Assembly (NCBI GenBank): GCA_046153645.1
Contig: JBJXGI010000053.1
Span: 15,512-79,511, forward strand
Length of the DNA stretch: 64,000 nucleotides
From: Elusimicrobiota bacterium
GTDB taxonomy: Bacteria > Elusimicrobiota > Elusimicrobia > F11
Reading direction: 5' to 3'
Positions 1-64,000 of the stretch are shown piece after piece (positions within the stretch are counted from its first letter, which is position 1; every line of letters starts with the position of its first letter). The position numbers were made by a program, and so were the translations under genes. The notes below the pieces were generated by a model that was not told the origin of the DNA, ran no database searches, and was given only the letters and a program-made list of their open reading frames with translations.

Positions 1-711
1 CAATTCAAAATTATTGATATCGTGCCCTTCGCTATCTAGTTTATAAACTCTTTCCCTGAACCAAGAATAGGTGTTTAGTTTATTGTAAGTCACACAAGGA
101 CTCATAACAACAACAAGAGAAAACCCTTTATGGGCAATAGCTTTTTCCATGATAGAAGCAAGTTGCACACCATCACCTGAAAAACCGCGAGCCACAAATG
201 AAGCACCCGCCATCAAAGCAACGCCTTCAGGATTAAATGGGAATTCAAAGTTTCCATTGGGAGTTGATTTTGTTTTGTGCAATCGATGAGTTGTCGGAGA
301 AGCTTGACCTGTGGTTAAACCATATATTTGGTTATTCATAACAATATAAGTTAAATTCACATTTCTTCTCATTGCATGAATGAAATGACCTACTCCGATA
401 CCAAAACCGTCTCCGTCTCCACCAGTCACAACCACATTTAAATCAGGATTGGCAAGTTTCATTCCAGTAGCAACTCCGATAGAACGACCATGAAGGCTAT
501 GGAAACCATAAGAGCGAATAAACCCTGGAAGGTTTGATGAACATCCGATCCCGGAAACAACCATCAAATCTTTAGGCTGAATACCAAGATTTGAAACGGA
601 TTTTTGAAGGGCACTTAAAACACCGAAATCGCCGCATCCCGGACACCAATCGGGTGAAACTTTCGATTTAAATTCTGCTAATGGTACCGGTGTAGCTGTT
701 GCTGTTGACAT
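1..711 (-). CDS. korB: 2-oxoacid:ferredoxin oxidoreductase, beta (TPP-binding) subunit; C-terminus lies beyond the left window edge
   Basis: Not in the ORF track because there is no stop inside the window. My translation of the minus strand from ATG 711-709 reads MSTATATPVPLAEFKSKVSPDWCPGCGDFGVLSALQK...VVVTGGDGDGFGIG, which carries the CPGCG and GDG thiamine-PP motifs of KorB/OorB-type subunits. GGAG lies about 6 nt upstream. The gene sits 25 nt downstream of the alpha-subunit gene. Confidence 0.85.
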   Translation of the reverse strand, partial: MSTATATPVPLAEFKSKVSPDWCPGCGDFGVLSALQKSVSNLGIQPKDLMVVSGIGCSSNLPGFIRSYGFHSLHGRSIGVATGMKLANPDLNVVVTGGDGDGFGIGVGHFIHAMRRNVNLTYIVMNNQIYGLTTGQASPTTHRLHKTKSTPNGNFEFPFNPEGVALMAGASFVARGFSGDGVQLASIMEKAIAHKGFSLVVVMSPCVTYNKLNTYSWFRERVYKLDSEGHDINNFEL

Positions 712-736
712 TGAAATCTCCTTTTAATCCTAAATT

Positions 737-2572
737 TTAACGAGAGCCGGCGAGTTCAGCTACCTTAGAAGTAGCTTTCCCATCTAAACAGGCTTCCACT
801 TGTGCAAGTAAACCTTCAAGCGTATAAGGTTCACCGTCATATTTATTAATGAAGTGATTCATATTGTAGCCAGTTTCCATTCGGATCACTTTTGCCATTT
901 GGCTAGAAAAATTAACTTCAACATTAATGGTTTTTTTGCAGGCATTCAGCAACTTTGAAGTCTCTTCTGCGTGCAAGGGCCAGACCGTTCTAAAATGGAT
1001 ATGGTTAACAATTCTGCCTTTTTTCTCTAAAGCAAAACGAACTTCTTCGAGAATTTGATAGGTTGAACCCCATCCGACAAGGGTAGCATCCGCATTCTTC
1101 GGACCCGTAACAATAGGACCTGCTGTATCTTTTTCAATTCCCACCATTTTGCGCATGCGTTTATTCATCATTTTAACGCGAGTGGCTTCATCAGTGAAAA
1201 CGTCAGAAATAACAATACCTTCTTCATCGTGTTCATCAGAAGCAGCGACAAACAAAGTATTTTCAGTTCCAGGGAAAGCGCGGGGAGAAACACCACTGGG
1301 CGTATCTTTAAATCTTAAATAATCCCCAGGATTTTTTTCGAGATGACCCTCTTTGACTGTGAGAGCAGGATCAGAAGGTTTCCAAGAAATAACAATTTCA
1401 CCTCTTTCAATTTTGATATTGGGATGAACCAATCCATCATCAATTGTTTCAGCATGCTCAGAAAGATAAAGGTCGGAAGCGATAATAACGGGGATTTGAT
1501 ATTTTTCAGCTAAATTCATGGCATCAACACTGGCGTGATAACAATCTTCTACGGTAATAGGTGCAATGATCGCCTTGGGATAATCACCTTGACTTGCTCC
1601 AATATCTTGGAAAAGATCACCTTGCTCTGATTTAGTAGGAAGGCCGGTTGAAGGACCGCCTCTCATAACGTGAATAACAACGCAAGGAGTTTCAGTCATA
1701 GCAGCCAAACCGATCGCTTCGGTCATAAGTGCAAACCCACCACCGGAGGTTCCCGTCATTGATCTTGCACCAACATGTCCAGCGCCAACAGTGGAATTCA
1801 TAGCTGCAATTTCATCTTCCATCTGCTTCATGACCATTCCATATTTTGCCGCACGAGGAGCCAACCAATGCATAACACTAGAAGCAGGGGTCATGGGATA
1901 AGCAGAATAAAACTTACATCCACCAGCAAGCGCTCCAAAAGCAAGCATGGAGTTTCCGGTTGAAATGGCTCGTTTTTTGCCATCCCCTTTAAATTTAACA
2001 TCAAGCGCTTTAAATTGAGACTGCGCAAATTCTTTACCCTTTGTGGCAAGTTTCATATTAAGGTCAGCAATTTCAGTTTTTTTGCTTCCAAAAATGGACC
2101 GAAGTGCACTTTCATAAGTTGCCCAATCAAGACCCAAAATCTGGATCAAGGCACCAGAATCAACTGTATTTTGCATGACGGGGTTTCTTCCAAATTCTTG
2201 AGTGAGTTCATCAACGGGGATTCCGATAATCTGGACATTTTTGCGGATTTTGAGGTTTTCTACTTTAATTTTATCTTTGTTGAAAATAATAGCGCCGTTT
2301 TCAGCTACTTTTTCTGCATGACGGTCAATGGTATCTTGGTTAAGAGCTACGAGCACATCGGGTTGATCACCTTGAGAGAGCACTTTGTCTCCACCACCAA
2401 TTTGTACTTGGTAGTACACATGGCCTCCGCGAATAACCGATTGATAACTGTTATAGGCAAAAACCCATAATCCCATTCTGGAAGCTGTTTTACAGAAAAT
2501 ATCTCCTGTAGAAGCAATTCCTTCTCCAGCAGCTCCTCCAATCCATACTACAGCGCGGCTTTTCGTAGACAT
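737..2572 (-). CDS. korA: 2-oxoacid:ferredoxin oxidoreductase, alpha subunit (gamma-like domain fused N-terminally)
   Basis: 611-aa ORF. The N-terminus (IGGAAGEGIASTGDIF...) resembles the gamma domain. It is followed by alpha-domain motifs (AYPMTPASS, GGPSTGLPTK). The gene lies directly upstream of the beta subunit. Confidence 0.9.
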   Translation of the reverse strand: MSTKSRAVVWIGGAAGEGIASTGDIFCKTASRMGLWVFAYNSYQSVIRGGHVYYQVQIGGGDKVLSQGDQPDVLVALNQDTIDRHAEKVAENGAIIFNKDKIKVENLKIRKNVQIIGIPVDELTQEFGRNPVMQNTVDSGALIQILGLDWATYESALRSIFGSKKTEIADLNMKLATKGKEFAQSQFKALDVKFKGDGKKRAISTGNSMLAFGALAGGCKFYSAYPMTPASSVMHWLAPRAAKYGMVMKQMEDEIAAMNSTVGAGHVGARSMTGTSGGGFALMTEAIGLAAMTETPCVVIHVMRGGPSTGLPTKSEQGDLFQDIGASQGDYPKAIIAPITVEDCYHASVDAMNLAEKYQIPVIIASDLYLSEHAETIDDGLVHPNIKIERGEIVISWKPSDPALTVKEGHLEKNPGDYLRFKDTPSGVSPRAFPGTENTLFVAASDEHDEEGIVISDVFTDEATRVKMMNKRMRKMVGIEKDTAGPIVTGPKNADATLVGWGSTYQILEEVRFALEKKGRIVNHIHFRTVWPLHAEETSKLLNACKKTINVEVNFSSQMAKVIRMETGYNMNHFINKYDGEPYTLEGLLAQVEACLDGKATSKVAELAGSR

Positions 2573-2733
2573 AAAATCTCCTTCGTATATAACCCCTTCG
2601 GTGGTTGAGTCTTGTTCCGTTCATCTATTTGTCGATGACATTTGCCTTTAGATGGGCAAGTTGGGGAGGTAATGGCAGGGAAAATATCAAAATGGATTTC
2701 AGGTGTCAACGAAATAACCACCTCAGCTGCGCC

Positions 2734-3153
2734 TTACCCCTTTACCCCGCAATGTTTTTCAAGCACCGATAAACGGTATTCGTGGATAATTGCGTTTCTA
2801 TCGAGACTAGCAGTGCCAGCGGCAAACGCATCAACTTGATCCAATATTTTTTGGATATCGTTTTTCGTAGCCATCGTTTCACGGATCTCTTTTACATCTT
2901 CCTGAGTTTTGACCAGAGCAAAAGCAATTCTATTGACTTTTTGATCTAACCCCTCAAATTTTTGATCTAGTCCCTCAAAACGCTGATCCATCTTATCGAA
3001 ACGCTGATCCATCCTATCTAAACGTCCATCCATCTGATCAAAGCGCTGGTCAACTTGTTCAAAACGCTGGTCAATTTGTTTAAACTGATCTTGTATTTGC
3101 TGGTTCTTTTCGAGAAACAACTTTGTAGTTACATATTTTTCATTTTCTTTCAT
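2734..3153 (-). CDS. small coiled-coil protein with seven tandem heptads (DQRFxxx); function unknown
   Basis: 139-aa ORF. The translation contains QIDQRFEQVDQRFDQMDGRLDRMDQRFDKMDQRFEGLDQKFEGLDQK. GGAG-like sequence (ggagaacacaa) precedes the ATG. Confidence 0.6.
   Translation of the reverse strand: MKENEKYVTTKLFLEKNQQIQDQFKQIDQRFEQVDQRFDQMDGRLDRMDQRFDKMDQRFEGLDQKFEGLDQKVNRIAFALVKTQEDVKEIRETMATKNDIQKILDQVDAFAAGTASLDRNAIIHEYRLSVLEKHCGVKG
2939..3085 (-). repeat. 21-bp tandem repeat, about 7 units, inside the coiled-coil gene
   Basis: Plus-strand units read in register: ttttgatctaacccctcaaat / ttttgatctagtccctcaaaa / cgctgatccatcttatcgaaa / cgctgatccatcctatctaaa / cgtccatccatctgatcaaag / cgctggtcaacttgttcaaaa / cgctggtcaatttgtttaaac. 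Confidence 0.8.
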
Positions 3154-3279
3154 TTGTGTTCTCCCTTTTTCGGAGGGTTCAATTTTTGAGGGGGAGCGTA
3201 TTCTAGCAGGACTAATAAAAAAGTCAAAATATTTCGTTAATAATCTTGCAAGTTTGTATTTTCAGATTAAAATAACAAC

Positions 3280-3861
3280 ATGGATTTATTTTTACTCGCA
3301 TTTTTACCTTTGTTTGTAGCCATCGACCCTTTTGGGATTATCCCTCTTTTTCTGGGGTTCACCGAAGGGTCAACCAGTGCAGAGAAAAAGAAATTAGCCA
3401 TCCAAGCCATTACAACGGCTTTTGTGGTGGGTCTTATTTTTTCAATCGCCGGAAAAATGCTTTTTAAAATCCTAGGGGTCTCCCCAGAAGATTTTCAAAT
3501 TGGAGGAGGACTGCTTCTCCTTATATATTCCATTCGCGAAATTTTTGGGCCTACACTGAAGATGACAGACAACCTTTCCTCTGATCGTCTTATTGGCATT
3601 GTACCGCTTGGCGTTCCTCTGATTGCGGGACCTGCCATGATGACAACCATCCTCATCCTTCATACCAGCTATGGCTTCTGGATTACAACGGCCGCTCTTG
3701 TCGCCAACATGGCCATTACCCTTGGGTTTTTATTATTTTCAGAAAAACTCGTTGAATTTATTGGAGAAATGCCCATGAAAGCCCTCGCCAAAGTGGTGGC
3801 CATCTTTTTGGCAGCTATTGGGGTGATGATGATACGGAAAGGGGTGATGGCGTTTTTTTAG
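3280..3861 (+). CDS. MarC/UPF0056 family integral membrane protein
   Basis: 193-aa ORF, hydrophobic throughout. The N-terminal FVAIDPFGIIPLFLGF motif is typical of the MarC family. Confidence 0.8.
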   Translation: MDLFLLAFLPLFVAIDPFGIIPLFLGFTEGSTSAEKKKLAIQAITTAFVVGLIFSIAGKMLFKILGVSPEDFQIGGGLLLLIYSIREIFGPTLKMTDNLSSDRLIGIVPLGVPLIAGPAMMTTILILHTSYGFWITTAALVANMAITLGFLLFSEKLVEFIGEMPMKALAKVVAIFLAAIGVMMIRKGVMAFF

Positions 3862-3880
3862 TTAAATTATGTTATCTAGT

Positions 3881-5812
3881 CTAAACACTAATAATTGAAA
3901 CTGGTAAAACCTTAAAAAATTCTTTTCGAGTTGTGATCAGATTAAGATTGGAACCCAAAATCGATTCTAATTCTTTTAAAGAGCCCTTAAATTCGCCAGC
4001 CTCTAATGACAACCCTAAATCAATAGCAGTTTGAATGGCGAACTCTAATATCTGTTTTTCAGCCAAATAAGCCCCAGCTGAATGAAGTGAACGAATCGCT
4101 TGAAGAAAATGCTTTTCACTAAAATGCCCGTTTTTTTTCTGTTCGATAAAAGCACGTATACCTAAGCATTTAGCCCGAATTCCGCGGGCATTCATAAGAC
4201 GAGTTTCTGCCTCTATTTTTGACAATTTTTGCAACACATCTTGCCCCTCTAACGTACATGCCTCTAATTGAATTAAGCCAAGTCGTGCGTTAATTTCAAT
4301 AAATTTCTGAGAATATTCAATCCCACACTGCGCTGCTTGTTTCCAGTTTTCAACAGCGGCACTCATATTTTTTTGACAAACCTGCAATTCCCCTTGAATC
4401 AAATTCCATTCGGCCAAAAAACGATCAGCCTTACATTCTTTAATCATCTTACCGACCGATATTAATTTTTCTTTTGCTTCAGAAAATTGATCTTTACAAA
4501 TAAAGTACTTTGCTTCTAAAAGGCCAAACTCTATATCAAACTCCTTCGATTTTATTGTACCTTGAAGATCTTTTATCATCCCCTGTTGACGGGCAAACGC
4601 CTCTAAATCGCCTTGAGTTAAACTCAAATTTAATTTCCCAAGTTCTGCCTTGGCCAATAACGGTTTGTTGTCTATTTGATTTGCAATTTCTATGACCTTA
4701 TTGAAACACTCTCTCGCATGTACTGAATCTGTCAAAAGAGCATAGGCAATACCCAAATCATTTTCAGACCACCCAATTCCAACTCTCCAATATAAATCTG
4801 AATGTAACCCAATCGCCTGATTAAAAATTTGCCATGCTTTGACAATAAACCCTTGATCACGAAGAATTTGAGCAATCTGAAAAAGAGTCCACGCCATTCC
4901 ATTACTTTCTCTTAAGGGCCCAAAAATTTTGAGCGCTTTTCGGTTCAATTGATAAGCCTCCGATACTTTTCCTCGCTGCCGAATAATGGCTGCCAGATGT
5001 AAACAACAATAAGCGACTCGGTCTATAAGATCCATGGATTCATATAGATTTTTTGCTTCCAAAATATATTTTTCAGCTAAATCAAATTGGCACAAACTGC
5101 GGTAAATCGTTCCTAATCCCAAAAGACTCCAAGCAAGTCCATTTTGGCTATGAACCTCTCGCATTTTTGAGATGGCATATTGATAAGATTCAATAGATTT
5201 TTGATGTTCCCCAGAATCCTGATAGATGGTGGCAAAAGTACATGAGTTCCAGGCAAGCCCTACATCTGAAGAAAATTCCAAAAAAATAGCTTTGGCTTTT
5301 TTCGCATAAATAATGGCCTCTCGACGCTGGCCACGGTTAAAAAACACCATCGCAATATTGTCATAGGCCCAGCCGAGTTCGAAGGTGGCGCCTAACCCTT
5401 GAAAAAGCGTCAGCGCTTTATGAGCATATTCCATAGCCAGCGAATTTCGCACCAATTCTCTATTGGCAAAAGATAGTTCTTGATAAACAAATGCAAGTCC
5501 GTAATCGTGTGAAATTTTAAGAAAAATATCTTTCGCAAGAGTTAGAACTTTCACCATCTCATGATATTGTCGTTGACCCTGATAAACACTCGCCATATTT
5601 ACGAGAGAAAAACCAGCGCGAACATCATCAGATGAAACCCGCGCTTTATTAAATTGGCGATTTAGCTCTTTTAGTTTTGCGTTCGCTACTTTTCTTGAAA
5701 ATGACTCAACAGATTCCAGAAAGGAAAGAGTTTCCCGAATAAAATACTGTGAAACATCATTGGCCTGTTTTAATTGTGAAAAATTATTTTGTTTCTTCTT
5801 AAGTTGATTCAT
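3881..5812 (-). CDS. TPR-repeat protein
   Basis: 643-aa ORF with many roughly 40-aa units of the pattern GxAWxxxxxAxxYxxxGxxxxAxxxxxxA (GLAWNSCTFATIYQDSG, GLAWSLLGLGTIYRSL, GMAWTLFQIAQILRDQG). It starts 7 nt after the stop of the 2119-aa gene, so the two are probably co-transcribed. Confidence 0.75.
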   Translation of the reverse strand: MNQLKKKQNNFSQLKQANDVSQYFIRETLSFLESVESFSRKVANAKLKELNRQFNKARVSSDDVRAGFSLVNMASVYQGQRQYHEMVKVLTLAKDIFLKISHDYGLAFVYQELSFANRELVRNSLAMEYAHKALTLFQGLGATFELGWAYDNIAMVFFNRGQRREAIIYAKKAKAIFLEFSSDVGLAWNSCTFATIYQDSGEHQKSIESYQYAISKMREVHSQNGLAWSLLGLGTIYRSLCQFDLAEKYILEAKNLYESMDLIDRVAYCCLHLAAIIRQRGKVSEAYQLNRKALKIFGPLRESNGMAWTLFQIAQILRDQGFIVKAWQIFNQAIGLHSDLYWRVGIGWSENDLGIAYALLTDSVHARECFNKVIEIANQIDNKPLLAKAELGKLNLSLTQGDLEAFARQQGMIKDLQGTIKSKEFDIEFGLLEAKYFICKDQFSEAKEKLISVGKMIKECKADRFLAEWNLIQGELQVCQKNMSAAVENWKQAAQCGIEYSQKFIEINARLGLIQLEACTLEGQDVLQKLSKIEAETRLMNARGIRAKCLGIRAFIEQKKNGHFSEKHFLQAIRSLHSAGAYLAEKQILEFAIQTAIDLGLSLEAGEFKGSLKELESILGSNLNLITTRKEFFKVLPVSIISV

Positions 5813-5818
5813 AAATTA

Positions 5819-8800
5819 TTAAGCCATTTTAAGATGCTGTTTAAATCTTCGAGTCCTATTATCTAAATATTTTTCGCCATAAGGGCGATTCTTTTTTGAC
5901 ACTGCTTTCACTCCGTATTTATCTTTTAAGAAGTGTGGTTTCATTGCTCTCAAGACCCAGACAATGCAACATAAACTCAAAATTCCAAGAAGCGCACCTA
6001 CGGGAAACCCGTCAAAAACCCAAGGCGAAACATAACCATCAACAGAATCTATAGAAAGTGCTAAAAAAGGCAAGAGAAATATCGCATGCGAAAATAGAAA
6101 TTGACCTTTTTCGGGTAATGACCCCTGAGAAGGAATTATTTCTCCCAAAGTAACTTTCAAATTTTGATCAATCGTAATTTTCACATTTTCAAAATGCCAT
6201 GCTTCTTTCTCAGATTCCAAAAAGGTTCCTCCGTTAAGAATCAAACGTACTCTTTTTCTATATTTGAACAAATCCGGTTGACTTGCGATCAACTGAGAGA
6301 GATCAATCTCCCGATTAACTGACCTCGCATCAATCTCAACAACTCCTGAAAAACTCATATCAGGGAATTTCACCTTCCCATGAACCGTTAGTTTTCTAAG
6401 TCCTCTGATAAGCAGTTGTTCGCCGAAAGCGGCCCGAGCGGTGGGAATAGGCTTATAATAAGTATTACTTGGATCTGTTGGATTTAAAATAAAAGCCGGA
6501 ATGGGATCATTAGGATACATGTCGTGGAACATATCTTCCGCGGAGTCATAAACGAATCGATCCGTTCCTGTCAATACCGCGTAATCTACCGCCAATTTAA
6601 TCGGGGAGAAATTTTTAAAACGTTGGCTCACATCTTTTTCGTCCAAGTCAACCACTTTGACAAGATAGGAATGCCCGGTCACTGTCAATAATATATTTTT
6701 AGCGGTTTTATTGGTTTGTATATATCGGTTGAGCCCCAAAACAACGGAGGCCAAACCTCCGTCTAAGTTTGCAAATCCGTCTTTATTAAAGTCTCGACGA
6801 ATGAGGACCGGAGTTAAAATTTCAGCCAATCTAATATCACCTAATTCTTTGTCCCCATACCCTAAAGAGAGAGATAAACGATGCAAAATTTCACCGATTA
6901 CATATTCGTTAATATAAAGCATGTTTGTATTAAATTTTTGATTCCGAACCTTACGAGGATCTCCTGGTTGTCCTGCCATTAAAAACTCTGTTTTTTGGCC
7001 CGCATCAACCGCCTGTTGAAACTCCATCAGATCTAATAACCATTGCTTAGAATGTTCATCATAAACAGCGCCAAACTTCCCTCCTTTAATATCGGCTTCT
7101 TGAGCTGTCACCGCTACCAACGAAAGAGGAATTTTATTTTTGATCATATCCGCCATATTATTTTCATCCATATGGCTGTTGAGGTTATCTCCATTGGCAA
7201 TCACCCGAACATGTGGCGTCACACTGCCACCATGAGACATTGTTTCTCGATACATTTTCATGGCATGAAACAAGAAATGAAAAGCAGGATGACCATGCCC
7301 TCCTGTTTGATGCGTTTTATGATCTACAGGCTGACTTGTACTTAAAGACAGATCATCTCTTACAACCTTGGGTAATTTCTTTTGATAAGTATAACCATAA
7401 TCGATCCCATCATTTCTTAAAACTTTTCTATTTGAATCGATTGGTTGTCCATCTTCATTACGGTGTCGTTGGTCTTCGTTGGCGACCTCAAGAAGTTCAT
7501 CGGTATAATACGTTTCCGTTTCCTTACTAACATAAGGTTCATACACAACACGTGCTATTTTCCGAACACCTTTTTTGAACTTCTTCATGAATTGCGATAA
7601 TCCTCCCATAGCAAGAGTGATCTTTTTCTTTTGTAAGTCTCCGTCTCTATTGACATAACCCTTTTCAAACATCAAATCGACGCCTTTTGAGCGTAGCACC
7701 TCAGCATCTCTTGGCATGCTCTCACCAATTCCGCCCTCTAAACGTGTAAAAGTTGCAGTCGCATTTTGAAGCACATCCAAATCAGGATCTCTCGAAATAT
7801 CATCATAGGGAATAAAACCCAAATTCGCTTGCTCTGCATCTGTTAACATGGAATACATGAGAAAATTTCCATTAGGATTGTCTCTATCTAGAATCATTTT
7901 TCTTTTCATCTTATCTGGATTCATATTAACCCGATATCCCATGTTTTTCTGATATTCAAATCGAAAAAAAGAAACTAAATATTGAGATACATTTCTTAAA
8001 TTGTGCAAAGGACCCACAGGCATTTCAACATACTGCCGGTACAAGCCCAATAAATACAGAAAATCGGGAGATCCTTTTTCAATTCCAGCCGCGGCGGCAG
8101 CCTTTTCGATATTTTCTTGAGACACAGGCGGAACCCCCTGAAACATTTGAATCTGTTTTTTTAGATAATTCCAAAAAAATACTTCGTATTTTACTCCGTT
8201 TTTACTTCCCAAAAATTGCCTTACTAATTTTACGGCAACAAAAAGCGTTGTTATAAAGGACCTCCCTATGGCAACAATTTTTTTAGGGGATGGCCGGTAA
8301 GAAGAAGATTGCAATTGTTTTAATTTGTGCAAATCAAACGTAGGTACTGGAGAAACGCTTGAAGTTAGCGGCGCGTCTAAAACAACGGGATCATGATTAT
8401 TGGATAACAATGACCAGCTCCACGTCATAGAAAAAGTTCCTAATAAAAAAATTAAAAACAAAATAAAAAGAAGAGCGGGCGACAAATCATCCAAATGAGA
8501 AACAAAAGCTCTTGAAAACAAAGAGAAACTCAAGACATACCCTACACTCAAAGTGAAAGCATCAAATCGTCCCGAAAATTTCGAATTACTATTCAAAATA
8601 AATTTCTTTAGCAATAAGGGCAGAAGCAAAACAATACTTAAAAGTGAAAAATAAGAAATTCCAAATGCGACATAGCCTCCCTCAGAGAGAGAAACAAAAG
8701 ATCGGAGAGATAGCACCGCAAAACCAACGATAGAAAAAAGAGAAAAAACAATTGCCAATTTCTGAAATGATAAAAATTTATTGTCCTCTTTTTCATTAGG

Positions 8801-11800
8801 AATTTTTTCTCGGTATAAATCATATAGTGTTAACAGCTTTTTCTTAGCCTCTAACAGTTCGTTACCAATAACCTTTTCAGAGGGAAAAGTAAAAGGACCA
8901 TCTGGAGAGGCTCTAGAATACGCTTCCATTTTCTCCAACTGTTTCACCATATCATCCACCATTACTAATAAATCTTCATCGGCCAATTCGTCATCTTTAG
9001 ACATCTGATCAAGATCTATATCATAAGGTGCCAAACTATAGACTTTTTCATAAGGTAACCAGTATTGTTGTGGGAAGGTATCAGTGGCTCTTTGTTGAAA
9101 AGAAGGAACAGTCAACAACAAGAAGTTTTTTGGAAGAAAGGGCATTAATTCTGATCTTAAACCACCAGGCTCATCAGAACCTAGTCGCTTCTCTATTTCA
9201 AGCATTTCTTTTTTTTCTGTCTCGTTTTTATTTTTATTTTCTTTTAATTCTAACAATCTTACTAAAAGCTCTTTCCAAGCTTTATCTTCTGGAATTCGAT
9301 CCAAAGAATCCTTAAGAATAACTTTAGAAGTAAATTCAATATTTTGTCCCGTATTAGTGGATTCTACTTCTAGTTCGATCATTGAACGAATGCGTTCTAA
9401 TTCCTTTTTACTTCCCATTAAATCCCACCAAAACATTTCTATTAGTGTTAAAAATCGGGCTTTCAGCGAATGCATATTCTGATATTTTCTTTGACATCTT
9501 GATTCTTCACGCTGCCTTAGTAACAGGCGACATTGTTTTATAAAAATACTCTTAAAAAAACTGGCTTCTGTCTGCCCCCATTCTTTTGGGGTTCGATGCC
9601 CACCTTTGCCAGTAAAAATAATTCTCTTAATTTGGTTTTGACTTTCAATTTCAAATAATATGCGAGCCGCATATTCAGGAACTCGAAGAAAATGAGATCC
9701 TAAAATAATCATGGTATCGACATCTCTAATATTTTTTTTATCCAAAGGTCTCTGCAAAAGACCCAGCGGAACTGGTAGATCTTCTTGACGAAATTTTATT
9801 TTTTCTACAGCAGAAGAGTGTATTAAAAGAGATCTGTCACTAAAAAAACTAACAACAGGTTGCAAATTTCTAATGATTGCTGACCGAGCATTGGAGGTCA
9901 AAAACGAATTTATTTTATTCTCATGTAACTGCAATCGACTTAAAAAAGAATGCGGAAAACCCAGAATGAAAGTAGTTAAGATAAATAAGCCAACTGCCAA
10001 CGGGAAGGAAATCACATTTAAAATGAAAAGTTTTATTATCAGAGGAAATAAAGGAATAAAAATAAAACTGACTGAGACCCTCAAAGTAGCCAAAGCAGAG
10101 ATCAATATACCCCACATAGGCTGTTTATTAGCTTGCATGACTCCAGTTGCCAAATGGAATAAAAAAACAAAAATAATTGCGATTGTTGCGACATAAGCGC
10201 TTTGAACAAAAATAACTGAAAACCATTCCGCTGAAAAAGAGTTTAAACCTTGGGCAATAAGCTGGTATTTCTCAGCAAGAACAAAAAACGGGCCAATCAA
10301 TAAGGGGATAAGCATTGATTCTATTTGCAAGGTACGATCAAGCTTCATTTTTCGCCCTAATACCCAAATGCCCATTAAACCAGGTGATGAGGGCTGAACC
10401 CGAACGGAAACTCGTTTGCCATCAAGCATCAAAGTTTCTGAAGGCGGAGAATTTAAGGAGGAATCTCCAATTGTCATTTCAAGCTCTGCTGAACCTATTT
10501 TCCCCGCAATTTTTTCTCCAGAGCCAAGACGAGACAAAAGCGAGAGATAAAGGTAATACATCATTGAAGAAAGCATCGCTGGCTTACTATTGGCGCCAAT
10601 GAGAAGTTTTTGTGGGATTAAAGATAGATATTGTGCAGAAATTAATTTTTCAAGCGGCGTTTTCTCTTGATGAAATAAGGAAAAATATTCGGGCGTAGTA
10701 CCAACCTCAATTGACCGCACTTTAGGGGTTAAAATAATCGTATGACATCTATCCTGAAGAATCTCTTTCATTTCCGGAACATGAAATCCTCCCCCGATAA
10801 AGACAACAGGTTTTCTTTTTTCATTTCCGTTGCTCAAATTTTCCAGAATATTCTGAGCCATTTTAATACTGCGTAAATCAGCCGTCTCATAAAAGAGAGC
10901 ATGGGGTGAATAAGGAGAACTTTTAGGGATTTTTCCTTTTAATTTCTTCGATTCAAAAGGGGTCATACTGAAAAACAATAACTTTTCAAGTAAATAAAAA
11001 TCTTCAGATTGTTCAACTACTTTCTTTTCAATTTCATTTTGAATTAACTGGCGATAAGATAGCTGAATCGCGTTATCAACCTCTTCAAACAATTGGCTTC
11101 CATCAATTTCTTCAATGATTCCTAAGTATTTTTCATACTCCAAAAGAACAGAATATTGCCTGACATCAATCCTTTTCTGGTGTGCCAGGTCAAAAAGTTT
11201 TTTTAAATAATGCTGGAGAGAGATTTTTTTCTGCTGTAAAAAAAACGAGAAATGCAGTAAGAATTCTTTTTCTTTTTGATTAGAAACATTCCCAAGCTCT
11301 GTCAAAAATAATACTTTCTCTTTCTCAATCTGTTTGAAATCCAACCCCAATTCAACAAGAGAAGCCTGCTGGAATCGTGCCAAGTTTTTAAAGTTTGCAA
11401 TAGAGGAAAAAACAAAACGACTCGACAAAAAATTCAACAAGGTTATTTTATTTTTTCGATACTGATAAACCAATTGGTCAAATGACAAAAGAGCTGAATT
11501 AAACACAATGGTTTTTTCTCTATGAAGAGAATGTACATCATCTAAAAATTCCTGAAGAAGCGCCTCACCAGAAGAGACAGCTGATAAATAGTGTTTTAAA
11601 TTTTCTTGGTATAAATTTTCTTCATCCACACCAAAAACAGAGACAAACGACTCTTCCGTTAACCCAATAAAACTGATTCCAGCTATTTTCTTTGTTTTCA
11701 AAAAAGCTTCAGCAACCTTTCTTCTTAATTCGAGCGAGAATTTCCTAAAAGAACCAAATTGAAAATAACCTTGAGCGCCCTCGACATAAACACCACCAAT

Positions 11801-12178
11801 TTTCTTTTCGTCATTCCATTGTTTGATAAGAGTTACAATTTTTTTTTGGGTTTCAGTATGCAAATGGATATCCTGAATCAAGACAATTGTATGGGGCTTT
11901 TCTTTTAAACTTAAAGCGGGAAAAAATTGCACAGAAAAATCCTCTCGAGGGACTGTTAAATCAGCTGAATGTGACTGAGAAAAAAATGATCCAAGCACAA
12001 CATCACTACCACCTTTTCTCAACCCTAATTTATGATCATTATTCTTAAAAGAATTTAGCGCTGGTTGGCTGGCAAATAGTACCTGAGTACAAAAATAAAT
12101 ACTCAATACCGAAAAAATCAATGTTTTTCGATATATTATTGGCTTAAACAAATAAGAAAGAAAGGAAGAAATAAACAC
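5819..12178 (-). CDS. giant (2119 aa) mosaic membrane protein, paralog A
   Basis: Uninterrupted 6360-nt ORF in AT-rich DNA. The track uses a GTG start and the exact start is uncertain. There is an N-terminal hydrophobic anchor/signal and hydrophobic blocks at about aa 620-745, 1140-1260 and 2028-2078. Domain sub-features are listed separately below. Confidence 0.85.
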   Translation of the reverse strand: MFISSFLSYLFKPIIYRKTLIFSVLSIYFCTQVLFASQPALNSFKNNDHKLGLRKGGSDVVLGSFFSQSHSADLTVPREDFSVQFFPALSLKEKPHTIVLIQDIHLHTETQKKIVTLIKQWNDEKKIGGVYVEGAQGYFQFGSFRKFSLELRRKVAEAFLKTKKIAGISFIGLTEESFVSVFGVDEENLYQENLKHYLSAVSSGEALLQEFLDDVHSLHREKTIVFNSALLSFDQLVYQYRKNKITLLNFLSSRFVFSSIANFKNLARFQQASLVELGLDFKQIEKEKVLFLTELGNVSNQKEKEFLLHFSFFLQQKKISLQHYLKKLFDLAHQKRIDVRQYSVLLEYEKYLGIIEEIDGSQLFEEVDNAIQLSYRQLIQNEIEKKVVEQSEDFYLLEKLLFFSMTPFESKKLKGKIPKSSPYSPHALFYETADLRSIKMAQNILENLSNGNEKRKPVVFIGGGFHVPEMKEILQDRCHTIILTPKVRSIEVGTTPEYFSLFHQEKTPLEKLISAQYLSLIPQKLLIGANSKPAMLSSMMYYLYLSLLSRLGSGEKIAGKIGSAELEMTIGDSSLNSPPSETLMLDGKRVSVRVQPSSPGLMGIWVLGRKMKLDRTLQIESMLIPLLIGPFFVLAEKYQLIAQGLNSFSAEWFSVIFVQSAYVATIAIIFVFLFHLATGVMQANKQPMWGILISALATLRVSVSFIFIPLFPLIIKLFILNVISFPLAVGLFILTTFILGFPHSFLSRLQLHENKINSFLTSNARSAIIRNLQPVVSFFSDRSLLIHSSAVEKIKFRQEDLPVPLGLLQRPLDKKNIRDVDTMIILGSHFLRVPEYAARILFEIESQNQIKRIIFTGKGGHRTPKEWGQTEASFFKSIFIKQCRLLLRQREESRCQRKYQNMHSLKARFLTLIEMFWWDLMGSKKELERIRSMIELEVESTNTGQNIEFTSKVILKDSLDRIPEDKAWKELLVRLLELKENKNKNETEKKEMLEIEKRLGSDEPGGLRSELMPFLPKNFLLLTVPSFQQRATDTFPQQYWLPYEKVYSLAPYDIDLDQMSKDDELADEDLLVMVDDMVKQLEKMEAYSRASPDGPFTFPSEKVIGNELLEAKKKLLTLYDLYREKIPNEKEDNKFLSFQKLAIVFSLFSIVGFAVLSLRSFVSLSEGGYVAFGISYFSLLSIVLLLPLLLKKFILNSNSKFSGRFDAFTLSVGYVLSFSLFSRAFVSHLDDLSPALLFILFLIFLLGTFSMTWSWSLLSNNHDPVVLDAPLTSSVSPVPTFDLHKLKQLQSSSYRPSPKKIVAIGRSFITTLFVAVKLVRQFLGSKNGVKYEVFFWNYLKKQIQMFQGVPPVSQENIEKAAAAAGIEKGSPDFLYLLGLYRQYVEMPVGPLHNLRNVSQYLVSFFRFEYQKNMGYRVNMNPDKMKRKMILDRDNPNGNFLMYSMLTDAEQANLGFIPYDDISRDPDLDVLQNATATFTRLEGGIGESMPRDAEVLRSKGVDLMFEKGYVNRDGDLQKKKITLAMGGLSQFMKKFKKGVRKIARVVYEPYVSKETETYYTDELLEVANEDQRHRNEDGQPIDSNRKVLRNDGIDYGYTYQKKLPKVVRDDLSLSTSQPVDHKTHQTGGHGHPAFHFLFHAMKMYRETMSHGGSVTPHVRVIANGDNLNSHMDENNMADMIKNKIPLSLVAVTAQEADIKGGKFGAVYDEHSKQWLLDLMEFQQAVDAGQKTEFLMAGQPGDPRKVRNQKFNTNMLYINEYVIGEILHRLSLSLGYGDKELGDIRLAEILTPVLIRRDFNKDGFANLDGGLASVVLGLNRYIQTNKTAKNILLTVTGHSYLVKVVDLDEKDVSQRFKNFSPIKLAVDYAVLTGTDRFVYDSAEDMFHDMYPNDPIPAFILNPTDPSNTYYKPIPTARAAFGEQLLIRGLRKLTVHGKVKFPDMSFSGVVEIDARSVNREIDLSQLIASQPDLFKYRKRVRLILNGGTFLESEKEAWHFENVKITIDQNLKVTLGEIIPSQGSLPEKGQFLFSHAIFLLPFLALSIDSVDGYVSPWVFDGFPVGALLGILSLCCIVWVLRAMKPHFLKDKYGVKAVSKKNRPYGEKYLDNRTRRFKQHLKMA
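6209..7771 (-). other. paralog A, UDP-glucose pyrophosphorylase (UDPGP family)-like domain
   Basis: The motif series is co-linear with eukaryote-type UGPase. RLEGGIGESM corresponds to LNGGLGTSMG. GGHGHPAF corresponds to PGHGD. VIANGDNLNS corresponds to VSNIDNLGA. DIKGGKFGAVY corresponds to DVKGGTLI. LLDLMEFQQ corresponds to LLEIAQVP. KFNTNMLYIN corresponds to FNTNNLW. Confidence 0.7.
9059..9736 (-). other. paralog A, DUF218 (YdcF/ElyC/SanA)-like domain with a charged insertion
   Basis: DVDTMIILGSHFLRVPEYAARILFE...KRIIFTGKGGH...GQTEASFFKSIF, followed after an insertion by LLLTVPSFQQRATDTF. This matches the DUF218 pattern (D-x-IVVLG ... sGG ... sEA ... lVTs-x-H-x-x-Ra). Confidence 0.5.
10619..11896 (-). 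other. paralog A, shared N-terminal module (about aa 95-520), TraB/GumN/Tiki-like pattern
   Basis: HTIVLIQDIHLHTETQKKI...IGGVYVEGAQG ... KPVVFIGGGFHVPEMKEILQDRCHTIILTPKV ... FHQEKTPLEKLI. These align by eye with paralog B (IVIHIQDVHRNAEAQKNI...VDLIALEGA ... VLVTGGFHSAGIDQRLSEAGYTVISFTPKI ... FAQEKTPLDQLF). The H...E...GGxH spacing resembles TraB/GumN/Tiki. Confidence 0.45.
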
Positions 12179-12476
12179 AACTCAATATAACTTTGCCGGA
12201 TTGAAATACCATTAAGATTTTGTAAATTTTCTGTAACATTTTAAAGAACCAGTCGCTTGTTCTGTACGAAAAAATGAGACAGCTGAAGGGATAAAGCAGG
12301 ACATTAACTAAATTCAGAAAGAAATAACCCACCAGAGAAAATGGGTCTATTTTTCAAGGAGAATCCTTAAAAGCAGGGTCTATTCTGAACCTAAAAAAAA
12401 CAGCAAGGTTACCCAATTATTACAACATTCTGATGTTAAACAATTGGATGTATGGGTAAATTATTTATAACAAGTT

Positions 12477-13898
12477 TCACTTTTCTACACGAATAATACT
12501 ACCGAATTGGGGGGTCAATGGGCCTTCTTTGGTTTTCATTTTGATCCAGTAATCACCGGGGGTAACCTTAGCTCCCGCTGAAATGGTGGTTTTGGCTTGC
12601 GTGGGTGAAATATATTCGAATTTGCCAATAATAATCTGAGAATCATCAACCTCACATTGAATAGATTCGATAAACTCTTTTGATAAATCCTTGCCGTAAA
12701 GGGTTAATAGGGCCTGCCCCTCCGGCTTTAAACTGGGAGAAATGTCCAGATTCCGAACCCAATTGGGGTTTACAACAACAAAAGCGTCTCCTAAGCTACT
12801 CAATGTTTCACTCGCTAAAACAACGGACAAAGAATAAGACCGGGCTGGAGCGTCTTTAGGAATAGAAAATTTAAAATCGATTCTGCCAGGTGATCGATAT
12901 GTAAAAGACGAAGATTGCATTGTTATTCCATCCATCAGAACTTTCAATTGATTCATTGAATCTGGCTGAAAACCACTTCCCTGGAGCATGAAAAGACCAT
13001 ATTCTCCTGGCCGATAAAATCTTTCGAGAGATTGAATTCTTTGAACCAACCCTGATTGCCCCAAGTTGGGCTTGACCACTCGAATAATGCCAGGGCGATC
13101 CCATAAAGTTTTTGCGCCCATTTTAACTTTAATCCCATAATCCCCACCGGGAGCCCCTCCAATATCAATATCCCCATCAACCACAAAAGGGTAAATCGGG
13201 ACTAAACTATTAACACGAATGGAAGGAGTGGAAGGTTCAACGGTAAAATCGTTGAACATTTTTTCATCTAGATTGGTAAAAATGCGAAAGCGCCCAGAAC
13301 GACCCGCCTCACTCATCTCAGTAAAAATGAGGTTTAAAACTTCTCCAGGTCGAATCACCGCATAAGGATCGGGAGCCTGAAAAACAACTTTGTCATTAAT
13401 TAAAACCTGAGGAAAATTGACCGTCGTGGCCGCATGGGGGCTAACATGGAGAACTCCACTAATTTGATTGGGCGTCTTCAAAGCCAAACTTTTAACCTGT
13501 ATCTCATTATTGCCCGACTTTACTTGAATCATCTTTTCAAACTCTTTTGTAAAACCAGAACCGTTGATATCAAATGGAATTTGGCTATCAGGGCCACTCA
13601 ATGACTGCGCGTAATAAATTCTGATAATTTCAATATCTTTCGGAATAAGTTCTTTGTGAATTTTTACTGGCGGGGGAGTCTGAACCTGAGATGAAGCCAC
13701 CGGGTCTTTTGTTTTTATTTTTTTCACAATTTCTGATGATTTTTGCTGATTAAATTCAGGAAGAGTCTCAACAGGAAGAGGGATTGTTTTACTGACTTCT
13801 TCTTTAAGAATTTCAGGTTTTCCACATGATCGCAATAGTAACCAGATAACAATCCCAACAACAATGACTCCTGCAACAGTGAAAACTTTTTTATCCAA
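12477..13898 (-). CDS. membrane-anchored protein with repeated beta-rich (Ig-like?) segments; function unknown
   Basis: 473-aa ORF with a single N-terminal hydrophobic helix (VFTVAGVIVVGIVIWLLL). It then has a Pro-rich linker and about four segments of roughly 95 aa each containing G-S-GF motifs. Confidence 0.55.
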   Translation of the reverse strand: MDKKVFTVAGVIVVGIVIWLLLRSCGKPEILKEEVSKTIPLPVETLPEFNQQKSSEIVKKIKTKDPVASSQVQTPPPVKIHKELIPKDIEIIRIYYAQSLSGPDSQIPFDINGSGFTKEFEKMIQVKSGNNEIQVKSLALKTPNQISGVLHVSPHAATTVNFPQVLINDKVVFQAPDPYAVIRPGEVLNLIFTEMSEAGRSGRFRIFTNLDEKMFNDFTVEPSTPSIRVNSLVPIYPFVVDGDIDIGGAPGGDYGIKVKMGAKTLWDRPGIIRVVKPNLGQSGLVQRIQSLERFYRPGEYGLFMLQGSGFQPDSMNQLKVLMDGITMQSSSFTYRSPGRIDFKFSIPKDAPARSYSLSVVLASETLSSLGDAFVVVNPNWVRNLDISPSLKPEGQALLTLYGKDLSKEFIESIQCEVDDSQIIIGKFEYISPTQAKTTISAGAKVTPGDYWIKMKTKEGPLTPQFGSIIRVEK

Positions 13899-13899
13899 A

Positions 13900-14313
13900 C
13901 TATTCTCCTATTATTTTAATAATGACTCTTTTTTTTCGCTGCCCATCAAATTCAACATAAAAAACTTGCTCCCAAGGACCCAAGTCTAATTCACCTTTTG
14001 TAATAGGTATCATCGCTTGATGATGAATAATTGTTCGTTTCAAGTGCGCATCCCCATTATCTTCTCCCGTTTGGTGGTGCCTATAGTCTAAACCATAAGG
14101 AGCCAGCTTCTCAACCCAATCAAACAAATCTTTTTTCAGCCCCTCTTCTTCATCATTCACCCAAATTCCAGCAGTAATATGCATCGCTGAAACAAGACAA
14201 AAACCTTCTTTAACCTTTGATTTAGCAACACAAGTTGAAATGTCCGGAGTCATATTTAAGATTCCATATCTCGCTGGAGTGTTAAACCATAAATATTCAG
14301 TAAAAGACTTCAT
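13900..14313 (-). CDS. yjbQ: YjbQ/UPF0047 family protein (secondary thiamine-phosphate synthase-type)
   Basis: 137 aa with typical family length and motifs (HITAGIWVNDEEEGL, HHQTGEDNGDAHLK, LDLGPWEQVFYVEFDG). It overlaps the upstream gene by 4 nt. Confidence 0.85.
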   Translation of the reverse strand: MKSFTEYLWFNTPARYGILNMTPDISTCVAKSKVKEGFCLVSAMHITAGIWVNDEEEGLKKDLFDWVEKLAPYGLDYRHHQTGEDNGDAHLKRTIIHHQAMIPITKGELDLGPWEQVFYVEFDGQRKKRVIIKIIGE

Positions 14314-15374
14314 AAAATTTCTTTATTTAACAATTCGATCTTTAGCTGTGCCTCTTGATGAGGAGCTACCACCTCAACTCGAGCTCGATAAAATTTCCCT
14401 AACACTTCTTGAACTCCATTCAGTTTAACAAAGCTTGATATTTCATTGGTTAACATCATTTTTTCTTTATCAAGTTCATCCAATCGATCTAGTAATTTGC
14501 CTAACCGATCAACAGACTCTTTAATACCCGCATCGCTTACGGCGCCAACTGGCTTTTTCTTACCAGAAAAAGCCGGGCAAATTTGAACATAATCACACCA
14601 CTGACAATGCCCCAAAGAATCAGGTTTCGGATCAAACTTAGCTTCTGTTATTCCCTTGGCAACCTCAACAACCGTTGTTTTAATTTGTGCCTCTTGCGCC
14701 TTAGAATGGGCGGGAACAATCAATGGCGTCAATGAATTAAGATGGTACAACCCCACCGATTCAACCTCGCGCCCTAAAACTTGAGTCACCGCCATCTGAT
14801 ATAGCGTTAATTGCGGATCAATTCTAACACGCGACTTATCAAAAGCTTTTCCTGTTTTGTAATCTAAAATAGATAATTTTTTATTGGGCAATTCATCGAT
14901 CCGATCAATAAAACCGGTGACAGGGACACCTTCAATATCAACCGTAAAATTAAGTTCCACTTGTAAAACTTTCTTGAGATCATCTTTGTGTTTGATATAA
15001 AAACCACGAAGGATACGTTCTCCCTCCTGGAAAAACCACCGTTCTTGCGAAGCGGTTTCATATCCTTCTCGAATCCAGGTATTTTTATAATATTCTAAAA
15101 CCGCTTCAATGGGAGGAATCAATGCGGACGTCTTTTCAAATAAAAACTCGAGCCCCCCATGAACGCTTTTGCCAAAAGAAAAAAATGACTTAGGTTTTTC
15201 TGGTGTTTTATCAATATAGCGAAATTTCCATCGCTGAGGACACGTCTTATACATACTCATGGAGGAATGAGACAAAGCGCGCCCTTTATACCAACTTTCT
15301 ATTTTAGGAGCTACCGGAGCCGGAGATACTTTTTTCTCTTCAGCACCGAACCCGTCAAAACTTAACTGACTCAC
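14310..15374 (-). CDS. PD-(D/E)XK nuclease with four-Cys (AddB/Cas4-type) cluster
   Basis: 354 aa. It has an N-terminal Cys (YKTCPQRWKFRYI), a nuclease core (GFIDRIDELPNKKLSILDYKTGK, QLTLYQMA) and a C-terminal CQWCDYVQIC. Confidence 0.75.
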   Translation of the reverse strand: MSQLSFDGFGAEEKKVSPAPVAPKIESWYKGRALSHSSMSMYKTCPQRWKFRYIDKTPEKPKSFFSFGKSVHGGLEFLFEKTSALIPPIEAVLEYYKNTWIREGYETASQERWFFQEGERILRGFYIKHKDDLKKVLQVELNFTVDIEGVPVTGFIDRIDELPNKKLSILDYKTGKAFDKSRVRIDPQLTLYQMAVTQVLGREVESVGLYHLNSLTPLIVPAHSKAQEAQIKTTVVEVAKGITEAKFDPKPDSLGHCQWCDYVQICPAFSGKKKPVGAVSDAGIKESVDRLGKLLDRLDELDKEKMMLTNEISSFVKLNGVQEVLGKFYRARVEVVAPHQEAQLKIELLNKEIL

Positions 15375-16246
15375 TTGGTTTCCTCAAACTGAAATGATGG
15401 AAGTGGTGCTGGTTGAAACATAATGAGTTCCATGACAGATTTTTCACTCCCACCTGAACTGGCCACAGCTGTTAATACGCGTCCCACGCCTGGGGCATAA
15501 GATTCCAAAGTAAAACCTGATATTCCTTCGATACTAGATTTAACCTGAATACATTTTTCAAAAATTCCCGCCGCCACCGAGACTTTTTGATTTGTATTCA
15601 TTATTTCATAAGAAAATAAACGCTTTCCTTGTTTGGTTTTCCATTTTGTTCCCACCTCAAGCGGCCACATGAGGATTGTTTTTCCCGCAACATCCTCATC
15701 CGATTGAAATTCCAGCAGTTCTGAATCGGTTTTTTGGTATTTAAACGATAATGTTTTAAATTTAGAAGTTCCCCCATAATAAGTTTTATCTATCATGGCC
15801 AGAGTGAGAAAAGAATCAGGAGTCGTGGAAATAGGTTTTATCACCAAATCAACCCGGGCATTTTTCCCCGCCGTTTCAGAATCACCCTCGGACCAGGACG
15901 CGCCAGGCACCAATGGAAAGTAATCGGGACAATTATTTCTCTGAAGATGAGCCAAACGAGCCCAAGGAACGGAGTCAGGATATTTTTGTAAAACCGCCTC
16001 ATAAAAAGGTTTTGCAACGTCACAATCCACGAGCTCTTTTTGACCAATCCAACCGGCATGAAACAGGGCTTCTGGTGCTTTTTTATGATTGGGATATTTT
16101 CCTGAAAATTCCTGGTACGCTTGCCAGGCTTTATAATATTTCCCTTTTGTCTCAAGTTTTTGAGCCCGCTTAAAATCATAAGAAGGCCCACATCCAAAAG
16201 AAAAAACCATCAAGAAAAGAAGTGATTTATTGTTTATTTTTTCCAT
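15371..16246 (-). CDS. putative lipoprotein with N-terminal TPR/YbgF-like helix pair
   Basis: 291 aa. It has a signal peptide with a lipobox-like MVFSFGCG, then YYKAWQAYQEFSGKYPNHKKAPEALF. Confidence 0.5.
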   Translation of the reverse strand: MEKINNKSLLFLMVFSFGCGPSYDFKRAQKLETKGKYYKAWQAYQEFSGKYPNHKKAPEALFHAGWIGQKELVDCDVAKPFYEAVLQKYPDSVPWARLAHLQRNNCPDYFPLVPGASWSEGDSETAGKNARVDLVIKPISTTPDSFLTLAMIDKTYYGGTSKFKTLSFKYQKTDSELLEFQSDEDVAGKTILMWPLEVGTKWKTKQGKRLFSYEIMNTNQKVSVAAGIFEKCIQVKSSIEGISGFTLESYAPGVGRVLTAVASSGGSEKSVMELIMFQPAPLPSFQFEETK

Positions 16247-16614
16247 CGTCTTTGATTATGATAAATCCAAATAAAGATAAGCATAAGAATTATTCCCACG
16301 GAATCAAAAAGAACATCAGACAATGATGGCCCACGCCCGGGGACAAAAGCTTGATGCCATTCATCAGCAAAAGCATATAACAAAGAGGAGAGGAAACTAT
16401 AGAAATAAATCCTTTTAGATTGTATAGGAAACACAGTTATTTTTAAGGCTCGATAAATGAATCCTGTTAAAACAAAAAACTCAAAAACATGAGCCCCTTT
16501 TCTTAAGTAAAAATCCCAATTTCCTAATCCGCTATTAAGACTCGGGATGCTTGAAAACCAAAAAATAAGACCGGCCCAACAAAAAACGGGCAACCAAGCT
16601 AGAATCAATATCAC
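16234..16614 (-). CDS. VanZ-like family membrane protein
   Basis: VanZ signature FADEWHQAFVPGRGPSLSDVLFDSVG. The track ORF runs to 16659. I prefer GTG at 16614 because it overlaps the upstream stop as GTGA and has AGGAG 10 nt upstream. The start is uncertain. Confidence 0.65.
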   Translation of the reverse strand: MILILAWLPVFCWAGLIFWFSSIPSLNSGLGNWDFYLRKGAHVFEFFVLTGFIYRALKITVFPIQSKRIYFYSFLSSLLYAFADEWHQAFVPGRGPSLSDVLFDSVGIILMLIFIWIYHNQRRWKK

Positions 16615-18245
16615 GATTTTGGAACTCCTACAACTTCGAACAAATGAAATCTTTCCCAAGGACTATTCGAAAACGTAAAAGGAAGCGCGCCCCACACAGA
16701 GGCATAAAATCCAGCCGATCCTTTCATATCCATTACTTTAATTGGAAAACGCGTATCATAACTGAAGACTTTCAATCGTTTAAGCGTTAATCCCTTTTTA
16801 AAAAAAGAAATGAAAGGCATCGTTATTTCTTTTACCAAAACCTGATCCCCCACTTGAAATGATGTGTTTTCGAAACAAGGAGACCATCCTTCTTTTTTTA
16901 AATAACTAACAGTAAAAGAATCCCCCGTATAAAATGAGCGCGGGCCTGGAACGATCCCCTCAGTTTTTAAATCATGAATCAAACTCCTAGACGTATTGGC
17001 TTGCTTATAATCAGCATAGGCTAAACTGCCAGTCACCACAAAAGATATGATGACCAAAACAAGAAAACATCTTCTACGCGCGTATAAATCAAAATTGATT
17101 TCAATCATCCGAACCACTAAAAAAACCACTGCCGGAACAACCAACACATAATATCTTCCAGCGACCCATCCCATCACAACAAGCATCATAAGAATAAAAA
17201 GGACCAACCAAACAATTAAAAATAAATCCTTCGGAAAAATAAAATTCTTTCGTTCCATCCACAACCTTATCGAGAAAAGAAGACTGGACACCGCCCATAT
17301 TGAAAGCAGAAAAGATTGAACATAATTAAACCCACCCAAAGAGCTAGAGGAAAAAACCGCACACAAAAAAACAATCAAAGACCACATTAATATTTTTTTA
17401 CCAGAGAAAAACCGCCATACGACAAGCGGCACCAAAGTAACACCAGAAAGAAATACAAAAAAAACAAGAATTTTAACCCATCCATAGACTTGCACCATTC
17501 GTCCAGATGCCGCGAATATATGAGGAGCTCCGTATAATTTATAAGTCCAATAATTGTAAGCCGTTAAAATACCCAGACCCAATATCCATGAGACAAAAAG
17601 AATCGATGGTCTTCGAATATTTTTATATTTAAATAAAAACCAAACAAAAGTGAGCGGAAAGATAAGAGTCGCCGGATATTTAGAAAGTGTTGCCAACCCC
17701 ATAAAAAATCCGCTGACCAAAGAGAGCCACAAAGAATCTTTTTCAATACTGAGGATAAAAAAACTTAATGCTCCTAAAAAAAAGAAGCCGGCTGTTGAAT
17801 CAATTAACAAACTATAAGAAGAAAGCCAAAAGGCTGGAGTTAACAAACAAAGAACCGTAGCCCATACTGGAAACGAAGTGAGCCTACGCGCCAACATGAG
17901 AATAAACAACGCGGAAAAACAGTTCAAAAAAACACATCCCAATCGTAAAAACCATTCTTTTTCACCTCCCAATTTGAGCAGAAAAGCAAGGTAGTAATGA
18001 TGTGCCAAGGGATTGACCATTCGAACAAAACCATTTTCTTCCCACCCTCTTGTTTGTGGGCCAGCATCATCAGCTGTAAAGTGATAGGGAAGAGAGGGGT
18101 GATCTTTTAACCAGGTAGCAATTTCGACAAAATAACTATCATCGACAAAATATGCTCTATTTAAAAAAGGAGCCGCCAAAAAAAAAGGCAGTAGAAAAAT
18201 AAAAAAATATACAAATTGTTTTTTTCTAGGTTCTGAAATGGACAT
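16611..18245 (-). CDS. polytopic GT-C-type glycosyltransferase (ArnT/PMT-like)
   Basis: 544 aa with more than 10 hydrophobic segments, an acidic first-loop motif (RAYFVDDSYF) and a soluble C-terminal domain. The family call is from architecture only. Confidence 0.5.
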   Translation of the reverse strand: MSISEPRKKQFVYFFIFLLPFFLAAPFLNRAYFVDDSYFVEIATWLKDHPSLPYHFTADDAGPQTRGWEENGFVRMVNPLAHHYYLAFLLKLGGEKEWFLRLGCVFLNCFSALFILMLARRLTSFPVWATVLCLLTPAFWLSSYSLLIDSTAGFFFLGALSFFILSIEKDSLWLSLVSGFFMGLATLSKYPATLIFPLTFVWFLFKYKNIRRPSILFVSWILGLGILTAYNYWTYKLYGAPHIFAASGRMVQVYGWVKILVFFVFLSGVTLVPLVVWRFFSGKKILMWSLIVFLCAVFSSSSLGGFNYVQSFLLSIWAVSSLLFSIRLWMERKNFIFPKDLFLIVWLVLFILMMLVVMGWVAGRYYVLVVPAVVFLVVRMIEINFDLYARRRCFLVLVIISFVVTGSLAYADYKQANTSRSLIHDLKTEGIVPGPRSFYTGDSFTVSYLKKEGWSPCFENTSFQVGDQVLVKEITMPFISFFKKGLTLKRLKVFSYDTRFPIKVMDMKGSAGFYASVWGALPFTFSNSPWERFHLFEVVGVPKS

Positions 18246-19029
18246 GAAATTTATGACCCGCTTTTAATTGAAAAAAATTTGCCGCATGCCCATTCCTCAA
18301 GGCGATCTCAAGAAATCCACTTGAACCAACAACGATTAAAGGTTTGCCTTCTTCAACACTGGAATAAGTTTGAGAAACTCCACGAATGGTATTTTTATCA
18401 GCTATTTCAAACCATATTTTTGAGTTCTCAGAAAAATCTTTTAACTCAGAAGCTTTTAAATTTGTAACCAAATTACCGAAATGATCAACCAATAAAACTT
18501 CTGCAACCCATCGGGACCCTGCTTTTAAAACAGGCGGAAAAGGAATCGTCTCCCATTGTGATATAGAACGTCCCAACGTATTGATAGCCTCACCTTTTAA
18601 GAGTTTTGCCACAAAAGGAGCCATAATATCTCGTCCATGGAAAGTGGCGCTGATCGGATAAGAAGAAATCATATCTGGTATTAATTCCATGACAAATGTA
18701 GGGCGATCATTTTTAAACACCCAACTTAAAAGACCATTGTCTGGCCCTACAAAAACCCTGTTGGCCGCCTCCGCGCAAATTATTTTTCGATTGGATCCAA
18801 CCCCAGGGTCAACAACGGCTAAGAAAATAGATTTTTCAGGAAAAAAACCATACGTCTCCATTAATTGAAAAGCCCCAAAACGAACGTCCTGAGGAGGAAC
18901 ATCATGTGAGATATCAACAATCTGGACATCAGGATCAGCGGAGAGAAGAATTCCTTTCATCGTTCCAATAAAATGATCCGCTAATCCAAAATCACTTAAC
19001 AAACAAACAATTGGAGTGGAAGACCCCAC
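18226..19029 (-). CDS. S-adenosyl-L-methionine hydroxide adenosyltransferase (DUF62 / SAM hydrolase) family
   Basis: 267 aa with LLSDFGLADHFIGTMKGIL, VDISHDVPPQDV, AVVDPGVGSNR and ATFHGRDIMAP motifs. Confidence 0.85.
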   Translation of the reverse strand: MGSSTPIVCLLSDFGLADHFIGTMKGILLSADPDVQIVDISHDVPPQDVRFGAFQLMETYGFFPEKSIFLAVVDPGVGSNRKIICAEAANRVFVGPDNGLLSWVFKNDRPTFVMELIPDMISSYPISATFHGRDIMAPFVAKLLKGEAINTLGRSISQWETIPFPPVLKAGSRWVAEVLLVDHFGNLVTNLKASELKDFSENSKIWFEIADKNTIRGVSQTYSSVEEGKPLIVVGSSGFLEIALRNGHAANFFQLKAGHKFHVHFRT

Positions 19030-19030
19030 C

Positions 19031-19726
19031 TTATCTCATCCCCCAAATCTTATGCTGCTGCGTCATGACAAAGACTTTTTCTAAATATTGTTTTGAAATA
19101 GAAAACGCACGCGCAATAAATTCAGCTGTTGCAGGTTCAATATCTGGAAATTGGGCGGTGGCTGGCTGTAAAATAAGAAGTGGAGAAACAGGCGTTTTTT
19201 TAATGATATTCACGGCCTGTTCTACTTCTTGCAAAAGTGATTTTTTCTCTAAAACCACCTTTACAAAAGCTTTTTCACCGGCCACTTTTAAAAATTTCTC
19301 ATGCTGCTCCCAGTGATCCTCATGGGTCGCACTGGGTAATTTCATATCCATAGAAATAACATTCACATAGGAGTAAATAGCTTCAAGCGCATCGACATGG
19401 ATTCCCGCCGTTTCTAAATAAATCTTAAATCCCTGCTCTTTCAATAAAGGCAGCAATTCTTTAAGGAAAACAATATGCGTCAACGGCTCGCCTCCGGTCA
19501 TGCTCACCGTTTTTATCCCTGTTTTAACGGAGACTCTCTTAATCTCAAGAAAAACTTCTTCAACAGACATTCGCGAATGTCCAGAGACGGTTAAACTTTC
19601 GGGAGTATCACAATAATTGCATCTTAAAGGACAACCAGCCAACCGGGTAAAAATTTGGCGCTCTCCCGTAAATGGACCCTCTCCTTGAATCGAAGCATAT
19701 ATTTCACTGACAAAAGTTGTCGTCAT
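19031..19726 (-). CDS. queE: 7-carboxy-7-deazaguanine synthase (radical SAM)
   Basis: 231 aa with IYASIQGEGPFTGERQIFTRLAGCPLRCNYCDT. It is adjacent to queC. Confidence 0.9.
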   Translation of the reverse strand: MTTTFVSEIYASIQGEGPFTGERQIFTRLAGCPLRCNYCDTPESLTVSGHSRMSVEEVFLEIKRVSVKTGIKTVSMTGGEPLTHIVFLKELLPLLKEQGFKIYLETAGIHVDALEAIYSYVNVISMDMKLPSATHEDHWEQHEKFLKVAGEKAFVKVVLEKKSLLQEVEQAVNIIKKTPVSPLLILQPATAQFPDIEPATAEFIARAFSISKQYLEKVFVMTQQHKIWGMR

Positions 19727-20394
19727 AAAAGACCCGCTTCCTGCAATCCTTTATTTCTAAACAAACAAGAATCACAAAGACCACAAGGTTTTTTGTCACC
19801 TTTATAACAAGACCAAGTTTTTTCAATTGGCATTTTCAACTTAACACCCAGACGAATAATATCCGCCTTTGATAATTTAAGCAGTGGCGCTACAATTTTA
19901 ATTTTGATCTTTTTCTCTGTCCCTAAACGAGAACCCAAATTTGCTACCGATTCAAAAGATTGAATATATTTGGGTCGACAATCAGGGTATCCCGAATAAT
20001 CCACAGCATTAGCACCAATAACGATTTTAGATGCATTGATTTGATCCGCCCAAGAAAGAGCAAAACTCAAAAAAATCGTATTTCTAGCAGGGACATAAGT
20101 CGACGGCAAATGTGTCGTTGTTATTTTTTTAAGCGTCTGATGATGAGGAAGCTTTTCTTGAGCATTTGTCAAAGAAGACCCACTCCAAGGAAGAGCAAAA
20201 CGAACAACATGCAACGGAACATTGGTAAGCCGAGCTAATTTTTTGGCACTTTTTAATTCTTTGTTATGTCTTTGACCATAGTCGAAACTGAGCGCGTGAC
20301 AATCCCATCCCCGTTTTTTAGCCCACCACAAACAAACAGCACTATCAAGACCACCCGACAACAAAACAACAGCTTTGTTTTTTCTAATACTCAT
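19723..20394 (-). CDS. queC: 7-cyano-7-deazaguanine synthase
   Basis: 223 aa with a VVLLSGGLDSAV PP-loop and a C-terminal Zn cysteine motif CGLCDSC. Confidence 0.9.
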   Translation of the reverse strand: MSIRKNKAVVLLSGGLDSAVCLWWAKKRGWDCHALSFDYGQRHNKELKSAKKLARLTNVPLHVVRFALPWSGSSLTNAQEKLPHHQTLKKITTTHLPSTYVPARNTIFLSFALSWADQINASKIVIGANAVDYSGYPDCRPKYIQSFESVANLGSRLGTEKKIKIKIVAPLLKLSKADIIRLGVKLKMPIEKTWSCYKGDKKPCGLCDSCLFRNKGLQEAGLL

Positions 20395-20398
20395 AAAA

Positions 20399-21205
20399 TT
20401 AAAGATTTTCGAGAGAAAACCGGCGTGTGGAAATCGTATCGGTATTTAAAAATTGTTTGGCTAATTTTGAGAACCCCTTTGGATTATCGCTAACAAAATA
20501 CTCGATTTTTCCTTTTTTAGAATTGGAATTTAAAATACGCATTTTTTCTAACTTCCGACGAACTTCTTTGGCTGTTTCTTCGGCAGAATCAATTAACTTT
20601 ATGCGGGGGCCTGATATTTTTTGCAACATCGGTTTCAACAATGGATAATGCGTACAGCCTAAAACCAGCGTATCAATTTTATGTTTTAATATTTCTTTAA
20701 GATAAGTTTTTCCAATATTTTCTGTTATTGAATCGGTGAGCCACCCTTCTTCAACGAGAGGAACAAACAAAGGACAAGCCTGTTCCCATACATGCGCTTT
20801 CGGTGAATAGTGTCGAATATTTTTTAGATAGGCATGACTACCAACTGTAGCGGAAGTTCCAATAACACCGATTTTCAAATGTGCGCTTGCTAAAGCGGCA
20901 GCCCGAGCCCCGGGCTCGATAACCCCTAAAACGGGGATGGGAAGGTTTTTTAATGATTTAAGCGCCAAAGAACTCGCCGTATTACACGCGACAACAATTA
21001 ACTTAACTCGCTTTTGCATAAGAAAAAACGCAATTTGCAAAGCGTAACGACGAATGGTTTCCGGCGATTTGTTTCCATAAGGCACTCGAGCCGTATCACC
21101 GACATAAATCATATCTTCAGAAGGCAAAAGTTTGGCAATTTCTTTTATTACTGTTAAACCACCCAATCCAGAATCAAATACGCCAATAGGCAACTGGGAA
21201 CTCAT
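20399..21205 (-). CDS. murI: glutamate racemase
   Basis: 268 aa with VFDSGLGGLTV, VVACNTAS and LGCTHYPLL. Confidence 0.9.
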   Translation of the reverse strand: MSSQLPIGVFDSGLGGLTVIKEIAKLLPSEDMIYVGDTARVPYGNKSPETIRRYALQIAFFLMQKRVKLIVVACNTASSLALKSLKNLPIPVLGVIEPGARAAALASAHLKIGVIGTSATVGSHAYLKNIRHYSPKAHVWEQACPLFVPLVEEGWLTDSITENIGKTYLKEILKHKIDTLVLGCTHYPLLKPMLQKISGPRIKLIDSAEETAKEVRRKLEKMRILNSNSKKGKIEYFVSDNPKGFSKLAKQFLNTDTISTRRFSLENL

Positions 21206-22581
21206 TTTTTCTCCACACGTTTAAGATAGGCCATAATACCAGCCCGAATTCCATTCGCCAACTGATTTCGATAACGAGAAGATCTCAATTTAAGCTCAGA
21301 AAGAGGGTGCGATAAATATTCTAACTCAATCAGGACGCTTGGCATTTGCGCCCCTCTTAACACAAAAAAATCAGCCTCTTTCACGTCTGCCATTTCAACT
21401 TTAGACACATTCTTAATATTTCTAACGATAATTGACGCTATTTCAGATGATTCGTTTAAAAAGTTATTTATTGCCATGGAAGAAAGTAACCAATCCAGTT
21501 TATTTGACCCCTTTGCTTGCCCATGTGTTTCTAAATCAACAACAGAATTCTCTAAACGAGCCACAGATTGAGCGGCTTTGTCTGTTGCGTCTGTGGATAA
21601 AAAATAAACTTCAAAACCAGAATTCTTAGGTGACAAAGAAGAATTACAATGAATAGAAATAAACAAGTCCGCATGCGCTTGATTTGCTGCCCGGGTTCGT
21701 TCCCCTAACGGGATAAACTTGTCATTTCTTCGAGTCATCATCACCTTGATGCCATCTTCTTTTTTAAATAGTTTTTCCAATAGTTTCGCCATTTCCAGAT
21801 TAATATCTTTTTCTAATGTTCCTCTCGTACCGATGGCGCCAGAGTCTAACCCTCCATGTCCGGCATCAATGACAATAATCCGTTCTCGTTTCGAAGGCTG
21901 ATTGCGAATTCGCTCTTGAGCTGACTTTAATGGAACAACCTTGCGCGGCATTTCTTCTTTGGGTTTAGTTTTTACATTTTCTATGGGGGGCACAGGTTTT
22001 GGTGTTATAACCGGAGGCATAACAGGAGAAGTTGGAATTTTATTAATAACCTTCACTTCTTTTTTAACGACCCCTTCTTTTTTTACATACTCATTTTTCT
22101 TGTTCACAGGAGGCACTTCGCGCTTCATAACAGGAATGGGTTTTGTTTCGACATTCTTCGTGGGAACAATTCTATAGGGGACGTCGATCACGAGAACCCT
22201 TCGACCATTTTCATAAAACACATCGGTTGAGAGGGCACGTTCCCCAGTATAAATATCCATATCAATGGAATGTTTTTTTTGACGGATACGAATTTCTTTA
22301 ATGACTCGGTCTCCCTCTAAGATTTGAGATCCATTCGAGGTGGTATTTAAAAAACGCAACCACACACGTTTATCACTTTTCTCTAAAAGGGCATGGTCTA
22401 AATTATCAATCAAAGGAACTCTGATTTGGTAACGATCGGGCAATTTTTCAACTTTGGGTGTTTTCAAGAAAAATGGGGATAAAGGAAAACGAGTGGCAGG
22501 CAATTCAGAAAAAGCCAGTTGAGAGTGAGTAAACATCAACGCAACAATCAAAAACAGACGGGTCAAAAAACGCGAATTCAT
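21202..22581 (-). CDS. amiC: N-acetylmuramoyl-L-alanine amidase (Amidase_3) with N-terminal AMIN-like region and Pro/Lys-rich linker
   Basis: IVIDAGHGGLDSGAIG, LFISIHCNS and GFEVYFLS. The track start is TTG at 22638. I prefer ATG at 22581 (MNSRFLTRLFLIVALMFTHSQLAFS, a clean signal peptide) because it avoids overlap with the HNH gene. Confidence 0.8.
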   Translation of the reverse strand: MNSRFLTRLFLIVALMFTHSQLAFSELPATRFPLSPFFLKTPKVEKLPDRYQIRVPLIDNLDHALLEKSDKRVWLRFLNTTSNGSQILEGDRVIKEIRIRQKKHSIDMDIYTGERALSTDVFYENGRRVLVIDVPYRIVPTKNVETKPIPVMKREVPPVNKKNEYVKKEGVVKKEVKVINKIPTSPVMPPVITPKPVPPIENVKTKPKEEMPRKVVPLKSAQERIRNQPSKRERIIVIDAGHGGLDSGAIGTRGTLEKDINLEMAKLLEKLFKKEDGIKVMMTRRNDKFIPLGERTRAANQAHADLFISIHCNSSLSPKNSGFEVYFLSTDATDKAAQSVARLENSVVDLETHGQAKGSNKLDWLLSSMAINNFLNESSEIASIIVRNIKNVSKVEMADVKEADFFVLRGAQMPSVLIELEYLSHPLSELKLRSSRYRNQLANGIRAGIMAYLKRVEKK

Positions 22582-22597
22582 GAATGCAGTTTTAATC

Positions 22598-23197
22598 TTA
22601 CTGATGCTCGAGTTCAGTATTCCAGTAAACATTATCAATAAATCTTTGCCATGAAGCCTTTACTTTGAGACCGGGTCTAAAACATAAAGCGGCAGCGCCA
22701 GTCCATTCTGGCTTGGTTGCCTGAACCAGTAATTTCATTCCGGCTTCATCTGGCAAACGACTTCCTTTCTTTAAATTACAAGGAATACACGTGGTGACAA
22801 CATTTGACCAATCTGTTTTCCCTCCACGAGAACGAGGAATAACGTGTTCCAAGTTTAAATCAATGGTTGTAAATTTATGGCCACAATAGGCGCACTTATA
22901 ATTGTAATGCTCATAAATATTTCGCCTTGTGAATTTCACTTCAGATTTAGGTAACCCATCAAAATGGCGAAGAGTGACAACATCAGGAATGGCAATTTTA
23001 AATGAAGGGGTTTGGATAAATCCGGTTTTATCATCTGCCATTAAAGAGGAAATTTCACGCCAGTCTTCGAAGGTATAAGTTCGATATTCCTCATCAACAA
23101 CTCGCGCATGATCTAAATAAATTAGACTTAACGCGCGACGCCAAGAAATGATTTGAACCGCGAAAAAGCTGCGGTTAAGAACCAACACATCACTCAT
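22598..23197 (-). CDS. HNH endonuclease-family protein
   Basis: 199 aa with CAYCGHKF...LEHVIPRSRGGKTDWSNVVTTCIPCNLKKG, an HNH core with CxxC pairs. It is the last gene of the riboswitch-controlled cluster. Confidence 0.8.
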   Translation of the reverse strand: MSDVLVLNRSFFAVQIISWRRALSLIYLDHARVVDEEYRTYTFEDWREISSLMADDKTGFIQTPSFKIAIPDVVTLRHFDGLPKSEVKFTRRNIYEHYNYKCAYCGHKFTTIDLNLEHVIPRSRGGKTDWSNVVTTCIPCNLKKGSRLPDEAGMKLLVQATKPEWTGAAALCFRPGLKVKASWQRFIDNVYWNTELEHQ

Positions 23198-23221
23198 AAT
23201 ATCCCTTACAAGGGAACGGGG

Positions 23222-23461
23222 TCAGCTCTCGAGGGTGTCTCTTGTTACTGGCTCAACCTTTAACCCTTGGTCTTTTAACCATTGAATGGCTTGAGAAAGT
23301 ACTTTTTCTTCTCCCTCAAGTTCCAAAACGATTTCACCGATTTTTTCTGTAATTCGCGCGCGTCTTAAATTAAAAACCACGTCGTATTTTTCAGTCATTT
23401 TATGAATGACCGGTTCTTTAATCAGATTTTGCGGAAATGTGAGTTGAAGTGCTTGTTTCAT
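23222..23461 (-). CDS. stand-alone NIL-domain protein
   Basis: 79 aa with PVIHKMTEKYDVVFNLRRARITEKIGEIVLELEGEE, which resembles the NIL domain found at the C-terminus of MetN. Confidence 0.6.
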   Translation of the reverse strand: MKQALQLTFPQNLIKEPVIHKMTEKYDVVFNLRRARITEKIGEIVLELEGEEKVLSQAIQWLKDQGLKVEPVTRDTLES

Positions 23462-23504
23462 AGATCAAGTATGCTTCTAAAACGAGCTGGTTTCAATGCG
23501 AGAA

Positions 23505-23783
23505 TTAACAACCGCCGGCAATCGCGGGGATAATGGAAACTTCAGCCCCTTCTTCAACCTTCGTATTGGGTCCATCTTTGAATCGAATATCTTCGCCATT
23601 AACAAAAATATTCACAAACCGACGAATTTGACCTGACTCATCACAAATTCTTTCTTTGAGCCCCGGATAACTCTTTTCGAGACCGGCCAATAATTCTTGG
23701 ACTGTTTTGCCTTGAATTTCAACAACGGCTTGGTCCTGGGTTAATTTTCTTAAAGGGGCTGGAATTCGTACTTTAGCGGGCAT
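23505..23783 (-). CDS. MoaD/ThiS-family sulfur-carrier protein ending in GG-Cys
   Basis: 92 aa of beta-grasp carrier length. The C-terminal sequence is EVSIIPAIAGGC. Confidence 0.8.
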   Translation of the reverse strand: MPAKVRIPAPLRKLTQDQAVVEIQGKTVQELLAGLEKSYPGLKERICDESGQIRRFVNIFVNGEDIRFKDGPNTKVEEGAEVSIIPAIAGGC

Positions 23784-23803
23784 GGGATTCTCCTTGTTTC
23801 AAA

Positions 23804-25066
23804 TTAAACAGCGGCAACTGGCGAAACTTTATCTTGCAGCCGATGATACAGTTCTTTAAAGTTTTCTAATCTTGCTGGAATGATATGAGGCTGACTTACT
23901 TTTCCCTGAATGGCATCAAGTGTTTTTAAACCATTACCGGTCACATAAACCACAGTCACATCATCAGATTTGATGCTACCAGTTTGAACCAAGTGTTTCA
24001 AGGAAGCAACGGTGACTCCCCCTGCGGTTTCCGTGAAAATTCCCTGCGTACTGGCTAAGAGTTTAATACCTTCAACAATTTCATCGTCAGTAACACTGAC
24101 TCCTTGCCCACCAGTCTTCATAACCAACTTAGCTGCATAAGGACCATCAGCGGGATTACCAATGGCTAAGGATTTGGCAATGGTATTGGGGCGAACAGGT
24201 TTTATTAAGTCAGTTCGATCTTGAATGGCCGTTGAAATAGGACCACAACCAGACGCCTGTGAACAATGCAATTTCGTTTCATGATGAGGAATTAACTCTA
24301 AATCTTGAAATTCCTGTAACCCTTTATAAATTTTCGTTAAAAGAGAACCTGAAGCGGCGGGAACAACGACATGATCCGGGGCTTTCCACCCTAATTGTTC
24401 AGCAACTTCAAAACCCAATGTTTTCGATCCTTCTGCGTAATAGGGCCGAATATTAACGTTAACAAAGGCCCACTTGAAGGCATCAGCCACTTCCGAACAA
24501 AGACGGTTTACCTCGTCATAAGTGCCATCAATTCCAATAATAATAGGATCATAAACTCCCGCACCCAATACTTTGCCTTCTTCCAAATTAGCAGGAATAA
24601 AAACAAATCTTTTTAGATTGGCAACAGCCCCATAAGCAGAAACAGCACCAGCCAAATTACCAGTTGAAGCACAGGCGACTGTTGAAAAACCCAATTCCCG
24701 GGCGCGAGTGAGCGCCACACTAACCACTCGATCTTTAAATGAAAAAGTGGGGTTTACGGAGTCGTTTTTAATGTAGAGGTTTTTGAGCCCTAAAAGAGCA
24801 CCAAGATTTTTGGCATGGAGAAGAGGGGTATAACCTTCTTGCAAAGTAATAACATCTCTTGTCTCAACAGGAAGAAGATCCCAATATCGCCACAAGGAAC
24901 GCGGCCCTGCTTCAATTGATTTTCGTGATACATTTTTTTTAATCAGGTCGTAATTATAATCGACCTCTAAAGGACCAAAACATAACTCACAAACATGAAT
25001 TGCTTTAGCGGGATATAATTCACCGCACTCTTTGCATTTAAGACCTTTAATTTTGGAATCTGCCAT
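23804..25066 (-). CDS. threonine synthase-family PLP enzyme (possibly a sulfur-carrier-dependent homocysteine synthase)
   Basis: 420 aa with an N-terminal Zn ribbon (CKECGELY...CELC) and the PLP-lysine motif PTFSFKDRVVSVAL. It is the first gene after a SAM-I riboswitch. Confidence 0.8.
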   Translation of the reverse strand: MADSKIKGLKCKECGELYPAKAIHVCELCFGPLEVDYNYDLIKKNVSRKSIEAGPRSLWRYWDLLPVETRDVITLQEGYTPLLHAKNLGALLGLKNLYIKNDSVNPTFSFKDRVVSVALTRARELGFSTVACASTGNLAGAVSAYGAVANLKRFVFIPANLEEGKVLGAGVYDPIIIGIDGTYDEVNRLCSEVADAFKWAFVNVNIRPYYAEGSKTLGFEVAEQLGWKAPDHVVVPAASGSLLTKIYKGLQEFQDLELIPHHETKLHCSQASGCGPISTAIQDRTDLIKPVRPNTIAKSLAIGNPADGPYAAKLVMKTGGQGVSVTDDEIVEGIKLLASTQGIFTETAGGVTVASLKHLVQTGSIKSDDVTVVYVTGNGLKTLDAIQGKVSQPHIIPARLENFKELYHRLQDKVSPVAAV

Positions 25067-25081
25067 AAATCATTCTTCCTG

Positions 25082-25118
25082 AAATAAAAAACCCTAGAGG
25101 ACATTTCACCCTAGGGTT
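25082..25118 (-). terminator. intrinsic terminator forming the expression platform of the SAM riboswitch
   Basis: The minus-strand RNA reads AACCCUAG-GGUGAAAUGUCCU-CUAGGGUU followed by UUUUUAUUUC. Confidence 0.75.
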
Positions 25119-25127
25119 CAATAAATC

Positions 25128-25236
25128 CTCTTATCGGTCCCGAAAATTCGGGTACAGGCTTTGGCACGCATTTGAGTTTTTCAAACCGTTGCCGTGGTTT
25201 CATCGGGCCATGCCCCTCCGCCACTCTTGATAAGGG
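25128..25236 (-). promoter_or_regulatory. SAM-I (S-box) riboswitch aptamer
   Basis: The minus-strand RNA reads CCUUAUCAAGAGUGGCGGAGGGGCAUGGCCCGAUGAAACCACGGCAACGGUUUGAAAAACUCAAAUGCGUGCCAAAGCCUGUACCCGAAUUUUCGGGACCGAUAAGAG. It contains the conserved P1 pairing (CUUAUC/GAUAAG), AGAG-GGCGGAGGG, GGCCCGAUGAAACC, GCAAC and GUGCCAA blocks. Confidence 0.9.
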
Positions 25237-25288
25237 TGCTACTAAAAGACACCAAATCTTACTAAATTTTCCTAAAAAAATTCAGCGA

Positions 25289-27145
25289 TTATTCAACTGT
25301 AACACTCTTGGCCAAATTACGAGGCTGGTCAACGTCACATCCCAAATAACCAGCAATATAATAGGCAAGAATTTGAAGAGGAACCACATTGACCAAGGGG
25401 CTTAAATCCTCCGGCACATCAGGAACGTAAATAACATCTGACGCTTTACTATCAATTAACTTATCTCCCTTGGTAACAATAGAAATGACTTCTGCTCCAC
25501 GACTTTTGGCCTCTTCAATATTGGAAACCATTTTGTCATAAACACTAGATTTAGTGGCAATGGCAACCACCGGAAGATTTTCGTCAATCAAAGCAATGGG
25601 GCCATGTTTCATTTCACCCGCAGGATATCCTTCCGCATGAATATAAGAAATCTCTTTTAGTTTAAGCGCCCCTTCAAGAGCAATCGGATAGTTCAAATGG
25701 CGGCCTAAATACAAAAAATCTTTTCGTCTAAAATATTTTTTGGCGATTTTCGCAACGGCTTCTTCACATTCCAAGGTCTCTGTAATCCACTGCGACAAGT
25801 GAGTGAGATTTTTTTCTTTTTCTTTGATCTCACTGGCAGGCATCACTTTTTTAAGATTCGCAAAATAAAGTGCCAACAAATGAAGAGCAACCAATTGCCC
25901 CATAAACGCTTTTGTTGAAGCCACACCAATCTCAGGGCCACAATGTGTCAAAAGAAAACCATGCGCGTCACGGGTTATTGTTGACCCAACTACATTAGCA
26001 ATCCCGACAACATGGGCTCCTTTCTTTTTAGCCAAGCGAACGGCGGCCAAAGTATCGGCTGTTTCACCAGACTGAGAAATAGCCACCACGAGCGTATTCG
26101 GTTCAATAACAGGATCTCGGTACCTAAACTCAGAAGCAATTTCAACCTGACAAGGCACGCCGGAATATTTTTCGATTAAATAAGAACCAATGAGTGCCGA
26201 GTGCCATGAGGTACCACAAGCCACAAATCGAACTCGGCTAATCTTATTGGCTGCCTCATCCGTTAAGCCAAGTTCCGTCAAATTGATTTTCCCGGTTTGA
26301 AGGTCCATGTGTCCCATCAAAGTATTTTCAACAATGCGGGGTTGCTCATGGATTTCTTTCATCATGAAATGTTTATAACCGGCTTTTTCAGCTTGCACCG
26401 GGTCCCAAGCAATTTTAACCGCAGACCGTTGGATGGGCTTTCCAGAGGAGTCAAAATATAAAATTCCCTCTTTCGCCATCACAACAACGTCACCATCTTC
26501 AAGAAAAATGACATCGCGGGTGTAAGATAAAATTGCAGGAACATCGGAGGCTAAAAAGTTTTCGCCATTTCCCAAACCAATAATAAGAGGGCAATCTCTT
26601 CTGGCGCCAATAATAACATCCGGGAGGTCAGAACAAACAATACCGAGGGCAAAGGTCCCTTTAATTTCTTTTAAAGAAGTCAAAACAACACTCAAAAAAT
26701 CTTCTTTACTTATTTTTCCACCTTTATGTTTGGAGAGATGAAACCCAATGAGCTGCGCCACCGCTTCTGTATCTGTTTGAGATTTAAAAACGATTCCTTC
26801 TTTAGATAATTTCTCTTTGAGCTGAAGATAATTTTCAATGATCCCGTTATGAACAACAATAACTCTCTCCGATTGATCAGCATGAGGATGAGCATTCACT
26901 TCAGTGGGGGCTCCATGAGTGGCCCAACGAGTGTGTCCAATTCCCAAATGGCCACTTAATGGTTGTTTTTGAAGCAAGGCATCTAACTCAGATAATTTTC
27001 CTACAGAACGCCGTCTTTCAAAAGCGCCATTTGAAAAAACAGCGATTCCAGCAGAATCATAACCTCTGTACTCAAGCTTTCTCAAACCCTCTAATAAAAC
27101 AGGCGTAGCCTCTGATTTACCAACATAACCTAAAATTCCACACAT
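25289..27145 (-). CDS. glmS: glutamine--fructose-6-phosphate aminotransferase
   Basis: 618 aa with an MCGILGYVG N-terminus, two SIS domains and a C-terminal KSVTVE. Confidence 0.95.
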   Translation of the reverse strand: MCGILGYVGKSEATPVLLEGLRKLEYRGYDSAGIAVFSNGAFERRRSVGKLSELDALLQKQPLSGHLGIGHTRWATHGAPTEVNAHPHADQSERVIVVHNGIIENYLQLKEKLSKEGIVFKSQTDTEAVAQLIGFHLSKHKGGKISKEDFLSVVLTSLKEIKGTFALGIVCSDLPDVIIGARRDCPLIIGLGNGENFLASDVPAILSYTRDVIFLEDGDVVVMAKEGILYFDSSGKPIQRSAVKIAWDPVQAEKAGYKHFMMKEIHEQPRIVENTLMGHMDLQTGKINLTELGLTDEAANKISRVRFVACGTSWHSALIGSYLIEKYSGVPCQVEIASEFRYRDPVIEPNTLVVAISQSGETADTLAAVRLAKKKGAHVVGIANVVGSTITRDAHGFLLTHCGPEIGVASTKAFMGQLVALHLLALYFANLKKVMPASEIKEKEKNLTHLSQWITETLECEEAVAKIAKKYFRRKDFLYLGRHLNYPIALEGALKLKEISYIHAEGYPAGEMKHGPIALIDENLPVVAIATKSSVYDKMVSNIEEAKSRGAEVISIVTKGDKLIDSKASDVIYVPDVPEDLSPLVNVVPLQILAYYIAGYLGCDVDQPRNLAKSVTVE

Positions 27146-27146
27146 A

Positions 27147-27866
27147 TTATTTCATCCTCTTTTTCATTTCAAAAACCGCTTGTTGCATTCCAACCACAAC
27201 AGATCTAGCTACAATTGAAAAACCAATATTTAACTCATTAAACGAAAAACTTTTTACCAAAGCAGAAACATTATCGTAGTTAATCCCATGACCCGCATTC
27301 ACCAAAAGCCCCAGGCGCTGAGCTAAAAAACCAGTTGTTCTAATACGCGCTAATTCAAAAGCGATATTTTTCTGAGATCCTTTTTCAAAAACAGCCGCGT
27401 ATTTTCCCGTATGTATTTCAATGGCATCAGCCATAAGAACTGAAGCCAACTGAATAGATTCTATCTCGGGCTCAACAAACAAAGAAACTTTAATTTTTTT
27501 CTGCTGCAACTTTCGGATAACCAAATTCAATCGAGCCTGATATTTGGAAAGGTTTAACCCCCCTTCTGTTGTTAATTCTTCTCTATGCTCGGGGACTAAA
27601 CAAACCCAATCAGGACGCACTTTGAGTGCAAAATCTACAATTGCGGGCGCCAATGACATTTCCAAATTAAACGGGACCTTCAAATGTTTTGAAAAAAAGA
27701 TGACATCACAATCTTGAATATGACGGCGATCTTCCCTTAAGTGCGCGGTTATGCCCGTCGCCCCGCCCTTCACTGCTTCTTTTGCTAAAAAAACGGGATC
27801 CGGAAATGATTCGTGACGTGCCTGGCGAAGGGTCGCAATATGGTCAATATTCACACCTAACTTCAT
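27147..27866 (-). CDS. pdxJ: pyridoxine 5'-phosphate synthase
   Basis: 239 aa with MKLGVNIDHIATLRQAR, HLREDRRHI and NAGHGINY. Confidence 0.9.
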   Translation of the reverse strand: MKLGVNIDHIATLRQARHESFPDPVFLAKEAVKGGATGITAHLREDRRHIQDCDVIFFSKHLKVPFNLEMSLAPAIVDFALKVRPDWVCLVPEHREELTTEGGLNLSKYQARLNLVIRKLQQKKIKVSLFVEPEIESIQLASVLMADAIEIHTGKYAAVFEKGSQKNIAFELARIRTTGFLAQRLGLLVNAGHGINYDNVSALVKSFSFNELNIGFSIVARSVVVGMQQAVFEMKKRMK

Positions 27867-29380
27867 GCGTAAACTTTCATAGCCTCTTCAATTTTTTCCG
27901 TTATTTCAGAACCGTAACGATGCAATTGCATCTTATCAGGCCCCTCAATCATGATTCTCAGTAAGGGCTCCGTTCCTGAATAACGCACAAGAACTCTTCC
28001 CTGAGAACCCAGTTCACTCTCAATTTTTTTAATACATGAATGCGCCGCGGGTAGTTCATTAAGAGGAACACGTTTTTTAACCTTTAAATTCATTAACACT
28101 TGGGGATATTTCTTAATAAGTTCAGAAACATGAGAAAAAGGAAGTTTTGTTTTCTTGAAATATTTTAGTACTTGAAGGGCTGTCAAAAGCCCATCTCCCG
28201 TGGGAAGGTACTGCCCCATAATAATGTGGCCCGATTGTTCTCCCCCTAATATCGCTCCGGATTTTTGCATGGCCATAGAAACAAATCGATCACCGACAGA
28301 AACTTCTTCGCAAGAAATTTTTTGAGCGGCCAATGCCTTTTTAAGGCCTAAATTAGCCATCACTGTAATTACAACTTTATTCTTAACAAGAGCTTTTGAT
28401 TCCTTCAAATGCCCAGCGAGAAAAGCAATAATATGATCGCCATCCAACGAATGCCCTTTTTCATCAACGAAAATAACTCGATCGGCATCTCCATCAAATG
28501 CAATTCCTAAGTGACAATGTTCTTTACGAACCAATATTTCTAAATCAGAGGTATGCTGAGAACCGCATCCAACATTAATATTTCTTCCATTGGGCCTAGC
28601 ATGAATGACATGCAAATCTGCTCCTAAACGTCCCAAGATACGCGGGGCTAACAAAAAACTAGCTCCATTCGAACAATCCAAAGCAATTTTCAAACCATTC
28701 AATTTGATTCCTTCTAAGGTATCAATAAGAAAGGATTCATACACTTCTCTTAATTGTTCCACTTTTATCAACTTATCTTTCGAACTTTTAAGTGGAGGAG
28801 TCGGTTTTTTATGCCATTGAAAAAGAAGAGATTCAACCGTTTCTTCCCAAACATCAGGCCACTTTCGAGCTGACGCATTAAAAAATTTGATTCCATTAAA
28901 TTCAGGCGGGTTATGGGAAGCAGAAATCACAATACCAGAATGGAATTTCTGAGAGCGAACCAAGTGCGCAGCTCCAGGGGTACTTATTACACCAACAGAA
29001 AAAACATCAATTCCTTTTTGCTGTAACCCTTTTGCGATCATTTTTTCAATCCACTGACCTGACAAACGAGTATCCCGTGCAATAAGAATCTTAGGCCGAC
29101 CTTTCTTGACATGGTCCCTTAACACTTCTCCTGCAGCAAGACCAATATAATAAACGTCTTTTTTACTTAATGGCGATTTACCCGCAATTCCGCGAATACC
29201 ATCAGTTCCAAATAATTTTGGGGCTTTATTAGACAAGAGAATGAAATTCCTTTTGATTGAGTTAACATCAGATATGCATCGATAAGGGATTATACCAGAA
29301 AAACCAAATTCCTCCGAGGAGAATTGATAAAAAGAGTCTTTAAACACCAGGGCAGACGTTAAGGCAAATGAGCCAGCCAT
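27863..29380 (-). CDS. glmM: phosphoglucosamine mutase
   Basis: LFGTDGIRG, the active-site sequence ISASHNPPEFNGIKF, and FDGDADRV. The track start at 29380 adds about 48 non-conserved residues. A TTG at 29236 (MSNKAPKLFGTDGIRG) with AAAGGAA upstream is the more likely start. Confidence 0.9.
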   Translation of the reverse strand: MAGSFALTSALVFKDSFYQFSSEEFGFSGIIPYRCISDVNSIKRNFILLSNKAPKLFGTDGIRGIAGKSPLSKKDVYYIGLAAGEVLRDHVKKGRPKILIARDTRLSGQWIEKMIAKGLQQKGIDVFSVGVISTPGAAHLVRSQKFHSGIVISASHNPPEFNGIKFFNASARKWPDVWEETVESLLFQWHKKPTPPLKSSKDKLIKVEQLREVYESFLIDTLEGIKLNGLKIALDCSNGASFLLAPRILGRLGADLHVIHARPNGRNINVGCGSQHTSDLEILVRKEHCHLGIAFDGDADRVIFVDEKGHSLDGDHIIAFLAGHLKESKALVKNKVVITVMANLGLKKALAAQKISCEEVSVGDRFVSMAMQKSGAILGGEQSGHIIMGQYLPTGDGLLTALQVLKYFKKTKLPFSHVSELIKKYPQVLMNLKVKKRVPLNELPAAHSCIKKIESELGSQGRVLVRYSGTEPLLRIMIEGPDKMQLHRYGSEITEKIEEAMKVYA

Positions 29381-30585
29381 CGATCAGCGGAAACAACCCA
29401 TTGAATGAAGCCATCTGTCTTAATTTTTTTGCAAACACCCTGTTTATGAAGAAGTTGAATTGATACTGAAACCCCAAGTTTTTTTTGAAAATAAGAAAGC
29501 GATGGGGAGACGTCTTCTTCTGACGTTTTACATTCAATCAAACAAAGTATTTTTTTATCTTTAACCAAACAAAAGTCCACCTCGCGCTTCTCTTTGTCTC
29601 GGAGGTAGTGGAGGGAAATTTTTCCTTCTCCCATTGCTTCCCATGTTTTGACTGCTTTAAGGAGATGAAGAGCCACGACATTTTCAAAGCGATAGCCCGT
29701 CTCAGGAATTTCCACCCAATCGTAAAGATAGACTTTCGTTTCTTTTCTGAGTGAACGTGCCAACGTCCCTGTGTATGGAGTGACGCGGAAAAGGTAAAAG
29801 AAACGATCGAGAAGAAGTAGCCAATCACGAACCGTTTCAAATGCAACACCAATGTCTTCTTTTAAAGCGTTAATAGAAAGAGGGCTTCCAACACGCTCTG
29901 GAACAAGATGCGAGAGCATTTCGAGGAGCGAAAGGTCTTTGATGTGAACCATACTTCGGATGTCCTCTCTCAAAAGAAGACTCTTTCTCTCTTGAAACCA
30001 TCGATTGTAAAAACTTGTTGTCCCACGCAAAAACGGCTCAGGGAAACCACTGTACTGAAAAAGATCATCATATTTTGATCGAACAGACCCCGTTGACTCC
30101 GGAACGTCTACCAGCATCTCTTTGAACTCCTTGAGAGTGGTCCGTTTTTCATGTAGCTCTCCTAAACTCAAAGGGAAAAGTGGGATACTGAAATAACGCC
30201 CCAACAGACTGTCTCCGCCTTTTTTAAAAAGTTCAAGGCGACCGCTTCCTGTTACCAAAAAGCGAAACTCAGTCTTAAAATCATCATATGCCCCTTTCAA
30301 ATAATTTTTCCATCGACTGTATTTGTGGATTTCATCAAACACAACCAAAAACGGTCTTTTGGGATCCCGGTTCTCTTTTTGAAAAAAATAAGGATCTTTG
30401 AGCAGCTTCTTTTGATTGATCACATTATCCCAGTTAAAGTAGATACCTTGACCGAAATGGTTTCGATAATCTTGAGCCAGTGTCGTCTTCCCCACCTGAC
30501 GTGGCCCGCTTAGGAATGCCATCTTATTGAAAGCTTCAACTGTCTCTTTTAAAAGAGGGAGAGTGGTTCGTTTAATCATGAGCAT
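29359..30585 (-). CDS. AAA ATPase of the COG1373 type (AAA_14 + DUF4143-like C-terminal domain), paralog 1
   Basis: 408 aa with Walker A SGPRQVGKTT, Walker B LVVFDEIH and C-terminal EKREVDFCLV. It is co-linear with the ORF at 61057-62223. The real start may be the second ATG at 30579. Confidence 0.75.
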   Translation of the reverse strand: MLMIKRTTLPLLKETVEAFNKMAFLSGPRQVGKTTLAQDYRNHFGQGIYFNWDNVINQKKLLKDPYFFQKENRDPKRPFLVVFDEIHKYSRWKNYLKGAYDDFKTEFRFLVTGSGRLELFKKGGDSLLGRYFSIPLFPLSLGELHEKRTTLKEFKEMLVDVPESTGSVRSKYDDLFQYSGFPEPFLRGTTSFYNRWFQERKSLLLREDIRSMVHIKDLSLLEMLSHLVPERVGSPLSINALKEDIGVAFETVRDWLLLLDRFFYLFRVTPYTGTLARSLRKETKVYLYDWVEIPETGYRFENVVALHLLKAVKTWEAMGEGKISLHYLRDKEKREVDFCLVKDKKILCLIECKTSEEDVSPSLSYFQKKLGVSVSIQLLHKQGVCKKIKTDGFIQWVVSADRWLAHLP

Positions 30586-30613
30586 ATTTTAGACCTAAGT
30601 CTAATAAAGTCAA
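30586..30613 (-). promoter_or_regulatory. sigma70-like promoter candidate (TTGACT-16 nt-TAAAAT) abutting the ATPase start codon
   Basis: The minus strand reads TTGACTttattagacttaggtcTAAAATatgctcATG. The -10 box ends 6 nt before the second ATG. Confidence 0.4.
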
Positions 30614-30628
30614 GACTTTTTTAGACTT
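30597..30628 (-). promoter_or_regulatory. 15-bp-arm imperfect palindrome between the giant-gene stop and the ATPase start
   Basis: The minus strand reads AAGTCTAAAAAAGTC-TT-GACTTTATTAGACTT, with one mismatch. It overlaps the -35 candidate. Confidence 0.6.
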
Positions 30629-30636
30629 GAGTCGAA

Positions 30637-33600
30637 TTAAGCGCCAACAGCCACAACTCGCGCCAACCCAATAACAAACCCGAGATTTCGAACTGGAAAC
30701 TCTGACATGGCTGACAGCAATTCTTCTAGAGAAAGGTATTTGATGTGGTACAGAATGGAGGACTGAGTGGGTCCTGATGCCATCAGTTGCAACAACAGAT
30801 CTCTTGATATCACAAAATCCGGCAACAGTTGATTGCTTGCTTGTAAGGCGGTCATCGTTTGCTCAAAGACGATTTTGTTTATTTTTCCTTTTGAGAAAAG
30901 GCCCTTTTGTGGCATCAGTTTAATCTGCCACTGAAGGTTTTTTCTCAGGAGTTTCTCAAATTCTTTTTGATCATTTTCATCTATGACGAATTCGAAATTC
31001 ATGGAACGATTTAGATACTGCTTTAACTTTTTACTTCTTAAATCTTTAGCCCGAAGCACCATTTGAACCGCCTTTCCTTTCAAATGTCGCTTGTTTATGG
31101 TGTTTTCGTCTGGTGATCTTGCCACCTTTTCTGCCAACTCCAAGGCCTCTTCTGGTTCCAATTTACGCTCTTTATCTTTTAAGGTGTTTTCTAATTCCCG
31201 CACCAATAATTCCAATTTTTCCGGGTCAGATTGGCTTATCGCTTGGCGCGCCAAAGGATTATCCAAGCCCATTTTGACAACTTGTCCCGTGAGGCTATTT
31301 AAAATGTCGCCGGCCCGCTTAGATTGAATTAAATCCGCTTGCTCTGAAATTCCCCACTTCTTAGCCACATCCGTCAAAACCGCCTCTACAACCAGTACGA
31401 CCACATTGGCAAACAGAAAATAGAAGGAAACAAAGAGAACAACATAATCGACGAGAGAATGAGAAAAGAAAATAAGTGCGGGGATATAAACGAGAAGTGA
31501 AATAATAACCATGAAAATATTTACGTAGATGCCGTACATGGCAGGCGGCCCGCGTGTTTCCCACGGCATTTTTCCGGTGAACATACCTCGAATTATTTTC
31601 AAGGTACCATAATCGAGTCGTTTTCCTTCAGTCGGCCCACCAATCAAGTGCCCGCCTTCATGAGAGGTGATTCCACCGAAAAAAACTGTTCGGACAAGCC
31701 AATTTAACCACATGAGATTATTTCTTTTCGCCCAGTTGGAATTAAAAATATTGGCGAAGAGGGAAGGGGTTTCTGATGTTAAAGTTGCGGGTGATAAAAG
31801 CGTCTGATTCTGTCTTCGGAATATTTCCAGATAAAGGGAGATTCTTTCAAGAATCAATGCTAAGTCAGAGTTAATTCGATCGTAACCGATTCGTTGCGCA
31901 ATAATTTTGATGAGGTCAAAACTTGTTACCACCTGCCCTCGATGCGCGGAGAGAAACGCCTCGCGTACCAATTCGCGAATGAACAATCGACGAAGAAATG
32001 GCGGAAGGTTAAAACGATTTTGGAGATAAACTTCCTCTACCACATCAAATGGCACATTAATATTTTTAATATCAAACGCTGTCGATGGGAACTCCAAACG
32101 AAATACTGTTTTCCCATTCTGAGAGAGAAGATCAAAATGGGCACCCAACCATTCCGATATCATTTCGATCTGATTTAGTGCAACGCCATTTTCCCCAGAA
32201 AGATTAAAATATTTTTTATCTTCACCTCTAATGGTTGTAAACCGCCAAGCAGTCAATATTGAAAAAATGTCAGCTGCAGATAAATCGGTCTTATGACCTA
32301 GTTGAGTAAGAATGCGAATGGATTTCCAAATTTTTGGCTCTTCTCTATTATAGTGAACAACTTCATCCGTATCACCCGTACCTTCTTGCAGCCGAAGGCG
32401 TAACGATCTTATGATGACAGGAATCTGTTTTCGAATTTTTTCAGGATCGATGACACCGGGATTTGAAATTTCTAATGCCAAGGTTCCCAATTTATAATTT
32501 TTGAAAATTCTAATTTTGATCTCGCTGGTGGACCACTTAGGATTTGATCGCGCCCATGCATCGTGAGCATTTTTTAGAATTTCGCGGACGCTATGCATAA
32601 GTAAATATATGGCCCAAGGATCGTGAGCCGTCACATGGGCTTTTTGGTTTATGAAATCTCCGAGCTTTTTATCACCATATTCAGCACTTAAAATATAATC
32701 TTTATCTTCAGAAGATCCTTCCCACACCAGAACCATTTCGTCTTTGGAGTCGTTTTGTGAATTGCCAAACGTCAGTGGCCGCTGTCCTATTTTCCACGCT
32801 CTCTTATTAAAATCACGGTGCGCCCTAACGCCACTCCACCAAGAAATTGCCGCTGCTTTTTTGATCTCTTTCCATCCCACTGTCAGCCAGTCTCTTTCCT
32901 CATCATCTTTGGGGTCGTGTTTTTCGACAAACCCCTCTTTCGCATGTTCCCCCGCTTCCCAAATTGGCGCGAAACGGATGGAAATGAATTTTTTTCTTAA
33001 TGTCCACACAGCCAATGGAATGGTGAAGGCAAATGAATAAAAAACAGAACTATGATAAGTTGCGATAAAAAGAAATGTAGCATTAAAAATAAAATGAATT
33101 ACTCCAAAGAAGATATAACCAGAAGTGTAGGTAGACTGAAGTGTAGCTGGAGATTTTATTATTTCCCCCTGATATTTTCCTTTTAGAGCGGTTTCATTTT
33201 TATCTCCATATTGCTGCTCAATCAATAGTTGATTTAAATTTGGGAATAAATTGCGAACAGCCAACACAACGGGATTCCTGGTCTGTTGATATAAAGGTAA
33301 TGTTACAGGTGTAATTTTCTCCAGTCTTCTCCCTGGAAATAAATTATTTTTATCTATAGGAAGGTGAGAAGCATTAAAATCAAAGAATCCATGAAGAACA
33401 TACCCAGTCCAATTAATTTTAAATTGAGAAATTTTATTTGGCTGGCCCTGAGTTAAAGTAATTGAATTGGCTTGGGATGAACAATTACCAAGACCCTGAA
33501 GAACGAATCCGAAAAATTGAGCCGGAGTTAAATGTTCAGCTAAAACAATGCTTTCGGCATCCCAAATAAAAGGAAGTTCTTCACCGTTTATTTTAATGGT

Positions 33601-36600
33601 CCCATAATTAGCTCTGTAAAGCTGCATATGGACAATTCCGCGTTCGGCAAGGCGTTTATACAACAAACCATTATCGTTATTAATTTTCTCAAGAACGCGG
33701 TGCAACTCAGAAGTTTTTCGAAGATTTTCTCGCTCAGGCGCATTTGCAGCCAGATATTCCTTTGTAAATGGTTGATATTTTGAAAATTGATTGTTTATGT
33801 TCTCTATTGAACTTGTAATCAAATCTCTAGGCGGCAATCCCAATACAACCATTCCTGCCGATCTATCTTGTGGCGTAGTGTCACCAGGCAATTCATAAAG
33901 GCACAAAGGAGGAGGCGTAAGAAACCCCTTTTTTAAAAGTGCTTGCCCTCCTAAAAATTCCGCAACAGCGTCTTCGAAATTCAACCCATATAAAGGATTA
34001 AAGTGATATTCCTCTGTGTAATAAATCCCACTGGGAGTGAAGTTCTCATCTCCAGGCTGAAAATGAGCTGGGACTAGACCCTCTCGTCTTAACCTTTCGG
34101 CAGGATCAAAAATGATAGCTGCGTTTTCTAAAGTACCGCCTTTCACTTTGATCGTCTTGAGAGGGAACCCATTAATCATGACAACGTCTGGAAGATCAAT
34201 TTCTAAACTACGTTCAAACTTATTGCTGTCGCCTTTGTGGGAATTGCGCCGGTCATAATCAACTCCAAGTTTTAATTTTGAAAATGGAGTTTTCACAATT
34301 TTTTCTATTTTGTCTTTCAGCCAAGGGTAAATTGCAATCAATTGTGCATAAACATCCGTTGTTTCATGCAAAATAAACTCGCGACTTTTGTCATTTTGTG
34401 GCAATGGTGGCTGTTCCGCGGTGGGAACATTAGTTATATCTACCGACACTAAATCGACTACGCCGTTCAAAACAGCGCTAATTTGTGGAATGATGGAAAA
34501 GTCAATCGCATTCAGCAATTCCTCTGCTGCTTCGTTTCCTCTCAAAAGTGTGGATTGCATGCGCCTTTTTAATTCATCTCTGGGTTCTTTATTCCTAATA
34601 GCTTCAAGCCATGCCCCTGCAATTTCATTAAGTCGTGGCAAGGAAGACTCACCAACACCCACATGTTTTATGGCCATCATCAACTGATTCAAAGCATCGA
34701 GAGCGTTAGGGTTTATGGAATCGGGTGCCAAGGGTTTATAAGGTTCTTTTTTCTTTCGACTAAACAAATCCCAAATGGCTAAATACGCCCCCTCTTTCAA
34801 GGCCGATTTTGAACCGGATGTGGCTGCACTTAATAAAAACATACCTACGTTGTAAGACATGTGAACCAAAATAGCAGAGACCAAACTGTTTGATTCGACA
34901 TAGGTCAGAACAATTAAAGTTGTGCCTCCAGTTTGAAGGCCCAGACGAGCGATGAAGGCAGTAACAAAATTTATATTTTTTTCGACAGCATCTTTTTTCG
35001 CCAAACTAAAACTTCGCGGAATGTGGAATGCAAAAAACGTAAAACCCATAAGAATGGGACTTAAACCCCATATCCCTATTAAAAGCTCACGAAAAATCAA
35101 CTCTTCCAGAAAAGGTAAAAAAATAAAAATGCTACCCACAGAAAAAATAACCACCCTTCGTTCATAAACAACTTTCACAAATTCACCAGTCCGATCAAAC
35201 CAGGCTGACAAAACCCCCCGCGGAAATTTAATGGCCACTTTTCCGGCAAACCCAGAAAATTTTTTAACAAGTTCATAAAGCGCGAAAATACTGGCTTGCG
35301 AGGAAGGGATGGGCGCTTCCGCCAAAAACAGTTTTTCTCCTTCAAACAATTGGTCGAGCGGAGTTTTTTCTTGCGCGAACACAGTGAGATAGGACGACCC
35401 ATTTTCTGAATTGACCTTCGTGATTTTAGGAGTAAAAGAAATAACCGTGTAACCTGCTTCGCTTAAACGTTGGTCGATGCCGGCCGAATGGAAACCACCC
35501 GTAACCAAAACTGCGTTTTGGTAATTTCCAAAACCCAAATCACAATGATCAATTGATTTTTTTAGTTTTGGAGATTTGTTTGTTATTTGATATTTGGTAT
35601 TTGAGTTTTCAATGATCTTTAGAAAATTACTTGCCATTTTTTCATCTCGAATTTCCGCTTGCTTATAAAAATTCTCAAAAGACTCTAAGGCAAACCCCTC
35701 CCCGCCTTCCCTCCCCACCGAAAAACGTGGGGAGGAATTTATATATTCTCCCCATTCTTCTTTTGTTAGTGAAAAGTCCACTAATTTTTTAGTTAAAGAT
35801 AATGCGTGTGATTCTTTAATCAATTGTTTTTCAACGTCTGTGTTAGCGAGTGAGGAATAAATTGATTCCTCCATTTTTTCAATACTTTTGAATAAATCAT
35901 CTGCGTTAATTTGGTCGCTTAAAAGCACATACTGAAGATACGAATTCATCGCAGGATAGCGGGACAACGCAATTTCTTTTTTATCGCAGAGATTTTTCAA
36001 ACGAGCGTAAAAATCGGCATGAGAAATATTTCCCAAACGATAAGCCACACTGGTCGCAATCAGAGATTGAGACTCAAAAGTGCCTAGCTTAGCCAAGAGC
36101 TGTGAGAGAAGTTGACCTCGCTCCCTTTCAACGGCAGCGAAATTAAGGCGGGATTCCAAATGAATCGCTTTCAAGAATATTTGAATCTGAAAATGCTCAT
36201 TAAAACCCTTATCCGTGTCGTCGCCCCGGCGGAGGCCGGGGTCCAGGTCGTTAACCGGCTTTTTAGAAAAAAGTTTAAAGCTGGAAAGAAACTCCACATA
36301 TTTCCCCAAAGACAAAGTATCGCCACGGTACAATTCGACCTGGCAATCAAAATCGTAAAGAGCTGCATTAAAAATTGTTTTCTTCTTTTGAGCAAGTTCG
36401 GTTCTTAGCTCATTTAACTGCTGCTTATTCTTTTCAATATGAGAGGCCGATTGCCGGTAAGCTTCTACATTTGCCTTATAATGAGCGGAATCATCAACCC
36501 CGATAAATCGAGGAAGGGTTTGCCCCGAACGCAGTTGAAGAGTGAAACCCGTATAAATCGGCCCAGAGACTTTATTTTCCCGAAGCAAATAGTTGGCCAC

Positions 36601-37152
36601 TTTTCTAGTTGCCTCTGGTGGAAACACCCTGAAAGGGTTTAAATCGATGGGGTTAAACGCGCCTTCCAACGCAATGAGATCAACCTGATTACCATCAATA
36701 AGTCCTTGAATGGTTTTGCCGATATTTTTTTGGGCTTCGGCGTTTCGATGGACATCTTGGATGTGAATGACGATTCGTCCATTTTTTCCCTCACCCTGAC
36801 CCTCTCCCCGACGGGGAGAGGGAAGAGTGATTTCTTGAATTGTTCCGTATTGGGTTGATAAGTTTTGAAACAGAGAAGAGAGTTGGGGTGCAATATCCTT
36901 TGGAACCGATTCTTCAAATTGGCGTGGCAAAGACGCTTGAACATGAGGAAGTTGCTGCAAGATCGAGTGAGAATTTTCCAGAGCAACATTTGAAGGCAAT
37001 TGCGCTAATTGGATTGACTTTTTGTTGTCAACAGAACGTCGACGCTCTGCCCAAACAGACTTCTTTGGGTTATGGGCAAATGCACAATTTGTGGCGAAAT
37101 AAATAATGGCCAACGCAGTGGAAATCGATCGAATAAAAACTCGCTTTTTCAT
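30637..37152 (-). CDS. giant (2171 aa) mosaic membrane protein, paralog B
   Basis: Uninterrupted 6516-nt ORF with an ATG start and a clean signal peptide, MKKRVFIRSISTALAIIYFATNCAFA. Domain sub-features are listed separately below. Confidence 0.9.
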   Translation of the reverse strand: MKKRVFIRSISTALAIIYFATNCAFAHNPKKSVWAERRRSVDNKKSIQLAQLPSNVALENSHSILQQLPHVQASLPRQFEESVPKDIAPQLSSLFQNLSTQYGTIQEITLPSPRRGEGQGEGKNGRIVIHIQDVHRNAEAQKNIGKTIQGLIDGNQVDLIALEGAFNPIDLNPFRVFPPEATRKVANYLLRENKVSGPIYTGFTLQLRSGQTLPRFIGVDDSAHYKANVEAYRQSASHIEKNKQQLNELRTELAQKKKTIFNAALYDFDCQVELYRGDTLSLGKYVEFLSSFKLFSKKPVNDLDPGLRRGDDTDKGFNEHFQIQIFLKAIHLESRLNFAAVERERGQLLSQLLAKLGTFESQSLIATSVAYRLGNISHADFYARLKNLCDKKEIALSRYPAMNSYLQYVLLSDQINADDLFKSIEKMEESIYSSLANTDVEKQLIKESHALSLTKKLVDFSLTKEEWGEYINSSPRFSVGREGGEGFALESFENFYKQAEIRDEKMASNFLKIIENSNTKYQITNKSPKLKKSIDHCDLGFGNYQNAVLVTGGFHSAGIDQRLSEAGYTVISFTPKITKVNSENGSSYLTVFAQEKTPLDQLFEGEKLFLAEAPIPSSQASIFALYELVKKFSGFAGKVAIKFPRGVLSAWFDRTGEFVKVVYERRVVIFSVGSIFIFLPFLEELIFRELLIGIWGLSPILMGFTFFAFHIPRSFSLAKKDAVEKNINFVTAFIARLGLQTGGTTLIVLTYVESNSLVSAILVHMSYNVGMFLLSAATSGSKSALKEGAYLAIWDLFSRKKKEPYKPLAPDSINPNALDALNQLMMAIKHVGVGESSLPRLNEIAGAWLEAIRNKEPRDELKRRMQSTLLRGNEAAEELLNAIDFSIIPQISAVLNGVVDLVSVDITNVPTAEQPPLPQNDKSREFILHETTDVYAQLIAIYPWLKDKIEKIVKTPFSKLKLGVDYDRRNSHKGDSNKFERSLEIDLPDVVMINGFPLKTIKVKGGTLENAAIIFDPAERLRREGLVPAHFQPGDENFTPSGIYYTEEYHFNPLYGLNFEDAVAEFLGGQALLKKGFLTPPPLCLYELPGDTTPQDRSAGMVVLGLPPRDLITSSIENINNQFSKYQPFTKEYLAANAPERENLRKTSELHRVLEKINNDNGLLYKRLAERGIVHMQLYRANYGTIKINGEELPFIWDAESIVLAEHLTPAQFFGFVLQGLGNCSSQANSITLTQGQPNKISQFKINWTGYVLHGFFDFNASHLPIDKNNLFPGRRLEKITPVTLPLYQQTRNPVVLAVRNLFPNLNQLLIEQQYGDKNETALKGKYQGEIIKSPATLQSTYTSGYIFFGVIHFIFNATFLFIATYHSSVFYSFAFTIPLAVWTLRKKFISIRFAPIWEAGEHAKEGFVEKHDPKDDEERDWLTVGWKEIKKAAAISWWSGVRAHRDFNKRAWKIGQRPLTFGNSQNDSKDEMVLVWEGSSEDKDYILSAEYGDKKLGDFINQKAHVTAHDPWAIYLLMHSVREILKNAHDAWARSNPKWSTSEIKIRIFKNYKLGTLALEISNPGVIDPEKIRKQIPVIIRSLRLRLQEGTGDTDEVVHYNREEPKIWKSIRILTQLGHKTDLSAADIFSILTAWRFTTIRGEDKKYFNLSGENGVALNQIEMISEWLGAHFDLLSQNGKTVFRLEFPSTAFDIKNINVPFDVVEEVYLQNRFNLPPFLRRLFIRELVREAFLSAHRGQVVTSFDLIKIIAQRIGYDRINSDLALILERISLYLEIFRRQNQTLLSPATLTSETPSLFANIFNSNWAKRNNLMWLNWLVRTVFFGGITSHEGGHLIGGPTEGKRLDYGTLKIIRGMFTGKMPWETRGPPAMYGIYVNIFMVIISLLVYIPALIFFSHSLVDYVVLFVSFYFLFANVVVLVVEAVLTDVAKKWGISEQADLIQSKRAGDILNSLTGQVVKMGLDNPLARQAISQSDPEKLELLVRELENTLKDKERKLEPEEALELAEKVARSPDENTINKRHLKGKAVQMVLRAKDLRSKKLKQYLNRSMNFEFVIDENDQKEFEKLLRKNLQWQIKLMPQKGLFSKGKINKIVFEQTMTALQASNQLLPDFVISRDLLLQLMASGPTQSSILYHIKYLSLEELLSAMSEFPVRNLGFVIGLARVVAVGA
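31363..31710 (-). other. paralog B, membrane-embedded HExxH block
   Basis: FFGGITSHEGGHLIGG is followed by hydrophobic segments (YGIYVNIFMVIISLLVYIPALIFF...). The equivalent sequence in paralog C is VPIHELTHAYV. Confidence 0.5.
32083..32610 (-). other. paralog B, GHKL (HATPase_c)-like domain
   Basis: N-box-like REILKNAHDA, LALEISNPGVID, and a C-terminal GENGVALNQIEMISEWLGAHFDLLSQNGKTVFRLEFP. The last resembles the G2 box and final strand of histidine-kinase ATPase domains. Confidence 0.5.
33523..34200 (-). other. paralog B, kinase-like spacing with substituted catalytic residues (very tentative)
   Basis: IKVKGG ... GIVHMQLYRANYG ... LPFIWDAES. The spacing resembles the beta3-Lys / HxD-x4-N / DFG arrangement, but the catalytic Asp positions are not conserved. 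Confidence 0.2.
34828..35145 (-). other. paralog B, CPBP (CAAX protease/Abi)-like intramembrane protease core
   Basis: FLPFLEELIFRELL (EExxxR), FFAFHIP (FxxxH) and ILVHMSYNVG (HxxxN/D), all within hydrophobic segments. Confidence 0.65.
35695..35740. repeat. GC-rich palindromic mini-element, in frame in paralog B (encodes SPRFSVGREGGEG)
   Basis: The plus strand reads cccctccccgccttcCCTCCCCACcgaaaaacGTGGGGAGG, with a 9-bp stem at 35710-35735. It has the same C-rich tail plus hairpin layout as the element at 36788. Confidence 0.7.
36217..36250. repeat. GC-rich hairpin, in frame in paralog B (encodes DPGLRRGDD)
   Basis: CCCCGGC-ggag-GCCGGGG at 36224-36241, inside an otherwise AT-rich gene. Confidence 0.65.
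36788..36827. repeat. GC-rich palindromic mini-element, in frame in paralog B (encodes LPSPRRGEGQGEG)
   Basis: The plus strand reads ccctcaccctgaCCTCTCCCCgacGGGGAGAGGgaagag, with a perfect 9-bp stem and 3-nt loop at 36801-36821. Paralog A lacks about 13 residues at exactly this point. Confidence 0.8.
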
Positions 37153-37200
37153 ATTAAAGCAAGTATAAAAAACTGGCCTTAAGATTATCTTAATTTCAAA

Positions 37201-38340
37201 TTAATTTTGGTGAGGACGATGTAAATGATTTGTTACATAAGGAATGTTGAGGTAATAACGGGCGTACCGATTTTCGCCTTTTTTTATCAATGCATTTTTC
37301 ATGACCAAGCCAACCAAATCGCGCGTTGTTGTGGCGGCAGATGCTTTGGTGATAGCGATGTATTTTTTAGCGCTCAATCCACCTGCAAATCCTTCGGGTC
37401 CTTCCCGGAAGAGGCGCATGACCGCTTTTTCCTGCCGTTCATTCAGTTGACCTCTCAAACGATCCAGAAATTTCATTTTTTCAATCATAAATTCTACGTG
37501 GCCTGCAGTACGCTTTTGCGCTTCAAGAGCTGTCGTAGAAAACCAAGAGAGCCAGCGCGTCATTTCATTTTTTTTATTCGCTTCTTCCAAGACATCGTAG
37601 TAAGCATTTCGTTTACTTAATATTGTTGTAGCTAAGACTGTCAATGTTGCCGCCCCAAGACTTTGCGACAATATCTTTTCAGAAATGGCCCGAGCAAGAC
37701 GGCCATTACCATCCTCAAAAGGATGAATAGAAACAAAATAAAGATGAGCTATTCCAGATCTTGTCAATGCGGGGAGAGGGTCTCGTCCCGTAGGCCCTGT
37801 GCGGTTAAACCACTCAATGAAACGTTTCATTTCAGCGGGCACATGTGATGAAGGTGGTGCTTCAAAATGGATTTTCGGTGAATGAAGGGCACCTGAAACA
37901 ACTTGCATGGGTTCAAGATAAGACCTATAAGAACCAATATTTTTCAGGTCTCTTCGACCTTTCATCAACATTCGATGCCATCGGGAAAGTGTTTGATGTG
38001 TTAATGGAGTTGAAAAACCACGGTAAAGATCGACCATCATTTCGGCAATTCCTTGTTCTGCCGGTTCTATAGGATTTTTATCAGCCGCAAGACCCAGTTG
38101 CCGACAAATGGAAGACTGAACACTTTTTCTGTTAAGAATTTCCCCTTCAATCTCGGAGGTCGTGACGGCTTCTGTACTCATGATTTCGACAGTGAATTGC
38201 TCTTTGTCACTTAAGGAAAGATATTTGGTTATACCGACAATAGAACCAGCACCCAATAAAAAAAGCTCTTCTGCCTTGGTAAGGAGCTGTTTTTTCCAGG
38301 TAAATTTGGGCCAATCAGATTGTTGCCAGTTCCATTTCAT
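37201..38340 (-). CDS. Fic-family protein (class II, with N-terminal inhibitory motif)
   Basis: 379 aa with the canonical Fic motif HPFEDGNGRLAR and an (S/T)xxxE(G/N) inhibitory motif, TSEIEG, at aa 61-66. Confidence 0.85.
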   Translation of the reverse strand: MKWNWQQSDWPKFTWKKQLLTKAEELFLLGAGSIVGITKYLSLSDKEQFTVEIMSTEAVTTSEIEGEILNRKSVQSSICRQLGLAADKNPIEPAEQGIAEMMVDLYRGFSTPLTHQTLSRWHRMLMKGRRDLKNIGSYRSYLEPMQVVSGALHSPKIHFEAPPSSHVPAEMKRFIEWFNRTGPTGRDPLPALTRSGIAHLYFVSIHPFEDGNGRLARAISEKILSQSLGAATLTVLATTILSKRNAYYDVLEEANKKNEMTRWLSWFSTTALEAQKRTAGHVEFMIEKMKFLDRLRGQLNERQEKAVMRLFREGPEGFAGGLSAKKYIAITKASAATTTRDLVGLVMKNALIKKGENRYARYYLNIPYVTNHLHRPHQN

Positions 38341-38409
38341 GAGCGATAGACTCCTTTTCTATCACTCATATTACATGATTTTTTGATTGATAGACTTTTC
38401 GAACAGAAA

Positions 38410-39180
38410 TTAAACAGTCTCTTTACTTCGAAGAAGATGAATAAGCTCTTCACGCAATTCATCGGGGTCCATTTGCGTTTTCAGCTTGCCATCTATAGCT
38501 AAAGAGACGGCTCCTGTTTCTTCTGATACACAGATAGACCAGCAATCGCTGACCTCTGAAATTCCGACCGCAGCTCGGTGACGAGTCCCCAACCACTTCG
38601 ATAAACTGGCATCTTGAGAAACAGGGAAAATACATCCTGCTGCGACAATTCGATTGGACTGAACAATAACGCCCCCGTCATGAAGAGCGGCTGGCGGCTG
38701 AAAAATAGTTAACAATAATTCCCGGGTAATTTCTGCGTTCAGTAAAGTGCCGGTTTCTAAATAATCACGAAGCCCCGTATTTCTCTCAATAGCAATAAGC
38801 ATGCCCATTTGGCGACGAGAAGCTTCTTTGACGGCCGCCACAATTTCATTCACCACCGTCAATTCCTGCTGCATAGAAAATCGACTTGACGTTTTTGTCC
38901 CCAACTGAGCCAACGCAGAGCGCAATTCAGGCTGAAAAACCACTGCCAAAATAACAAAGCCTGCAATCCAAAATTTCTCTAACAACCAATTTAGCGAAGG
39001 CAAACCAACAAACTGAGATAAGGCGGTAAGGCCAGCCAAAACAATCAAACCAACCGCAATTTGAACAGCTCTCGTGCCCTTAATAAGAATGAGGAACTTA
39101 TAAATTAAAAAACCCACAAGGCTGATATCAACCACGTGAATAAGATATTTTTTCCAAATAAAAATAAAAGATTCAATCAT
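38410..39180 (-). CDS. cdaA: diadenylate cyclase (membrane-anchored, DisA_N domain)
   Basis: 256 aa with three N-terminal hydrophobic helices, then HDGGVIV, GTRHRAAVGISE and VSEETGAVS. Confidence 0.9.
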   Translation of the reverse strand: MIESFIFIWKKYLIHVVDISLVGFLIYKFLILIKGTRAVQIAVGLIVLAGLTALSQFVGLPSLNWLLEKFWIAGFVILAVVFQPELRSALAQLGTKTSSRFSMQQELTVVNEIVAAVKEASRRQMGMLIAIERNTGLRDYLETGTLLNAEITRELLLTIFQPPAALHDGGVIVQSNRIVAAGCIFPVSQDASLSKWLGTRHRAAVGISEVSDCWSICVSEETGAVSLAIDGKLKTQMDPDELREELIHLLRSKETV

Positions 39181-39219
39181 AAAAAAAGGCGTTCCTTATC
39201 ATTATGATAAAGAACGCCT
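39181..39219 (-). terminator. strong hairpin plus U7 between ftsH and cdaA (terminator or attenuator)
   Basis: The minus-strand RNA reads AGGCGUUCUUUAUCAU-A-AUGAUAAGGAACGCCU UUUUUUU AUG(cdaA). The stem is 16 bp with one mismatch, and the U-tract runs straight into the cdaA start codon. Confidence 0.6.
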
Positions 39220-39249
39220 GATATAAAATCAACTAATAAAAGAATTTAG

Positions 39250-41070
39250 TTAAATTGCAGCAGGAGCAACGGGCTCAGGAGGAAAACCAATAAGTTCATT
39301 GATTTCATCCCCATTAAGAACTTCTTTCTCTATCAAAGCTAACGATAATTTTTCTAATTTGTCTCGATTACTTTCGAGTAAATTTTTCACTTTTTCATAA
39401 GCAGTTGTTAGAATTCTCTTCACTTCCATGTCAATTTGCTGAGAAGTATTTTCAGAGAAACCGCGATCATTTCCAATATCTCTGCCTAAAAACACCTCCG
39501 CTTCAGGTTTTTTATAAGTGATGGGCCCAATCGAATCAGACATTCCAAACTCACAAACCATTTTAGACGCAAGACTGGTGGCTTTTTGCAAATCGTCTTG
39601 AGCCCCGGTTGTGATTTCTGAGAAAGTAATTTGTTCTGCTACTCTTCCCCCCATTAGAACAAGAATTCGATTATACAGCTCTGTTTTTGAGGTAAGATAT
39701 TTATCTTGAGTAGGAAGCTGCATTGTATATCCCAACGCCATCCCACGAGAAATAATAGAAACTTTATGAACAGGATCCGTACCAGGGAGCAACTTAGCAA
39801 CCAAAGTGTGACCACTTTCATGAAAGGCCACAATTTTTCTTTCGTTTTCTGACAAGAGTCTTGATTTTCTTTCAGGGCCAGCCATAACACGGTCAATGGC
39901 GGATTCTAAATCTTTCATTTCCACCTGATTGCGATCATAACGAGCGGCCAAAAGAGCGGACTCATTAATCACATTGGCTAAATCAGCACCAACAAAACCA
40001 GGTGTTCGTCGAGCAATCACACTCCAATCGACAACAGGAGAAATTTTCACATTTCGAGCATGAACTTTTAAGATATCTTCACGCCCTTTAAGGTCTGGTG
40101 GTGGCACCATAACATGACGATCAAATCTCCCAGGGCGAAGTAAAGCAGGATCTAAAACATCAGGACGATTGGTGGCTGCAATTAAAATAACCCCTTCACG
40201 ACTCTCAAACCCATCCATTTCAACCAAAATCTGATTTAGAGTTTGCTCTCTTTCATCATGTCCCCCACCAATACCCGCAAATCGGTGCCGACCAACAGCA
40301 TCTAACTCATCAACAAACAATAAGCAGGGAGCATTTTTCTTTCCTTGATCAAATAAATCCCTCACACGAGAAGCGCCCACCCCAACAAACATTTCCACAA
40401 ATTCTGAACCGCTAGCAGAGAAAAAAGGCACATTGGCTTCTCCAGCCACAGCCTTGGCCAACATGGTTTTCCCTGTTCCGGGCGAACCATACAAAAGAAC
40501 CCCTTTTGGCACCTTTCCACCTAATTTTTGATATTTGGCAGGATCTTTCAAGAAATCGATAATTTCTTTTAGTTCTTCTTTGGCTTCATCAACGCCCGCC
40601 ACATCTTTAAATAAAACTTTATTTCGTTTATTGGTTTGGTTTTTCGCTTTGGTCCGACCGAAAGCCATCGCCTGGCGACCTCCGTTTTGCATTTGTCGAA
40701 CCACAATAAACCACCACAAAAAGAAGAATACAACGATCCACAATAAATTAGACACAATGGCAGTAACCCAACTCTTATCTTGCATACCCGAATAACTTTT
40801 AACACCATACTCTTCTAGCTGATCAACAAGTTTGTTATCAAGTAATGGCAGTGTTTCGAATTTCTTATCCCCTGAATCAGATTTGAAAGTTCCTTCAATA
40901 ACTTTGTCGGTGACTTGGACGTCGAGAATTTTTTTATCTCGTAGAAGCTGCTTGAATTCAGAATAGGGCAGTTTTTCTTTAGGTGTGGTTTTAGAAGATT
41001 GCACGACGAAAAGCACCGCTAAAATAACAATGCCCCAGAGAATAATCGCACGAAAATCAAATTTCTTCAT
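39250..41070 (-). CDS. ftsH: ATP-dependent zinc metalloprotease FtsH
   Basis: 606 aa with GSPGTGKT Walker A, an SRH region and the Zn motif [10 protein letters not shown]. Confidence 0.95.
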
Positions 41071-41075
41071 TTTAT

Positions 41076-42113
41076 TTAGTTCTTATCCTTTGTTTGTTTA
41101 GTTTGTTGACTTCGATGGATTTGACCAATCCAAAATATAGAAGCGGAAGAAAATCCTTGAGATTTTGACAGCCTCTCCACTATCCAACCTTTTCTCAGTG
41201 TCCATCTTCGAGCATTTGAAGGGGGTCGAGCCATCCATTGACGCAGGTTTTCAAGCGCATCAAAAGTCAGAATATTCTCACCAATTAAAGCTCTTAAGAA
41301 GCGCCGTTGCTCAGCGGCAGAATAGCTTAATAGCCCCTTGAAATCAAGCAACCAACCCGATTTAACTTCTTTGAGCAAAATCTTGCTCATCTCATACACT
41401 TTGTCTGCCCAGTACAACTCTTCATCTCGTAAAAGGTTCGATAAATTATTTATTCGCGAAGAAAAACCGGGATTGCGATTTTCGAATTCCGGAATAACCG
41501 ATTGACGGAGCCAATTTCTTAAAAAAGCTTCATTTTTATTGGATTTATCCAATCGAAATGAATAATGGTTCTTTTTAGAAAACTCCAAAATCTCTTTTTT
41601 TGAAACGTTTAAAAACGGACGAAACAGCAGCTTATCAGTGTGTCCTATCTTTCTTAGGGGTGGAATACCGCTTAAACCGTGTGGACCGCAGCCTCTAATA
41701 AGATTCATAAGAACCGTTTCGGCCTGATCGTTGAGCGTATGCGCGGTCATAATACCCATACAACCAAAACGAGTGGCCATTTTCTCAAGACACAGATAGC
41801 GTTTAAGCCTGGCTTTTTCTTCGATACCTGTCTTGGTTCCTTTCAGAGGTGCCTGTGCAACAACAACTTTAAAGCCCAACTTTTTTGCCAACGCACGAAC
41901 CGATTTTTCATCTAAATCAGAAGCTGAACCTCGCAAATGATGGTTCACATGCCCCAATATAAAGGTATAGGGAAATTTATCGTTTATCTTTTTTAAAGCA
42001 GCCGCCAGGACAACAGAATCAACCCCTCCTGAGCAAGCCAAAAGAATTTTGTCACTGGGCTTAAAAAGAGAGTGGTTGTCTTGAAAAAAATCAAGGAGTG
42101 TATCAGTAATCAA
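41076..42113 (-). CDS. tilS: tRNA(Ile)-lysidine synthetase
   Basis: 345 aa with the [14 protein letters not shown]-loop. It is directly upstream of ftsH, a common arrangement. Confidence 0.85.
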
Positions 42114-42126
42114 AAAGCGCTCACTT

Positions 42127-42885
42127 TTAAGGTTTTAGAGTGGCTTGGAATTGCCCCATACTTCGCTGAGCAAGATAGGTGAACAAAACAAGCGCTCGGG
42201 TAGATTCAATATCTTGAAACAAACCCGAACGAGAATTTTTCATTTGAGGTAAAGATGGGTCAGAATCGTCATTTACCGGGGCATCGGGAAAAAGTAAATA
42301 AGGATCACTTGAATTGGCATGCGCTTGACTCACAATGGTTACCGTGCGATCCTCTTTCTCACGGATTAGTTGAGCCACATTTTCTAAGATAGGAAGCGAC
42401 TCATCCCGAAAAGTTTGAAGACCTGGCAAGAATAATTGGTCGTGAAACAAAACCACCTTTAACCCACTTTTATCATCTTGAATTTGGACAATATTACTCG
42501 TACTGGTGGACCGATTACGCATTCTTTCAACGAGGGATTTACGAGCGGCAATAATATCATTGGCATCGGTTTTAAATTCATCACGATTCTTTTTTGATTT
42601 AAGAAGAGAGTCCCAAGTTGGATCTTTTGGCTTATCTCCTTCACCGCCTTGCATTTCCCACTCCGAAATTCTTTTTTCAGTGCTAACAACATATTCCTTG
42701 GCCACCGCATTTTCCGGACTGATCCGCTCAACTTGTTTAAAAAGATCAAGTGCCCGAACATATTGTTTATCTCCGTAAAGCCGTAGAGCTTCTTGAAGCA
42801 AAACTTTGACTCGGGGGTCTTCTTGCGTATAAGAAAATGTAACAAATGATAAAACAACTGCTAATAAAAAAATTATTCTCGTCAT
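42127..42885 (-). CDS. secreted protein with N-terminal TPR-like helices and a degenerate OmpA/MotB-like C-terminal domain
   Basis: 252 aa with a signal peptide and KVVLFHDQLFLPGLQTFRDESLPILENVAQLI...VTIVSQAH. This resembles the OmpA_C pattern but without the canonical peptidoglycan-binding residues. Confidence 0.4.
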   Translation of the reverse strand: MTRIIFLLAVVLSFVTFSYTQEDPRVKVLLQEALRLYGDKQYVRALDLFKQVERISPENAVAKEYVVSTEKRISEWEMQGGEGDKPKDPTWDSLLKSKKNRDEFKTDANDIIAARKSLVERMRNRSTSTSNIVQIQDDKSGLKVVLFHDQLFLPGLQTFRDESLPILENVAQLIREKEDRTVTIVSQAHANSSDPYLLFPDAPVNDDSDPSLPQMKNSRSGLFQDIESTRALVLFTYLAQRSMGQFQATLKP

Positions 42886-43796
42886 TTTGTAATCTCCAAA
42901 ACAATCTGAGTCACATCACCTCTATCGGCGGGCATTGAAACACGAACATTAAAGGAATCTTCAGATTTCAAAAGATGGGTTTCTAATATTTTTTTCCATA
43001 AGCGGGCCCGTCTTTGTGCTAAATCTAATTCTTTATCATAAATAGTAATTGCAAAAGGAGCACCTTCATACTTTCTTAATTCGTTCATAAGCTGGTCAAC
43101 CAAAACTTGCAGCGCAGGGTTCATAACGGCCTGCCCTTCATTATAAATCCGCTTATTACTAAACTCAAAAATCACGTTGCTTCCTTTTACATATCGAAGA
43201 GCCGGCATCCAGATAGGTTCTCCAACCAAAGTGCGAGTTGTATCGGCAGCTTCCTTAATAATAAGCATCGATGAATAAATCTCATCGGTTCTCAGCATAA
43301 ATTCACCACGATTCATTCCATCCCATTGAACAGGGTCTGTGGGAATCGTATTGCCTTCAATTTTTTTCAATAAATTATTGTTTTGGTCAACAACAATGAA
43401 AGCCCATTCTTCGTTTTCTCCACGAGGAGGAGCCGCATTAGGGCTACGGTCAACAATGATCGGCTGAGAAGGGGGCGGATACGCCTGAACAAAGAAAGGA
43501 GGTTTTGGAAAATCAACCATCGACGCTTGAAAAGTTTTAGGACTACGAACGTCCATCAAAGCCACTTGACTCTCTTCATCTAAATAATTTATTTCTTCAG
43601 ATAAAATAAAATCGGTTTGCCCTAAACGAGAAAAAGGAATGACATCTTTTAATAGAACATCCGTAGTGGGGCTCACTCGTTCAATATTCACTTTGTCTCT
43701 TACTTCCCCTTTTACCGTCATATCTAAAGATTGAGAAAAGGCCCATCCCGACTGAAAAACCATCAAACCTATGCTTAAAATTTTTCTTTTATTCAT
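42882..43796 (-). CDS. secreted protein, function unknown
   Basis: 304 aa with the signal peptide MNKRKILSIGLMVFQSGWAFS. It overlaps the downstream gene by 4 nt. Confidence 0.5.
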   Translation of the reverse strand: MNKRKILSIGLMVFQSGWAFSQSLDMTVKGEVRDKVNIERVSPTTDVLLKDVIPFSRLGQTDFILSEEINYLDEESQVALMDVRSPKTFQASMVDFPKPPFFVQAYPPPSQPIIVDRSPNAAPPRGENEEWAFIVVDQNNNLLKKIEGNTIPTDPVQWDGMNRGEFMLRTDEIYSSMLIIKEAADTTRTLVGEPIWMPALRYVKGSNVIFEFSNKRIYNEGQAVMNPALQVLVDQLMNELRKYEGAPFAITIYDKELDLAQRRARLWKKILETHLLKSEDSFNVRVSMPADRGDVTQIVLEITK

Positions 43797-43805
43797 ACTG
43801 TTCCT

Positions 43806-45098
43806 TTAATGTAACGAAAAATTAAATGTTATTTGCCCAACTTCTTCACGATTTTCAGCATCTTGTAACGCGATAAACTTCCATAACCGTAATGCTTTCA
43901 TGGCCTCGTCATCTAATTTCGGATATCCCGAAGTTCGGCGAACCCGCATTATGCTTTTCACAAAACCACTGGCATCAACAGTAAATTCAATAACAACAGC
44001 AGATTCAATGCCTTGCGCCTGGGCCCACTCTGGATATTCCGGGACCACCTGTTTTTCAATTTTTCGATCTTTTAATGGTCCTGTAATAACAAAAGCCGAT
44101 TGTTGTTTTTTTCGAGGTGAAACTTCTGCGATTTTAGGAGCTACTGCAGAAGCAACAGAACCACCCAATTTAGACCCCGTGCCACCTTGAACACCACCTA
44201 TCACTCCGCCTTGAAATTTCCCTGCATCAACCTTGGTCCCAGTTCCGCCGGAAACTCCTCCTGGGACACCCATTCGTGAACCCCCAGTATTAATTTGACT
44301 CGGCGCTGCATCACGGGCAATAATTTGATCTCTCAAGCCTAATTTTGGTCCCTCTCCCATCGCTGGAGCAGCAACATTCCCAATACGCCCTTTGTCGGAT
44401 TTTTGTGTGATAGGAGCGGAAAAATTTTCAACTGAGCCTTTAGACGCTGTTTTAATAGCAATTGTGGGGACATTCCCGGCCCCTATAAGTCCTGGACCCT
44501 CCCCACCAATCGATTTCAAACTATCTTTGGTCGAAACAGCGAAGTTTCCTTTACTTTTTAACACAGAATCTCGATTATCATCCACCCCAAATTTTTTTGC
44601 TGACAACGGCGCAATCCCCACAGGAGCAGAATTGAGCGCGATTTTTTTATCTTCAATCATCTTCGGCGCCGCATCGGTTATAAATCCGGCTTTTGATTGT
44701 ATTTTAGGCGCTAAGGTTTCTGCCAAATTTTGCTTTGGTTGCAACTGAATTGCTTTTGGCGCATCAATTAATTCTTTAGGTGGTTCCACTGCTTTCGGTG
44801 GAGGAGGTGGCGGTGGAGGCTCTTTTTTTACCATCGCTTTAATCCGTTCCATGACAGATTGTTTTTCAACAACTGGTGGCGGAGGTGGGACCACTGGCTT
44901 AGGCGCTTCAGGATCAATAATGTCAACAGAAACCAAGCGCTCTTTTTTTTCACTTACTTCAGATTTTTTCTGCGTGTTAAACTTCATGAAAAATAAAGGA
45001 AAATGAATCAAAAGTGACATAACAAGACACAAAATATCAAACCGAAATGATGGTTCATGTGAATTCCAACTTGATTGAGCCATCACCAAAGAAGACAT
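43806..45098 (-). CDS. tonB: TonB-family energy transducer
   Basis: 430 aa with an N-terminal anchor, poly-Pro tracts (PVVPPPPPV, PPPPPPPP) and a C-terminal TonB domain (PEYPEWAQAQGIESAVVIEFTVDASGFV...SGYPKLDDEAMKALRLWKF). Confidence 0.8.
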   Translation of the reverse strand: MSSLVMAQSSWNSHEPSFRFDILCLVMSLLIHFPLFFMKFNTQKKSEVSEKKERLVSVDIIDPEAPKPVVPPPPPVVEKQSVMERIKAMVKKEPPPPPPPPKAVEPPKELIDAPKAIQLQPKQNLAETLAPKIQSKAGFITDAAPKMIEDKKIALNSAPVGIAPLSAKKFGVDDNRDSVLKSKGNFAVSTKDSLKSIGGEGPGLIGAGNVPTIAIKTASKGSVENFSAPITQKSDKGRIGNVAAPAMGEGPKLGLRDQIIARDAAPSQINTGGSRMGVPGGVSGGTGTKVDAGKFQGGVIGGVQGGTGSKLGGSVASAVAPKIAEVSPRKKQQSAFVITGPLKDRKIEKQVVPEYPEWAQAQGIESAVVIEFTVDASGFVKSIMRVRRTSGYPKLDDEAMKALRLWKFIALQDAENREEVGQITFNFSLH

Positions 45099-45518
45099 TT
45101 AATTCTCCACCTTCTTTTGCTCTGTTCCAATAGAAATACTTTGGGCACCTGCTTTTTTACATAGAGAAATAAGCTCCGTTAAATGAGCGTAAGCGGCATC
45201 TTTATCGACCCTTAAAATAACTAAAATTTCAGGATCTTTTTTCAACTCTTTTTGTAACTGCGGAATAAAATCATCAATTTGATCAATAATATTAGAGTTA
45301 ATCGCAAGCCGGCCATCAGGGGCGTAAGTAACACTGATATTGGCATCTTTACTTTCTATCGTCGAAGCGCGCGGCAACTTTACGGGTAAATCAGCCACAT
45401 CTAACATAGGAGAAGTCACCATTAAAATAATCAAAAGAACCAAACACAAGTCAATCACAGGAACAATATTGACGCCTGAAATAGTTGGTTCTTCCTGTAA
45501 AATATCTTTTAAGTTCAT
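45099..45518 (-). CDS. exbD: ExbD/TolR family protein
   Basis: 139 aa with VNIVPVIDLCLVLLIILMV. Confidence 0.85.
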   Translation of the reverse strand: MNLKDILQEEPTISGVNIVPVIDLCLVLLIILMVTSPMLDVADLPVKLPRASTIESKDANISVTYAPDGRLAINSNIIDQIDDFIPQLQKELKKDPEILVILRVDKDAAYAHLTELISLCKKAGAQSISIGTEQKKVEN

Positions 45519-45523
45519 GTTTT

Positions 45524-45958
45524 TTATCCTTCTTTTGATCCTTTCAACAAAGACACTTTTTGAGCGCCACTTTGTTTGGCAAGGTCTAATATTCGGACCA
45601 CATCACCCACCAAAATAGCATCTTCAGCTGAAACAATGACAGGACGCTCTGGTTCATCGGAAAGTTTAATGGCAATTTGTTCAGCAAGGAGTTGATCACT
45701 CTCAATAGAATTACCATTAAGTGTTATTCCGGAAACAGAAATATTAATTAATAACGGATCAGGACTTTTCGCGTTTGATTCAAGTTTACTCTTTGAGACC
45801 TTTTCCAATTTAGGGGCCTGAACTTTAATCATTGATGACATGACCATCGGAGAAAGTACCATGAGAATAATTAACAACACCAAAGATAAATCAGCCAGTG
45901 GGACGACATTAATCTTATCTGTTTCTGACTCGTCTTCTTCTGGCATCATCCCAGACAT
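45524..45958 (-). CDS. exbD: ExbD/TolR family protein (second copy)
   Basis: 144 aa with INVVPLADLSLVLLIILMV. Confidence 0.85.
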   Translation of the reverse strand: MSGMMPEEDESETDKINVVPLADLSLVLLIILMVLSPMVMSSMIKVQAPKLEKVSKSKLESNAKSPDPLLINISVSGITLNGNSIESDQLLAEQIAIKLSDEPERPVIVSAEDAILVGDVVRILDLAKQSGAQKVSLLKGSKEG

Positions 45959-45961
45959 TTT

Positions 45962-46585
45962 TTATTTCTCCCGTGATGGTGATGTAATAAAAATCATTTC
46001 CTGACCAAAAATATCAATACTGGAAAGGGCCCCTTTCATCCAGATATTAAACCAGTTGTAAATCACCGCAGCTAAAATGGCCACTGCAATTCCCGCTGCG
46101 GTGGCCACAAGTGCTTCAGAAATACCAGCGGCCACAATGGTGGGGCCACCAGAACCTGACATAGCTAAATCTTTAAATGATCGAATAACTCCCATAACCG
46201 TTCCCCACAATCCCACAAGAGGACAAATAAAACTCAGTGTTCCAAAAATCCATAAACGTTTTTGTAAAAGTGCCTGAATTTTTTGATGGTAAAACAAAAC
46301 CAAACTTTCTCTTTCATTGCGTGGCATTGAAATGGCTTCAATTTGAGAAACCAACGCTTCAGCAATAATTCCTTTTCCCTTGGAAGCCTCTTTTTTTGCT
46401 TCCGCATAATTCCCTGCTCGAAGAAAAGTGCGAATGCGGTCTACCATCCCGCCGTTGACTCTTCCATTGCCCATGAAAAAAACCCATCTCTCAATTGTAA
46501 TAGCACAGCAAATGATGGATAAAACCAACATAATTGGGATGACCAAACTAATCTTAATAAGCTCTATAATAGACATGTCATGCAT
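45962..46585 (-). CDS. exbB: MotA/TolQ/ExbB proton-channel protein
   Basis: 207 aa with LWGTVMGVIRSFKDLA...AAGISEALVATAAGIAVAI. Confidence 0.85.
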   Translation of the reverse strand: MHDMSIIELIKISLVIPIMLVLSIICCAITIERWVFFMGNGRVNGGMVDRIRTFLRAGNYAEAKKEASKGKGIIAEALVSQIEAISMPRNERESLVLFYHQKIQALLQKRLWIFGTLSFICPLVGLWGTVMGVIRSFKDLAMSGSGGPTIVAAGISEALVATAAGIAVAILAAVIYNWFNIWMKGALSSIDIFGQEMIFITSPSREK

Positions 46586-46606
46586 GACATTTCCCTCCTC
46601 GTAAAA

Positions 46607-49600
46607 TTATTGTTGTAACACTCGTTTTAACTCTTCCACACGCGATTTTGCATTTGACAACGCTGTTTCATCACTGGCATTGATAACCACATCTCCATAT
46701 GTATCCAGCGCTTTTTGAGCTTGCCCTAGCCCAATATAAATCTCAGCTAAACGACTTATCCCTGCAATTCGATAAGGATCGTTTTTAGGGTCAACAGAAA
46801 GTAACTTTTCATATGATTTTTGTTCCAAATCAACTTGGCCAGATTTACTGTAAATAGAAGCAACAGAATAAACAGCTTCCGCATATTGGGGATGATTTAC
46901 AGGAACTTGTTCATAATATTTTATCGCTTCCGCCGCCAAGCCATTTTTCTCTTTCATTTGCCCAATCTGTAGATTAAGACTCGCTTTTTTAATCGGATCA
47001 CTCGTATTCTGTGCTAGTTTTTCAAAAGCTTGCTCAGATTCCTCCATTCTTCCAATCTTAGCGTAGGCCAATGGAATGTTTTCAGCTGCCGTTGCCGCCT
47101 CAGGCGCATCAGGATACTTTTTCACTAAATCTTGAAATGTTAAAGCCGCCTCTTCGAATCGATTCAGGTTGAATAAGCTAACACCCAATCGAAACTGGGC
47201 TGTCGGCGCTGAATTATCATTGGGAAATTGAATGACGAAATTGCGGTAAGCACCCGTAGCCTCGTCATATTTTTGATCGAGATAAAAGCATTCTCCGCGG
47301 TAAAAAGCTGATTGTGCCGCCAAACTTGACGCGGGGAAATCAATGAGGATTTTTTCGAAATAAATAAGTGCTGCTTTATAATCCTTATCATTATAGGCTT
47401 TGGCTCCTTTTTCCCAATACAAATCAGCCAACACCTGAGATTTAGCCTGCCCCATGGTTAGTTTTTCAATCTCTAACTCTGATTTTCCGGCTTGAACATA
47501 AGACATTTGAAGAAAATCTTGAACGCTGATGGCTTCCTCAGCATTCGGGTAAAGCGCTAAAAATTCCTGATACCGTGGAATGGCTGATTTATAATCGCCC
47601 GCATTGTAATAAGAGTGCGCAAGCTGTAAACGCGCTCCTTTAATTTTGTCACTTGCGGGATATTTAACAATATAAGTCTGATAGGCCTTTACCGCAGCGG
47701 TGGTATTTCCTAAATCAAACAATGTTCTTGCCGTTTGAAATTGAGCTTTTTCTGATAATGAATTTTGAGGATAGACATCAACAAGCTTTTCCCAAACATT
47801 CACGGCATCGGTATAATATTCTAAACGAGAAAGCGCCTGACCTTCTTGGTACAACGCTTGAGGAATTTTGGGGTCTTTTGGATAATCTTTTTGGAAAGAT
47901 CGGTAATAACCGATGGCTTGCTCATATTTTTTTTGATTGTAATAAACATTGGCGGATTGTAATGTCGCCAAAGACATCCAATCCTCTCTGTTTTTTTGTT
48001 TTGCCAAAGAAGCGAATTGTTGAAGTGTTTGTAACCCCGCATCCATTTTATTGTTTTGAGCCTTGGCGACGGCCAAACCAAGATAAGCATAAGGTGTTAA
48101 CGTATCATTGGGCGCTTTTGACAAAAATTGTTGGTAACGACTTTCTGCCAAATTAAAATTCCCCAATGATAAATGACCTTCTGTGATCCAAAACTCTACT
48201 TCAGGATATTTTTCCCTTAAATCTGATGGCAATTCCGCCCAATAGTGATTGACATGAGTTACTAATTCCTGCCAACGCTGCGCTTTTACATAAGACAATG
48301 CCATTAAATGAAGGGCCCGAGCAGCATAAGCTGACTTGGGAAATTGATCGACAACCGTTTGAAATGAAGCCAGCGCCTCAGCAGACTTGTTTAATTTATC
48401 GTAGCAGAAGCCTTGCACCAAAAGAATTTTCGGGGTTAGTTCAACATCTCTAAAATTCCCTAACCCTTCCTCCGCTTGAGCCAAGGCTTCTTGATGTTTG
48501 CCCAAAGCAGCCAGTGCCCACATAAGTTGATAATTTTCATCGGGAGAACGATCTCGAGCGCGACCTTTCTTTTTGATATTGTTTACTAAGTCTTGGACGC
48601 GGTCTAATTGAACCCAAGACTCAATAACTAAATGTTTGATTTTATCCATCATCGAAGGCCGAAGATCTAACTTTGTCATCGGCTCTAAACGATTGAGAAC
48701 AGCTTGGTATTGTTTCTTATGAATATCAGTACAAGCAATCCTAAATTGCGCTTCAGCCCCTAATGTCCCATTGGGATATTCGACTAAGCCTCGTTGAAAA
48801 CTTTGCGCTGCCAGAGGAAAATCTTTTTGTTGATAATAAGTTTCAGCCACTTCAAAAGATCCGCGTTGAGCCCAAACCGTACCAGGAAATTTCTGAGTTA
48901 ACCTTTGAAAATTTAAAAGCGCCTTGGACATTTGACCTAATCGACGATAAGAAATTCCTGAAAAGTAAATATTTTTAGAATCTTCTTGATCCCGTTCAAA
49001 AAAACCAAGAGATCGCTGATACTGCTCATTTTGGAATAACATAATGCCAATGGGATAGAGAGCCCGGCCATATGTTTTGTAATAATCATTTTCAAGAAGC
49101 AGAATATCCATATGAGCTTGGGCACTGGAACGGTTCCCTTGTGCTAAAGCCGCCATGGCCATGCCTAAAATGGCCTCATTTTTTAAGGACTGATGCCCTT
49201 CTTGTCGAATTCGAGAAAACTGATCATAAGCTTCCCCATAAAGGCCCATATAGAAATAACTTTCAGCCAAACGGTATTGAAAACTAGAAAACTGATATTG
49301 ATCGGCCATAGGAATATCTGTTAGTTGAAGGTAAATTTGAGCTGCTTCGCGGTAATTCTCAGTTTTAAATAGGATATCGGCCACTGTGGCTCTGGCCTTA
49401 ATTGAAACCACTCCATCGGGCGACTGTTGTTCCAGAAGAGGATTTAAAGAACGATAAAAAGTTTTTGGGTCTTGAGATCGGAAAGAAATTTCATCTTTGG
49501 TGGATTTTCTATTTGGTTTAAAACGAGCTGCTTGAGTGCTTGCGCCAAAACCAAATAAAACAACAAAAAACAAAAATAAATAGGAATGTAATTTCATGGG

Positions 49601-49630
49601 TATATAACTTTTTTGATTGAATAATTTCAC
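46607..49630 (-). CDS. large secreted TPR / YbgF-like repeat protein
   Basis: 1007 aa with a signal peptide and repeated units of the form YxxAxxxFxxFxxxYPxSxxAxxAxxxxAxxY. The track uses a GTG start. ATG at 49597 (MKLHSYLFLFFVV) is an alternative. Confidence 0.75.
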   Translation of the reverse strand: MKLFNQKSYIPMKLHSYLFLFFVVLFGFGASTQAARFKPNRKSTKDEISFRSQDPKTFYRSLNPLLEQQSPDGVVSIKARATVADILFKTENYREAAQIYLQLTDIPMADQYQFSSFQYRLAESYFYMGLYGEAYDQFSRIRQEGHQSLKNEAILGMAMAALAQGNRSSAQAHMDILLLENDYYKTYGRALYPIGIMLFQNEQYQRSLGFFERDQEDSKNIYFSGISYRRLGQMSKALLNFQRLTQKFPGTVWAQRGSFEVAETYYQQKDFPLAAQSFQRGLVEYPNGTLGAEAQFRIACTDIHKKQYQAVLNRLEPMTKLDLRPSMMDKIKHLVIESWVQLDRVQDLVNNIKKKGRARDRSPDENYQLMWALAALGKHQEALAQAEEGLGNFRDVELTPKILLVQGFCYDKLNKSAEALASFQTVVDQFPKSAYAARALHLMALSYVKAQRWQELVTHVNHYWAELPSDLREKYPEVEFWITEGHLSLGNFNLAESRYQQFLSKAPNDTLTPYAYLGLAVAKAQNNKMDAGLQTLQQFASLAKQKNREDWMSLATLQSANVYYNQKKYEQAIGYYRSFQKDYPKDPKIPQALYQEGQALSRLEYYTDAVNVWEKLVDVYPQNSLSEKAQFQTARTLFDLGNTTAAVKAYQTYIVKYPASDKIKGARLQLAHSYYNAGDYKSAIPRYQEFLALYPNAEEAISVQDFLQMSYVQAGKSELEIEKLTMGQAKSQVLADLYWEKGAKAYNDKDYKAALIYFEKILIDFPASSLAAQSAFYRGECFYLDQKYDEATGAYRNFVIQFPNDNSAPTAQFRLGVSLFNLNRFEEAALTFQDLVKKYPDAPEAATAAENIPLAYAKIGRMEESEQAFEKLAQNTSDPIKKASLNLQIGQMKEKNGLAAEAIKYYEQVPVNHPQYAEAVYSVASIYSKSGQVDLEQKSYEKLLSVDPKNDPYRIAGISRLAEIYIGLGQAQKALDTYGDVVINASDETALSNAKSRVEELKRVLQQ

Positions 49631-49869
49631 TTTTAATATATTTGGCGTGCCATTTTCACACGACTTACCTTCGCCCAGTATAACAGAAGGAAATTCAATT
49701 TTGCCAGATCAAATTAATTATTGGTATTGGTGAGAGGTCAAAAACAAATGACAAAAGCAAGACACCTCTAAATATGATAATTAATATGCCTTCTGAATTT
49801 GGTAGGGAGTTCAATTTAGCAGTTTTGCATTCAGAAGATCCAGAATAATTATTTTCAGAGGAGAAAAAA

Positions 49870-50814
49870 ATGTCAATTTTAGCCGTTGGGTCTATTGGGC
49901 TTGACACCATTCAAACCCCTTTTGGGCAAGTGACTGACGCCTTAGGCGGATCTGCAACTTTTTTTTCTATAGCAGCAAGCTTTTTTTCCCCCGTTAATTT
50001 AGTGGCCATTGTAGGGTCTGATTTTCCTCAAGAGACATTAAACTATCTTGAATCACGAGGCATCTCAACAGAAGGAATTGAGAAAGCCAATGGAAAAACT
50101 TTTCGATGGAAAGGCCTTTATGAAAACGACATGAACGCGGCTAAAACATTATCGACCGATCTCAATGTTTTTCAAACCTTTCAACCAAAGATTCCTATAC
50201 ATCTCAAAAAAAGCCCTTTCGTATTTCTTGCCAATATCGATCCAGAACTTCAGCTTAATGTTTTAGAACAAATGGAAAAACCAAAACTCATTGGCTGCGA
50301 CACCATGAATTTATGGATCCAATCTAAACCAAAAGAGCTCAATGAACTCTTGAAAAAGGTGGACATCCTTTTATTAAATGATGGGGAAGCCCGCCAACTC
50401 ACAGGAATCACAAATCTGGTCAAAGCCAGTTATGATTTGATTAAACGAGGACCTAAAATCGTGGTTATCAAAAAAGGTGAACACGGAGCTATTTTGGCCA
50501 CCAAAGATTTCTTTTTTGTTGCCCCTGCTTTTCCTGTTGAAGATGTTTTTGACCCCACGGGTGCCGGAGATTGTTTTGCCGGAGGGTTTTTCGCCTCGCT
50601 TATTACATCGGAGCACTTTTGGAATGAAAGCTCTCTTCGCAGCTCAGTTATCTTTGGAACTGTTTTGGCTTCCTATAATGTTGAGTCGTTTAGTTTTGAC
50701 CGCCTTAAAAAATTATCCAAAGAAGAAATTTATCATCGTTACACAAAGTTCAAACAATTTACCCATTTTGAGCCAGCGGATATGTCAACCACATTCCCTC
50801 CGCTGAGCGTATAA
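49870..50814 (+). CDS. PfkB-family carbohydrate/nucleoside kinase
   Basis: 314 aa with GGSATF and [13 protein letters not shown] motifs. AGAGGAG precedes the ATG. Confidence 0.8.
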
Positions 50815-50849
50815 ACTTTAAAATTCAAATTAATAATCAGGAGATACCA

Positions 50850-51452
50850 ATGCCAAAACTAGTTTTGGTCCGACATGGACAATCACAATGGAATTTAGAA
50901 AACCGTTTTACCGGGTGGGTGGATGTTGATTTAACCGCTCAAGGCGAGCAAGAAGCCAAAAGAGCCGGAGAACAATTAAAAGATTTTAAATTTGACAAAG
51001 CCTTTACTTCCGATTTAAAACGTGCTCAAAAAACATTGCAACTGATACTAGAAGTGATCAAACAATCAAATATTCCTATTGAAAAAGACAAAGCCTTGAA
51101 CGAGCGCCATTATGGTGATTTGCAAGGATTGGACAAAGCTGAAACCGCGAAAAAATATGGAGATGAACAAGTCCACATTTGGCGCCGCAGTTATGATGTC
51201 CCCCCGCCTAACGGCGAAAGCCTCAAAGATACCGCCGCCCGCACATTACCCTACTTTCGCAATATCATTGTTTCGGAACTTAAATCAGGCAAAAACATCA
51301 TCGTGGCGGCTCACGGCAATAGTTTACGTTCTATTATTATGGAATTGGACAAACTTTCGGAAAAACAAGTACTGGAACTGAATTTAGGAACCGCCGTCCC
51401 TGTCATCTATGAGTTTGACTTAAAGAATGGCGGTTTTAAAAAAGAAAAATAA
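50850..51452 (+). CDS. gpmA: 2,3-bisphosphoglycerate-dependent phosphoglycerate mutase
   Basis: 200 aa with [25 protein letters not shown] and AAHGNSLR. Confidence 0.9.
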
Positions 51453-51500
51453 CCCTGTCTAAGGATTTTTCACCTCAAACAGGGTTACAAAAAAAGTTTA
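51451..51500. terminator. possible bidirectional terminator between convergent genes
   Basis: AACCCTGT-20 nt-ACAGGGTT. The loop can extend the stem (GAGG/CCTT). T-runs follow on both strands. Confidence 0.45.
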
Positions 51501-51504
51501 TTTT

Positions 51505-51843
51505 TTAAGGTAAATGGTTACAACACAACTGGCTTTGTTGCGCTCCATATGGGGTCAGCGTACCATTTGGGCCCGACCACGTAGTTTCCTCGCCATTCCC
51601 ACAATCAGATTGTGATTTGAAGATATATTCACATTCACATTTGGTTGTAGGAGGTAAACCTGTTTCCCTATTGACTGGACAATCAGGATCATCTACCAGA
51701 CCATCTTCATCGTAATCATTTGTATATTCGGAATTAATACCACATGTTAGTTCTGGACATTCTGGCTTTACAGTGGGAGCGTTAGAAAAACCCACAGCCA
51801 CAAAACCGAAAGAAAGAACTAAAAACAACAATTCTTTTTTCAT
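51505..51843 (-). CDS. small secreted Cys-rich protein with a thrombospondin-type-3-like Ca-binding motif
   Basis: I start it at ATG 51843 (MKKELLFLVLSFGFVAVGFSNA), which has GAGGAGG 7 nt upstream, rather than the track start at 51873. The mature part has 9 Cys and DYDEDGLVDDPDCP. Confidence 0.6.
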   Translation of the reverse strand: MKKELLFLVLSFGFVAVGFSNAPTVKPECPELTCGINSEYTNDYDEDGLVDDPDCPVNRETGLPPTTKCECEYIFKSQSDCGNGEETTWSGPNGTLTPYGAQQSQLCCNHLP

Positions 51844-51877
51844 ATTCAATACCTCCTCAATTTCCCCAAACATAAGA

Positions 51878-51907
51878 AGTATAAGTGGAAAATCGCCTTA
51901 ATTTCAA
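51878..51907 (-). promoter_or_regulatory. sigma70-like promoter candidate for the Cys-rich protein gene
   Basis: The minus strand reads TTGAAA-18 nt-TATACT, about 35 nt upstream of the ATG at 51843. Confidence 0.35.
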
Positions 51908-51967
51908 ATTAAGAATTGACGAAATCCATTTTGAGTTGATTTATAGATATAAAAAAAAGCCAAAATT

Positions 51968-52735
51968 TTACGGGGCAGACGTTTTTAATAGCCGTTGAAT
52001 GACCTCTTCAAAATCTGCAATAGGACGGGCGCCGGAAAGTTTAACGCCGTTAATTAGAAAGCCTGGGGTCCCGCTGATGCCTAATGATTTTGCTTCTGCT
52101 TTATCAGCGTTAATTCGAGTCATAACAGACTGAGACTCTAAATCGGCCTCTAATTTTTTCATATCCAAGTTAAGTTCTTTGGCAATTTTTTTAAATATTT
52201 TTTCTTTTTCTTCTTTTAATTTACCTTGGTTTCTAAACACTTCATCGTAAAACTGATAGGCTTTTTCTGCGCTTTGCAGACCAATCGCTTCAAAATATTG
52301 AGCTGCTGGAAGAGCAAGCGGATGAAAATCCAAAGGGAAATGTTTAAACACGAGTCTCACTTTATCTCCATAAATTTTTCTAATTTCTTCAACGGTCTCA
52401 AAGCCTTTTTTGCAATAAGGACATTGAAAATCAGAATACTCAACAATGGTAATCGGAGCGTTTATATGACCGCGAATGGCACGGTCTGATTCAATGACAG
52501 GATTTTTAGGGTTTTTAAAATTTTCTTCTTTTTCTCGCTCCTCTGCTAACTTGCGAGCGTCAACATTGGCCTTAGTAAAAACATCCATGAATTTCTCTGG
52601 ATTATCTTGGATGGTTTTAAAAACAATATCCGGGTTTTTTAGAATGGCATTTTTTATCTGCGAATTTGAAACACAACCAGAATATAATACTCCGCTCATA
52701 AAAACAGAACAAATTAACACCTGTCTATAAAACAT
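51968..52735 (-). CDS. DsbA-family thiol:disulfide oxidoreductase
   Basis: 255 aa with a signal/anchor and the thioredoxin-fold active site FQCPYC. Confidence 0.8.
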   Translation of the reverse strand: MFYRQVLICSVFMSGVLYSGCVSNSQIKNAILKNPDIVFKTIQDNPEKFMDVFTKANVDARKLAEEREKEENFKNPKNPVIESDRAIRGHINAPITIVEYSDFQCPYCKKGFETVEEIRKIYGDKVRLVFKHFPLDFHPLALPAAQYFEAIGLQSAEKAYQFYDEVFRNQGKLKEEKEKIFKKIAKELNLDMKKLEADLESQSVMTRINADKAEAKSLGISGTPGFLINGVKLSGARPIADFEEVIQRLLKTSAP

Positions 52736-52763
52736 AGGTTCTCCTGTAAAAAAAATACGTATT

Positions 52764-53372
52764 TCATTGCGCGGGTTTTATGCTAACAACATTTGAAATG
52801 GGATATTCAAAGGGGCCAAGGCCCGGCAACTCAACTTTATAAGAAGTAGCTGTTTTTTCTAATAATATTCCAGGAACAACCCGTCCGCCTTTTAATTCAA
52901 GATTGACCATTGTCCCAAGATAAGGAGATACCGCCTCTTGCCGCTTTCTTTTTGATTTTGTCACCGGTTTAGAAGCGGGCGCATTAACAAAAACTGAGGA
53001 GTCAGACTGTGCCACCACTTTTTTGCGTTTTCTTTTGCGTTTTACTTTAGCTGACACAGAAGTAACCAAAGGAGCTTCTTCAACTTTAACTTCTTGAACT
53101 GTAGAAGAAGCAATGACAACTTCAGTTTCAACTGCTGGGTCCGCAATTACCAATGGGAGAACTACGTCTTTTTCCTCAACAATCGTATTAAGGGAAGTCA
53201 AAGGAACCACAGCAGAATCTGATGACTTAAAAAAACCCATCCAATCAGACACACTTTGCCGCAAATCAGAAAAAAAAGATTTTTTCTCCCCAGAGCCCCC
53301 TCTTAAAGGACCCAAGGCGAGACCAGCGCCAACCACTCCTACCAATAATAAATGACCAATCGTTATTCTCAT
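52764..53372 (-). CDS. secreted/anchored protein with a Lys/Arg-rich tract; function unknown
   Basis: 202 aa with an N-terminal hydrophobic segment and KVKRKRKRKKV. Confidence 0.45.
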   Translation of the reverse strand: MRITIGHLLLVGVVGAGLALGPLRGGSGEKKSFFSDLRQSVSDWMGFFKSSDSAVVPLTSLNTIVEEKDVVLPLVIADPAVETEVVIASSTVQEVKVEEAPLVTSVSAKVKRKRKRKKVVAQSDSSVFVNAPASKPVTKSKRKRQEAVSPYLGTMVNLELKGGRVVPGILLEKTATSYKVELPGLGPFEYPISNVVSIKPAQ

Positions 53373-53429
53373 ATTAAACTCACGTTAGAACAACTTGCGT
53401 CAAACACACTCAAAAATCAAGTCGATTTT

Positions 53430-55130
53430 TTAATTTTCATTAAATTCAGAGGCGGGAGCGCCATAGGCACTCAGTTGTGGAGATAGTCTTGAAAATAAAT
53501 TAATTTTTCCGGATAGAACTTCTTCAACCGCTGAAATAACATGAACAGATTCTAACTGCGCCTGAAGAGCCTTTAAAGCAATGGGCAAATGCTCCAGTTG
53601 TTTCATATCGTGAATCAACAATTCTTGGTGAGGGGGCACATAAAATTGAAACATTCTTGACTTATAAAAACGATACAAAAGAGACAAATCCCCCATCGGC
53701 ATATCAACTCCGATATAAGATTTTAAAACGCCATCTACATTTTTTTGCCTTGGGACAAAAACGATACGCCCTCCATATTCACGTAGCACTCTTCTCGTTG
53801 CAGGCATTACACACCATTGACGCATTGCATTGTAGGCGGGATGCTGCCCTTTATTTTCTTCAAGATATTTCCCAATCGCGGGCTCAACCGCGCGAGAAAG
53901 AGCTGGGAATGAGTTCTCGTGCGTCTCTGTTAATATATGAATATCGGGATTTCCGAAGGTAAGGCCTGTACCACCTTTTTGTTTTTCAGGATTGGCCACT
54001 GTCTCAATGACATCAACATATCCCTTCTCAAAAGTATCAAGCGCATAAGCCAATGATTTGGGATTAATAATTTCGACCGTATGACGGTCCATATCGTTGA
54101 TCCGTATAATATTCAAAAAAGACGCGCCTCGAGACTCCAGGTAAAAAAAGGCATCCAGCTCCATGGGTTTAATAGGGCGACCCGATTCGGTATACGTCGT
54201 AAAACCACCCGTCCGAGCCGCTTGAATAAGCGCGTATAAGTGCCCCACCGCATCTTCCGACCAATTGTCTTCAATTGTTGAGACAACGCCTTCAGATGAA
54301 ACGTTTAACCCGCGAGGCAATTCCTGTTCAATGGTAACAAGGTTCTGTGGATTAAAACCATAAAACTGAAATGTTTCCCTAAGAGACTTGTCATGCAAAA
54401 GACTTACGTCATTTCTTCGGCTTACAAAAAATAAAATTTTTTGGTTTTTAATGGCTTTTTTATAAAGAGCCACGGCACTTTTTTTTGACACCCTGCCAGA
54501 TTCAACCTCATCTGTCACAATCCGACGAAGAGCAGCTCGAATTAATATAGGTTGCATCGGACCAAAAGAAGAATTCAAAATAAAATCGACCGCTTCACTC
54601 TTTTGTTGAGCAGCTGTTTCTCTCACTTTTTTTAATTGCAAGGTTGTTTCTTTGATAATTTGACTGGCGGTATCATCTTTCGAAGAAAGTGTTTGAGACA
54701 AAAACTGTTCTACAAAAGGAATTAATTTTAAAGAATAAAATGGTCCTTGCCTGAATCGAGACGCTTCTCCTGCTTGAAATAAAACATGAACTACTTTTCC
54801 CTCTAAAATCGCTCGATTGGCTTCTTCGGTGGCAGGTTTTGATAAATCAACACGGTCTGCTTTGACTATTCCAACCAATCCCTCCAAGGGAGCATCAGAA
54901 TCAAACAAAGGATTAGAACCATGCGAACGAATGAAAACTTCAAGCTCTGTCTTTTTGCCTCTCTCCAACAAACGACCTAAGGTTTTCAATTCATGTTCAG
55001 ATAAACCAGACTCAAGCTCAGAAAGTGCCGCTTGTTCAAAATTTTCTTTTGACAAAAAAGCTTCAATTCCCATTCTTTTTGATCTAAAACCCTGCCATCT
55101 TTTTAATGGTATCGGACAATCCCAATTCAT
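53430..55130 (-). CDS. divergent UDPGP-family (UAP/UGP-like) nucleotidyltransferase-like protein
   Basis: 566 aa. GKVVHVLFQAGEASRFRQGP sits in the position of the LAGGQGTRLG loop. Also present are DAVGHLYAL, FLNIIRINDMD and NPEKQKGGTGLTFG. Confidence 0.45.
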   Translation of the reverse strand: MNWDCPIPLKRWQGFRSKRMGIEAFLSKENFEQAALSELESGLSEHELKTLGRLLERGKKTELEVFIRSHGSNPLFDSDAPLEGLVGIVKADRVDLSKPATEEANRAILEGKVVHVLFQAGEASRFRQGPFYSLKLIPFVEQFLSQTLSSKDDTASQIIKETTLQLKKVRETAAQQKSEAVDFILNSSFGPMQPILIRAALRRIVTDEVESGRVSKKSAVALYKKAIKNQKILFFVSRRNDVSLLHDKSLRETFQFYGFNPQNLVTIEQELPRGLNVSSEGVVSTIEDNWSEDAVGHLYALIQAARTGGFTTYTESGRPIKPMELDAFFYLESRGASFLNIIRINDMDRHTVEIINPKSLAYALDTFEKGYVDVIETVANPEKQKGGTGLTFGNPDIHILTETHENSFPALSRAVEPAIGKYLEENKGQHPAYNAMRQWCVMPATRRVLREYGGRIVFVPRQKNVDGVLKSYIGVDMPMGDLSLLYRFYKSRMFQFYVPPHQELLIHDMKQLEHLPIALKALQAQLESVHVISAVEEVLSGKINLFSRLSPQLSAYGAPASEFNEN

Positions 55131-55166
55131 TGAAATTCCTTATTTATTATTCGCATAAAAATCATA

Positions 55167-55637
55167 CTAAGAGGAAAGAGATTTATTGCCTAGTTCAACC
55201 GATTGAAACATTTTCACAACAGAATCAAGAACTCGCTTTAGCGAAAAAAGGATTTCCCTCTCTGCCAAAGCCAATACCGGCTGAGTTAATACAGGTTGAG
55301 ATTTTAGAGATTGGTCAATAAGATTTAAACAATTGATTTCAATATCATGAAACTGGCGACTTATATGCGCGTCCACATGATTTTCATTTTCGTCAAAGAG
55401 TAAAAACATTTGCTCAAAATAAACAAATGACTGATAAATCACTTTATTCGGGGTTGCAAGAAAGAGGCGGCTTTCTTTCAAAAAAGACCTCAATTCTTGG
55501 ACAAACAAACAATCCGCTGAAGATCTCAATAAATCCTGAAAAGAAGAATAAGCTTCGTCGTTTTCTTCAACCAAGGATTTTTTATAAGCAGAACATAAGA
55601 GAGCTAATTTTTGATATTTTTTCTTTCTAAAAAACAT
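55167..55637 (-). CDS. hypothetical cytoplasmic protein
   Basis: The track ORF extends to 55787 and overlaps the upstream gene by 146 nt. ATG at 55637 (MFFRKKKYQ) lies 4 nt after that gene's stop and is the more plausible start. Confidence 0.45.
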   Translation of the reverse strand: MFFRKKKYQKLALLCSAYKKSLVEENDEAYSSFQDLLRSSADCLFVQELRSFLKESRLFLATPNKVIYQSFVYFEQMFLLFDENENHVDAHISRQFHDIEINCLNLIDQSLKSQPVLTQPVLALAEREILFSLKRVLDSVVKMFQSVELGNKSLSS

Positions 55638-55641
55638 CAAC

Positions 55642-56163
55642 TCAACAAGAAACCCTGTTTTTAAGGGAAGGAAAACGAAGGGAGGCCAACAAAAAACTCC
55701 CAAATAAAATAGAAGAAAAAACGAAATCGCCAACCATCGTATTTCTAAAAAACGGAATAGCCGCGACAAAACATTGAGCAAGACCACTTAATGTGAGTGG
55801 ATATAAACCGCCAGACATCCACACGCCGAAATTAGAAATGATAAAAAAAAGAACTGACGTTGCCATACTGGAAAAAACCCATCGAGAAAATATTAAAGAT
55901 TCTTTTAACCAAAAACCTACAAACACAATTGAAACATATGACAAATAGACAAATCCGATCCCAGGGTAAAAGCCTAAAAACAAATCACTGATAAAAACGG
56001 CCAATAAGGGAACAAGAAAAGCATGCTTTTTTTGTTCAAATTGAGCGCCCGCAAACAGAGCCATTGCACCAACGGGTGTAAAATTCCAGGGATGGGGAAT
56101 GAGTCTCGAAAGAGCAGCCAGGCCAATCATGCCAACAATGGTTAAAAATCGGAACTGAAACAT
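55642..56163 (-). CDS. polytopic small membrane protein; function unknown
   Basis: 173 aa, hydrophobic throughout (LTIVGMIGLAALSRLIPHPWNFTPVGAMALFAGA). Confidence 0.6.
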   Translation of the reverse strand: MFQFRFLTIVGMIGLAALSRLIPHPWNFTPVGAMALFAGAQFEQKKHAFLVPLLAVFISDLFLGFYPGIGFVYLSYVSIVFVGFWLKESLIFSRWVFSSMATSVLFFIISNFGVWMSGGLYPLTLSGLAQCFVAAIPFFRNTMVGDFVFSSILFGSFLLASLRFPSLKNRVSC

Positions 56164-56223
56164 AAGAAAACTCCTCGTTTAAAATATGGTTAAAGTAACA
56201 GAAAAATGATCACTTATTCTACT

Positions 56224-56733
56224 CTATTTAAGAAAGTCTTTGATCACACCCCACCTATTCTTTTTTTCTTCCAAAGACATCATGGCATTGGCCGGACTGC
56301 TTGAAGGAAGACAAAATACGGGAACAAAAATTTTACCTGCGTGCGCTTTTTGAAACACAGAAAACGCAAACTTTCCATTAATAAAAATGGCTCTAAGAGA
56401 TGGGTATTTATTTAACAAATCCGGCACTGGATTGGGCGCTACATTGCGAATCGAACTATCCAATGCTCCCGGCCTTTCACAGGACTCAATAACATCCCAA
56501 AGCGCAATATGATGTTTTTTAATAAGTGCCAATTTCAATTCATATGAATCTGGTTTTGGGAGATGAAAAAGAGCGGGAATAATGGACCAAAAATGATTTC
56601 CACTAAAACCATAATACTCTTGTTTCCGCAGGGCTTCTGGCCCAGGCATAGAACCCAAAATAAGAACTTGAGAGCTTTCATGAATGAAAGGTTTAAAACT
56701 ATGACAATAATCTTTACTTTTTTTTATTTTCAT
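56224..56733 (-). CDS. uracil-DNA-glycosylase superfamily, hypoxanthine/deoxyinosine DNA glycosylase-like
   Basis: 169 aa with VLILGSMPGPEALRKQEYYGFSGNHFWSII and CLPSSSPAN. Confidence 0.75.
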   Translation of the reverse strand: MKIKKSKDYCHSFKPFIHESSQVLILGSMPGPEALRKQEYYGFSGNHFWSIIPALFHLPKPDSYELKLALIKKHHIALWDVIESCERPGALDSSIRNVAPNPVPDLLNKYPSLRAIFINGKFAFSVFQKAHAGKIFVPVFCLPSSSPANAMMSLEEKKNRWGVIKDFLK

Positions 56734-56797
56734 AAAAATATAATGAACATTGAAATACTAATATAAGATATTCCATCTTTTACTTTAAGGAGTCTTT

Positions 56798-57313
56798 ATG
56801 AAACAAATATTCTTCATGAGTTTATTTAGTTTTTTTCTCTTTCAATCAGCCTTTGCTAAAACAGGAGTTGCCAATATGATCGGAACTTCTCCCGAATCAA
56901 AAGTTACTGGTTCCATAAAATTTGAAGAAACCAAACAAGGACTTAAAATCGAAGCTTTGATTCAAAATGTGCCTACTGGTGATAAAGGCTTCCATATTCA
57001 TGAGTTTGGAGATTGTGGCGATTTGGGTAAAAAAGCGGGCGGTCACTATAATCCTCAGAATCATGCACATGGGAATGCCATTAAAAATGGGGTTCATAAA
57101 GCACATGCCGGTGATTTGGGCAACATCACCATTAATAGTGATGGAACCGGAACACTGACAACCACCATCAAAAACCTCTCTCTCAGTGGAGGAAAGTTTT
57201 CGGTGGGAGGAAGAGCCGTTATTCTTCATGAAAAAACCGATGACTTTAGCCAACCCACCGGAAATGCGGGAGCGAGAATTGGCTGTGCTCCTATTATTAT
57301 TACTGGCAACTAG
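56798..57313 (+). CDS. sodC: periplasmic Cu/Zn superoxide dismutase
   Basis: 171 aa with a signal peptide, GFHIHEFGDCG, HAGDLGN and a C-terminal GARIGCAPI. Confidence 0.9.
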   Translation: MKQIFFMSLFSFFLFQSAFAKTGVANMIGTSPESKVTGSIKFEETKQGLKIEALIQNVPTGDKGFHIHEFGDCGDLGKKAGGHYNPQNHAHGNAIKNGVHKAHAGDLGNITINSDGTGTLTTTIKNLSLSGGKFSVGGRAVILHEKTDDFSQPTGNAGARIGCAPIIITGN

Positions 57314-58200
57314 TTTAAATGTCGGCTGAGGCAACCTTTTAAATCTGGAAAATCAAACTTAAAACCATTGGCTTCTAATTTAGCGGGTTTAATGCGGTTA
57401 CTGGCAAGAAAGAGGGCCTCTGCCATCTCGCCAAAAGCCAATTTGGCGGCAAAAGCTGGCATGGGGAATAATGTGGGTCGAGACAAAACATACCCCATTG
57501 CTTCTGTAAATTCTTTGTTTGTCACAGGCTGCGGTGCAACCACATTAACCGGCCCCTGAATAGCAGGGGTATTTATGGTATGAACGATGGCTTTGGCTGC
57601 ATCAGCAATATCAATCCAACTCCAGTATTGTTTCCCACTTCCAATAACCCCACCCAGTCCCAACTTAAATGGAAGTTTCATGTTCTTTAAAGCCCCATGC
57701 CCGGCCCCCAAAATAACCCCAAACCTCATATTGGCAACTCGAATATTTTTTTCTTTGAGTGGAGAGGTTGCATTTTCCCATTCTTGGCAGACGTCCGCCA
57801 AAAACCCTTCACCTTTAGATGATTCTTCAGTTAATACGTCTTCACCCCGATCACCATAAAATCCAATAGCAGAAGCACAAATGAAAAGAGTGGGCGGTTT
57901 TGGAAGCGCGAGAACGGCTGAGACCAGCTGCTGGGTATATTTAACTCGACTGTCTCGAATCTTTTTTTTGAAGTCGTCATTCCAGCGACTATTAACAATG
58001 TTTTCTCCAGAGAGGTGAACCACAGCATCAAATTGTTCAGCCGGAGGAACCATAAATTGCCCATAACGTGAATCCCATAAAACATCATTTCCAACGGATG
58101 CAGCTCGCATGAGTCGAATAGGCGTATGCCCATTTTTTCTTAATTCATTTAACACATGAGATCCAACAAATCCTGTTGAGCCACTGACCAATACTTTCAT
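57310..58200 (-). CDS. NAD-dependent epimerase/dehydratase, TIGR01777 (YfcH-like, DUF1731 C-terminus)
   Basis: 296 aa with MKVLVSGSTGFVGSH and a C-terminal KPAKLEANGFKFDFPDL. Confidence 0.8.
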   Translation of the reverse strand: MKVLVSGSTGFVGSHVLNELRKNGHTPIRLMRAASVGNDVLWDSRYGQFMVPPAEQFDAVVHLSGENIVNSRWNDDFKKKIRDSRVKYTQQLVSAVLALPKPPTLFICASAIGFYGDRGEDVLTEESSKGEGFLADVCQEWENATSPLKEKNIRVANMRFGVILGAGHGALKNMKLPFKLGLGGVIGSGKQYWSWIDIADAAKAIVHTINTPAIQGPVNVVAPQPVTNKEFTEAMGYVLSRPTLFPMPAFAAKLAFGEMAEALFLASNRIKPAKLEANGFKFDFPDLKGCLSRHLN

Positions 58201-58286
58201 GAGAAACCTCCAACAATATTTTGCTTAAAATAGCATAACCGCTGGTGCTACAGTAAGTCTTCCATAGAAATAATTTATTATTTTTA

Positions 58287-58313
58287 TTGGCACTCTCGCA
58301 TAAAGAGTGCTAA
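58287..58313 (+). promoter_or_regulatory. CIRCE (HrcA operator) inverted repeat upstream of clpB
   Basis: TTGGCACTC-tcgcataaa-GAGTGCTAA compared with the consensus TTAGCACTC-N9-GAGTGCTAA (one mismatch). It lies 38 nt upstream of the clpB ATG. TTGGCA-18 nt-TAACAT overlapping it could be the promoter. Confidence 0.85.
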
Positions 58314-58350
58314 CATTACAATCAATACACGTCACATAGGGAGGAAAAGC

Positions 58351-60936
58351 ATGTTACGGTTCGATAAATTAACCATGAAGGCACAAGAAGCAGTTGAACA
58401 GGCTATTCAGCTTGCTAAAAATAATTCTCAGCAACAAGTTGAGGTTGAACATTTATTATTGGGATTGTTGAAAGTCGAAGACAGCATTACAATTCCCCTT
58501 CTCCAAAAAATAGGCGTTAATACCACATCTTTAAAAACTGACCTTACCTCTATTATTGAGGCCAAACCCAAAGTACAAGGCGGAAATGCCCAGGAATATT
58601 TTTCAGGAAGACTAAATCAACTGTTCACAAAAGCTCAAAATGAAGCCCTTAATCTTAAAGACGAATTTATTAGTACAGAACATCTTTTATTGGCCGCTTT
58701 GGAAGATACAGATAATCAACTACTTAGTGTTTTTAGGAAAAATGCCGTTAAAAAAGATCAAATTCTTCTGGCGCTCAAAGAAATTAGAGGCGCTCAAAGA
58801 GTAACCGATCAAAACCCTGAAGACAAATATCAGGTTTTGGAAAAATACGGAAAAGATTTAACCGAACTGGCACGCGCGGGGAAACTAGATCCTGTTATTG
58901 GCCGCGATAACGAAATTCGTCGAGCCATTCAAGTTCTTTCTCGACGCACCAAAAATAACCCTGTTCTCATTGGAGATCCCGGAACCGGAAAAACAGCCAT
59001 CGCCGAAGGTTTGGCCAAAAGAATTTCAGATGGGGATGTTCCTTCCACTTTAAAAAATAAGAAAATTTTTTCATTGGATATTGGCTCTATGATTGCTGGG
59101 GCCAAGTACCGCGGCGAATTTGAGGATCGTTTAAAAGCCGTCTTAAAAGAAATTGAATCTCGTGGTGGAGAAATCATTCTCTTTATTGATGAACTTCATA
59201 CGATTGTGGGTGCTGGCGCCACGGAAGGGGCGATGGACGCCTCCAACATGCTCAAGCCCGCTTTGGCTCGTGGCCAACTGCGTTGCATTGGCGCTACCAC
59301 ACTTGATGAATACCGCAAGTACGTTGAAAAAGACAAAGCCTTAGAACGCCGGTTTCAACCTATTTTTATTGGGGAACCCACTTTAGAAGACACCATTGCA
59401 ATCTTGCGCGGGCTCAAAGAGCGTTACGAAATTTATCATGGTGTCAGAATCAAAGATTCGGCTTTAGTCGCCGCCGCAACTCTATCAGACCGATATATTT
59501 CTGATCGCTTTTTGCCTGATAAAGCCATCGACTTAATTGATGAAGCCACTTCCAAATTAAGAATCGAAATTGACAGCATGCCAACTGAACTCGATGAGTT
59601 AACACGAAAAATGACTCAGCTTGAAATTGAACGGCAAGCACTTCTAAAAGAACAAGATATTGCGTCTAAAGAAAGACTAAAAAAGTTAGAAGAAGAATTA
59701 GACAACCTAAAAGAATCTTCCAAAGAAATGAAACTAAGATGGAGTTCCGAAAAAGAAAGCATCGACCGAATTCGCAAAACCAAAGAGGCCATTGAAAAAG
59801 CCAAACTTGACAGCTCCCGCTACGAAAAAGAGGGTCAGCTCGATAAAGTAGCTGAAATTCGTTACGGCACTCTCAGAGAACTTGAAGCCACATTATCCAA
59901 AGAAGAAAAGAAAATATCTGAACTTCAAAAAAAGCAAAAAATGCTTAAAGAAGAAGTGGATGAAGAAGATATTGCCGAAGTAGTTTCCAAATGGACGGGG
60001 ATTCCTTTATCTAAACTCATGGAAGGCGAAGTTGAAAAATTAATCAAGATGGAAGAGTGTCTTAACGAAAAAATCATCGGCCAAGACGAAGCGGTAGCCA
60101 TGATTTCAAATGCGGTCCGGCGTTCTCGCTCAGGCCTTTCTGATCCCAACCGCCCGATTGGTTCATTTATTTTCATGGGACCCACCGGTGTTGGCAAAAC
60201 ACATTTGGCCAAAACATTGGCGTGGTTTTTATTTGATGATGAAAACGCCATGATCCGCATAGACATGTCGGAATACATGGAAAAGCATTCAGTTAGTCGA
60301 TTAATCGGAGCGCCTCCTGGATACGTGGGTTATGAAGAAGGCGGGCAACTGACCGAAAAAGTGCGAAGACGTCCTTACGCCGTTATTTTATTTGATGAAA
60401 TTGAAAAAGCACATGGCGATGTATTTAACATCCTTCTTCAAATCCTTGAAGATGGCAGGCTTACCGACGGACAAGGACGAATTGTTAATTTCAAAAATAC
60501 AGTCATTATTTTAACGTCAAATATTGGAAGTGCTCACTTTACGACTATAAAGTCTAAAGAAGAATTGCGCGCGCTTGTTTTTGGAGATCTCAAAAGGAAC
60601 TTTAGACCTGAACTCATTAATAGAATTGACGAAATTATTATCTTCAATAAATTAACTCAAGAAAACATCGTTAAAATTGTTGATATTCAATTAGAAGATT
60701 TGAAGAGAAAATTAGAGAAAAGACATATCGAACTTCACGTTGATAAAGCAGCCAAAGAAAAAATTGCAACCCTGGGATATGATGCCGATTTTGGGGCCCG
60801 GCCTTTAAGAAGATACATTCAAAAAGAAATTCAAGATACTTTGGCGCTTAAGCTATTGAAAGGTGAATACAAAGACGGGGATAAAATCAATATTGAAATA
60901 ACGAAATCAGGATCTTTTAGTTTTAATAAAAAATGA
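58351..60936 (+). CDS. clpB: ATP-dependent chaperone ClpB
   Basis: 861 aa with a Clp_N repeat, two AAA modules ([16 protein letters not shown]) and a long middle coiled coil. GGGAGGAAAAGC precedes the ATG. Confidence 0.95.
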
Positions 60937-60999
60937 AATATAGCTACCAAAAAATGTTTTTAATACGAGTTAACGGACCCCTGAAAGCTTAACGCCCAT

Positions 61000-61048
61000 G
61001 CAAAACTTTATATAGAAAGTTTTGCTTCAACGCAAAACTTTCTATATA
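61000..61048 (+). promoter_or_regulatory. three-copy GCAAAACTTT motif forming a perfect 17-bp inverted repeat and an alternative 10-bp hairpin
   Basis: TATATAGAAAGTTTTGC-ttcaac-GCAAAACTTTCTATATA at 61009-61048. A further GCAAAACTTT at 61000-61009 can pair with 61016-61025 instead. TATACT (61045-61050) ends 6 nt before the ATG at 61057. Confidence 0.7.
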
Positions 61049-61056
61049 CTTATTAC

Positions 61057-62223
61057 ATGCTAAAAGACCGCTACTTAAGTGCTCCTATTGTTGAAGATCT
61101 TAAAAACAAGATGGTATTCATTGGCGGCCCCCGCCAAGTAGGAAAAACAACTCTCAGTGAAACTCTTATTGCCCATCATTACGCCAAAACCGTTTATTTG
61201 AACTGGGATCAACGCCAAGACCGACAAAAAATGATGGCTTCCGAATGGCCTGGGGATGCCAAGTTAATTATTTTAGATGAGGTTCATAAATATAAAAAAT
61301 GGAAACAGTTAATCAAAGGCGCCTACGATACTCACAAACATCACTTTTCTTTTATTGTCACTGGAAGCGCGCGACTTAACCTCTATCGAAAAGGCGGGGA
61401 TTCGCTTCAAGGACGATATCATTATTATGTCTTACATCCGTTCAGCTTAGCCGAACTATCCAACATTTACCAAAAACAAACCCCCTTTTCTGAACTCAAC
61501 TTTAGGTCACCACTCCCTGAATTAAAAACACTCAATCAATTCGGTGGATTCCCAGAACCTTTATTGAAGCAAAATGAACGCGATTTAAGGCGTTGGCATA
61601 ACGAACGGATAGATCGTCTTTTTAAAGAAGACATCCGTGACACCAGTAATATCAAAGATATTGAAACGATGAAATTGTTAGGGGATCTTCTCCCTGCTCG
61701 ATCAGGGTCACTTTTGTCTATCAACTCTCTAAGAGAAGATTTAGAAGTCAGTCACCGATCCGTTTCGAATTGGTTGAATATTTTGGAATCTTTTTATTAT
61801 GCCTTTCGAATTTACCCCTATACAAGAAGTGAAATTCGCTCTCTCAAGAAAGAATCTAAACTCTATTTATGGGACTGGTCAGAAATCTCAGAGGAAGGCC
61901 CTCGTTTTGAAAACCTTATTGCTTCTCATTTGTTGAAATTTTCTGACTATTTACATGATCGAGAAGGCTATAAAACAAAACTATACTTTTTAAGAGATCT
62001 CTCAAAACGAGAGGTTGATTTTATTCTTACTATTGATGGGAAACCTTGGTTTGCTGTCGAAGCAAAAACACAAGACAAAACCCCTTCCCCTCATCTTAAG
62101 TATTTCAAAAACCAATTTAAAATTCCTTTTAGTTACCAAGTCATTCAAAAAACAGGCACTGATGTTTTTAAAGATGACATTCGAGTCATATCCGCTGACA
62201 AATTTTTATCTGCTTTGGCTTAA
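61057..62223 (+). CDS. AAA ATPase of the COG1373 type (AAA_14 + DUF4143-like), paralog 2
   Basis: 388 aa with GGPRQVGKTT, LIILDEVH and SKREVDFILT. It is co-linear with the ORF at 29359-30585. Confidence 0.75.
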   Translation: MLKDRYLSAPIVEDLKNKMVFIGGPRQVGKTTLSETLIAHHYAKTVYLNWDQRQDRQKMMASEWPGDAKLIILDEVHKYKKWKQLIKGAYDTHKHHFSFIVTGSARLNLYRKGGDSLQGRYHYYVLHPFSLAELSNIYQKQTPFSELNFRSPLPELKTLNQFGGFPEPLLKQNERDLRRWHNERIDRLFKEDIRDTSNIKDIETMKLLGDLLPARSGSLLSINSLREDLEVSHRSVSNWLNILESFYYAFRIYPYTRSEIRSLKKESKLYLWDWSEISEEGPRFENLIASHLLKFSDYLHDREGYKTKLYFLRDLSKREVDFILTIDGKPWFAVEAKTQDKTPSPHLKYFKNQFKIPFSYQVIQKTGTDVFKDDIRVISADKFLSALA

Positions 62224-64000
62224 GCGGCCACTAATACACTTCGGAAGAAGTCAACCAAAGAATTGACTTGTAAAACATCCAACGGCGGGAACAGAATAAT
62301 TTGGTTGTTACGTGACAATCCAACCGCTAATTGAAACCCATGAATAAAGATGAGCGGATACTGACCCTGAAATGAAGCAAGCTCTTCTTTCGAAATAGTG
62401 GCGTCTTTAAATTTATTATTCTCAACACGAACATCAAAAATAATTTCTGATTGATCTTCTAAGAGTTTGTATTTTCTTAACAACGTTAAAGCCTTCTTCA
62501 CTTCATCTTCCGTTTCTGTTGAATCAACAACGATATCAGTAGAAACATGAAGCCCTGCTTCCATCAAACGTGCCATAACGGCAACACGAGTTACCTTTTC
62601 AGATTTTTCTCCTTTCAACAACAATAAATGCTTATTTGATACCTTTGTTTCAGATCTCCGCTCTCCGACTTGAATTCCTTTGGCTATGATGAGTGCCATT
62701 AACATTTCCACCAATTCTTCTATTTCTTCTTGATTGAACTTCTTTTTATTTTCCTCTTTTATCTTTGCTGTAAGCCCCTGTACCAAACTTCCTTCAAAAT
62801 CAGAATCTTTGACCCACTGAGATAGCTGCGCTATCAATGCAGCCTCATTATCAAATTGAGCTTGACCTGTTTGTCCGACACCAAATGGTTTTATTTCACC
62901 TAACACATCACTAATATTATTATTCACAAGACCTGCACCCAATTGAGAAAGCCATTCACTCCCCTTCTCTCCCCTCTCCCGTGGCAACGGGAGAGGGTTA
63001 GGGTGAGGGATCAATCCAGCTACCTCTACCAAAACCAACACCACCACCAAACCCACAACCAAAGGCGCATAAATAACACTTAAGACAATCCCCACCAGAG
63101 CCCCAGCCTGAACTCCATAAGCCACAGTTTCTCTTTTAGAAACATAGGCATGTGTCAGTTCATGAATGGGAACAAGGAATATGTTTAGGAAAAAATGTGT
63201 GCCAAACCGAACAATAAAGCGGGGATGAGTGAGAAGACGAAAAAGAAAGGGATTCACTACAAATTGCGCAGGCGTTGTTTCTGTTTTTGGTTTGAATTCG
63301 AGAAAGTCAATTCCTCTAGATGAAACAGCGTCAAAACCATATAACTTTAGCTTGCCATTTAGCTGTGTAGATGGCTCGCCAGCCAGCTCTGTGGCTGGAG
63401 GCCCCGTTTCTCCTGTTCCTCCTAAATATTTTTCTATCCTGATAAACGAAAAAACAGTCAACCAGAGAAAACCGAAGAAACTCAAAACAATCAGTGACAC
63501 TGTTTTTATAAGCCCAGCTGTTTCTCCCTCACCGAGTAATCCAACAATGAGTCCAGTGATAGAAACAGGAGCAATCACAGCCAGTGTAAGTGAGGCATTT
63601 CTCAGGTTGATGGGGTTTGTAACAACTTCAGAACCAGTATCGTTAACATCAAGCTCATAGAATATCTCCAACTCTTTAACTGCTTTAAATATAGACCTCC
63701 ATGCTACCTCTTGATCAACTATACGTTGATTCATCTCATTTATGGACTCAGGAACGTCTTGTGGTCCAATAGCAATCGCTGGATTATTTTCATCTAAACC
63801 ATATTTTTGAAAAAGAGTAGCAGTTATTATGCCGGAAGGTATTTTCTGGGAGTGAAAATCCCCAATAGGATAGTACAATCTGCTTCCTGCTGGAGCGCTT
63901 CTAGAAAGACGAGACCGAACGTGAACCAATTCGTCCATTGGCGTAATACGATCTCTCAAAGGGGTTCGGTATTTCCGAAAAATCTGTTCTCCAGAAAGTC
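62220..64000 (-). CDS. giant mosaic membrane protein, paralog C; N-terminus lies beyond the right window edge
   Basis: The track starts it at TTG 63959, but the frame stays open to position 64000 (LSGEQIFRKYRTP precedes it). It has the membrane HExxH block VPIHELTHAYV and a C-terminal module that aligns by eye with the last roughly 350 aa of paralog B. Confidence 0.75.
   Translation of the reverse strand, partial: LSGEQIFRKYRTPLRDRITPMDELVHVRSRLSRSAPAGSRLYYPIGDFHSQKIPSGIITATLFQKYGLDENNPAIAIGPQDVPESINEMNQRIVDQEVAWRSIFKAVKELEIFYELDVNDTGSEVVTNPINLRNASLTLAVIAPVSITGLIVGLLGEGETAGLIKTVSLIVLSFFGFLWLTVFSFIRIEKYLGGTGETGPPATELAGEPSTQLNGKLKLYGFDAVSSRGIDFLEFKPKTETTPAQFVVNPFLFRLLTHPRFIVRFGTHFFLNIFLVPIHELTHAYVSKRETVAYGVQAGALVGIVLSVIYAPLVVGLVVVLVLVEVAGLIPHPNPLPLPRERGEKGSEWLSQLGAGLVNNNISDVLGEIKPFGVGQTGQAQFDNEAALIAQLSQWVKDSDFEGSLVQGLTAKIKEENKKKFNQEEIEELVEMLMALIIAKGIQVGERRSETKVSNKHLLLLKGEKSEKVTRVAVMARLMEAGLHVSTDIVVDSTETEDEVKKALTLLRKYKLLEDQSEIIFDVRVENNKFKDATISKEELASFQGQYPLIFIHGFQLAVGLSRNNQIILFPPLDVLQVNSLVDFFRSVLVAA
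62952..63010. repeat. GC-rich palindromic mini-element, in frame in paralog C (encodes PHPNPLPLPRERGEKGSE)
   Basis: The plus strand reads ccccttctctcCCCTCTCCCGtggcaaCGGGAGAGGGttagggtgaggga, with a 10-bp stem at 62972-62997. Its reverse complement matches the element at 36788 (CCCTCACCCT-R-ACCCTCTCCC...GGGAGAGGG). Confidence 0.8.

Follow-up and report, generated by a model that had tools for sequence, protein, structure and literature searches.

Why a gene of the threonine synthase family should stand behind a SAM riboswitch, in the company of genes for a small sulfur carrier, a NIL-domain protein and an HNH protein, is the question raised by a locus of an Elusimicrobiota bacterium whose 2.63-Mb genome is assembled in 105 contigs with an estimated completeness of 99.7%. 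The earlier note on this DNA had read the four genes as a SAM-controlled unit for sulfur-carrier-dependent homocysteine synthesis. Within the 64-kb window, i.e., the whole stretch of DNA analyzed here, covariance and profile searches located the riboswitch and the four genes where that note had placed them (Table 1), with all open reading frames on the same strand in the order metM-like, carrier, NIL and HNH, and with intergenic gaps of 20, 43, and 24 nt, respectively.

Table 1. Position of the leader elements and genes of the metM-like locus in the 64-kb window.
Feature	Position	Strand	Supporting match
HNH nuclease-domain protein, 199 aa	22598..23197	-	HNH_5 64.8 bits; HNH
Stand-alone NIL-domain protein, 79 aa, no Cys	23222..23461	-	PF09383 60.9 bits (cut-off 24)
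metO-like gene, CysO-type ThiS/MoaD carrier, 92 aa	23505..23783	-	PF02597 67.2 bits; NCBIfam SAMP1 72.2 bits
metM-like gene, ThrC-family PLP enzyme, 420 aa	23804..25066	-	PALP 224.6 bits; TIGR00260 278.7 bits
Intrinsic terminator, expression platform	25083..25119	-	Hairpin 25089-25119, last pairs enter the U tract, which reaches 25083
SAM-I (S-box) riboswitch aptamer	25128..25236	-	RF00162, 77.2 bits; P1-P4 in the minimum-free-energy fold
Promoter-like site, TTGGCC, 16 nt, AATAAT	25288..25315	-	Consensus scan, 9/12 matches

The riboswitch and its leader

The aptamer was the single Rfam match in the window and the SAM-I element occurs once in the whole genome. It was aligned by cmscan over the full RF00162 model (positions 1-108, E 2e-16), with a score well over the gathering score of 44.4, and both the P1 helix (CUUAUC/GAUAAG) and the sequence blocks named in the earlier note were found in the alignment. 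The terminator that had been proposed to follow the aptamer was confirmed as a hairpin of 13 pairs (GAACCCUAGGG..CCUCUAGGGUUU, then UUUUUUAUUU) ending about 17 nt upstream of the metM-like start codon, with a folding energy of -16.7 kcal/mol (z -3.64) that was equaled by none of 200 shuffles. When SAM is abundant the aptamer would close P1, the terminator would form and the operon would be turned off. A candidate antiterminator helix was weak (-3.5 kcal/mol) and constrained folds failed to recover it, the terminator dominating every fold, and because no convincing antiterminator model was obtained the ON state of the riboswitch is assumed. No methionine-rich leader ORF was found in the 62 nt separating the aptamer from the start codon.

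The promoter-like site lies partly in the glmS 3′ end and partly in the spacer behind it, some 45 nt ahead of the aptamer, and is considered weak because such sites were no commoner in this region than in shuffled sequence; read-through transcription from glmS may enter the operon. A SAM-I element also preceded the MetM-like cluster in 12 of 30 scanned loci, and in the cultured actinomycete Nonomuraea gerenzanensis (plasmid collection) it is followed by a MetM-like gene (54% identity) and a MetO-like gene.

The ThrC-family enzyme and the homocysteine routes of the genome

The metM-like protein passes the curated TIGR00260 cut-off (278.7 vs. 167.1 bits), in keeping with the misannotation described in PMC13759103. 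The genome harbors a second gene of the same family, a canonical thrC on another contig (C85) that scores 320 bits against 279 and whose product shares 36.6% identity with the metM-like protein, and of 15 other genomes with a MetM-like gene, 14 likewise carry a separate canonical thrC. In a maximum-likelihood tree, 15 MetM-like sequences were split from 15 ThrC sequences with a support of 100/100, leaving the protein of this locus outside the canonical clade. The MetM-like clade is tight (at least 53% identity across more than ten phyla) and is marked by an N-terminal zinc-ribbon-like motif of four Cys and by an invariant Cys274. Active-site motifs of ThrC are altered, SFKDRG being replaced by SFKDRV, STGNTS by STGNLA, the N-SxNxYR loop by NVNxRPYY and PVGNAGN by PAASGSL. 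Given the separate clade and the altered motifs, the identity of a canonical threonine synthase was rejected, and the protein is predicted to be an O-phosphohomoserine-dependent homocysteine synthase.

The inventory of the genome revealed no conventional route to homocysteine. Neither MetX nor MetA was found, the genome holds no true member of the Cys_Met_Meta_PP family (PF01053; MetB/C/Y/Z-type enzymes), the best match being partial with 31.8 bits, and COG1900/HcyBio (PF01837) was absent in searches whose controls were positive. MetE was not found either; MetH is present (273 bits, in a frame of 1177 aa), as is the homoserine kinase gene thrB (TIGR00191, 263.4 bits vs. a cut-off of 168). Considering the number of contigs and the estimated completeness, the failure to find other routes counts as strong but not absolute evidence.

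Could the ThrC-like protein nevertheless be a true threonine synthase, the second of this genome, or a synthase/deaminase, with the carrier serving another enzyme such as CysM? The TIGR00260 score would agree with this, as would the CysM-like gene elsewhere in the genome, which is not accompanied by a carrier gene, and the PDB search returned no solved MetM structure, canonical threonine synthases being the only relatives matched. A further point in its favor, which also counts against the homocysteine reading, is that a cyanobacterial member of the clade, when assayed in vitro, reportedly acted as a threonine synthase and as a threonine deaminase without clear homocysteine formation (PMC12172450). 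However, a canonical thrC is already available to this genome, a deep split sets the clade apart from ThrC, with changes in the phosphate-loop and PLP-loop motifs, control by SAM suits methionine and not threonine, the linkage to the carrier is kept across phyla, and MetH is present yet would be left with no other supply of homocysteine. We therefore regard a second threonine synthase as quite improbable and retain the homocysteine synthase assignment.

The relation to the MetM of Streptomyces albulus is indirect, and orthology is suggested through a chain of Nonomuraea and cyanobacterial homologues: the metM-like protein is 60-61% identical to cyanobacterial sequences, and the Microcystis member of this group is reported to be 51.6% identical to S. 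albulus MetM (PMC12172450). No named Streptomyces MetM was among the 120 matches listed for the actinomycete homologue used as query, all of which belonged to uncultured Actinomycetota or Acidimicrobiales and were called "threonine synthase."

The sulfur carrier and the proposed pathway

The carrier ends in ...AIAGG-C, that is, with one residue (Cys) past Gly-Gly, and its closest solved relative is CysO of Mycobacterium tuberculosis (3dwg_C, E 9e-18). The two other ThiS-family genes of the genome are MoaD and ThiS, each placed in its own cluster. In a synteny survey of 80 loci from more than ten phyla, in which carrier and NIL counts were taken over 67 loci, the carrier gene adjoined the MetM-like gene in 62 of the 67, and genes for MoeZ, CysM, Mec, and Sir often shared a cluster with the MetM-like gene. 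The earlier note had seen no E1-like activating enzyme or JAMM protease in the vicinity, but both are encoded on other contigs: the only ThiF-family gene of the genome is a MoeZ-like E1 (C100:45030-46190; ThiF 281 bits, Rhodanese 61.5 bits), and its one Prok-JAB protein is a Mec-like JAMM peptidase (C92:11302-11793; 67 bits), whose gene lies directly beside the CysM-like gene in a cluster that also holds a sulfite-reductase-like gene.

These components resemble the CysO/CysM/Mec/MoeZ cysteine pathway of M. tuberculosis in the CysO-like carrier, in the pairing of CysM-like and Mec-like JAMM genes and in the ThiF-rhodanese E1. Unlike in that pathway, the enzyme of the operon belongs to the ThrC and not the CysK/CysM family, the carrier gene accompanies metM instead of cysM, and SAM control points to methionine. 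In a further alternative, homocysteine, or another thiol amino acid, would be made directly from free sulfide. Carrier and NIL would then mainly help the CysM-like enzyme to synthesize cysteine, and their place in the operon would only co-regulate the synthesis of sulfur amino acids. The lone CysO-type carrier is indeed the only possible partner for the CysM-like/Mec-like/sulfite-reductase-like cluster, NIL follows CysM rather than MetM in several loci of the survey (L053, L099, L049), and Na2S was used to mimic the MetM reaction in the Microcystis study (PMC12172450). Adjacency of carrier and MetM is, however, far more constant than that of carrier and CysM (28 of 80 loci), and GapMind describes MetM as dependent on the MetO thiocarboxylate (PMC13759103), so that direct use of free sulfide is quite unlikely.

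Sequence features, genome inventory, phylogeny and synteny were read directly, and from them we infer the enzymatic steps, the SAM response, the trimming by JAMM and the role of NIL. The riboswitch score, the thrC paralogy, the split between the clades and the lack of a conventional route back the proposal of the earlier note that homocysteine would be synthesized with a sulfur carrier in the manner of MetM/MetO, and we consider it very probable that the Elusimicrobiota locus is a SAM-repressed metM-metO operon and the sole detectable homocysteine route of the genome. In the proposed pathway, ThrB would supply O-phosphohomoserine, from which the PLP-dependent MetM-like enzyme would eliminate phosphate and add sulfur taken from the C-terminal thiocarboxylate of the carrier, and the resulting homocysteine would be methylated to methionine by MetH. 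The carrier itself would presumably be trimmed of its extra Cys by the Mec-like peptidase, after which the MoeZ-like ThiF-rhodanese protein would adenylate it and load it with sulfur.

Delivery of homocysteine sulfur by a protein thiocarboxylate, with a JAMM protease for the maturation of the carrier and an E1-like enzyme for its activation, is a feature shared with the HcyS/HcyD/HcyF/MetY route of Wolinella succinogenes, which Krishnamoorthy and Begley reportedly described in 2011 and in which O-acetylhomoserine is said to be the substrate of MetY, a PF01053 enzyme. A Wolinella-type route was rejected for this genome, which has neither a PF01053 enzyme nor MetX or MetA.

A closer parallel is the MetM/MetO pathway that the earlier note had mentioned for Streptomyces, and which is described for S. 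albulus as an O-phosphohomoserine thiocarboxylate pathway (Hasebe et al., 2024, Appl Environ Microbiol 90:e01247-24, as reported in PMC13759103 and PMC12172450); the steps MetM/MetO/Mec/MoeZ are also listed in GapMind 2026 (PMC13759103). As far as the S. albulus system is outlined in these two articles, the locus shares with it a ThrC homologue beside a small GG-type carrier, a SAM riboswitch upstream of metM (PMC12172450), a residue past Gly-Gly that needs a JAMM hydrolase, and a MoeZ-type E1 and homoserine kinase encoded in the genome. Against the same outline, it differs in its Elusimicrobiota host and in moeZ and mec being unlinked and on other contigs, and it differs from the steps listed by GapMind in the stand-alone NIL protein of the operon (PMC13759103). 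The four-gene set, which had been taken as undescribed, is thus new only in part: SAM riboswitch, metM and metO are already known in this arrangement from S. albulus, following the accounts in PMC12172450 and PMC13759103, and the NIL partner alone is undescribed in the literature searched. Since the core MetM/MetO system was previously published, the finding extends known biology and overturns nothing.

The NIL and HNH proteins

The AlphaFold model of the NIL protein (pLDDT 92) has a beta-alpha-beta-beta-alpha-beta fold, and the top 11 PDB matches of this model were all MetN C2/NIL domains (TM 0.76-0.85, rmsd 1.0-2.3 Å). Its N31 aligns with N295 of E. coli MetN, a residue that contacts bound L-methionine (PMC6233128), and Asn is found at this position in 22 of 24 orthologues. 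The predicted fold and the conserved Asn are those of the C2 (NIL) domain of the MetNI methionine importer; unlike that domain, NIL is here a free protein with no ABC ATPase, or, in some phyla, a C-terminal extension of the carrier. A NIL protein was encoded in 29 of the 67 loci, being fused to the carrier in three. We predict that NIL assists the carrier system as a conserved accessory, most likely as a ligand-binding sensor of methionine type (or of homocysteine type) that would act at the protein level.

A literature search for NIL with thiocarboxylates, sulfur carriers or homocysteine returned only work on the COG1900/NIL-ferredoxin system, in which COG1900 (MA1821) and a NIL-ferredoxin (MA1822) form homocysteine from aspartate semialdehyde in methanogens and Desulfovibrio (Rauch et al., 2014; PMC5764234). 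The genetic tie between a NIL domain and homocysteine synthesis is common to both systems, but the NIL protein described here has no ferredoxin domain and no Cys, and the substrate would be O-phosphohomoserine. The COG1900 route was accordingly rejected for this genome, from which PF01837 is absent and where the small NIL protein has no Cys. A broader role can be put forward tentatively, and we hold it to be possible though rather doubtful: NIL may be a genuine third part of many systems of the MetM/MetO type (and of the CysO/CysM type), a free MetN-C2-like sensor of methionine or homocysteine that exerts feedback at the protein level, whether on the PLP enzyme, the E1 or the carrier. Cleavage of fused MetO-NIL after Gly-Gly by JAMM would then free both carrier and sensor, and, with a single carrier under SAM control in the present genome, the unlinked CysM-like enzyme would have its cysteine synthesis gated as well.

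The inclusion of the HNH gene in the unit, as the earlier note had it, did not hold. Were all four genes to form one functional unit, with HNH taking part in the sulfur-carrier pathway or in its regulation, the short gap separating HNH from NIL, two genes of one strand between which no terminator was detected, would be readily understood, as would the order metM-metO-NIL-HNH that is kept in close relatives (70-83% MetM identity). In those relatives, however, the entire block glmM-pdxJ-glmS-...-amiC-murI-queC-queE is syntenic, and the HNH linkage has therefore been inherited together with unrelated housekeeping genes. Outside this close clade HNH was absent from all 80 distant loci, and its orthologues in other Elusimicrobiota (65-70% identity) adjoin ACT/def or FeoB/TonB genes. 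Searches of NCBIfam, PADLOC, and PDB gave no system-level assignment, the nuclease core alone (residues ~85-155) matching HNH domains of IscB, Cas9 or PtuB type. A functional unit of four genes is thus extremely improbable, and HNH is judged to be adjacent to the system and outside it, probably as an unrelated neighbor held in place by local synteny. A mobile insertion was rejected as well, the gene being single-copy in the genome and conserved across Elusimicrobiota (65-82% identity).

With homocysteine synthesis assigned to the metM-metO operon, an apparent gap in the methionine pathway of an uncultured Elusimicrobiota lineage would be closed. Genes of this clade that are annotated as "threonine synthase" most likely encode homocysteine synthases, a misannotation that would skew auxotrophy predictions across at least ten phyla. 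If the sensor role of NIL is true, its sensing would place a rapid allosteric level of control under the SAM riboswitch. The recurrence of this partner, sometimes fused to the carrier, offers a concrete lead toward a component of protein-thiocarboxylate sulfur transfer, regulatory or accessory, that has not been described so far.

Riboswitch and genes behind it

The SAM-I riboswitch and terminator that an earlier note had read from the sequence by eye were borne out by covariance and folding analyses: the RF00162 match scored 77.2 bits (Rfam gathering score 44.4) and spans all 108 model positions, and directly 3' of the aptamer a 13-pair hairpin is followed by UUUUUUAUUU (−16.7 kcal/mol, z −3.64, none of 200 shuffles being equally stable). 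The window has no other Rfam match, and the source genome (2.63 Mb, 105 contigs) no other SAM-I copy. When the whole leader was folded, the minimum-free-energy structure contained P1-P4 together with the terminator, i.e., the OFF state; no convincing antiterminator was obtained by modelling of the leader, nor does the leader hold a methionine-rich ORF. The four genes behind the riboswitch had also been described accurately, and they are co-directional, with gaps of 20, 43, and 24 nt. From 18226 to 29380 the genes are all minus-strand and either overlap or are separated by tiny gaps (glmM, pdxJ, glmS, the met operon, HNH, amiC-like, murI, queC, queE and a further ORF), and a scan of 21000-25500 returned one terminator-like site besides that of the riboswitch, within the HNH gene.

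Coordinates of the operon and of related features (window positions unless a contig or a locus of another genome is named)
Feature	Position	Strand	Length	Description
SAM-I riboswitch	25128-25236	minus		RF00162
MetM-like	23804-25066	minus	420 aa	PALP/ThrC family
MetO-like carrier	23505-23783	minus	92 aa	ThiS/MoaD
NIL protein	23222-23461	minus	79 aa	same strand as MetM-like and carrier
HNH protein	22598-23197	minus	199 aa
Cysteine cluster, contig C92	C92:9482-12793			CysM-like cysteine synthase, Mec-like JAMM peptidase, sulfite-reductase-like gene
MetO-NIL fusion	L037:8294-8812			carrier ending AIAGG, short linker, NIL
MetO-NIL fusion	L042:6334-6906			carrier ending AIAGG, short linker, NIL
MetO-NIL fusion	L050:8167-8682			carrier ending AIAGG, short linker, NIL

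A ThrC paralogue and a probable route to homocysteine

A thiocarboxylate pathway converting O-phosphohomoserine to homocysteine, with MetO carrier, Mec hydrolase, MoeZ ligase and MetM, is set out for Streptomyces albulus in a passage of GapMind 2026 (PMC13759103), and a Microcystis study mentions a SAM riboswitch upstream of S. albulus metM, as well as a cyanobacterial homologue 51.6% identical to MetM and adjoining a metO-like gene (PMC12172450). The window operon shares with the S. albulus system the SAM riboswitch and the metM-like gene and can therefore be regarded as a new member of that system, whose MetM/MetO core is already known. Intermediate homologues suggest that the window enzyme is orthologous to the characterised S. 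albulus MetM.

By sequence comparison the ThrC-like gene is a paralogue, with canonical thrC elsewhere in the genome: contig C85 carries another thrC-family gene, which scores 320 bits with the thrC model vs. 279 for the window protein, the two products being 36.6% identical. The window protein has many relatives (at least 53-85% identical) in Elusimicrobiota, Nitrospirota, Cyanobacteria, Planctomycetota, Nitrospinota, Actinomycetota, Chloroflexota, Zetaproteobacteria, Aquificota and others, and 14 of 15 genomes of these relatives encode a separate canonical thrC in addition to the MetM-like gene. A maximum-likelihood tree split MetM-like (n = 15) from canonical ThrC (n = 15) proteins with 100/100 support and long stems. 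Only the MetM-like clade, as opposed to canonical ThrC, carries a zinc-ribbon-like N-terminal C-x2-C...C-x2-C motif (C11, C14, C26, and C29 in the window protein, span 11-29), found also in the Nonomuraea homologue, and Cys274 is invariant in this clade and absent from canonical ThrC. Active-site motifs differ as well (SFKDRV, STGNLA, NVNxRPYY, and PAASGSL vs. canonical SFKDRG, STGNTS, N-SxNxYR, and PVGNAGN, respectively). The solved relatives of the window protein are all ordinary threonine synthases (123-196 bits).

No genuine Cys_Met_Meta_PP enzyme (MetB/C/Y/Z) was found in the source genome, where the best match was partial (31.8 bits), and MetX, MetA (phmmer and tblastn, E. coli MetA query), COG1900/HcyBio and MetE were not detected; homoserine kinase (263 bits) and a full-length MetH are encoded. 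Of the two outcomes that the earlier note named as counting against its reading, neither was seen: the aptamer scores above the gathering score, and the ThrC-like protein is not the only thrC, groups apart from canonical threonine synthases, and belongs to a genome in which no conventional homocysteine route was detected. The earlier note had remarked that no E1-like enzyme or JAMM protease lies nearby; both are indeed unlinked to the operon, but the genome encodes one ThiF+rhodanese protein (386 aa, contig C100) and one Prok-JAB/JAMM protein (163 aa, contig C92), the gene of the latter abutting that of a CysM-like cysteine synthase as well as a gene for a sulfite-reductase-like protein. Of the ThiS-family genes, three in all, the window carrier alone is of the CysO type; the others, MoaD and ThiS, lie in their own clusters and end in GG. 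Since the window carrier ends in GG-Cys, JAMM trimming is expected; 24 carrier homologues end in GG and about 37 have 1-6 extra residues. Paralogue status, gene inventory and synteny together argue for the main interpretation, SAM-controlled, carrier-dependent homocysteine synthesis.

Synteny and the HNH neighbour

Synteny was surveyed at 80 loci of species-representative genomes, 67 of which had enough flank for the carrier count, and 62 of these 67 have a carrier gene no more than 3.5 kb from the MetM-like gene. MoeZ-like (31/80), CysM-like (28/80), sulfite-reductase-like (7/80) and Mec-like genes (between 3 and 5 of 80, according to the E-value threshold) also occur. Of 30 loci scanned for SAM-I, 12 have the element in front of the cluster (Chloroflexota, Actinomycetota, Zetaproteobacteria, Elusimicrobiota, Armatimonadota, Omnitrophota and one deltaproteobacterium); the scanned loci of Cyanobacteria, Nitrospirota, Nitrospinota and Planctomycetota have none there. 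In the cultured actinomycete Nonomuraea gerenzanensis, SAM-I (68.7 bits) lies upstream of a MetM-like gene (54% identical) and of a carrier gene whose product ends in GG. At L021, L056, L060, L062, and L064 (one Elusimicrobiota, four Chloroflexota) the survey found no carrier close to the MetM-like gene; three of these loci have instead a ThiF-like gene 1.5-2 kb downstream, and L060 keeps the riboswitch. Five Nitrospirota loci (L022, L023, L024, L026, and L029) share the order CysM-like, ThiF-like, MetM, MetO, NIL, ThiF-like and have no riboswitch, their two flanking ThiF-type genes (~270 aa) being without a rhodanese-length extension.

Membership of the HNH gene in the unit, as first proposed, did not hold: no HNH homologue occurs in the 80 related loci, and distant orthologues adjoin ACT-domain and deformylase genes, or FeoB and TonB-receptor genes. 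Close relatives have the entire block glmM-pdxJ-glmS-metM-metO-NIL-HNH-amiC-murI-queC-queE in collinear order, so that the linkage reflects inherited synteny among unrelated genes. The protein is single-copy in the source genome and 65-82% identical across Elusimicrobiota, a pattern in keeping with a housekeeping nuclease shared across the lineage rather than with a mobile or defence gene. Known HNH domains match the nuclease core alone; the first ~85 and last ~45 residues are without any match.

NIL protein and carrier sharing

Of 67 loci, 29 encode a NIL homologue, mostly beside the carrier and sometimes after CysM, not MetM. In three loci (two Planctomycetia, one Desulfuromonadales) carrier and NIL are fused, NIL following the AIAGG motif, and cleavage after GG would free both parts. 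The window NIL is the only such ORF found by profile in the source genome; its orthologues have no conserved cysteine and a common N-I-R motif. Its AlphaFold model (pLDDT 92) adopts a beta-alpha-beta-beta-alpha-beta fold, and MetN C2/NIL domains make up all of its best 11 PDB matches (TM 0.76-0.85). N31, conserved as Asn in 22 of 24 orthologues, corresponds in the alignment to N295 of E. coli MetN, a residue that hydrogen-bonds inhibitory L-methionine, binding being abolished by N295A (PMC6233128). Fold and residue match support a role for NIL as a putative ligand sensor tied to the carrier system, its ligand and target being inferred. Our literature search found no description of NIL as partner of a MetM/MetO-type carrier, and this candidate accessory is worth an experiment.

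The CysM/Mec cluster on C92 is without a carrier gene and, with the sole CysO-type carrier of the genome in the window, a single carrier may feed both cysteine and homocysteine synthesis. That one SAM-controlled carrier possibly serves CysM likewise deserves an experiment: if it is shared, cysteine synthesis would also be under SAM control.

Follow-up and report, generated by a model that had tools for sequence, protein, structure and literature searches.

A 2171-residue mosaic membrane protein of Elusimicrobia belongs to a large family in which the head is constant and the tails are hypervariable

The DNA analyzed here is a stretch of 64,000 nucleotides (the window) in which one ORF extends over 2171 codons. 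From the letters alone, this ORF had been taken to encode a mosaic membrane protein that combines three protease-like and two nucleotide-binding-like modules. This raises the question of whether so long an ORF represents one genuine gene, and what kind of protein it could specify.

The ORF was found to be uninterrupted from its start codon (Table 1). All motifs quoted in the sequence-only reading, from IQDVH (residues 131-135) through SHEGGH (residues 1830-1835), were located in the translation, and the protein proved to be a genuine mosaic; as a whole that reading was partly supported. The DNA of the gene has a GC content of about 0.40-0.43, and by our own estimate the chance of 2171 stop-free codons at this composition is about 1e-59. 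Individual modules have a GC content of 0.38-0.44. GC and GC3 both vary little from module to module, which gives no hint of a chimeric assembly. The gene is located within a run of genes on the same strand, in the order ftsH, tilS, cdaA, Fic, the 2171-codon gene, an AAA_14/DUF4143 gene, glmM, pdxJ and glmS. We consider it largely shown that the gene is real and encodes a giant inner-membrane protein.

Table 1. Features of the 2171-codon gene, its product and the related genes in the window. Topology is from crude hydropathy; the number of helices may be off by one.
Feature	Residues	Coordinates	Strand	Basis and remarks
Giant-protein gene	1-2171	30637..37152	minus	ATG start, 2171 codons + stop, single uninterrupted ORF
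Predicted Sec-type signal peptide	1-26	37075..37152	minus	MKKR, hydrophobic stretch, AFA before H; from sequence
Family-defining head	27-640	35233..37074	minus	Remotely Tiki/ChaN/erythromycin-esterase-like alpha/beta domain
CPBP/Rce1-like intramembrane glutamic-protease module	664-785	34798..35163	minus	Pfam PF02517, ~4 hydrophobic helices
Protein-kinase-like fold module	922-1345	33118..34389	minus	AlphaFold and Foldseek; atypical kinase or pseudokinase
Transmembrane hairpin and juxtamembrane module	1346-1480	32713..33117	minus	FAPIWEAGEHAKEGF...AHRDFNKRAW; hydropathy, recurrence in P0121
GHKL/HATPase_c-like stretch	1515-1715	32008..32610	minus	Motifs only; ends GKTVFRLEFP
Three-helix transmembrane HExxH module	1787-1948	31309..31794	minus	H1831-E1832-x-x-H1835, MPWxTxGP
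C-terminal module	1949-2171	30640..31308	minus	~230 aa, hydrophobic end RNLGFVIGLARVVAVGA
Second family member, 2119 aa		5819..12178	minus	Same head, tetrad intact (IQDIH, VEGA, GGGFH)
Probable third family member		62220..64000	minus	N-terminus beyond window end; transmembrane HExxH (IHELTHAY), ~245-aa C-terminal part

A database search with the 2171-residue protein as query identified 189 proteins at E ≤ 1e-3. The 119 of these that were listed have lengths of 1199-3737 residues and could be aligned only over query residues ~1-640. In species-representative genomes 332 family loci were found, and these also share only the first ~640 residues. The best 80 of the 332 loci all came from Elusimicrobia MAGs; counted among these 80 alone, a genome carries 4-8 or more copies. 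Proteins with the head span 1200-5600 residues, are encoded by genes of 4-17 kb and have interchangeable tails. This layout of a giant protein with a head and a variable tail recurs in hundreds of independent assemblies, some with contigs above 1 Mb. It is thereby largely shown that the 2171-residue protein is one member of a large, lineage-restricted and multi-paralog Elusimicrobia family, and the unit of interest is therefore this family rather than the single domain combination. The family had been missed in the sequence-only reading. Full-text searching found no description of it in the literature, and it is apparently undescribed so far. In the databases its members are named hypothetical or after a single tail domain (e.g., "sigma-70 family").

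The N-terminus, for which a signal peptide had been proposed, looks like one of the Sec type. Its n/h/c pattern recurs across the family, where small residues occupy -3 and -1 ahead of a conserved (H/Y)xPExNFWxERR. The head that follows was common to all 119 homologs listed (of 189). Its motifs are IQDVH, ALEGA (residues 161-165) and TGGFHS (residues 551-556), and a helical insert of ~300 residues (222-517) lies between the second and the third. The proposed sharing of this module with the 2119-residue protein was confirmed over residues 128-610 (26% identity, E 7e-38; profile E 1.5e-88). Among 120 sequences with an overall identity of only ~37%, the putative catalytic tetrad D133-x-H135, E163 and H555 (in GGFH) was invariant in 118-120. 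As the tetrad never varies, the head is most likely an active hydrolase, a protease or an esterase, that would reside outside the cytoplasm.

The head had been likened to TraB/GumN/Tiki proteins. This stood at the level of the family, where 19 of 24 N-modules matched PF04187 (ChaN, Tiki superfamily; best E 4e-7), but not for the query, whose head had no Pfam match at E ≤ 1. The PF04187 matches cover mainly profile positions 126-204 of 213, i.e., the C-terminal 60-80 positions, and the full protein P0085 is the sole member to pass the curated cut-off (28.5 bits vs. 27.7). AlphaFold models were made of the head and of the kinase-like module. The modeled head (pLDDT 74.7) has six strands with flanking helices, and the catalytic residues are placed at strand ends (strands 127-133, 159-162 and 546-552). 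Foldseek ranked Bcr135 (3b55, 2rad) and EreC (6xcs) at positions 2, 3, 14 and 16, all non-significant (E 1-3, probability 0.08-0.23). TIKI-type proteins carry a 2His/2acid catalytic motif at strand ends (PMC6254334), and such a motif was found in the head. The spacing of 28 between H135 and E163 equals that between H3902 and E3930 of RRSP.

These observations point to a remote link between the head and the Tiki superfamily. The predicted likeness to the TIKI/TraB/PrgY/GumN/ChaN/erythromycin-esterase superfamily comprises export of the domain, an alpha/beta architecture whose sheet is parallel, the acid-x-His, Glu and GxxH pattern at strand ends, and the weak but repeated PF04187 matches. The head differs from the known superfamily in that the helical insert splits the domain, in that the first motif is QDVH and not GxxH, and in that the query falls below detection by Pfam and Foldseek. 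Giant size, interchangeable tails and many copies per genome are also undescribed for the known members. In PrgY/TraB-type proteins, membrane helices come after a Tiki-like domain that is extracellular. These proteins represent the closest known layout, as an exported Tiki-like domain would precede transmembrane helices in both.

Downstream of the head, a CPBP/CAAX-type protease core had been recognized, and PF02517 was indeed matched just above its cut-off (22.9 bits vs. 22.4, E 1e-4, residues 669-769, profile positions 5-92 of 93). This was the sole Pfam match of the protein. The three CPBP motifs EExxxR, FxxxH and HxxxN/D are intact as E683-E684...R688 (EELIFRE, 683-689), F706...H710 (FFAFH, 706-710) and H764...N768 (HMSYN, 764-768), and judged by hydropathy all three lie within hydrophobic segments of residues 664-785. 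CPBP/Rce1-like (Abi) proteases have the same EExxxR, FxxxH and HxxxN motifs in hydrophobic helices; the module described here differs in being internal to a giant protein and in matching the family profile only marginally. The segment had no match among PDB sequences, and the full-length protein gave only noise in the same comparison. The module was absent from the other 133 proteins compared, so intramembrane proteases of this kind are not universal in the family.

The next region had been described as having kinase-like spacing with substituted catalytic residues, and this description was well supported. The AlphaFold model (pLDDT 75.9, pTM 0.79) was compared to the PDB with Foldseek, and the top 50 matches were all kinase-like, led by SelO (1.1e-5) and WaaP (2e-5) and followed by PRPK/Bud32, YdiU, ROP5/ROP2 and APH(2''). 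The fold is shared with SelO/YdiU, WaaP, Bud32/PRPK and ROP2/ROP5 at E 1e-5 to 1e-3 and a Foldseek probability of 1.0. A profile of the module also listed kinases among PDB sequences, but at E 0.1-1.5 only. The beta3 Lys (K1004), the alphaC Glu (E1065) and the DFG Asp (D1198) are invariant in six of six aligned sequences, while the position of the catalytic-loop Asn (N1182) holds N or Q in the six; the module keeps these four residues of the atypical kinases. The catalytic-loop Asp is absent. The sequence reads HMQLYRAN (H1175-M-Q1177) in place of HRDLKxxN, and the five homologs have S, S, Q, N and N at the position of Q1177. Because the HRD Asp is missing, the module is not a canonical kinase and represents either a pseudokinase or a domain with other chemistry. 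SelO AMPylates without the canonical catalytic Asp (PMC12409994), and the missing Asp is a feature that it has in common with the module. The module differs from the atypical kinases by its low identity (8-14%), by matching no Pfam kinase family, by low TM-scores (query 0.3, target up to 0.58) and by being placed between membrane modules. In protein P0127 the kinase-like module stands at the start, without the family head. A stand-alone kinase-like gene was considered on this ground and dropped, as P0127 runs off its contig.

Family protein P0121 contains three complete copies of the transmembrane hairpin and juxtamembrane module (E 1e-67 to 1e-72 by hmmsearch). With only the soluble part as query in phmmer, the P0121 matches were broken into five stretches.

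A GHKL/HATPase_c-like fold had been proposed for the following stretch. Motifs of this kind are present, but profile comparisons did not bear out the fold. The N-box is represented by E1524..N1528..D1531 (EILKNAHDA, 1524-1532; ExxxNAxDA). The G1 motif reads S1563-N-P-G (ISNPG, 1562-1566) and has lost the Asp of DxGxG, and G2 reads G1653-E-N-G-V-A-L compared to GxGLGL in homologs. The homologous segments of P0021 and P0012 carry DNGG/ENPG and GxGLGLSH. Pfam HATPase_c was not matched by the query, HATPase_c_2 was matched at E 0.25 by one of three homologous segments, and the profile gave only noise against the PDB. Alignment by hhalign to the histidine-kinase domains of EnvZ, PhoQ and HK853, whose sequences were verified by Pfam as HATPase_c, placed the N-box and G1 in register at P 0.076 and a probability of 0.7%. 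The stretch may possibly be a degenerate GHKL nucleotide-binding module.

The membrane-embedded HExxH block noted earlier turned out to be a recurrent transmembrane module, present in 15 copies in 12 of the 134 proteins compared, with four copies in P0134. H1831-E-G-G-H1835 follows the hydrophobic segment 1810-1830. Of 12 aligned copies, 11 have retained HExxH and the remaining one has HDxxH. N1878, E1923 and D1940 are invariant and may be candidate zinc ligands. The best PDB match of the profile was the site-2 protease MJ0392 (3b4r; E 2.1, HExxH in register), and single members matched M48 (E 0.2) and, in one member, M50 (E 0.54) in Pfam, below significance. The module may therewith bear a weak resemblance to the site-2 proteases (M50) such as that of M. 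jannaschii, with which it shares an HExxH in a membrane helix and two more helices with conserved polar residues. It differs from them in having no evident NxxPxxxLDG, in its length of only ~160 residues and in being repeated up to four times per protein. No LDG-type motif, which would supply the third zinc ligand, was found in the module. The idea that the motif TPSLxAN marks module junctions or cleavage sites in general was dropped, as its seven occurrences are almost confined to the HExxH module.

The C-terminal module was found in P0002, P0003, P0011 and P0124, always at the extreme C-terminus (E 1e-19 to 1e-39). A third paralog, probably the ORF that runs off the window end, had been said to contain it as well. 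This was not confirmed: blastp gave nothing at E < 10, hmmsearch gave E ~8 and hhalign P 0.06-0.15, and the ORF had no significant match to any of the 2171-residue protein's own modules. Its C-terminal part did match the C-terminus of family member P0008 (E 2e-23), and it has the same layout of a transmembrane HExxH followed by a C-terminal part with a hydrophobic end. It is thus probably a third family member. The tail of the 2119-residue protein is a different one, with UDPGP-like and weak DUF218 similarity.

The tails of other family members look functional. Rhomboid, M48 and S8 protease domains were found in them, one tail has preserved TIM catalytic motifs (GHSEARR and YEP..IGAG), another contains sigma-70 regions 2 and 4, and hexokinase is also among the housekeeping-type cargo. 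A full HMMER search with residues 925-2124 as query against 1.84 billion representative proteins matched 18 proteins, and nine of the 14 new ones bear the family head. The tail modules thus appear to be drawn from a pool that is restricted to the family.

Altogether, these observations are best explained by a membrane-anchored hydrolase and signaling device, a reading that we hold to be somewhat better supported than not. The Sec signal peptide with which every family member starts would export the ~600-residue hydrolase head. The head would be followed by a membrane-spanning region and a hypervariable tail whose modules are separated by transmembrane hairpins or bundles, here in the order CPBP, kinase-fold, hairpin/juxtamembrane, possible GHKL, HExxH and C-terminal domain. 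The membrane side of each module is predicted from crude hydropathy. The kinase-fold module keeps the ATP/metal-binding residues and, like SelO, lacks the catalytic Asp. In such a protein the protease-like modules in the membrane would couple the extracytoplasmic hydrolase to regulatory modules that bind nucleotides in the cytoplasm. The role would probably be signaling or regulated proteolytic processing, possibly self-cleavage, rather than that of a metabolic enzyme, and the family would have diversified by paralogs swapping tail modules.

The protein could instead be a passive tether or scaffold, where (pseudo)enzymes, sigma factors and binding modules are anchored to the inner membrane, the head acts as periplasmic anchor or ligand-binding domain and the protease-like modules are non-catalytic spacers. 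This fits the tails of other members, where hydrophobic clusters enclose sigma domains and enzymes of an ordinary cytoplasmic kind, and the loss of canonical catalytic or adenine-binding residues from the kinase-like and the GHKL-like module of this protein. Haem binding is also described for ChaN, which is the Pfam family nearest to the head. However, a head tetrad that is invariant among ~120 such divergent sequences, three intact CPBP motifs and an HExxH kept in nearly all copies are what active sites would show, and we consider passive tethering doubtful.

A more unlikely reading is that of an exported multi-effector resembling polymorphic toxins, with a constant N-terminal trafficking domain and a variable C-terminal enzyme cargo, where the hairpins serve translocation and the embedded proteases autoprocessing as in MARTX. 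The signal peptide, the constant head and the tails swapped among many paralogs would agree with this, as would the TIKI fold in the MARTX effector RRSP and the genes flanking the 2171-codon gene, which match SoFic and PDC-S01. Against it, the giant proteins contain no known toxin domain and match no PADLOC defence profile, and no immunity-like gene adjoins. The hydrophobic segments reach a Kyte-Doolittle value of 2.8 over 19 residues and, being so hydrophobic, should halt transfer in the membrane of the producing cell itself. The cargo is of the housekeeping type (TIM, hexokinase, sigma-70), and three other sampled copies adjoin housekeeping genes; a role in defence was dropped for this reason and for the lack of matches. 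Nor was a conserved gene neighbor that could hint at a pathway found among the 80 loci, in the neighborhood of P0002 or around the three further sampled copies. A conserved upstream partner gene was dropped, as the largest neighbor cluster comprised three of 80 loci, and so was synteny with P0002, the closest relative, whose neighborhood differs.

It is extremely improbable that the ORF arose as a chimera during assembly or by separate genes being run together: the window is probably metagenome-assembled (judged from its relatives), no co-linear full-length homolog was found, P0002 having in common no more than the head and ~400 residues at the end, and the kinase-like module begins the head-less P0127, but 2171 stop-free codons in DNA of ~41% GC, an even composition across modules, the recurrence of the giant layout in hundreds of assemblies, two further such genes in the same window (one of them probable) and module borders that are in frame and adjoin hydrophobic segments all speak against it.

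The membrane-anchored hydrolase and signaling device can be extended to a bolder proposal, which we regard as quite unlikely. The family would then represent a form of cell organization not recognized before, in which dozens of sigma factors, regulatory modules and glycolytic or other housekeeping enzymes of Elusimicrobia are produced as polyproteins that thread the membrane, all behind one type of exported hydrolase head. The intramembrane proteases contained in them (CPBP, rhomboid, M48, HExxH) would release or switch the modules upon events outside the cell, and paralogs would recombine the modules.

With 332 or more loci in species-representative genomes the family is large. It is limited to a single, poorly known phylum and is costly to the cell, with several genes of 4-17 kb in a small genome. 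If confirmed, it would be a natural example of domain shuffling on a large scale, the Tiki superfamily would gain a new remote branch, a new kinase-fold family without the catalytic Asp would be added, and misleading automatic names would be corrected. If an active exported head is indeed tied to cytoplasmic enzymes and sigma domains, these proteins would represent a new architecture that couples the cell exterior to metabolism and transcription.

The 2171-codon ORF had been read as uninterrupted, and its translation from an ATG start was found to be free of internal stops. The GC content of the window is 35-43%. At about 41% GC stops make up about 6% of random codons, and we estimate the chance of 2171 open codons to be about 1e-59. 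The target is a real gene, and an assembly artefact as the source of the long ORF is very unlikely. Every motif quoted in the sequence-only reading was found in the protein. The similarity of its head (residues 27-640, the family-defining domain) to a 2119-aa ORF (5819..12178, minus) was recovered by blastp (26% identity, residues 128-610, E 7e-38) and by the family profile (E 1.5e-88). The C-terminal module of about 240 aa that a third paralog encoded in the window was thought to share was not recovered, as residues 1925-2171 matched no other window ORF of at least 80 aa.

A whole-protein search gave 189 proteins at E<=1e-3; of these, 119 were listed, with lengths of 1199-3737 aa and mostly from Elusimicrobia MAGs. 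In local BLAST these 119 covered target residues ~1-640 only, with zero coverage between residues 750 and 1500, apart from parts of the last 650 residues matched by a handful of homologs. According to precomputed annotation, the Pfam content behind their heads is highly diverse (see table). When one genome for each of 185,579 species was scanned, the head alignment identified 332 encoded relatives, the top match being 47% identical. The best 80 of the 332 loci were all located in Elusimicrobia MAGs (taxonomy checked), and counting these 80 alone, individual genomes carry 4-8 loci (eight in PL23a_bin.39, seven each in fen_1177 and SRP173033_co1_190). The family is large, its head constant and its tails (all modules behind the head) variable. 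No description of it was found in a full-text literature search, an absence that is no proof of novelty; a giant-gene preprint mentions Elusimicrobia merely as the source of comparison genomes.

Features of the target gene, its surroundings and the tails of its homologs
Feature	Position	Strand	Basis
Target ORF, 2171 aa, ATG start	30637..37152	minus	ORF listing
Kinase-like module	residues 922-1345		alignment, AlphaFold2, Foldseek
Transmembrane hairpin and juxtamembrane module	residues 1346-1480		recurrence in P0121
HExxH module, three membrane helices	residues 1787-1948		recurrence in family proteins
Immediate neighbours of target	37201-38340 and 29359-30585	minus	SoFic / PDC-S01 profile matches
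Short GC-rich perfect hairpins, in-frame insertions in coding sequence	36800-36822, 36224-36241, 35710-35735, 62972-62997		
Transcription/nucleic-acid domains: sigma-70 regions, SNF2 helicase	tails of listed homologs		precomputed Pfam
Central metabolism: hexokinase, TIM, GAPDH, PPDK, FBPase, glutamate dehydrogenase	tails of listed homologs		precomputed Pfam
Other enzymes: inositol monophosphatase, NUDIX, radical SAM, GNAT	tails of listed homologs		precomputed Pfam
Proteases: rhomboid, M48, S8	tails of listed homologs		precomputed Pfam
Repeats: TPR, HEAT	tails of listed homologs		precomputed Pfam

The N-terminal 26 residues of the target and their family counterparts resemble cleavable Sec signal peptides. 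When 24 diverse heads were aligned, mean column identity was 37% and 25 columns were invariant, including D133, H135, E163, G552, G553 and H555. The putative catalytic residues D133, H135, E163 and H555, an invariant tetrad of hydrolase type, were unchanged in 118-120 of 120 sequences. Pfam gave no match on the target head. PF04187 (ChaN, Tiki superfamily) matched 19 of the 24 heads at E<=1 (best 4e-7) and six of seven full family proteins, one exceeding the curated cut-off; on full proteins the matches usually span the final 60-80 positions of the profile, surrounding the GGxH strand. The AlphaFold2 model (pLDDT 74.7, pTM 0.71) has six strands with flanking helices and a helical insert at 222-517, and D133/H135, E163 and H555 each lie directly behind a strand. 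In Foldseek against PDB, Bcr135 and EreC took ranks 2, 3, 14 and 16, with no match significant. By its published definition, the TIKI fold has a core of parallel sheet and, where the strands end, a 2His/2Glu motif; in RRSP this motif consists of E3900, H3902, E3930 and H4030 (PMC6254334). Since the residue pattern of the target head fits this definition, including the His-to-Glu spacing of 28 residues, the head is probably an active, remote member of the TIKI superfamily, the profile and fold tests being individually weak.

Behind the head, the sole Pfam match of the target protein is a CPBP module (PF02517, 22.9 bits versus a cut-off of 22.4), whose motifs EExxxR, FxxxH and HxxxN are intact and located in hydrophobic helices. 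Five relatives of the kinase-like module turned up when 1.84 billion representatives were searched in full with HMMER. The six-sequence alignment keeps K1004, E1065, H1175 and D1198 and has Q, S or N at the HRD Asp position. All 50 listed Foldseek matches of its model (pLDDT 75.9, pTM 0.79) were kinase-like folds, led by SelO (1e-5) and WaaP (2e-5), then PRPK/Bud32, YdiU, ROP5/ROP2 and APH(2''). These results agree with the proposed kinase-like region with substituted catalytic residues: a kinase-like fold is supported, and the catalytic Asp is missing. SelO likewise lacks the canonical catalytic Asp and AMPylates proteins (PMC12409994).

For the suggested GHKL/HATPase_c-like fold, residues 1515-1715 are homologous to segments of the database homologs P0021 and P0012, and each of the three has an N-box and a motif resembling G2; at the G1 position P0021 has the Asp and the target a Ser. 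Significance was not reached with Pfam, with a PDB profile search or with hhalign against the verified ATPase domains of three histidine kinases, and a GHKL module remains a lead. The membrane-embedded HExxH block held up as a conserved module with 15 copies in 12 of the 134 proteins compared. Of 12 aligned copies, 11 retain HExxH, and N1878, E1923 and D1940 are invariant. The best PDB match of the module's profile is the site-2 protease of M. jannaschii, where the HExxH motifs align (E 2.1, not significant). Residues 1949-2171 correspond to a segment that is always the extreme C-terminus in four other family proteins.

A search with residues 925-2124 against 1.84 billion representatives found only 18 proteins, and 9 of the 14 new ones begin with the family head; the pool that supplies the tail modules is restricted to the family. 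P0002, the closest relative, shares 54% identity with the target in the head and 39% across the final ~400 residues, whereas its middle part is occupied by SNF2 helicase and methyltransferase domains. The neighbourhood of the P0002 gene differs as well. Thus no co-linear homolog of the target was found, and swapped modules set the paralogs apart. Elsewhere in the family the tail domains seem to be functional: GHSEARR and YEP..IGAG are retained in a TIM-like module, and in P0003 two or three sigma-70 units are set between hydrophobic clusters. Membrane modules can be repeated within one protein, with four copies of the HExxH module in P0134 (5101 aa) and three of the whole hairpin-plus-juxtamembrane unit in P0121 (3152 aa).

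The 2119-aa paralog has a region that resembles UDP-glucose pyrophosphorylase but is divergent (PF01704, E 5e-5, just over cut-off) and a weak DUF218 match; its tail matched none of the 134 proteins compared. An ORF at 62220-64000 (minus), running past the window end, probably represents another giant gene of the family, the third in the 64 kb. It encodes a membrane HExxH (IHELTHAY) and a C-terminal module of ~245 aa matching the C-terminus of family protein P0008 (E 2e-23). The 1007-aa protein at 46607-49630 (minus), nearly all TPR repeats with strong YbgF/BamD-like profile matches, is unrelated to the family. Three hairpins fall within loops of the target's head that were modelled with low confidence (peptides RRGEGQGEG, PGLRRGD and PRFSVGREG). 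A fourth, in the edge gene (peptide PLPLPRERGEKG), shares an identical 9-bp stem (CCCTCTCCC/GGGAGAGGG) with the 36800 hairpin. Perfect stems of at least 8 bp and at least 70% GC occurred three times in the whole window versus 0.05 in shuffles. Family members of other genomes have unrelated insertions in the same loops. The pattern suggests small palindromic elements that have inserted into loops able to tolerate them.

The target lies in a same-strand run of ftsH, tilS, cdaA, Fic, the giant gene, an AAA_14/DUF4143 gene, glmM, pdxJ and glmS, so that three genes keep cdaA and glmM apart. The DUF4172+Fic neighbour matches the SoFic (E 5e-40) and the AAA_14+DUF4143 neighbour the PDC-S01 (E 2e-50) defence profile; the giant protein matched no defence-system profile. 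Three other family genes sampled were surrounded by housekeeping genes, and no upstream gene was shared among 80 loci compared. The family gene P0095 (8001-13871 of its locus in GCA_016721625.1) is located between spoVG and a glmU-like/prs/pth cluster, and the target (compared stretch 25289-39180) between cdaA and glmM/glmS. Both are UDP-GlcNAc/cell-envelope precursor loci, two cases that may be coincidence.

The head would be exported, the nucleotide-binding-type modules would be cytoplasmic, and the three protease-like parts may be catalytically competent. It is possible that the protein is a passive tether, or that it is toxin-like. We favour a role for the target as a transmembrane device, which would serve signalling or processing.

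Follow-up and report, generated by a model that had tools for sequence, protein, structure and literature searches.

Features of the locus

The window, i.e. the whole 64-kb stretch of Elusimicrobiota DNA that was analysed, carries two large genes, paralogs A and B, and four short GC-rich elements, three of which lie in paralog B and one in an unrelated ORF:

5819..12178, minus strand: paralog A, ORF of 2119 aa with none of the elements, within-genome "empty" comparator
30637..37152, minus strand: host gene, paralog B, intact ORF of 2171 aa (ORF list and translation)
35695..35740, minus strand (sense): element 3, second triplex-type motif with C-block, G-block and mirror G-block
36219..36246, plus strand (antisense to paralog B): element 2, NTS/dRS3-like hairpin of the Ssn-related-motif type
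36788..36830, minus strand (sense): element 1, BoxC/PIT/TMECO motif (intrastrand triplex / G4 hairpin)
62220..63959, minus strand: orphan ORF of 579 aa with hydrophobic segments, unrelated to paralog B
62960..63009, plus strand: fourth element, second BoxC/TM copy of the window, CCCTCTCCCG-tggcaa-CGGGAGAGGG-TTA-GGGTGAGGG

In paralog B (GC content ~40-43%), an N-terminal signal/TM segment is followed by a conserved ~500-aa module with the motifs HIQDVH...EGA...VTGGFH and by a C-terminal part that is variable and includes an Rce1-like domain (residues 669-769, Pfam). Its homologs are proteins from Elusimicrobiota MAGs, with a best identity of 49%. The part common to paralogs A and B is limited to the N-terminal module (~500 aa, 26% identity); likewise, the family proteins have this module in common while their C-terminal parts are unrelated, and several contigs carry more than one module copy. 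Foldseek searches of the module against the PDB gave no significant match, only weak erythromycin-esterase-like ones at E > 0.5. The orphan ORF has no Pfam domain and no homolog at E <= 1e-3. For the comparisons below we used 74 homologous modules from metagenomes and 80 related loci (L121-L200).

GC-rich hairpins in the window

Perfect GC-rich hairpins (stem >=7 bp, >=70% GC, loop 3-12) number seven in the window, compared with 1.6 ± 1.2 (maximum 5) in 30 dinucleotide shuffles, and three of the seven are located inside one 1.1-kb stretch of paralog B. The three element sites are also among the 21 short islands in the window with a GC content of at least 75%. A preliminary description, which had reported these three hairpins as in-frame, translated insertions in paralog B, was correct with respect to their positions, the integrity of the ORF and the reading frames. 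It had further claimed that paralog A lacks the corresponding residues at the first and third sites, and we find that the extra residues are absent from paralog A at the second site too.

The predicted RNA folds of element 1 (-30.6 kcal/mol, z = -4.15) and element 3 (-29.3 kcal/mol, z = -3.85) are stable for their composition, and the fourth element gave z = -2.9 and -3.4. The fold of element 2 (z = +0.16) is unexceptional for its composition and the significance of this element therefore rests on conserved flanks common to a repeat family. Nothing close to threshold was detected with Rfam. All four elements of the window lie in ORFs, which is what random placement predicts at 91% coding density. 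Comparing the flanks ruled out that the three hairpins of paralog B constitute one family; they represent three different families, and two of these already have names, BoxC/TMECO and NTS/dRS3-like.

Element 1 and the fourth element

The hairpin of element 1, CCCTCTCCCC-gac-GGGGAGAGGG, has a stem of 10 bp and is positioned at 36800-36822. The earlier transcript of the element was one base short and the actual sequence is ccctcaccctgaCCCTCTCCCCgacGGGGAGAGGGaagag. On the minus strand it reads cactctt-CCCTCTCCC-CGTCG-GGGAGAGGG-TCA-GGGTGAGGG, and it is translated as LPSPRRGEGQGEG, corresponding to residues 108-122 of paralog B (..TLPSPRRGEGQGEG). This is an exact match to the published TMECO pattern, 5'-CCCTCNCCC-N3-6-GGGNGAGGG-N3-GGGNGAGGG-3' (PMC4666352). 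The BoxC/PIT/TMECO motif has been described as an intrastrand triplex motif (Holder et al. 2015, PMC4666352) and as the HPGQ G-quadruplex-hairpin-duplex switch (Kaplan et al. 2016, PMC5100583), and sequences of this type are reported to fold as hairpin, intrastrand triplex or G-quadruplex. By inspection, the four G3 tracts of element 1, with 3-nt loops, conform to the usual G4 rule. Judged from its sequence, element 1 is a canonical BoxC/PIT/TMECO motif, which may adopt the triplex or G4 form.

A search beyond the gene, as suggested in the preliminary description, identified the 20-nt core of element 1, GGGAGAGGGTNAGGGTGAGGG, in at least 120 GTDB genome stretches from many phyla and in at least 120 viral contigs; in nearly all GTDB matches listed, the core is accompanied by the upstream arm CCCCTCTCCC. 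The second copy in the window, the fourth element, is oriented opposite to its unrelated host ORF, keeps the frame and is translated as PHPNPLPLPRERGEKG. The copy at 62972-63009 represents a close variant of the TMECO pattern, its first loop measuring 8 nt, or 6 nt if the stem is taken as 10 bp. Pan-bacterial TM copies are depleted from ORFs: reading frames of 200 codons or more span 42% of them vs 85% of random positions, a stop-to-stop statistic that in high-GC genomes is a crude measure and not the true coding fraction. Two in-frame copies were verified individually, one in a Devosia class-I tRNA synthetase and one that forms the C-terminal tail of an Elusimicrobiota CarA. Our literature searches gave nothing further on the translated peptides (ERVRVRG, GEGQGEG and others) or on TMECO follow-ups.

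At the element 1 site, paralog B has extra residues relative to 73 of the 74 homologs. The sister protein P0001, the closest homolog of paralog B, carries the peptide LPSPHWGEGQGEG, which in a peptide-level comparison is compatible with the element 1 hairpin, and the site-1 element seems to be common to both proteins. Being apparently shared, this copy would be old and retained, which is not obviously predicted for a purely neutral passenger.

Element 2

Element 2 (hairpin CCCCGGC-ggag-GCCGGGG at 36224-36241, stem 7 bp) reads CGTCG-CCCCGGC-GGAG-GCCGGGG-TCCAG on the plus strand. The encoded DPGLRRGDD is part of LDPGLRRGDD (residues 303-312), within an insertion of ~22 residues, and the loop at this site is 45 residues long in paralog B vs a median of 23. 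Element 2 agrees with the NTS consensus from the literature, CGTCATTCCCGCGMAVGCGGGAATCYRG, at 20 of 28 positions and has both flanks (CGTC, TCCAG), and six of the eight mismatches constitute three compensatory stem pairs. With this degree of matching element 2 would be only a variant of NTS. Its flanks, together with graded stem variants, recur in L131, L145, L162, L184, L129, L155, L159, L165, L167, L173 and L187, and the L129 copy when read in the frame of element 2 gives LDSGLRRNDD. Moreover, exact NTS copies (cgtcATTCCCGCGAAAGCGGGAATccag) and graded intermediates are present in homologous genes, often as inverted doublets.

NTS/dRS3 repeats and Ssn-related motifs were recently described as targets of the GIY-YIG single-strand DNA nuclease SsnA, and the cognate small GIY-YIG (ssn) gene is typically flanked by NTS-type repeats (PMC11893778). 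A motif scan detected no GIY...YIG ORF in the 64-kb window or in L121-L200, and there was no GIY-YIG Pfam match among the 41 window ORFs scanned (of 43 with at least 150 aa).

Element 3

The hairpin of element 3, CCTCCCCAC-cgaaaaac-GTGGGGAGG, with a stem of 9 bp at 35710-35735, is accompanied by a C-rich tract, CCCCTCCCCGCC, at 35695-35706. The minus strand reads aaatt-CCTCCCCAC-gtttttcg-GTGGGGAGG-gaa-GGCGGGGAGGGG and is translated as SPRFSVGREGGEG, residues 471-486 (NSSPRFSVGREGGEGF). The architecture, aaaYt-CCTCCCCAY-loop of 8-9-RTGGGGAGG-N3-GGAGGGG, in which the last part is the mirror G-block, is conserved together with the flanks. This type recurs in two homologous genes, at site 2 in L131 and, in the opposite orientation, at site 3 in L138.

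Recurrence at a few loops of the homologous modules

Copies of all three families are found, in frame, at a small number of loops in the 74 homologous modules, in different combinations and orientations, while most homologs have nothing at these loops. The copies cluster near paralog B residues 81-94, 111-119, 207-210, 291-310 and 475-488, and they fall in low-occupancy alignment columns, except for two NTS-like copies (83% occupancy). The three sites in paralog B map to low-confidence loops of the structure predicted by AlphaFold (pLDDT <50 at residues 115-123, 297-317 and 478-484 for sites 1, 2 and 3, respectively), as anticipated in the preliminary description, which expected surface loops.

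That the hairpins are ordinary low-complexity or loop coding sequence, which arose in situ through selection for Gly/Pro/Glu-rich linkers, with incidental palindromes, might be proposed on the grounds that all three sites are loops of variable length throughout the homologs and that the fold of element 2 is not unusual. This explanation is already contradicted, and we give it next to no probability, since an exact 20-nt core is common to genomes of unrelated phyla, the copies in different genes and frames have non-coding-type flanks in common, and nucleotide conservation exceeds that of synonymous sites. It is also contradicted by the fact that the same DNA is read in different frames and orientations, giving PSPxxGEGxGEG, LLPMREKVRMRG and PHPNPLPLPRERG. 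Uniqueness to the gene and erosion of the stems through synonymous change had been set beforehand as grounds for rejecting insertion; what we found was copies elsewhere and stems that are 82-93% identical.

Aligning homologs with and without insertions revealed filled and empty sites between relatives with up to 71% identity. Specifically, L174 has a 36-nt TM insert that L132 (71% identical) lacks, whereas two inserts are common to L132 and L169 (57% identical) and absent from both L174 and L147; L169 has in addition an adjacent copy in the opposite orientation. No target-site duplications were recognisable at the filled vs empty sites, where the comparators are at most 71% identical. The distribution among L132, L169 and L174 fits poorly with a simple tree, which together with the mosaic build of the family (a common module, unrelated C-terminal parts and several contigs with multiple module copies) is compatible with real repeats that mark recombination junctions. 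They would then have arrived with exchanged gene segments, through gene conversion or through mosaic recombination, either among paralogs or with transforming DNA as the source, and not by single insertions. Reports that TMECO loci in E. coli are more rearranged than controls, and that NTS repeats in Neisseria modulate the integration of transforming DNA, point in the same direction. However, little besides the element itself distinguishes filled from empty alleles (e.g. the 36 nt in L174) and no element is present at the module/C-terminal junction in the 80 related loci, and we consider this explanation very improbable.

In the 80 related loci we detected 12 family-1 copies and variants, nine of which lie within the module, which constitutes 26% of the DNA of these loci, and none in the remaining parts of the family ORFs. 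In eight of the nine module copies, and in paralog B, the sense strand is the G-rich one, corresponding to about six of seven independent events. Elements in common between homologs show 82% and 93% nucleotide identity with differences mostly in the loops, to be compared with 62.5% for the modules overall and 48% for third codon positions. Stem conservation far above that of adjacent synonymous sites, the concentration of copies in the N-terminal module, the orientation and the apparent retention of the site-1 element in P0001 would all be in keeping with functional cis-elements that are selected in place. Structured either in the mRNA, as a hairpin or RNA G-quadruplex, or in the DNA, they might make ribosomes or polymerase pause between the domains of a very large secreted or membrane protein, or serve as targets for RNase or in attenuation, with the loops as a by-product. 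On the other hand, the same loops hold unrelated families in either orientation and most homologs are empty, the orientation bias is weak after counting shared ancestry, and the E. coli motifs had no promoter or terminator activity in earlier work cited in PMC4666352. Selection in place for a cis-acting role therefore appears unlikely to us.

Probable insertion of dispersed repeats into tolerant loops

Taken together, our data suggest with a probability of roughly 0.8 that the three islands are copies of three dispersed structured repeat families, which were inserted in frame into paralog B and are translated and tolerated in loops. Each element would have been inserted as one unit of roughly 28-45 nt, probably through a mechanism whose substrate is hairpin DNA in single-stranded form. 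An Ssn-type nuclease could have nicked the DNA in the case of the NTS type, with subsequent copy-repair, and the triplex type could have used fork stalling and template switching between copies. Survival within a gene would require a net change in length that is divisible by three, the use of one of four stop-free frames and insertion in a tolerant surface loop; surviving copies would be translated as flexible loop residues rich in Pro, Gly, Glu and Arg. The N-terminal module may offer four or five such permissive loops, which would have been hit repeatedly and independently. The stems may be kept at the nucleotide level by structural constraint or by homogenisation among copies, and while the effect on the protein is probably neutral, the elements may at the DNA level act as local sites of instability or recombination.

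We detected no transposase, RAYT or small GIY-YIG (Ssn-like) gene, either in the window or in the DNA flanking related loci. We therefore infer the mobility of the elements from their distribution only, and the enzyme behind it is likewise putative.

A broader version would be that BoxC/triplex- and NTS-type repeats, so far viewed as extragenic DNA, regularly colonise coding genes in frame across phyla as loops of the PSPxxGEGxGEG type, with the loops of the module as preferred landing sites, and that the DNA or mRNA structure is kept by selection, as recombination/diversification points or for translation pausing. We regard this version as rather doubtful.

The gene family, from a poorly studied phylum, constitutes a natural experiment, with independent gains and losses that number in the dozens and take place at defined loops, which could be used to ask how such elements spread, whether their structure is selected and what proteins tolerate. 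With respect to genome annotation, peptides of this kind give spurious similarities and odd GC islands within genes.

Comparison with known repeat systems

Like element 2, NTS/dRS3 repeats have the oriented flanks CGTC...TCYRG around a GC-rich hairpin of 7-8 bp with a 4-nt loop, although three stem pairs are exchanged in element 2 (TTCCCGC to CCCCGGC). In Neisseria these repeats are described to cluster around genes, whereas element 2 is positioned in frame within a coding sequence.

The BoxC/PIT/TMECO design is that of element 1: a C-block of 9 nt is followed, after a short loop, by the complementary G-block and, after another loop of 3 nt, by the mirror G-block, which gives four G3 tracts; element 3 shares this tripartite build but has other blocks. 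For E. coli K-12, all 23 TMECO copies have been reported as intergenic, with "none within" ORFs, while both copies in the window are inside long ORFs, where they keep the frame and are translated. Moreover, the hosts counted previously were proteobacterial genomes (PMC4666352), whereas the present host belongs to the Elusimicrobiota (~40% GC). As here, the BoxC/TMECO family is multi-copy and widespread and has no associated transposase. To our knowledge, its function has been unassigned since the 1990s.

Short GC-rich hairpins in many dispersed copies are also characteristic of REP/REPIN sequences, which are mobilised by RAYT (IS200/IS605-type Y1) transposases, and of MITEs. REPs are extragenic by definition, associated with RAYTs and often arranged as inverted doublets. 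The NTS-like copies in L129, L155, L159 and L173 resemble REPINs in forming inverted doublets, an arrangement limited to NTS-like copies in other loci. Membership in the REP/REPIN-RAYT group was rejected, the elements being intragenic and no Y1 transposase being present among the 41 window ORFs scanned (Pfam). MITEs have terminal inverted repeats and a target-site duplication and are usually 50-400 bp in size; the present elements are well below the typical MITE length, and neither a RAYT gene nor terminal inverted repeats or target-site duplications could be detected in the window and related loci.

Finally, the best-known palindromic repeats that are inserted in frame and translated are those of Rickettsia, where the RPEs are found in unrelated genes as units of ~100-150 bp encoding a conserved peptide of ~30-50 aa (Ogata et al. 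2000, summarised in PMC10969869). RPE-like behaviour, as put forward in the preliminary description, is supported by family copies elsewhere, filled and empty sites, stem conservation and the location in loops, while RPE identity and a single family did not hold: length (28-45 nt vs 100-150 bp) and host rule out that the elements are RPEs. The present elements are shorter and belong to other sequence families in other phyla, but like the RPEs they combine in-frame palindromic insertion with translation and tolerance where the fold permits, which extends this behaviour to two other widespread repeat classes.

The window and the hairpins of gene B

The window (~40% GC) is an Elusimicrobiota-like chromosomal segment of tightly packed, largely housekeeping genes (GlmS, GlmM, PdxJ, FtsH, TilS, CdaA, QueC, ClpB), the majority on the minus strand, and 91% of it is covered by ORFs of ≥150 aa. 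The features considered here are:

30637..37152, minus: gene B, intact ORF of 2171 aa with three hairpins in its 5' quarter
5819..12178, minus: paralog A, ORF of 2119 aa
62960-63009, opposite orientation to host ORF: second BoxC copy, CCCTCTCCCG-tggcaa-CGGGAGAGGG-TTA-GGGTGAGGG
37201-38340, minus: DUF4172-Fic gene, directly upstream of gene B
22598-23197, minus: HNH endonuclease ORF, elsewhere in the window
14310-15374, minus: PD-(D/E)XK (Cas4-like) nuclease ORF, elsewhere in the window

Similarity between A and B is limited to an N-terminal module of ~500 aa (26% identity), in which A is without the extra residues of B's elements. The module is uncharacterised (motifs HIQDVH, EGA and VTGGFH). 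Their C-terminal parts are unrelated: that of A includes a UDPGP-like region, that of B an Rce1-like CAAX-protease domain. Metagenome homologs likewise join the module to differing C-terminal parts, among them a sigma factor and an inositol monophosphatase, and 2-3 module copies are present on several contigs.

The preliminary description placed three hairpins in gene B, and all were found with perfect stems: element 1 (36788-36830, minus; 10 bp), element 2 (36219-36246, plus; 7 bp) and element 3 (35695-35740, minus; 9 bp). The elements are translated, and the peptides proposed for them were confirmed in the 2171-aa ORF. The window has seven GC-rich perfect hairpins vs 1.6 +/- 1.2 in shuffles, three of the seven within one 1.1-kb stretch of gene B. 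RNA folding is far better than in shuffles for element 1 (z = -4.15) and element 3 (z = -3.85), and no better for element 2 (z = +0.16).

Element 1 belongs to the BoxC/TMECO family

The sense strand of element 1 reads CCCTCTCCC-CGTCG-GGGAGAGGG-TCA-GGGTGAGGG, and the second copy lies inside another ORF (62220..63959), where it is translated as PHPNPLPLPRERGEKG. A scan of the 20-nt core common to both against one genome per GTDB species matched at least 120 stretches; those listed include Planctomycetota, Alpha- and Gammaproteobacteria (proteobacterial carriers include Enterobacter, Klebsiella, Leclercia and Pseudomonas), Dehalococcoidia, Myxococcota, Acidobacteriota, Nitrospirota, Atribacterota, Cyanobacteria and Elusimicrobiota, and in nearly all a complementary CCCCTCTCCC arm precedes the core by 1-12 nt. 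The repeat is pan-bacterial and already known: two papers contain the exact string. Holder et al. 2015 (PMC4666352) call it the BoxC/PIT/'TMECO' intrastrand triplex motif, and element 1 fits their pattern CCCTCNCCC-N3-6-GGGNGAGGG-N3-GGGNGAGGG exactly; to Kaplan et al. 2016 (PMC5100583) it is a G-quadruplex-hairpin-duplex switch. The motif has no associated transposase, studies preceding these papers saw no promoter or terminator activity, and local genomic instability is its sole reported correlate (PMC4666352, PMC5100583). The core also occurs in at least 120 stretches of IMG/VR viral contigs, although many of these contigs are prophage predictions in which some host DNA may be present; the 2015 paper reports no phage association (PMC4666352).

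Beyond this gene family, a Devosia MAG encodes a class-I (Ile-type) tRNA synthetase whose catalytic domain contains an in-frame copy (..VPSPPRGEGQGEGA..), and in an Elusimicrobiota single-cell genome a copy forms the C-terminal tail of CarA. By a crude count over the pan-bacterial matches listed, long ORFs span 42% of copies vs 85% of random positions; on this rough measure copies are, overall, underrepresented in long ORFs. By inspection, four of the motif's six reading frames are stop-free. Because coding density is 91%, the location of elements 1-3 and the second BoxC copy (4/4) inside ORFs is unremarkable for the window; the real signal is that three of them cluster in a single module and that the families recur in homologs.

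Two AAA_14/DUF4143 ATPase genes (29359-30585, minus, and 61057-62223, plus; 42% identical to one another) each directly adjoin one element-bearing ORF (gene B and ORF 62220..63959), which may be coincidence. Short intergenic gaps flanking them hold AT-rich inverted repeats (30589-30636 and 61009-61048), one with 23-nt arms of 83% complementarity and the other with perfect 17-nt arms (TATATAGAAAGTTTTGC / GCAAAACTTTCTATATA), probably a terminator or operator. The Fic, HNH and PD-(D/E)XK ORFs have no obvious tie to the repeats.

Elements 2 and 3 belong to other families

Each of the three elements is a copy from a dispersed repeat family. Among 80 loci obtained by scanning metagenomes with a module alignment, element 3 recurs with conserved flanks in two, at site 2 (L131) and, in opposite orientation, at site 3 (L138), where sites 1-3 are the loops corresponding to elements 1-3. 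The copies have in common the form aaaYt-CCTCCCCAY-(loop of 8-9)-RTGGGGAGG-N3-GGAGGGG; the third block mirrors the second, which gives a tripartite 'triplex' design as in BoxC, although the blocks differ.

Many copies of the element 2 type share oriented, non-palindromic flanks, the general form being CGTC-R-(CCCCGGC/TCCCGGC/TTCCGGC/TTCCCGC)-loop-(complement)-YCCAG, and several form inverted doublets. With TTCCCGC as its stem arm, this is the NTS/dRS3 repeat of Neisseria, CGTCATTCCCGCGMAVGCGGGAATCYRG. SsnA, a GIY-YIG nuclease that acts specifically on single-stranded DNA, targets that repeat, and similar 'Ssn-related motifs' reportedly occur widely (PMC11893778). Element 2 matches NTS at 20 of 28 positions, and six of the eight mismatches make up three compensatory stem pairs. 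NTS-type hairpins also occur as REPIN-like inverted doublets and runs of up to four in module loops and upstream regions (L129, L155, L159, L173, L176); copies within homologous modules give in-frame peptides such as RHSGESRNP...LDSGLRRNDD or VIPAKAGIH...DSRLR...CLRGNDD. Further repeat-like loop peptides, e.g. CIVHG(T/A)S..KHDARCTM(H/Y)DAP, HPERSEGS and VIA(S/R)E(A/R)..KQSH, found in proteins P0005 and P0009 (alignment A1 columns ~688-707) and at site 3 of L121, L125 and L178, suggest additional element families at the same landing sites.

Filled and empty sites in homologs

Within the gene family, particular loops have both acquired and lost the elements. In an alignment of 74 homologous modules with B and A, site 1 is a short linker in 73/74 homologs (G103-I131 span, median 21 residues vs 29 in B), site 2 has 45 residues in B vs a median of 23, and site 3 is hypervariable, ranging in length from 15 to 198 residues; the loop is minimal in L132, L147 and paralog A, and many homologs have other repeat-like peptides there. 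Low-occupancy columns hold all but two of the module copies of the three families, which cluster near B residues 81-94, 111-119, 207-210, 291-310 and 475-488 in varying combinations, frames and orientations. Of the 12 family-1 (BoxC/TM type) copies in the 80 loci, nine lie in the module, although it makes up 26% of the DNA; the other 185 kb of these ORFs contain none. The closest relative of B, P0001 (reciprocal best match and neighbour-joining sister, 52% identity), has the peptide LPSPHWGEGQGEG at site 1 and nothing at sites 2 and 3.

Codon-level comparisons give clear filled versus empty sites. Specifically, L174 carries a 36-nt BoxC-type insert (..TPSPHEGEGRGEG..) that is absent from L132 (71% identical), L169 and L147. 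Conversely, two orthologous inserts are common to L132 and L169 (57% identical) and absent from L174 and L147: a BoxC-type one in the N-terminal region and, at site 2, a variant; L169 has an extra copy adjoining the site-2 variant in opposite orientation. Such a distribution means that inserts were lost precisely, were gained in parallel at identical sites, or were subject to recombination. The mosaic gene family and this awkward pattern make it plausible that the elements mark recombination junctions, but overall this reading is unlikely: filled and empty alleles differ by barely more than the element.

The stems are maintained at the nucleotide level. The two elements shared by L132 and L169 are 82% and 93% identical, with differences chiefly in loops, compared with 62.5% for the whole module and 48% at third positions, and on these figures the scenario of stems destroyed by synonymous variation, raised in the preliminary description, fails. 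Conserved stems and a sense-strand bias would also fit selection of the hairpins where they stand, as signals for pausing or processing of mRNA or DNA; we regard this as improbable, since families and orientations are interchangeable and the sites are empty in most homologs. Ordinary low-complexity coding sequence is contradicted by dispersed repeat membership, nucleotide-level stem conservation and the filled/empty sites.

In an AlphaFold model of B's module (mean pLDDT 72.5; model residue i is B residue i+107) segments 8-16, 190-210 and 371-377, which coincide with the three elements, have pLDDT <50, as do 412-437 and the C-terminal end (470-512), all these segments being located between confidently predicted helices and strands. 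Residues 412-437 correspond to a B-specific AT-rich insertion of ~26 residues (B 519-544, window 35530-35610; NTKYQITNKSPKLKKSIDHCDLGFGN), absent from all homologs, and its low pLDDT without a hairpin points to a different kind of indel. A Foldseek search with the module gave no significant structural match.

Spread and relation to known repeats

Pfam and motif scans of the window ORFs and related loci found no mobilising gene. The elements probably spread through a process that works on hairpins in single-stranded DNA, in which an Ssn-type nuclease could take part for the NTS type, and stalling with template switching, or copy-repair, could drive the triplex type. Only copies with a 3n length change, an open frame and a tolerant loop would survive, with a presumably near-neutral effect on the protein.

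The preliminary description likened the hairpins to in-frame insertions of small Rickettsia palindromic elements (RPEs). Filled versus empty sites, recurrence and stem conservation support this as behaviour; as to identity, they are instead BoxC/TMECO, a second triplex-type motif and an NTS-like hairpin. Our literature search found no description of such intragenic, translated copies. For these known kinds of element, the intragenic, translated state in Elusimicrobiota is apparently a new form: every BoxC/TMECO copy in E. coli K-12 is reported as intergenic (PMC4666352, PMC5100583), whereas both copies in the window lie within ORFs and are translated.
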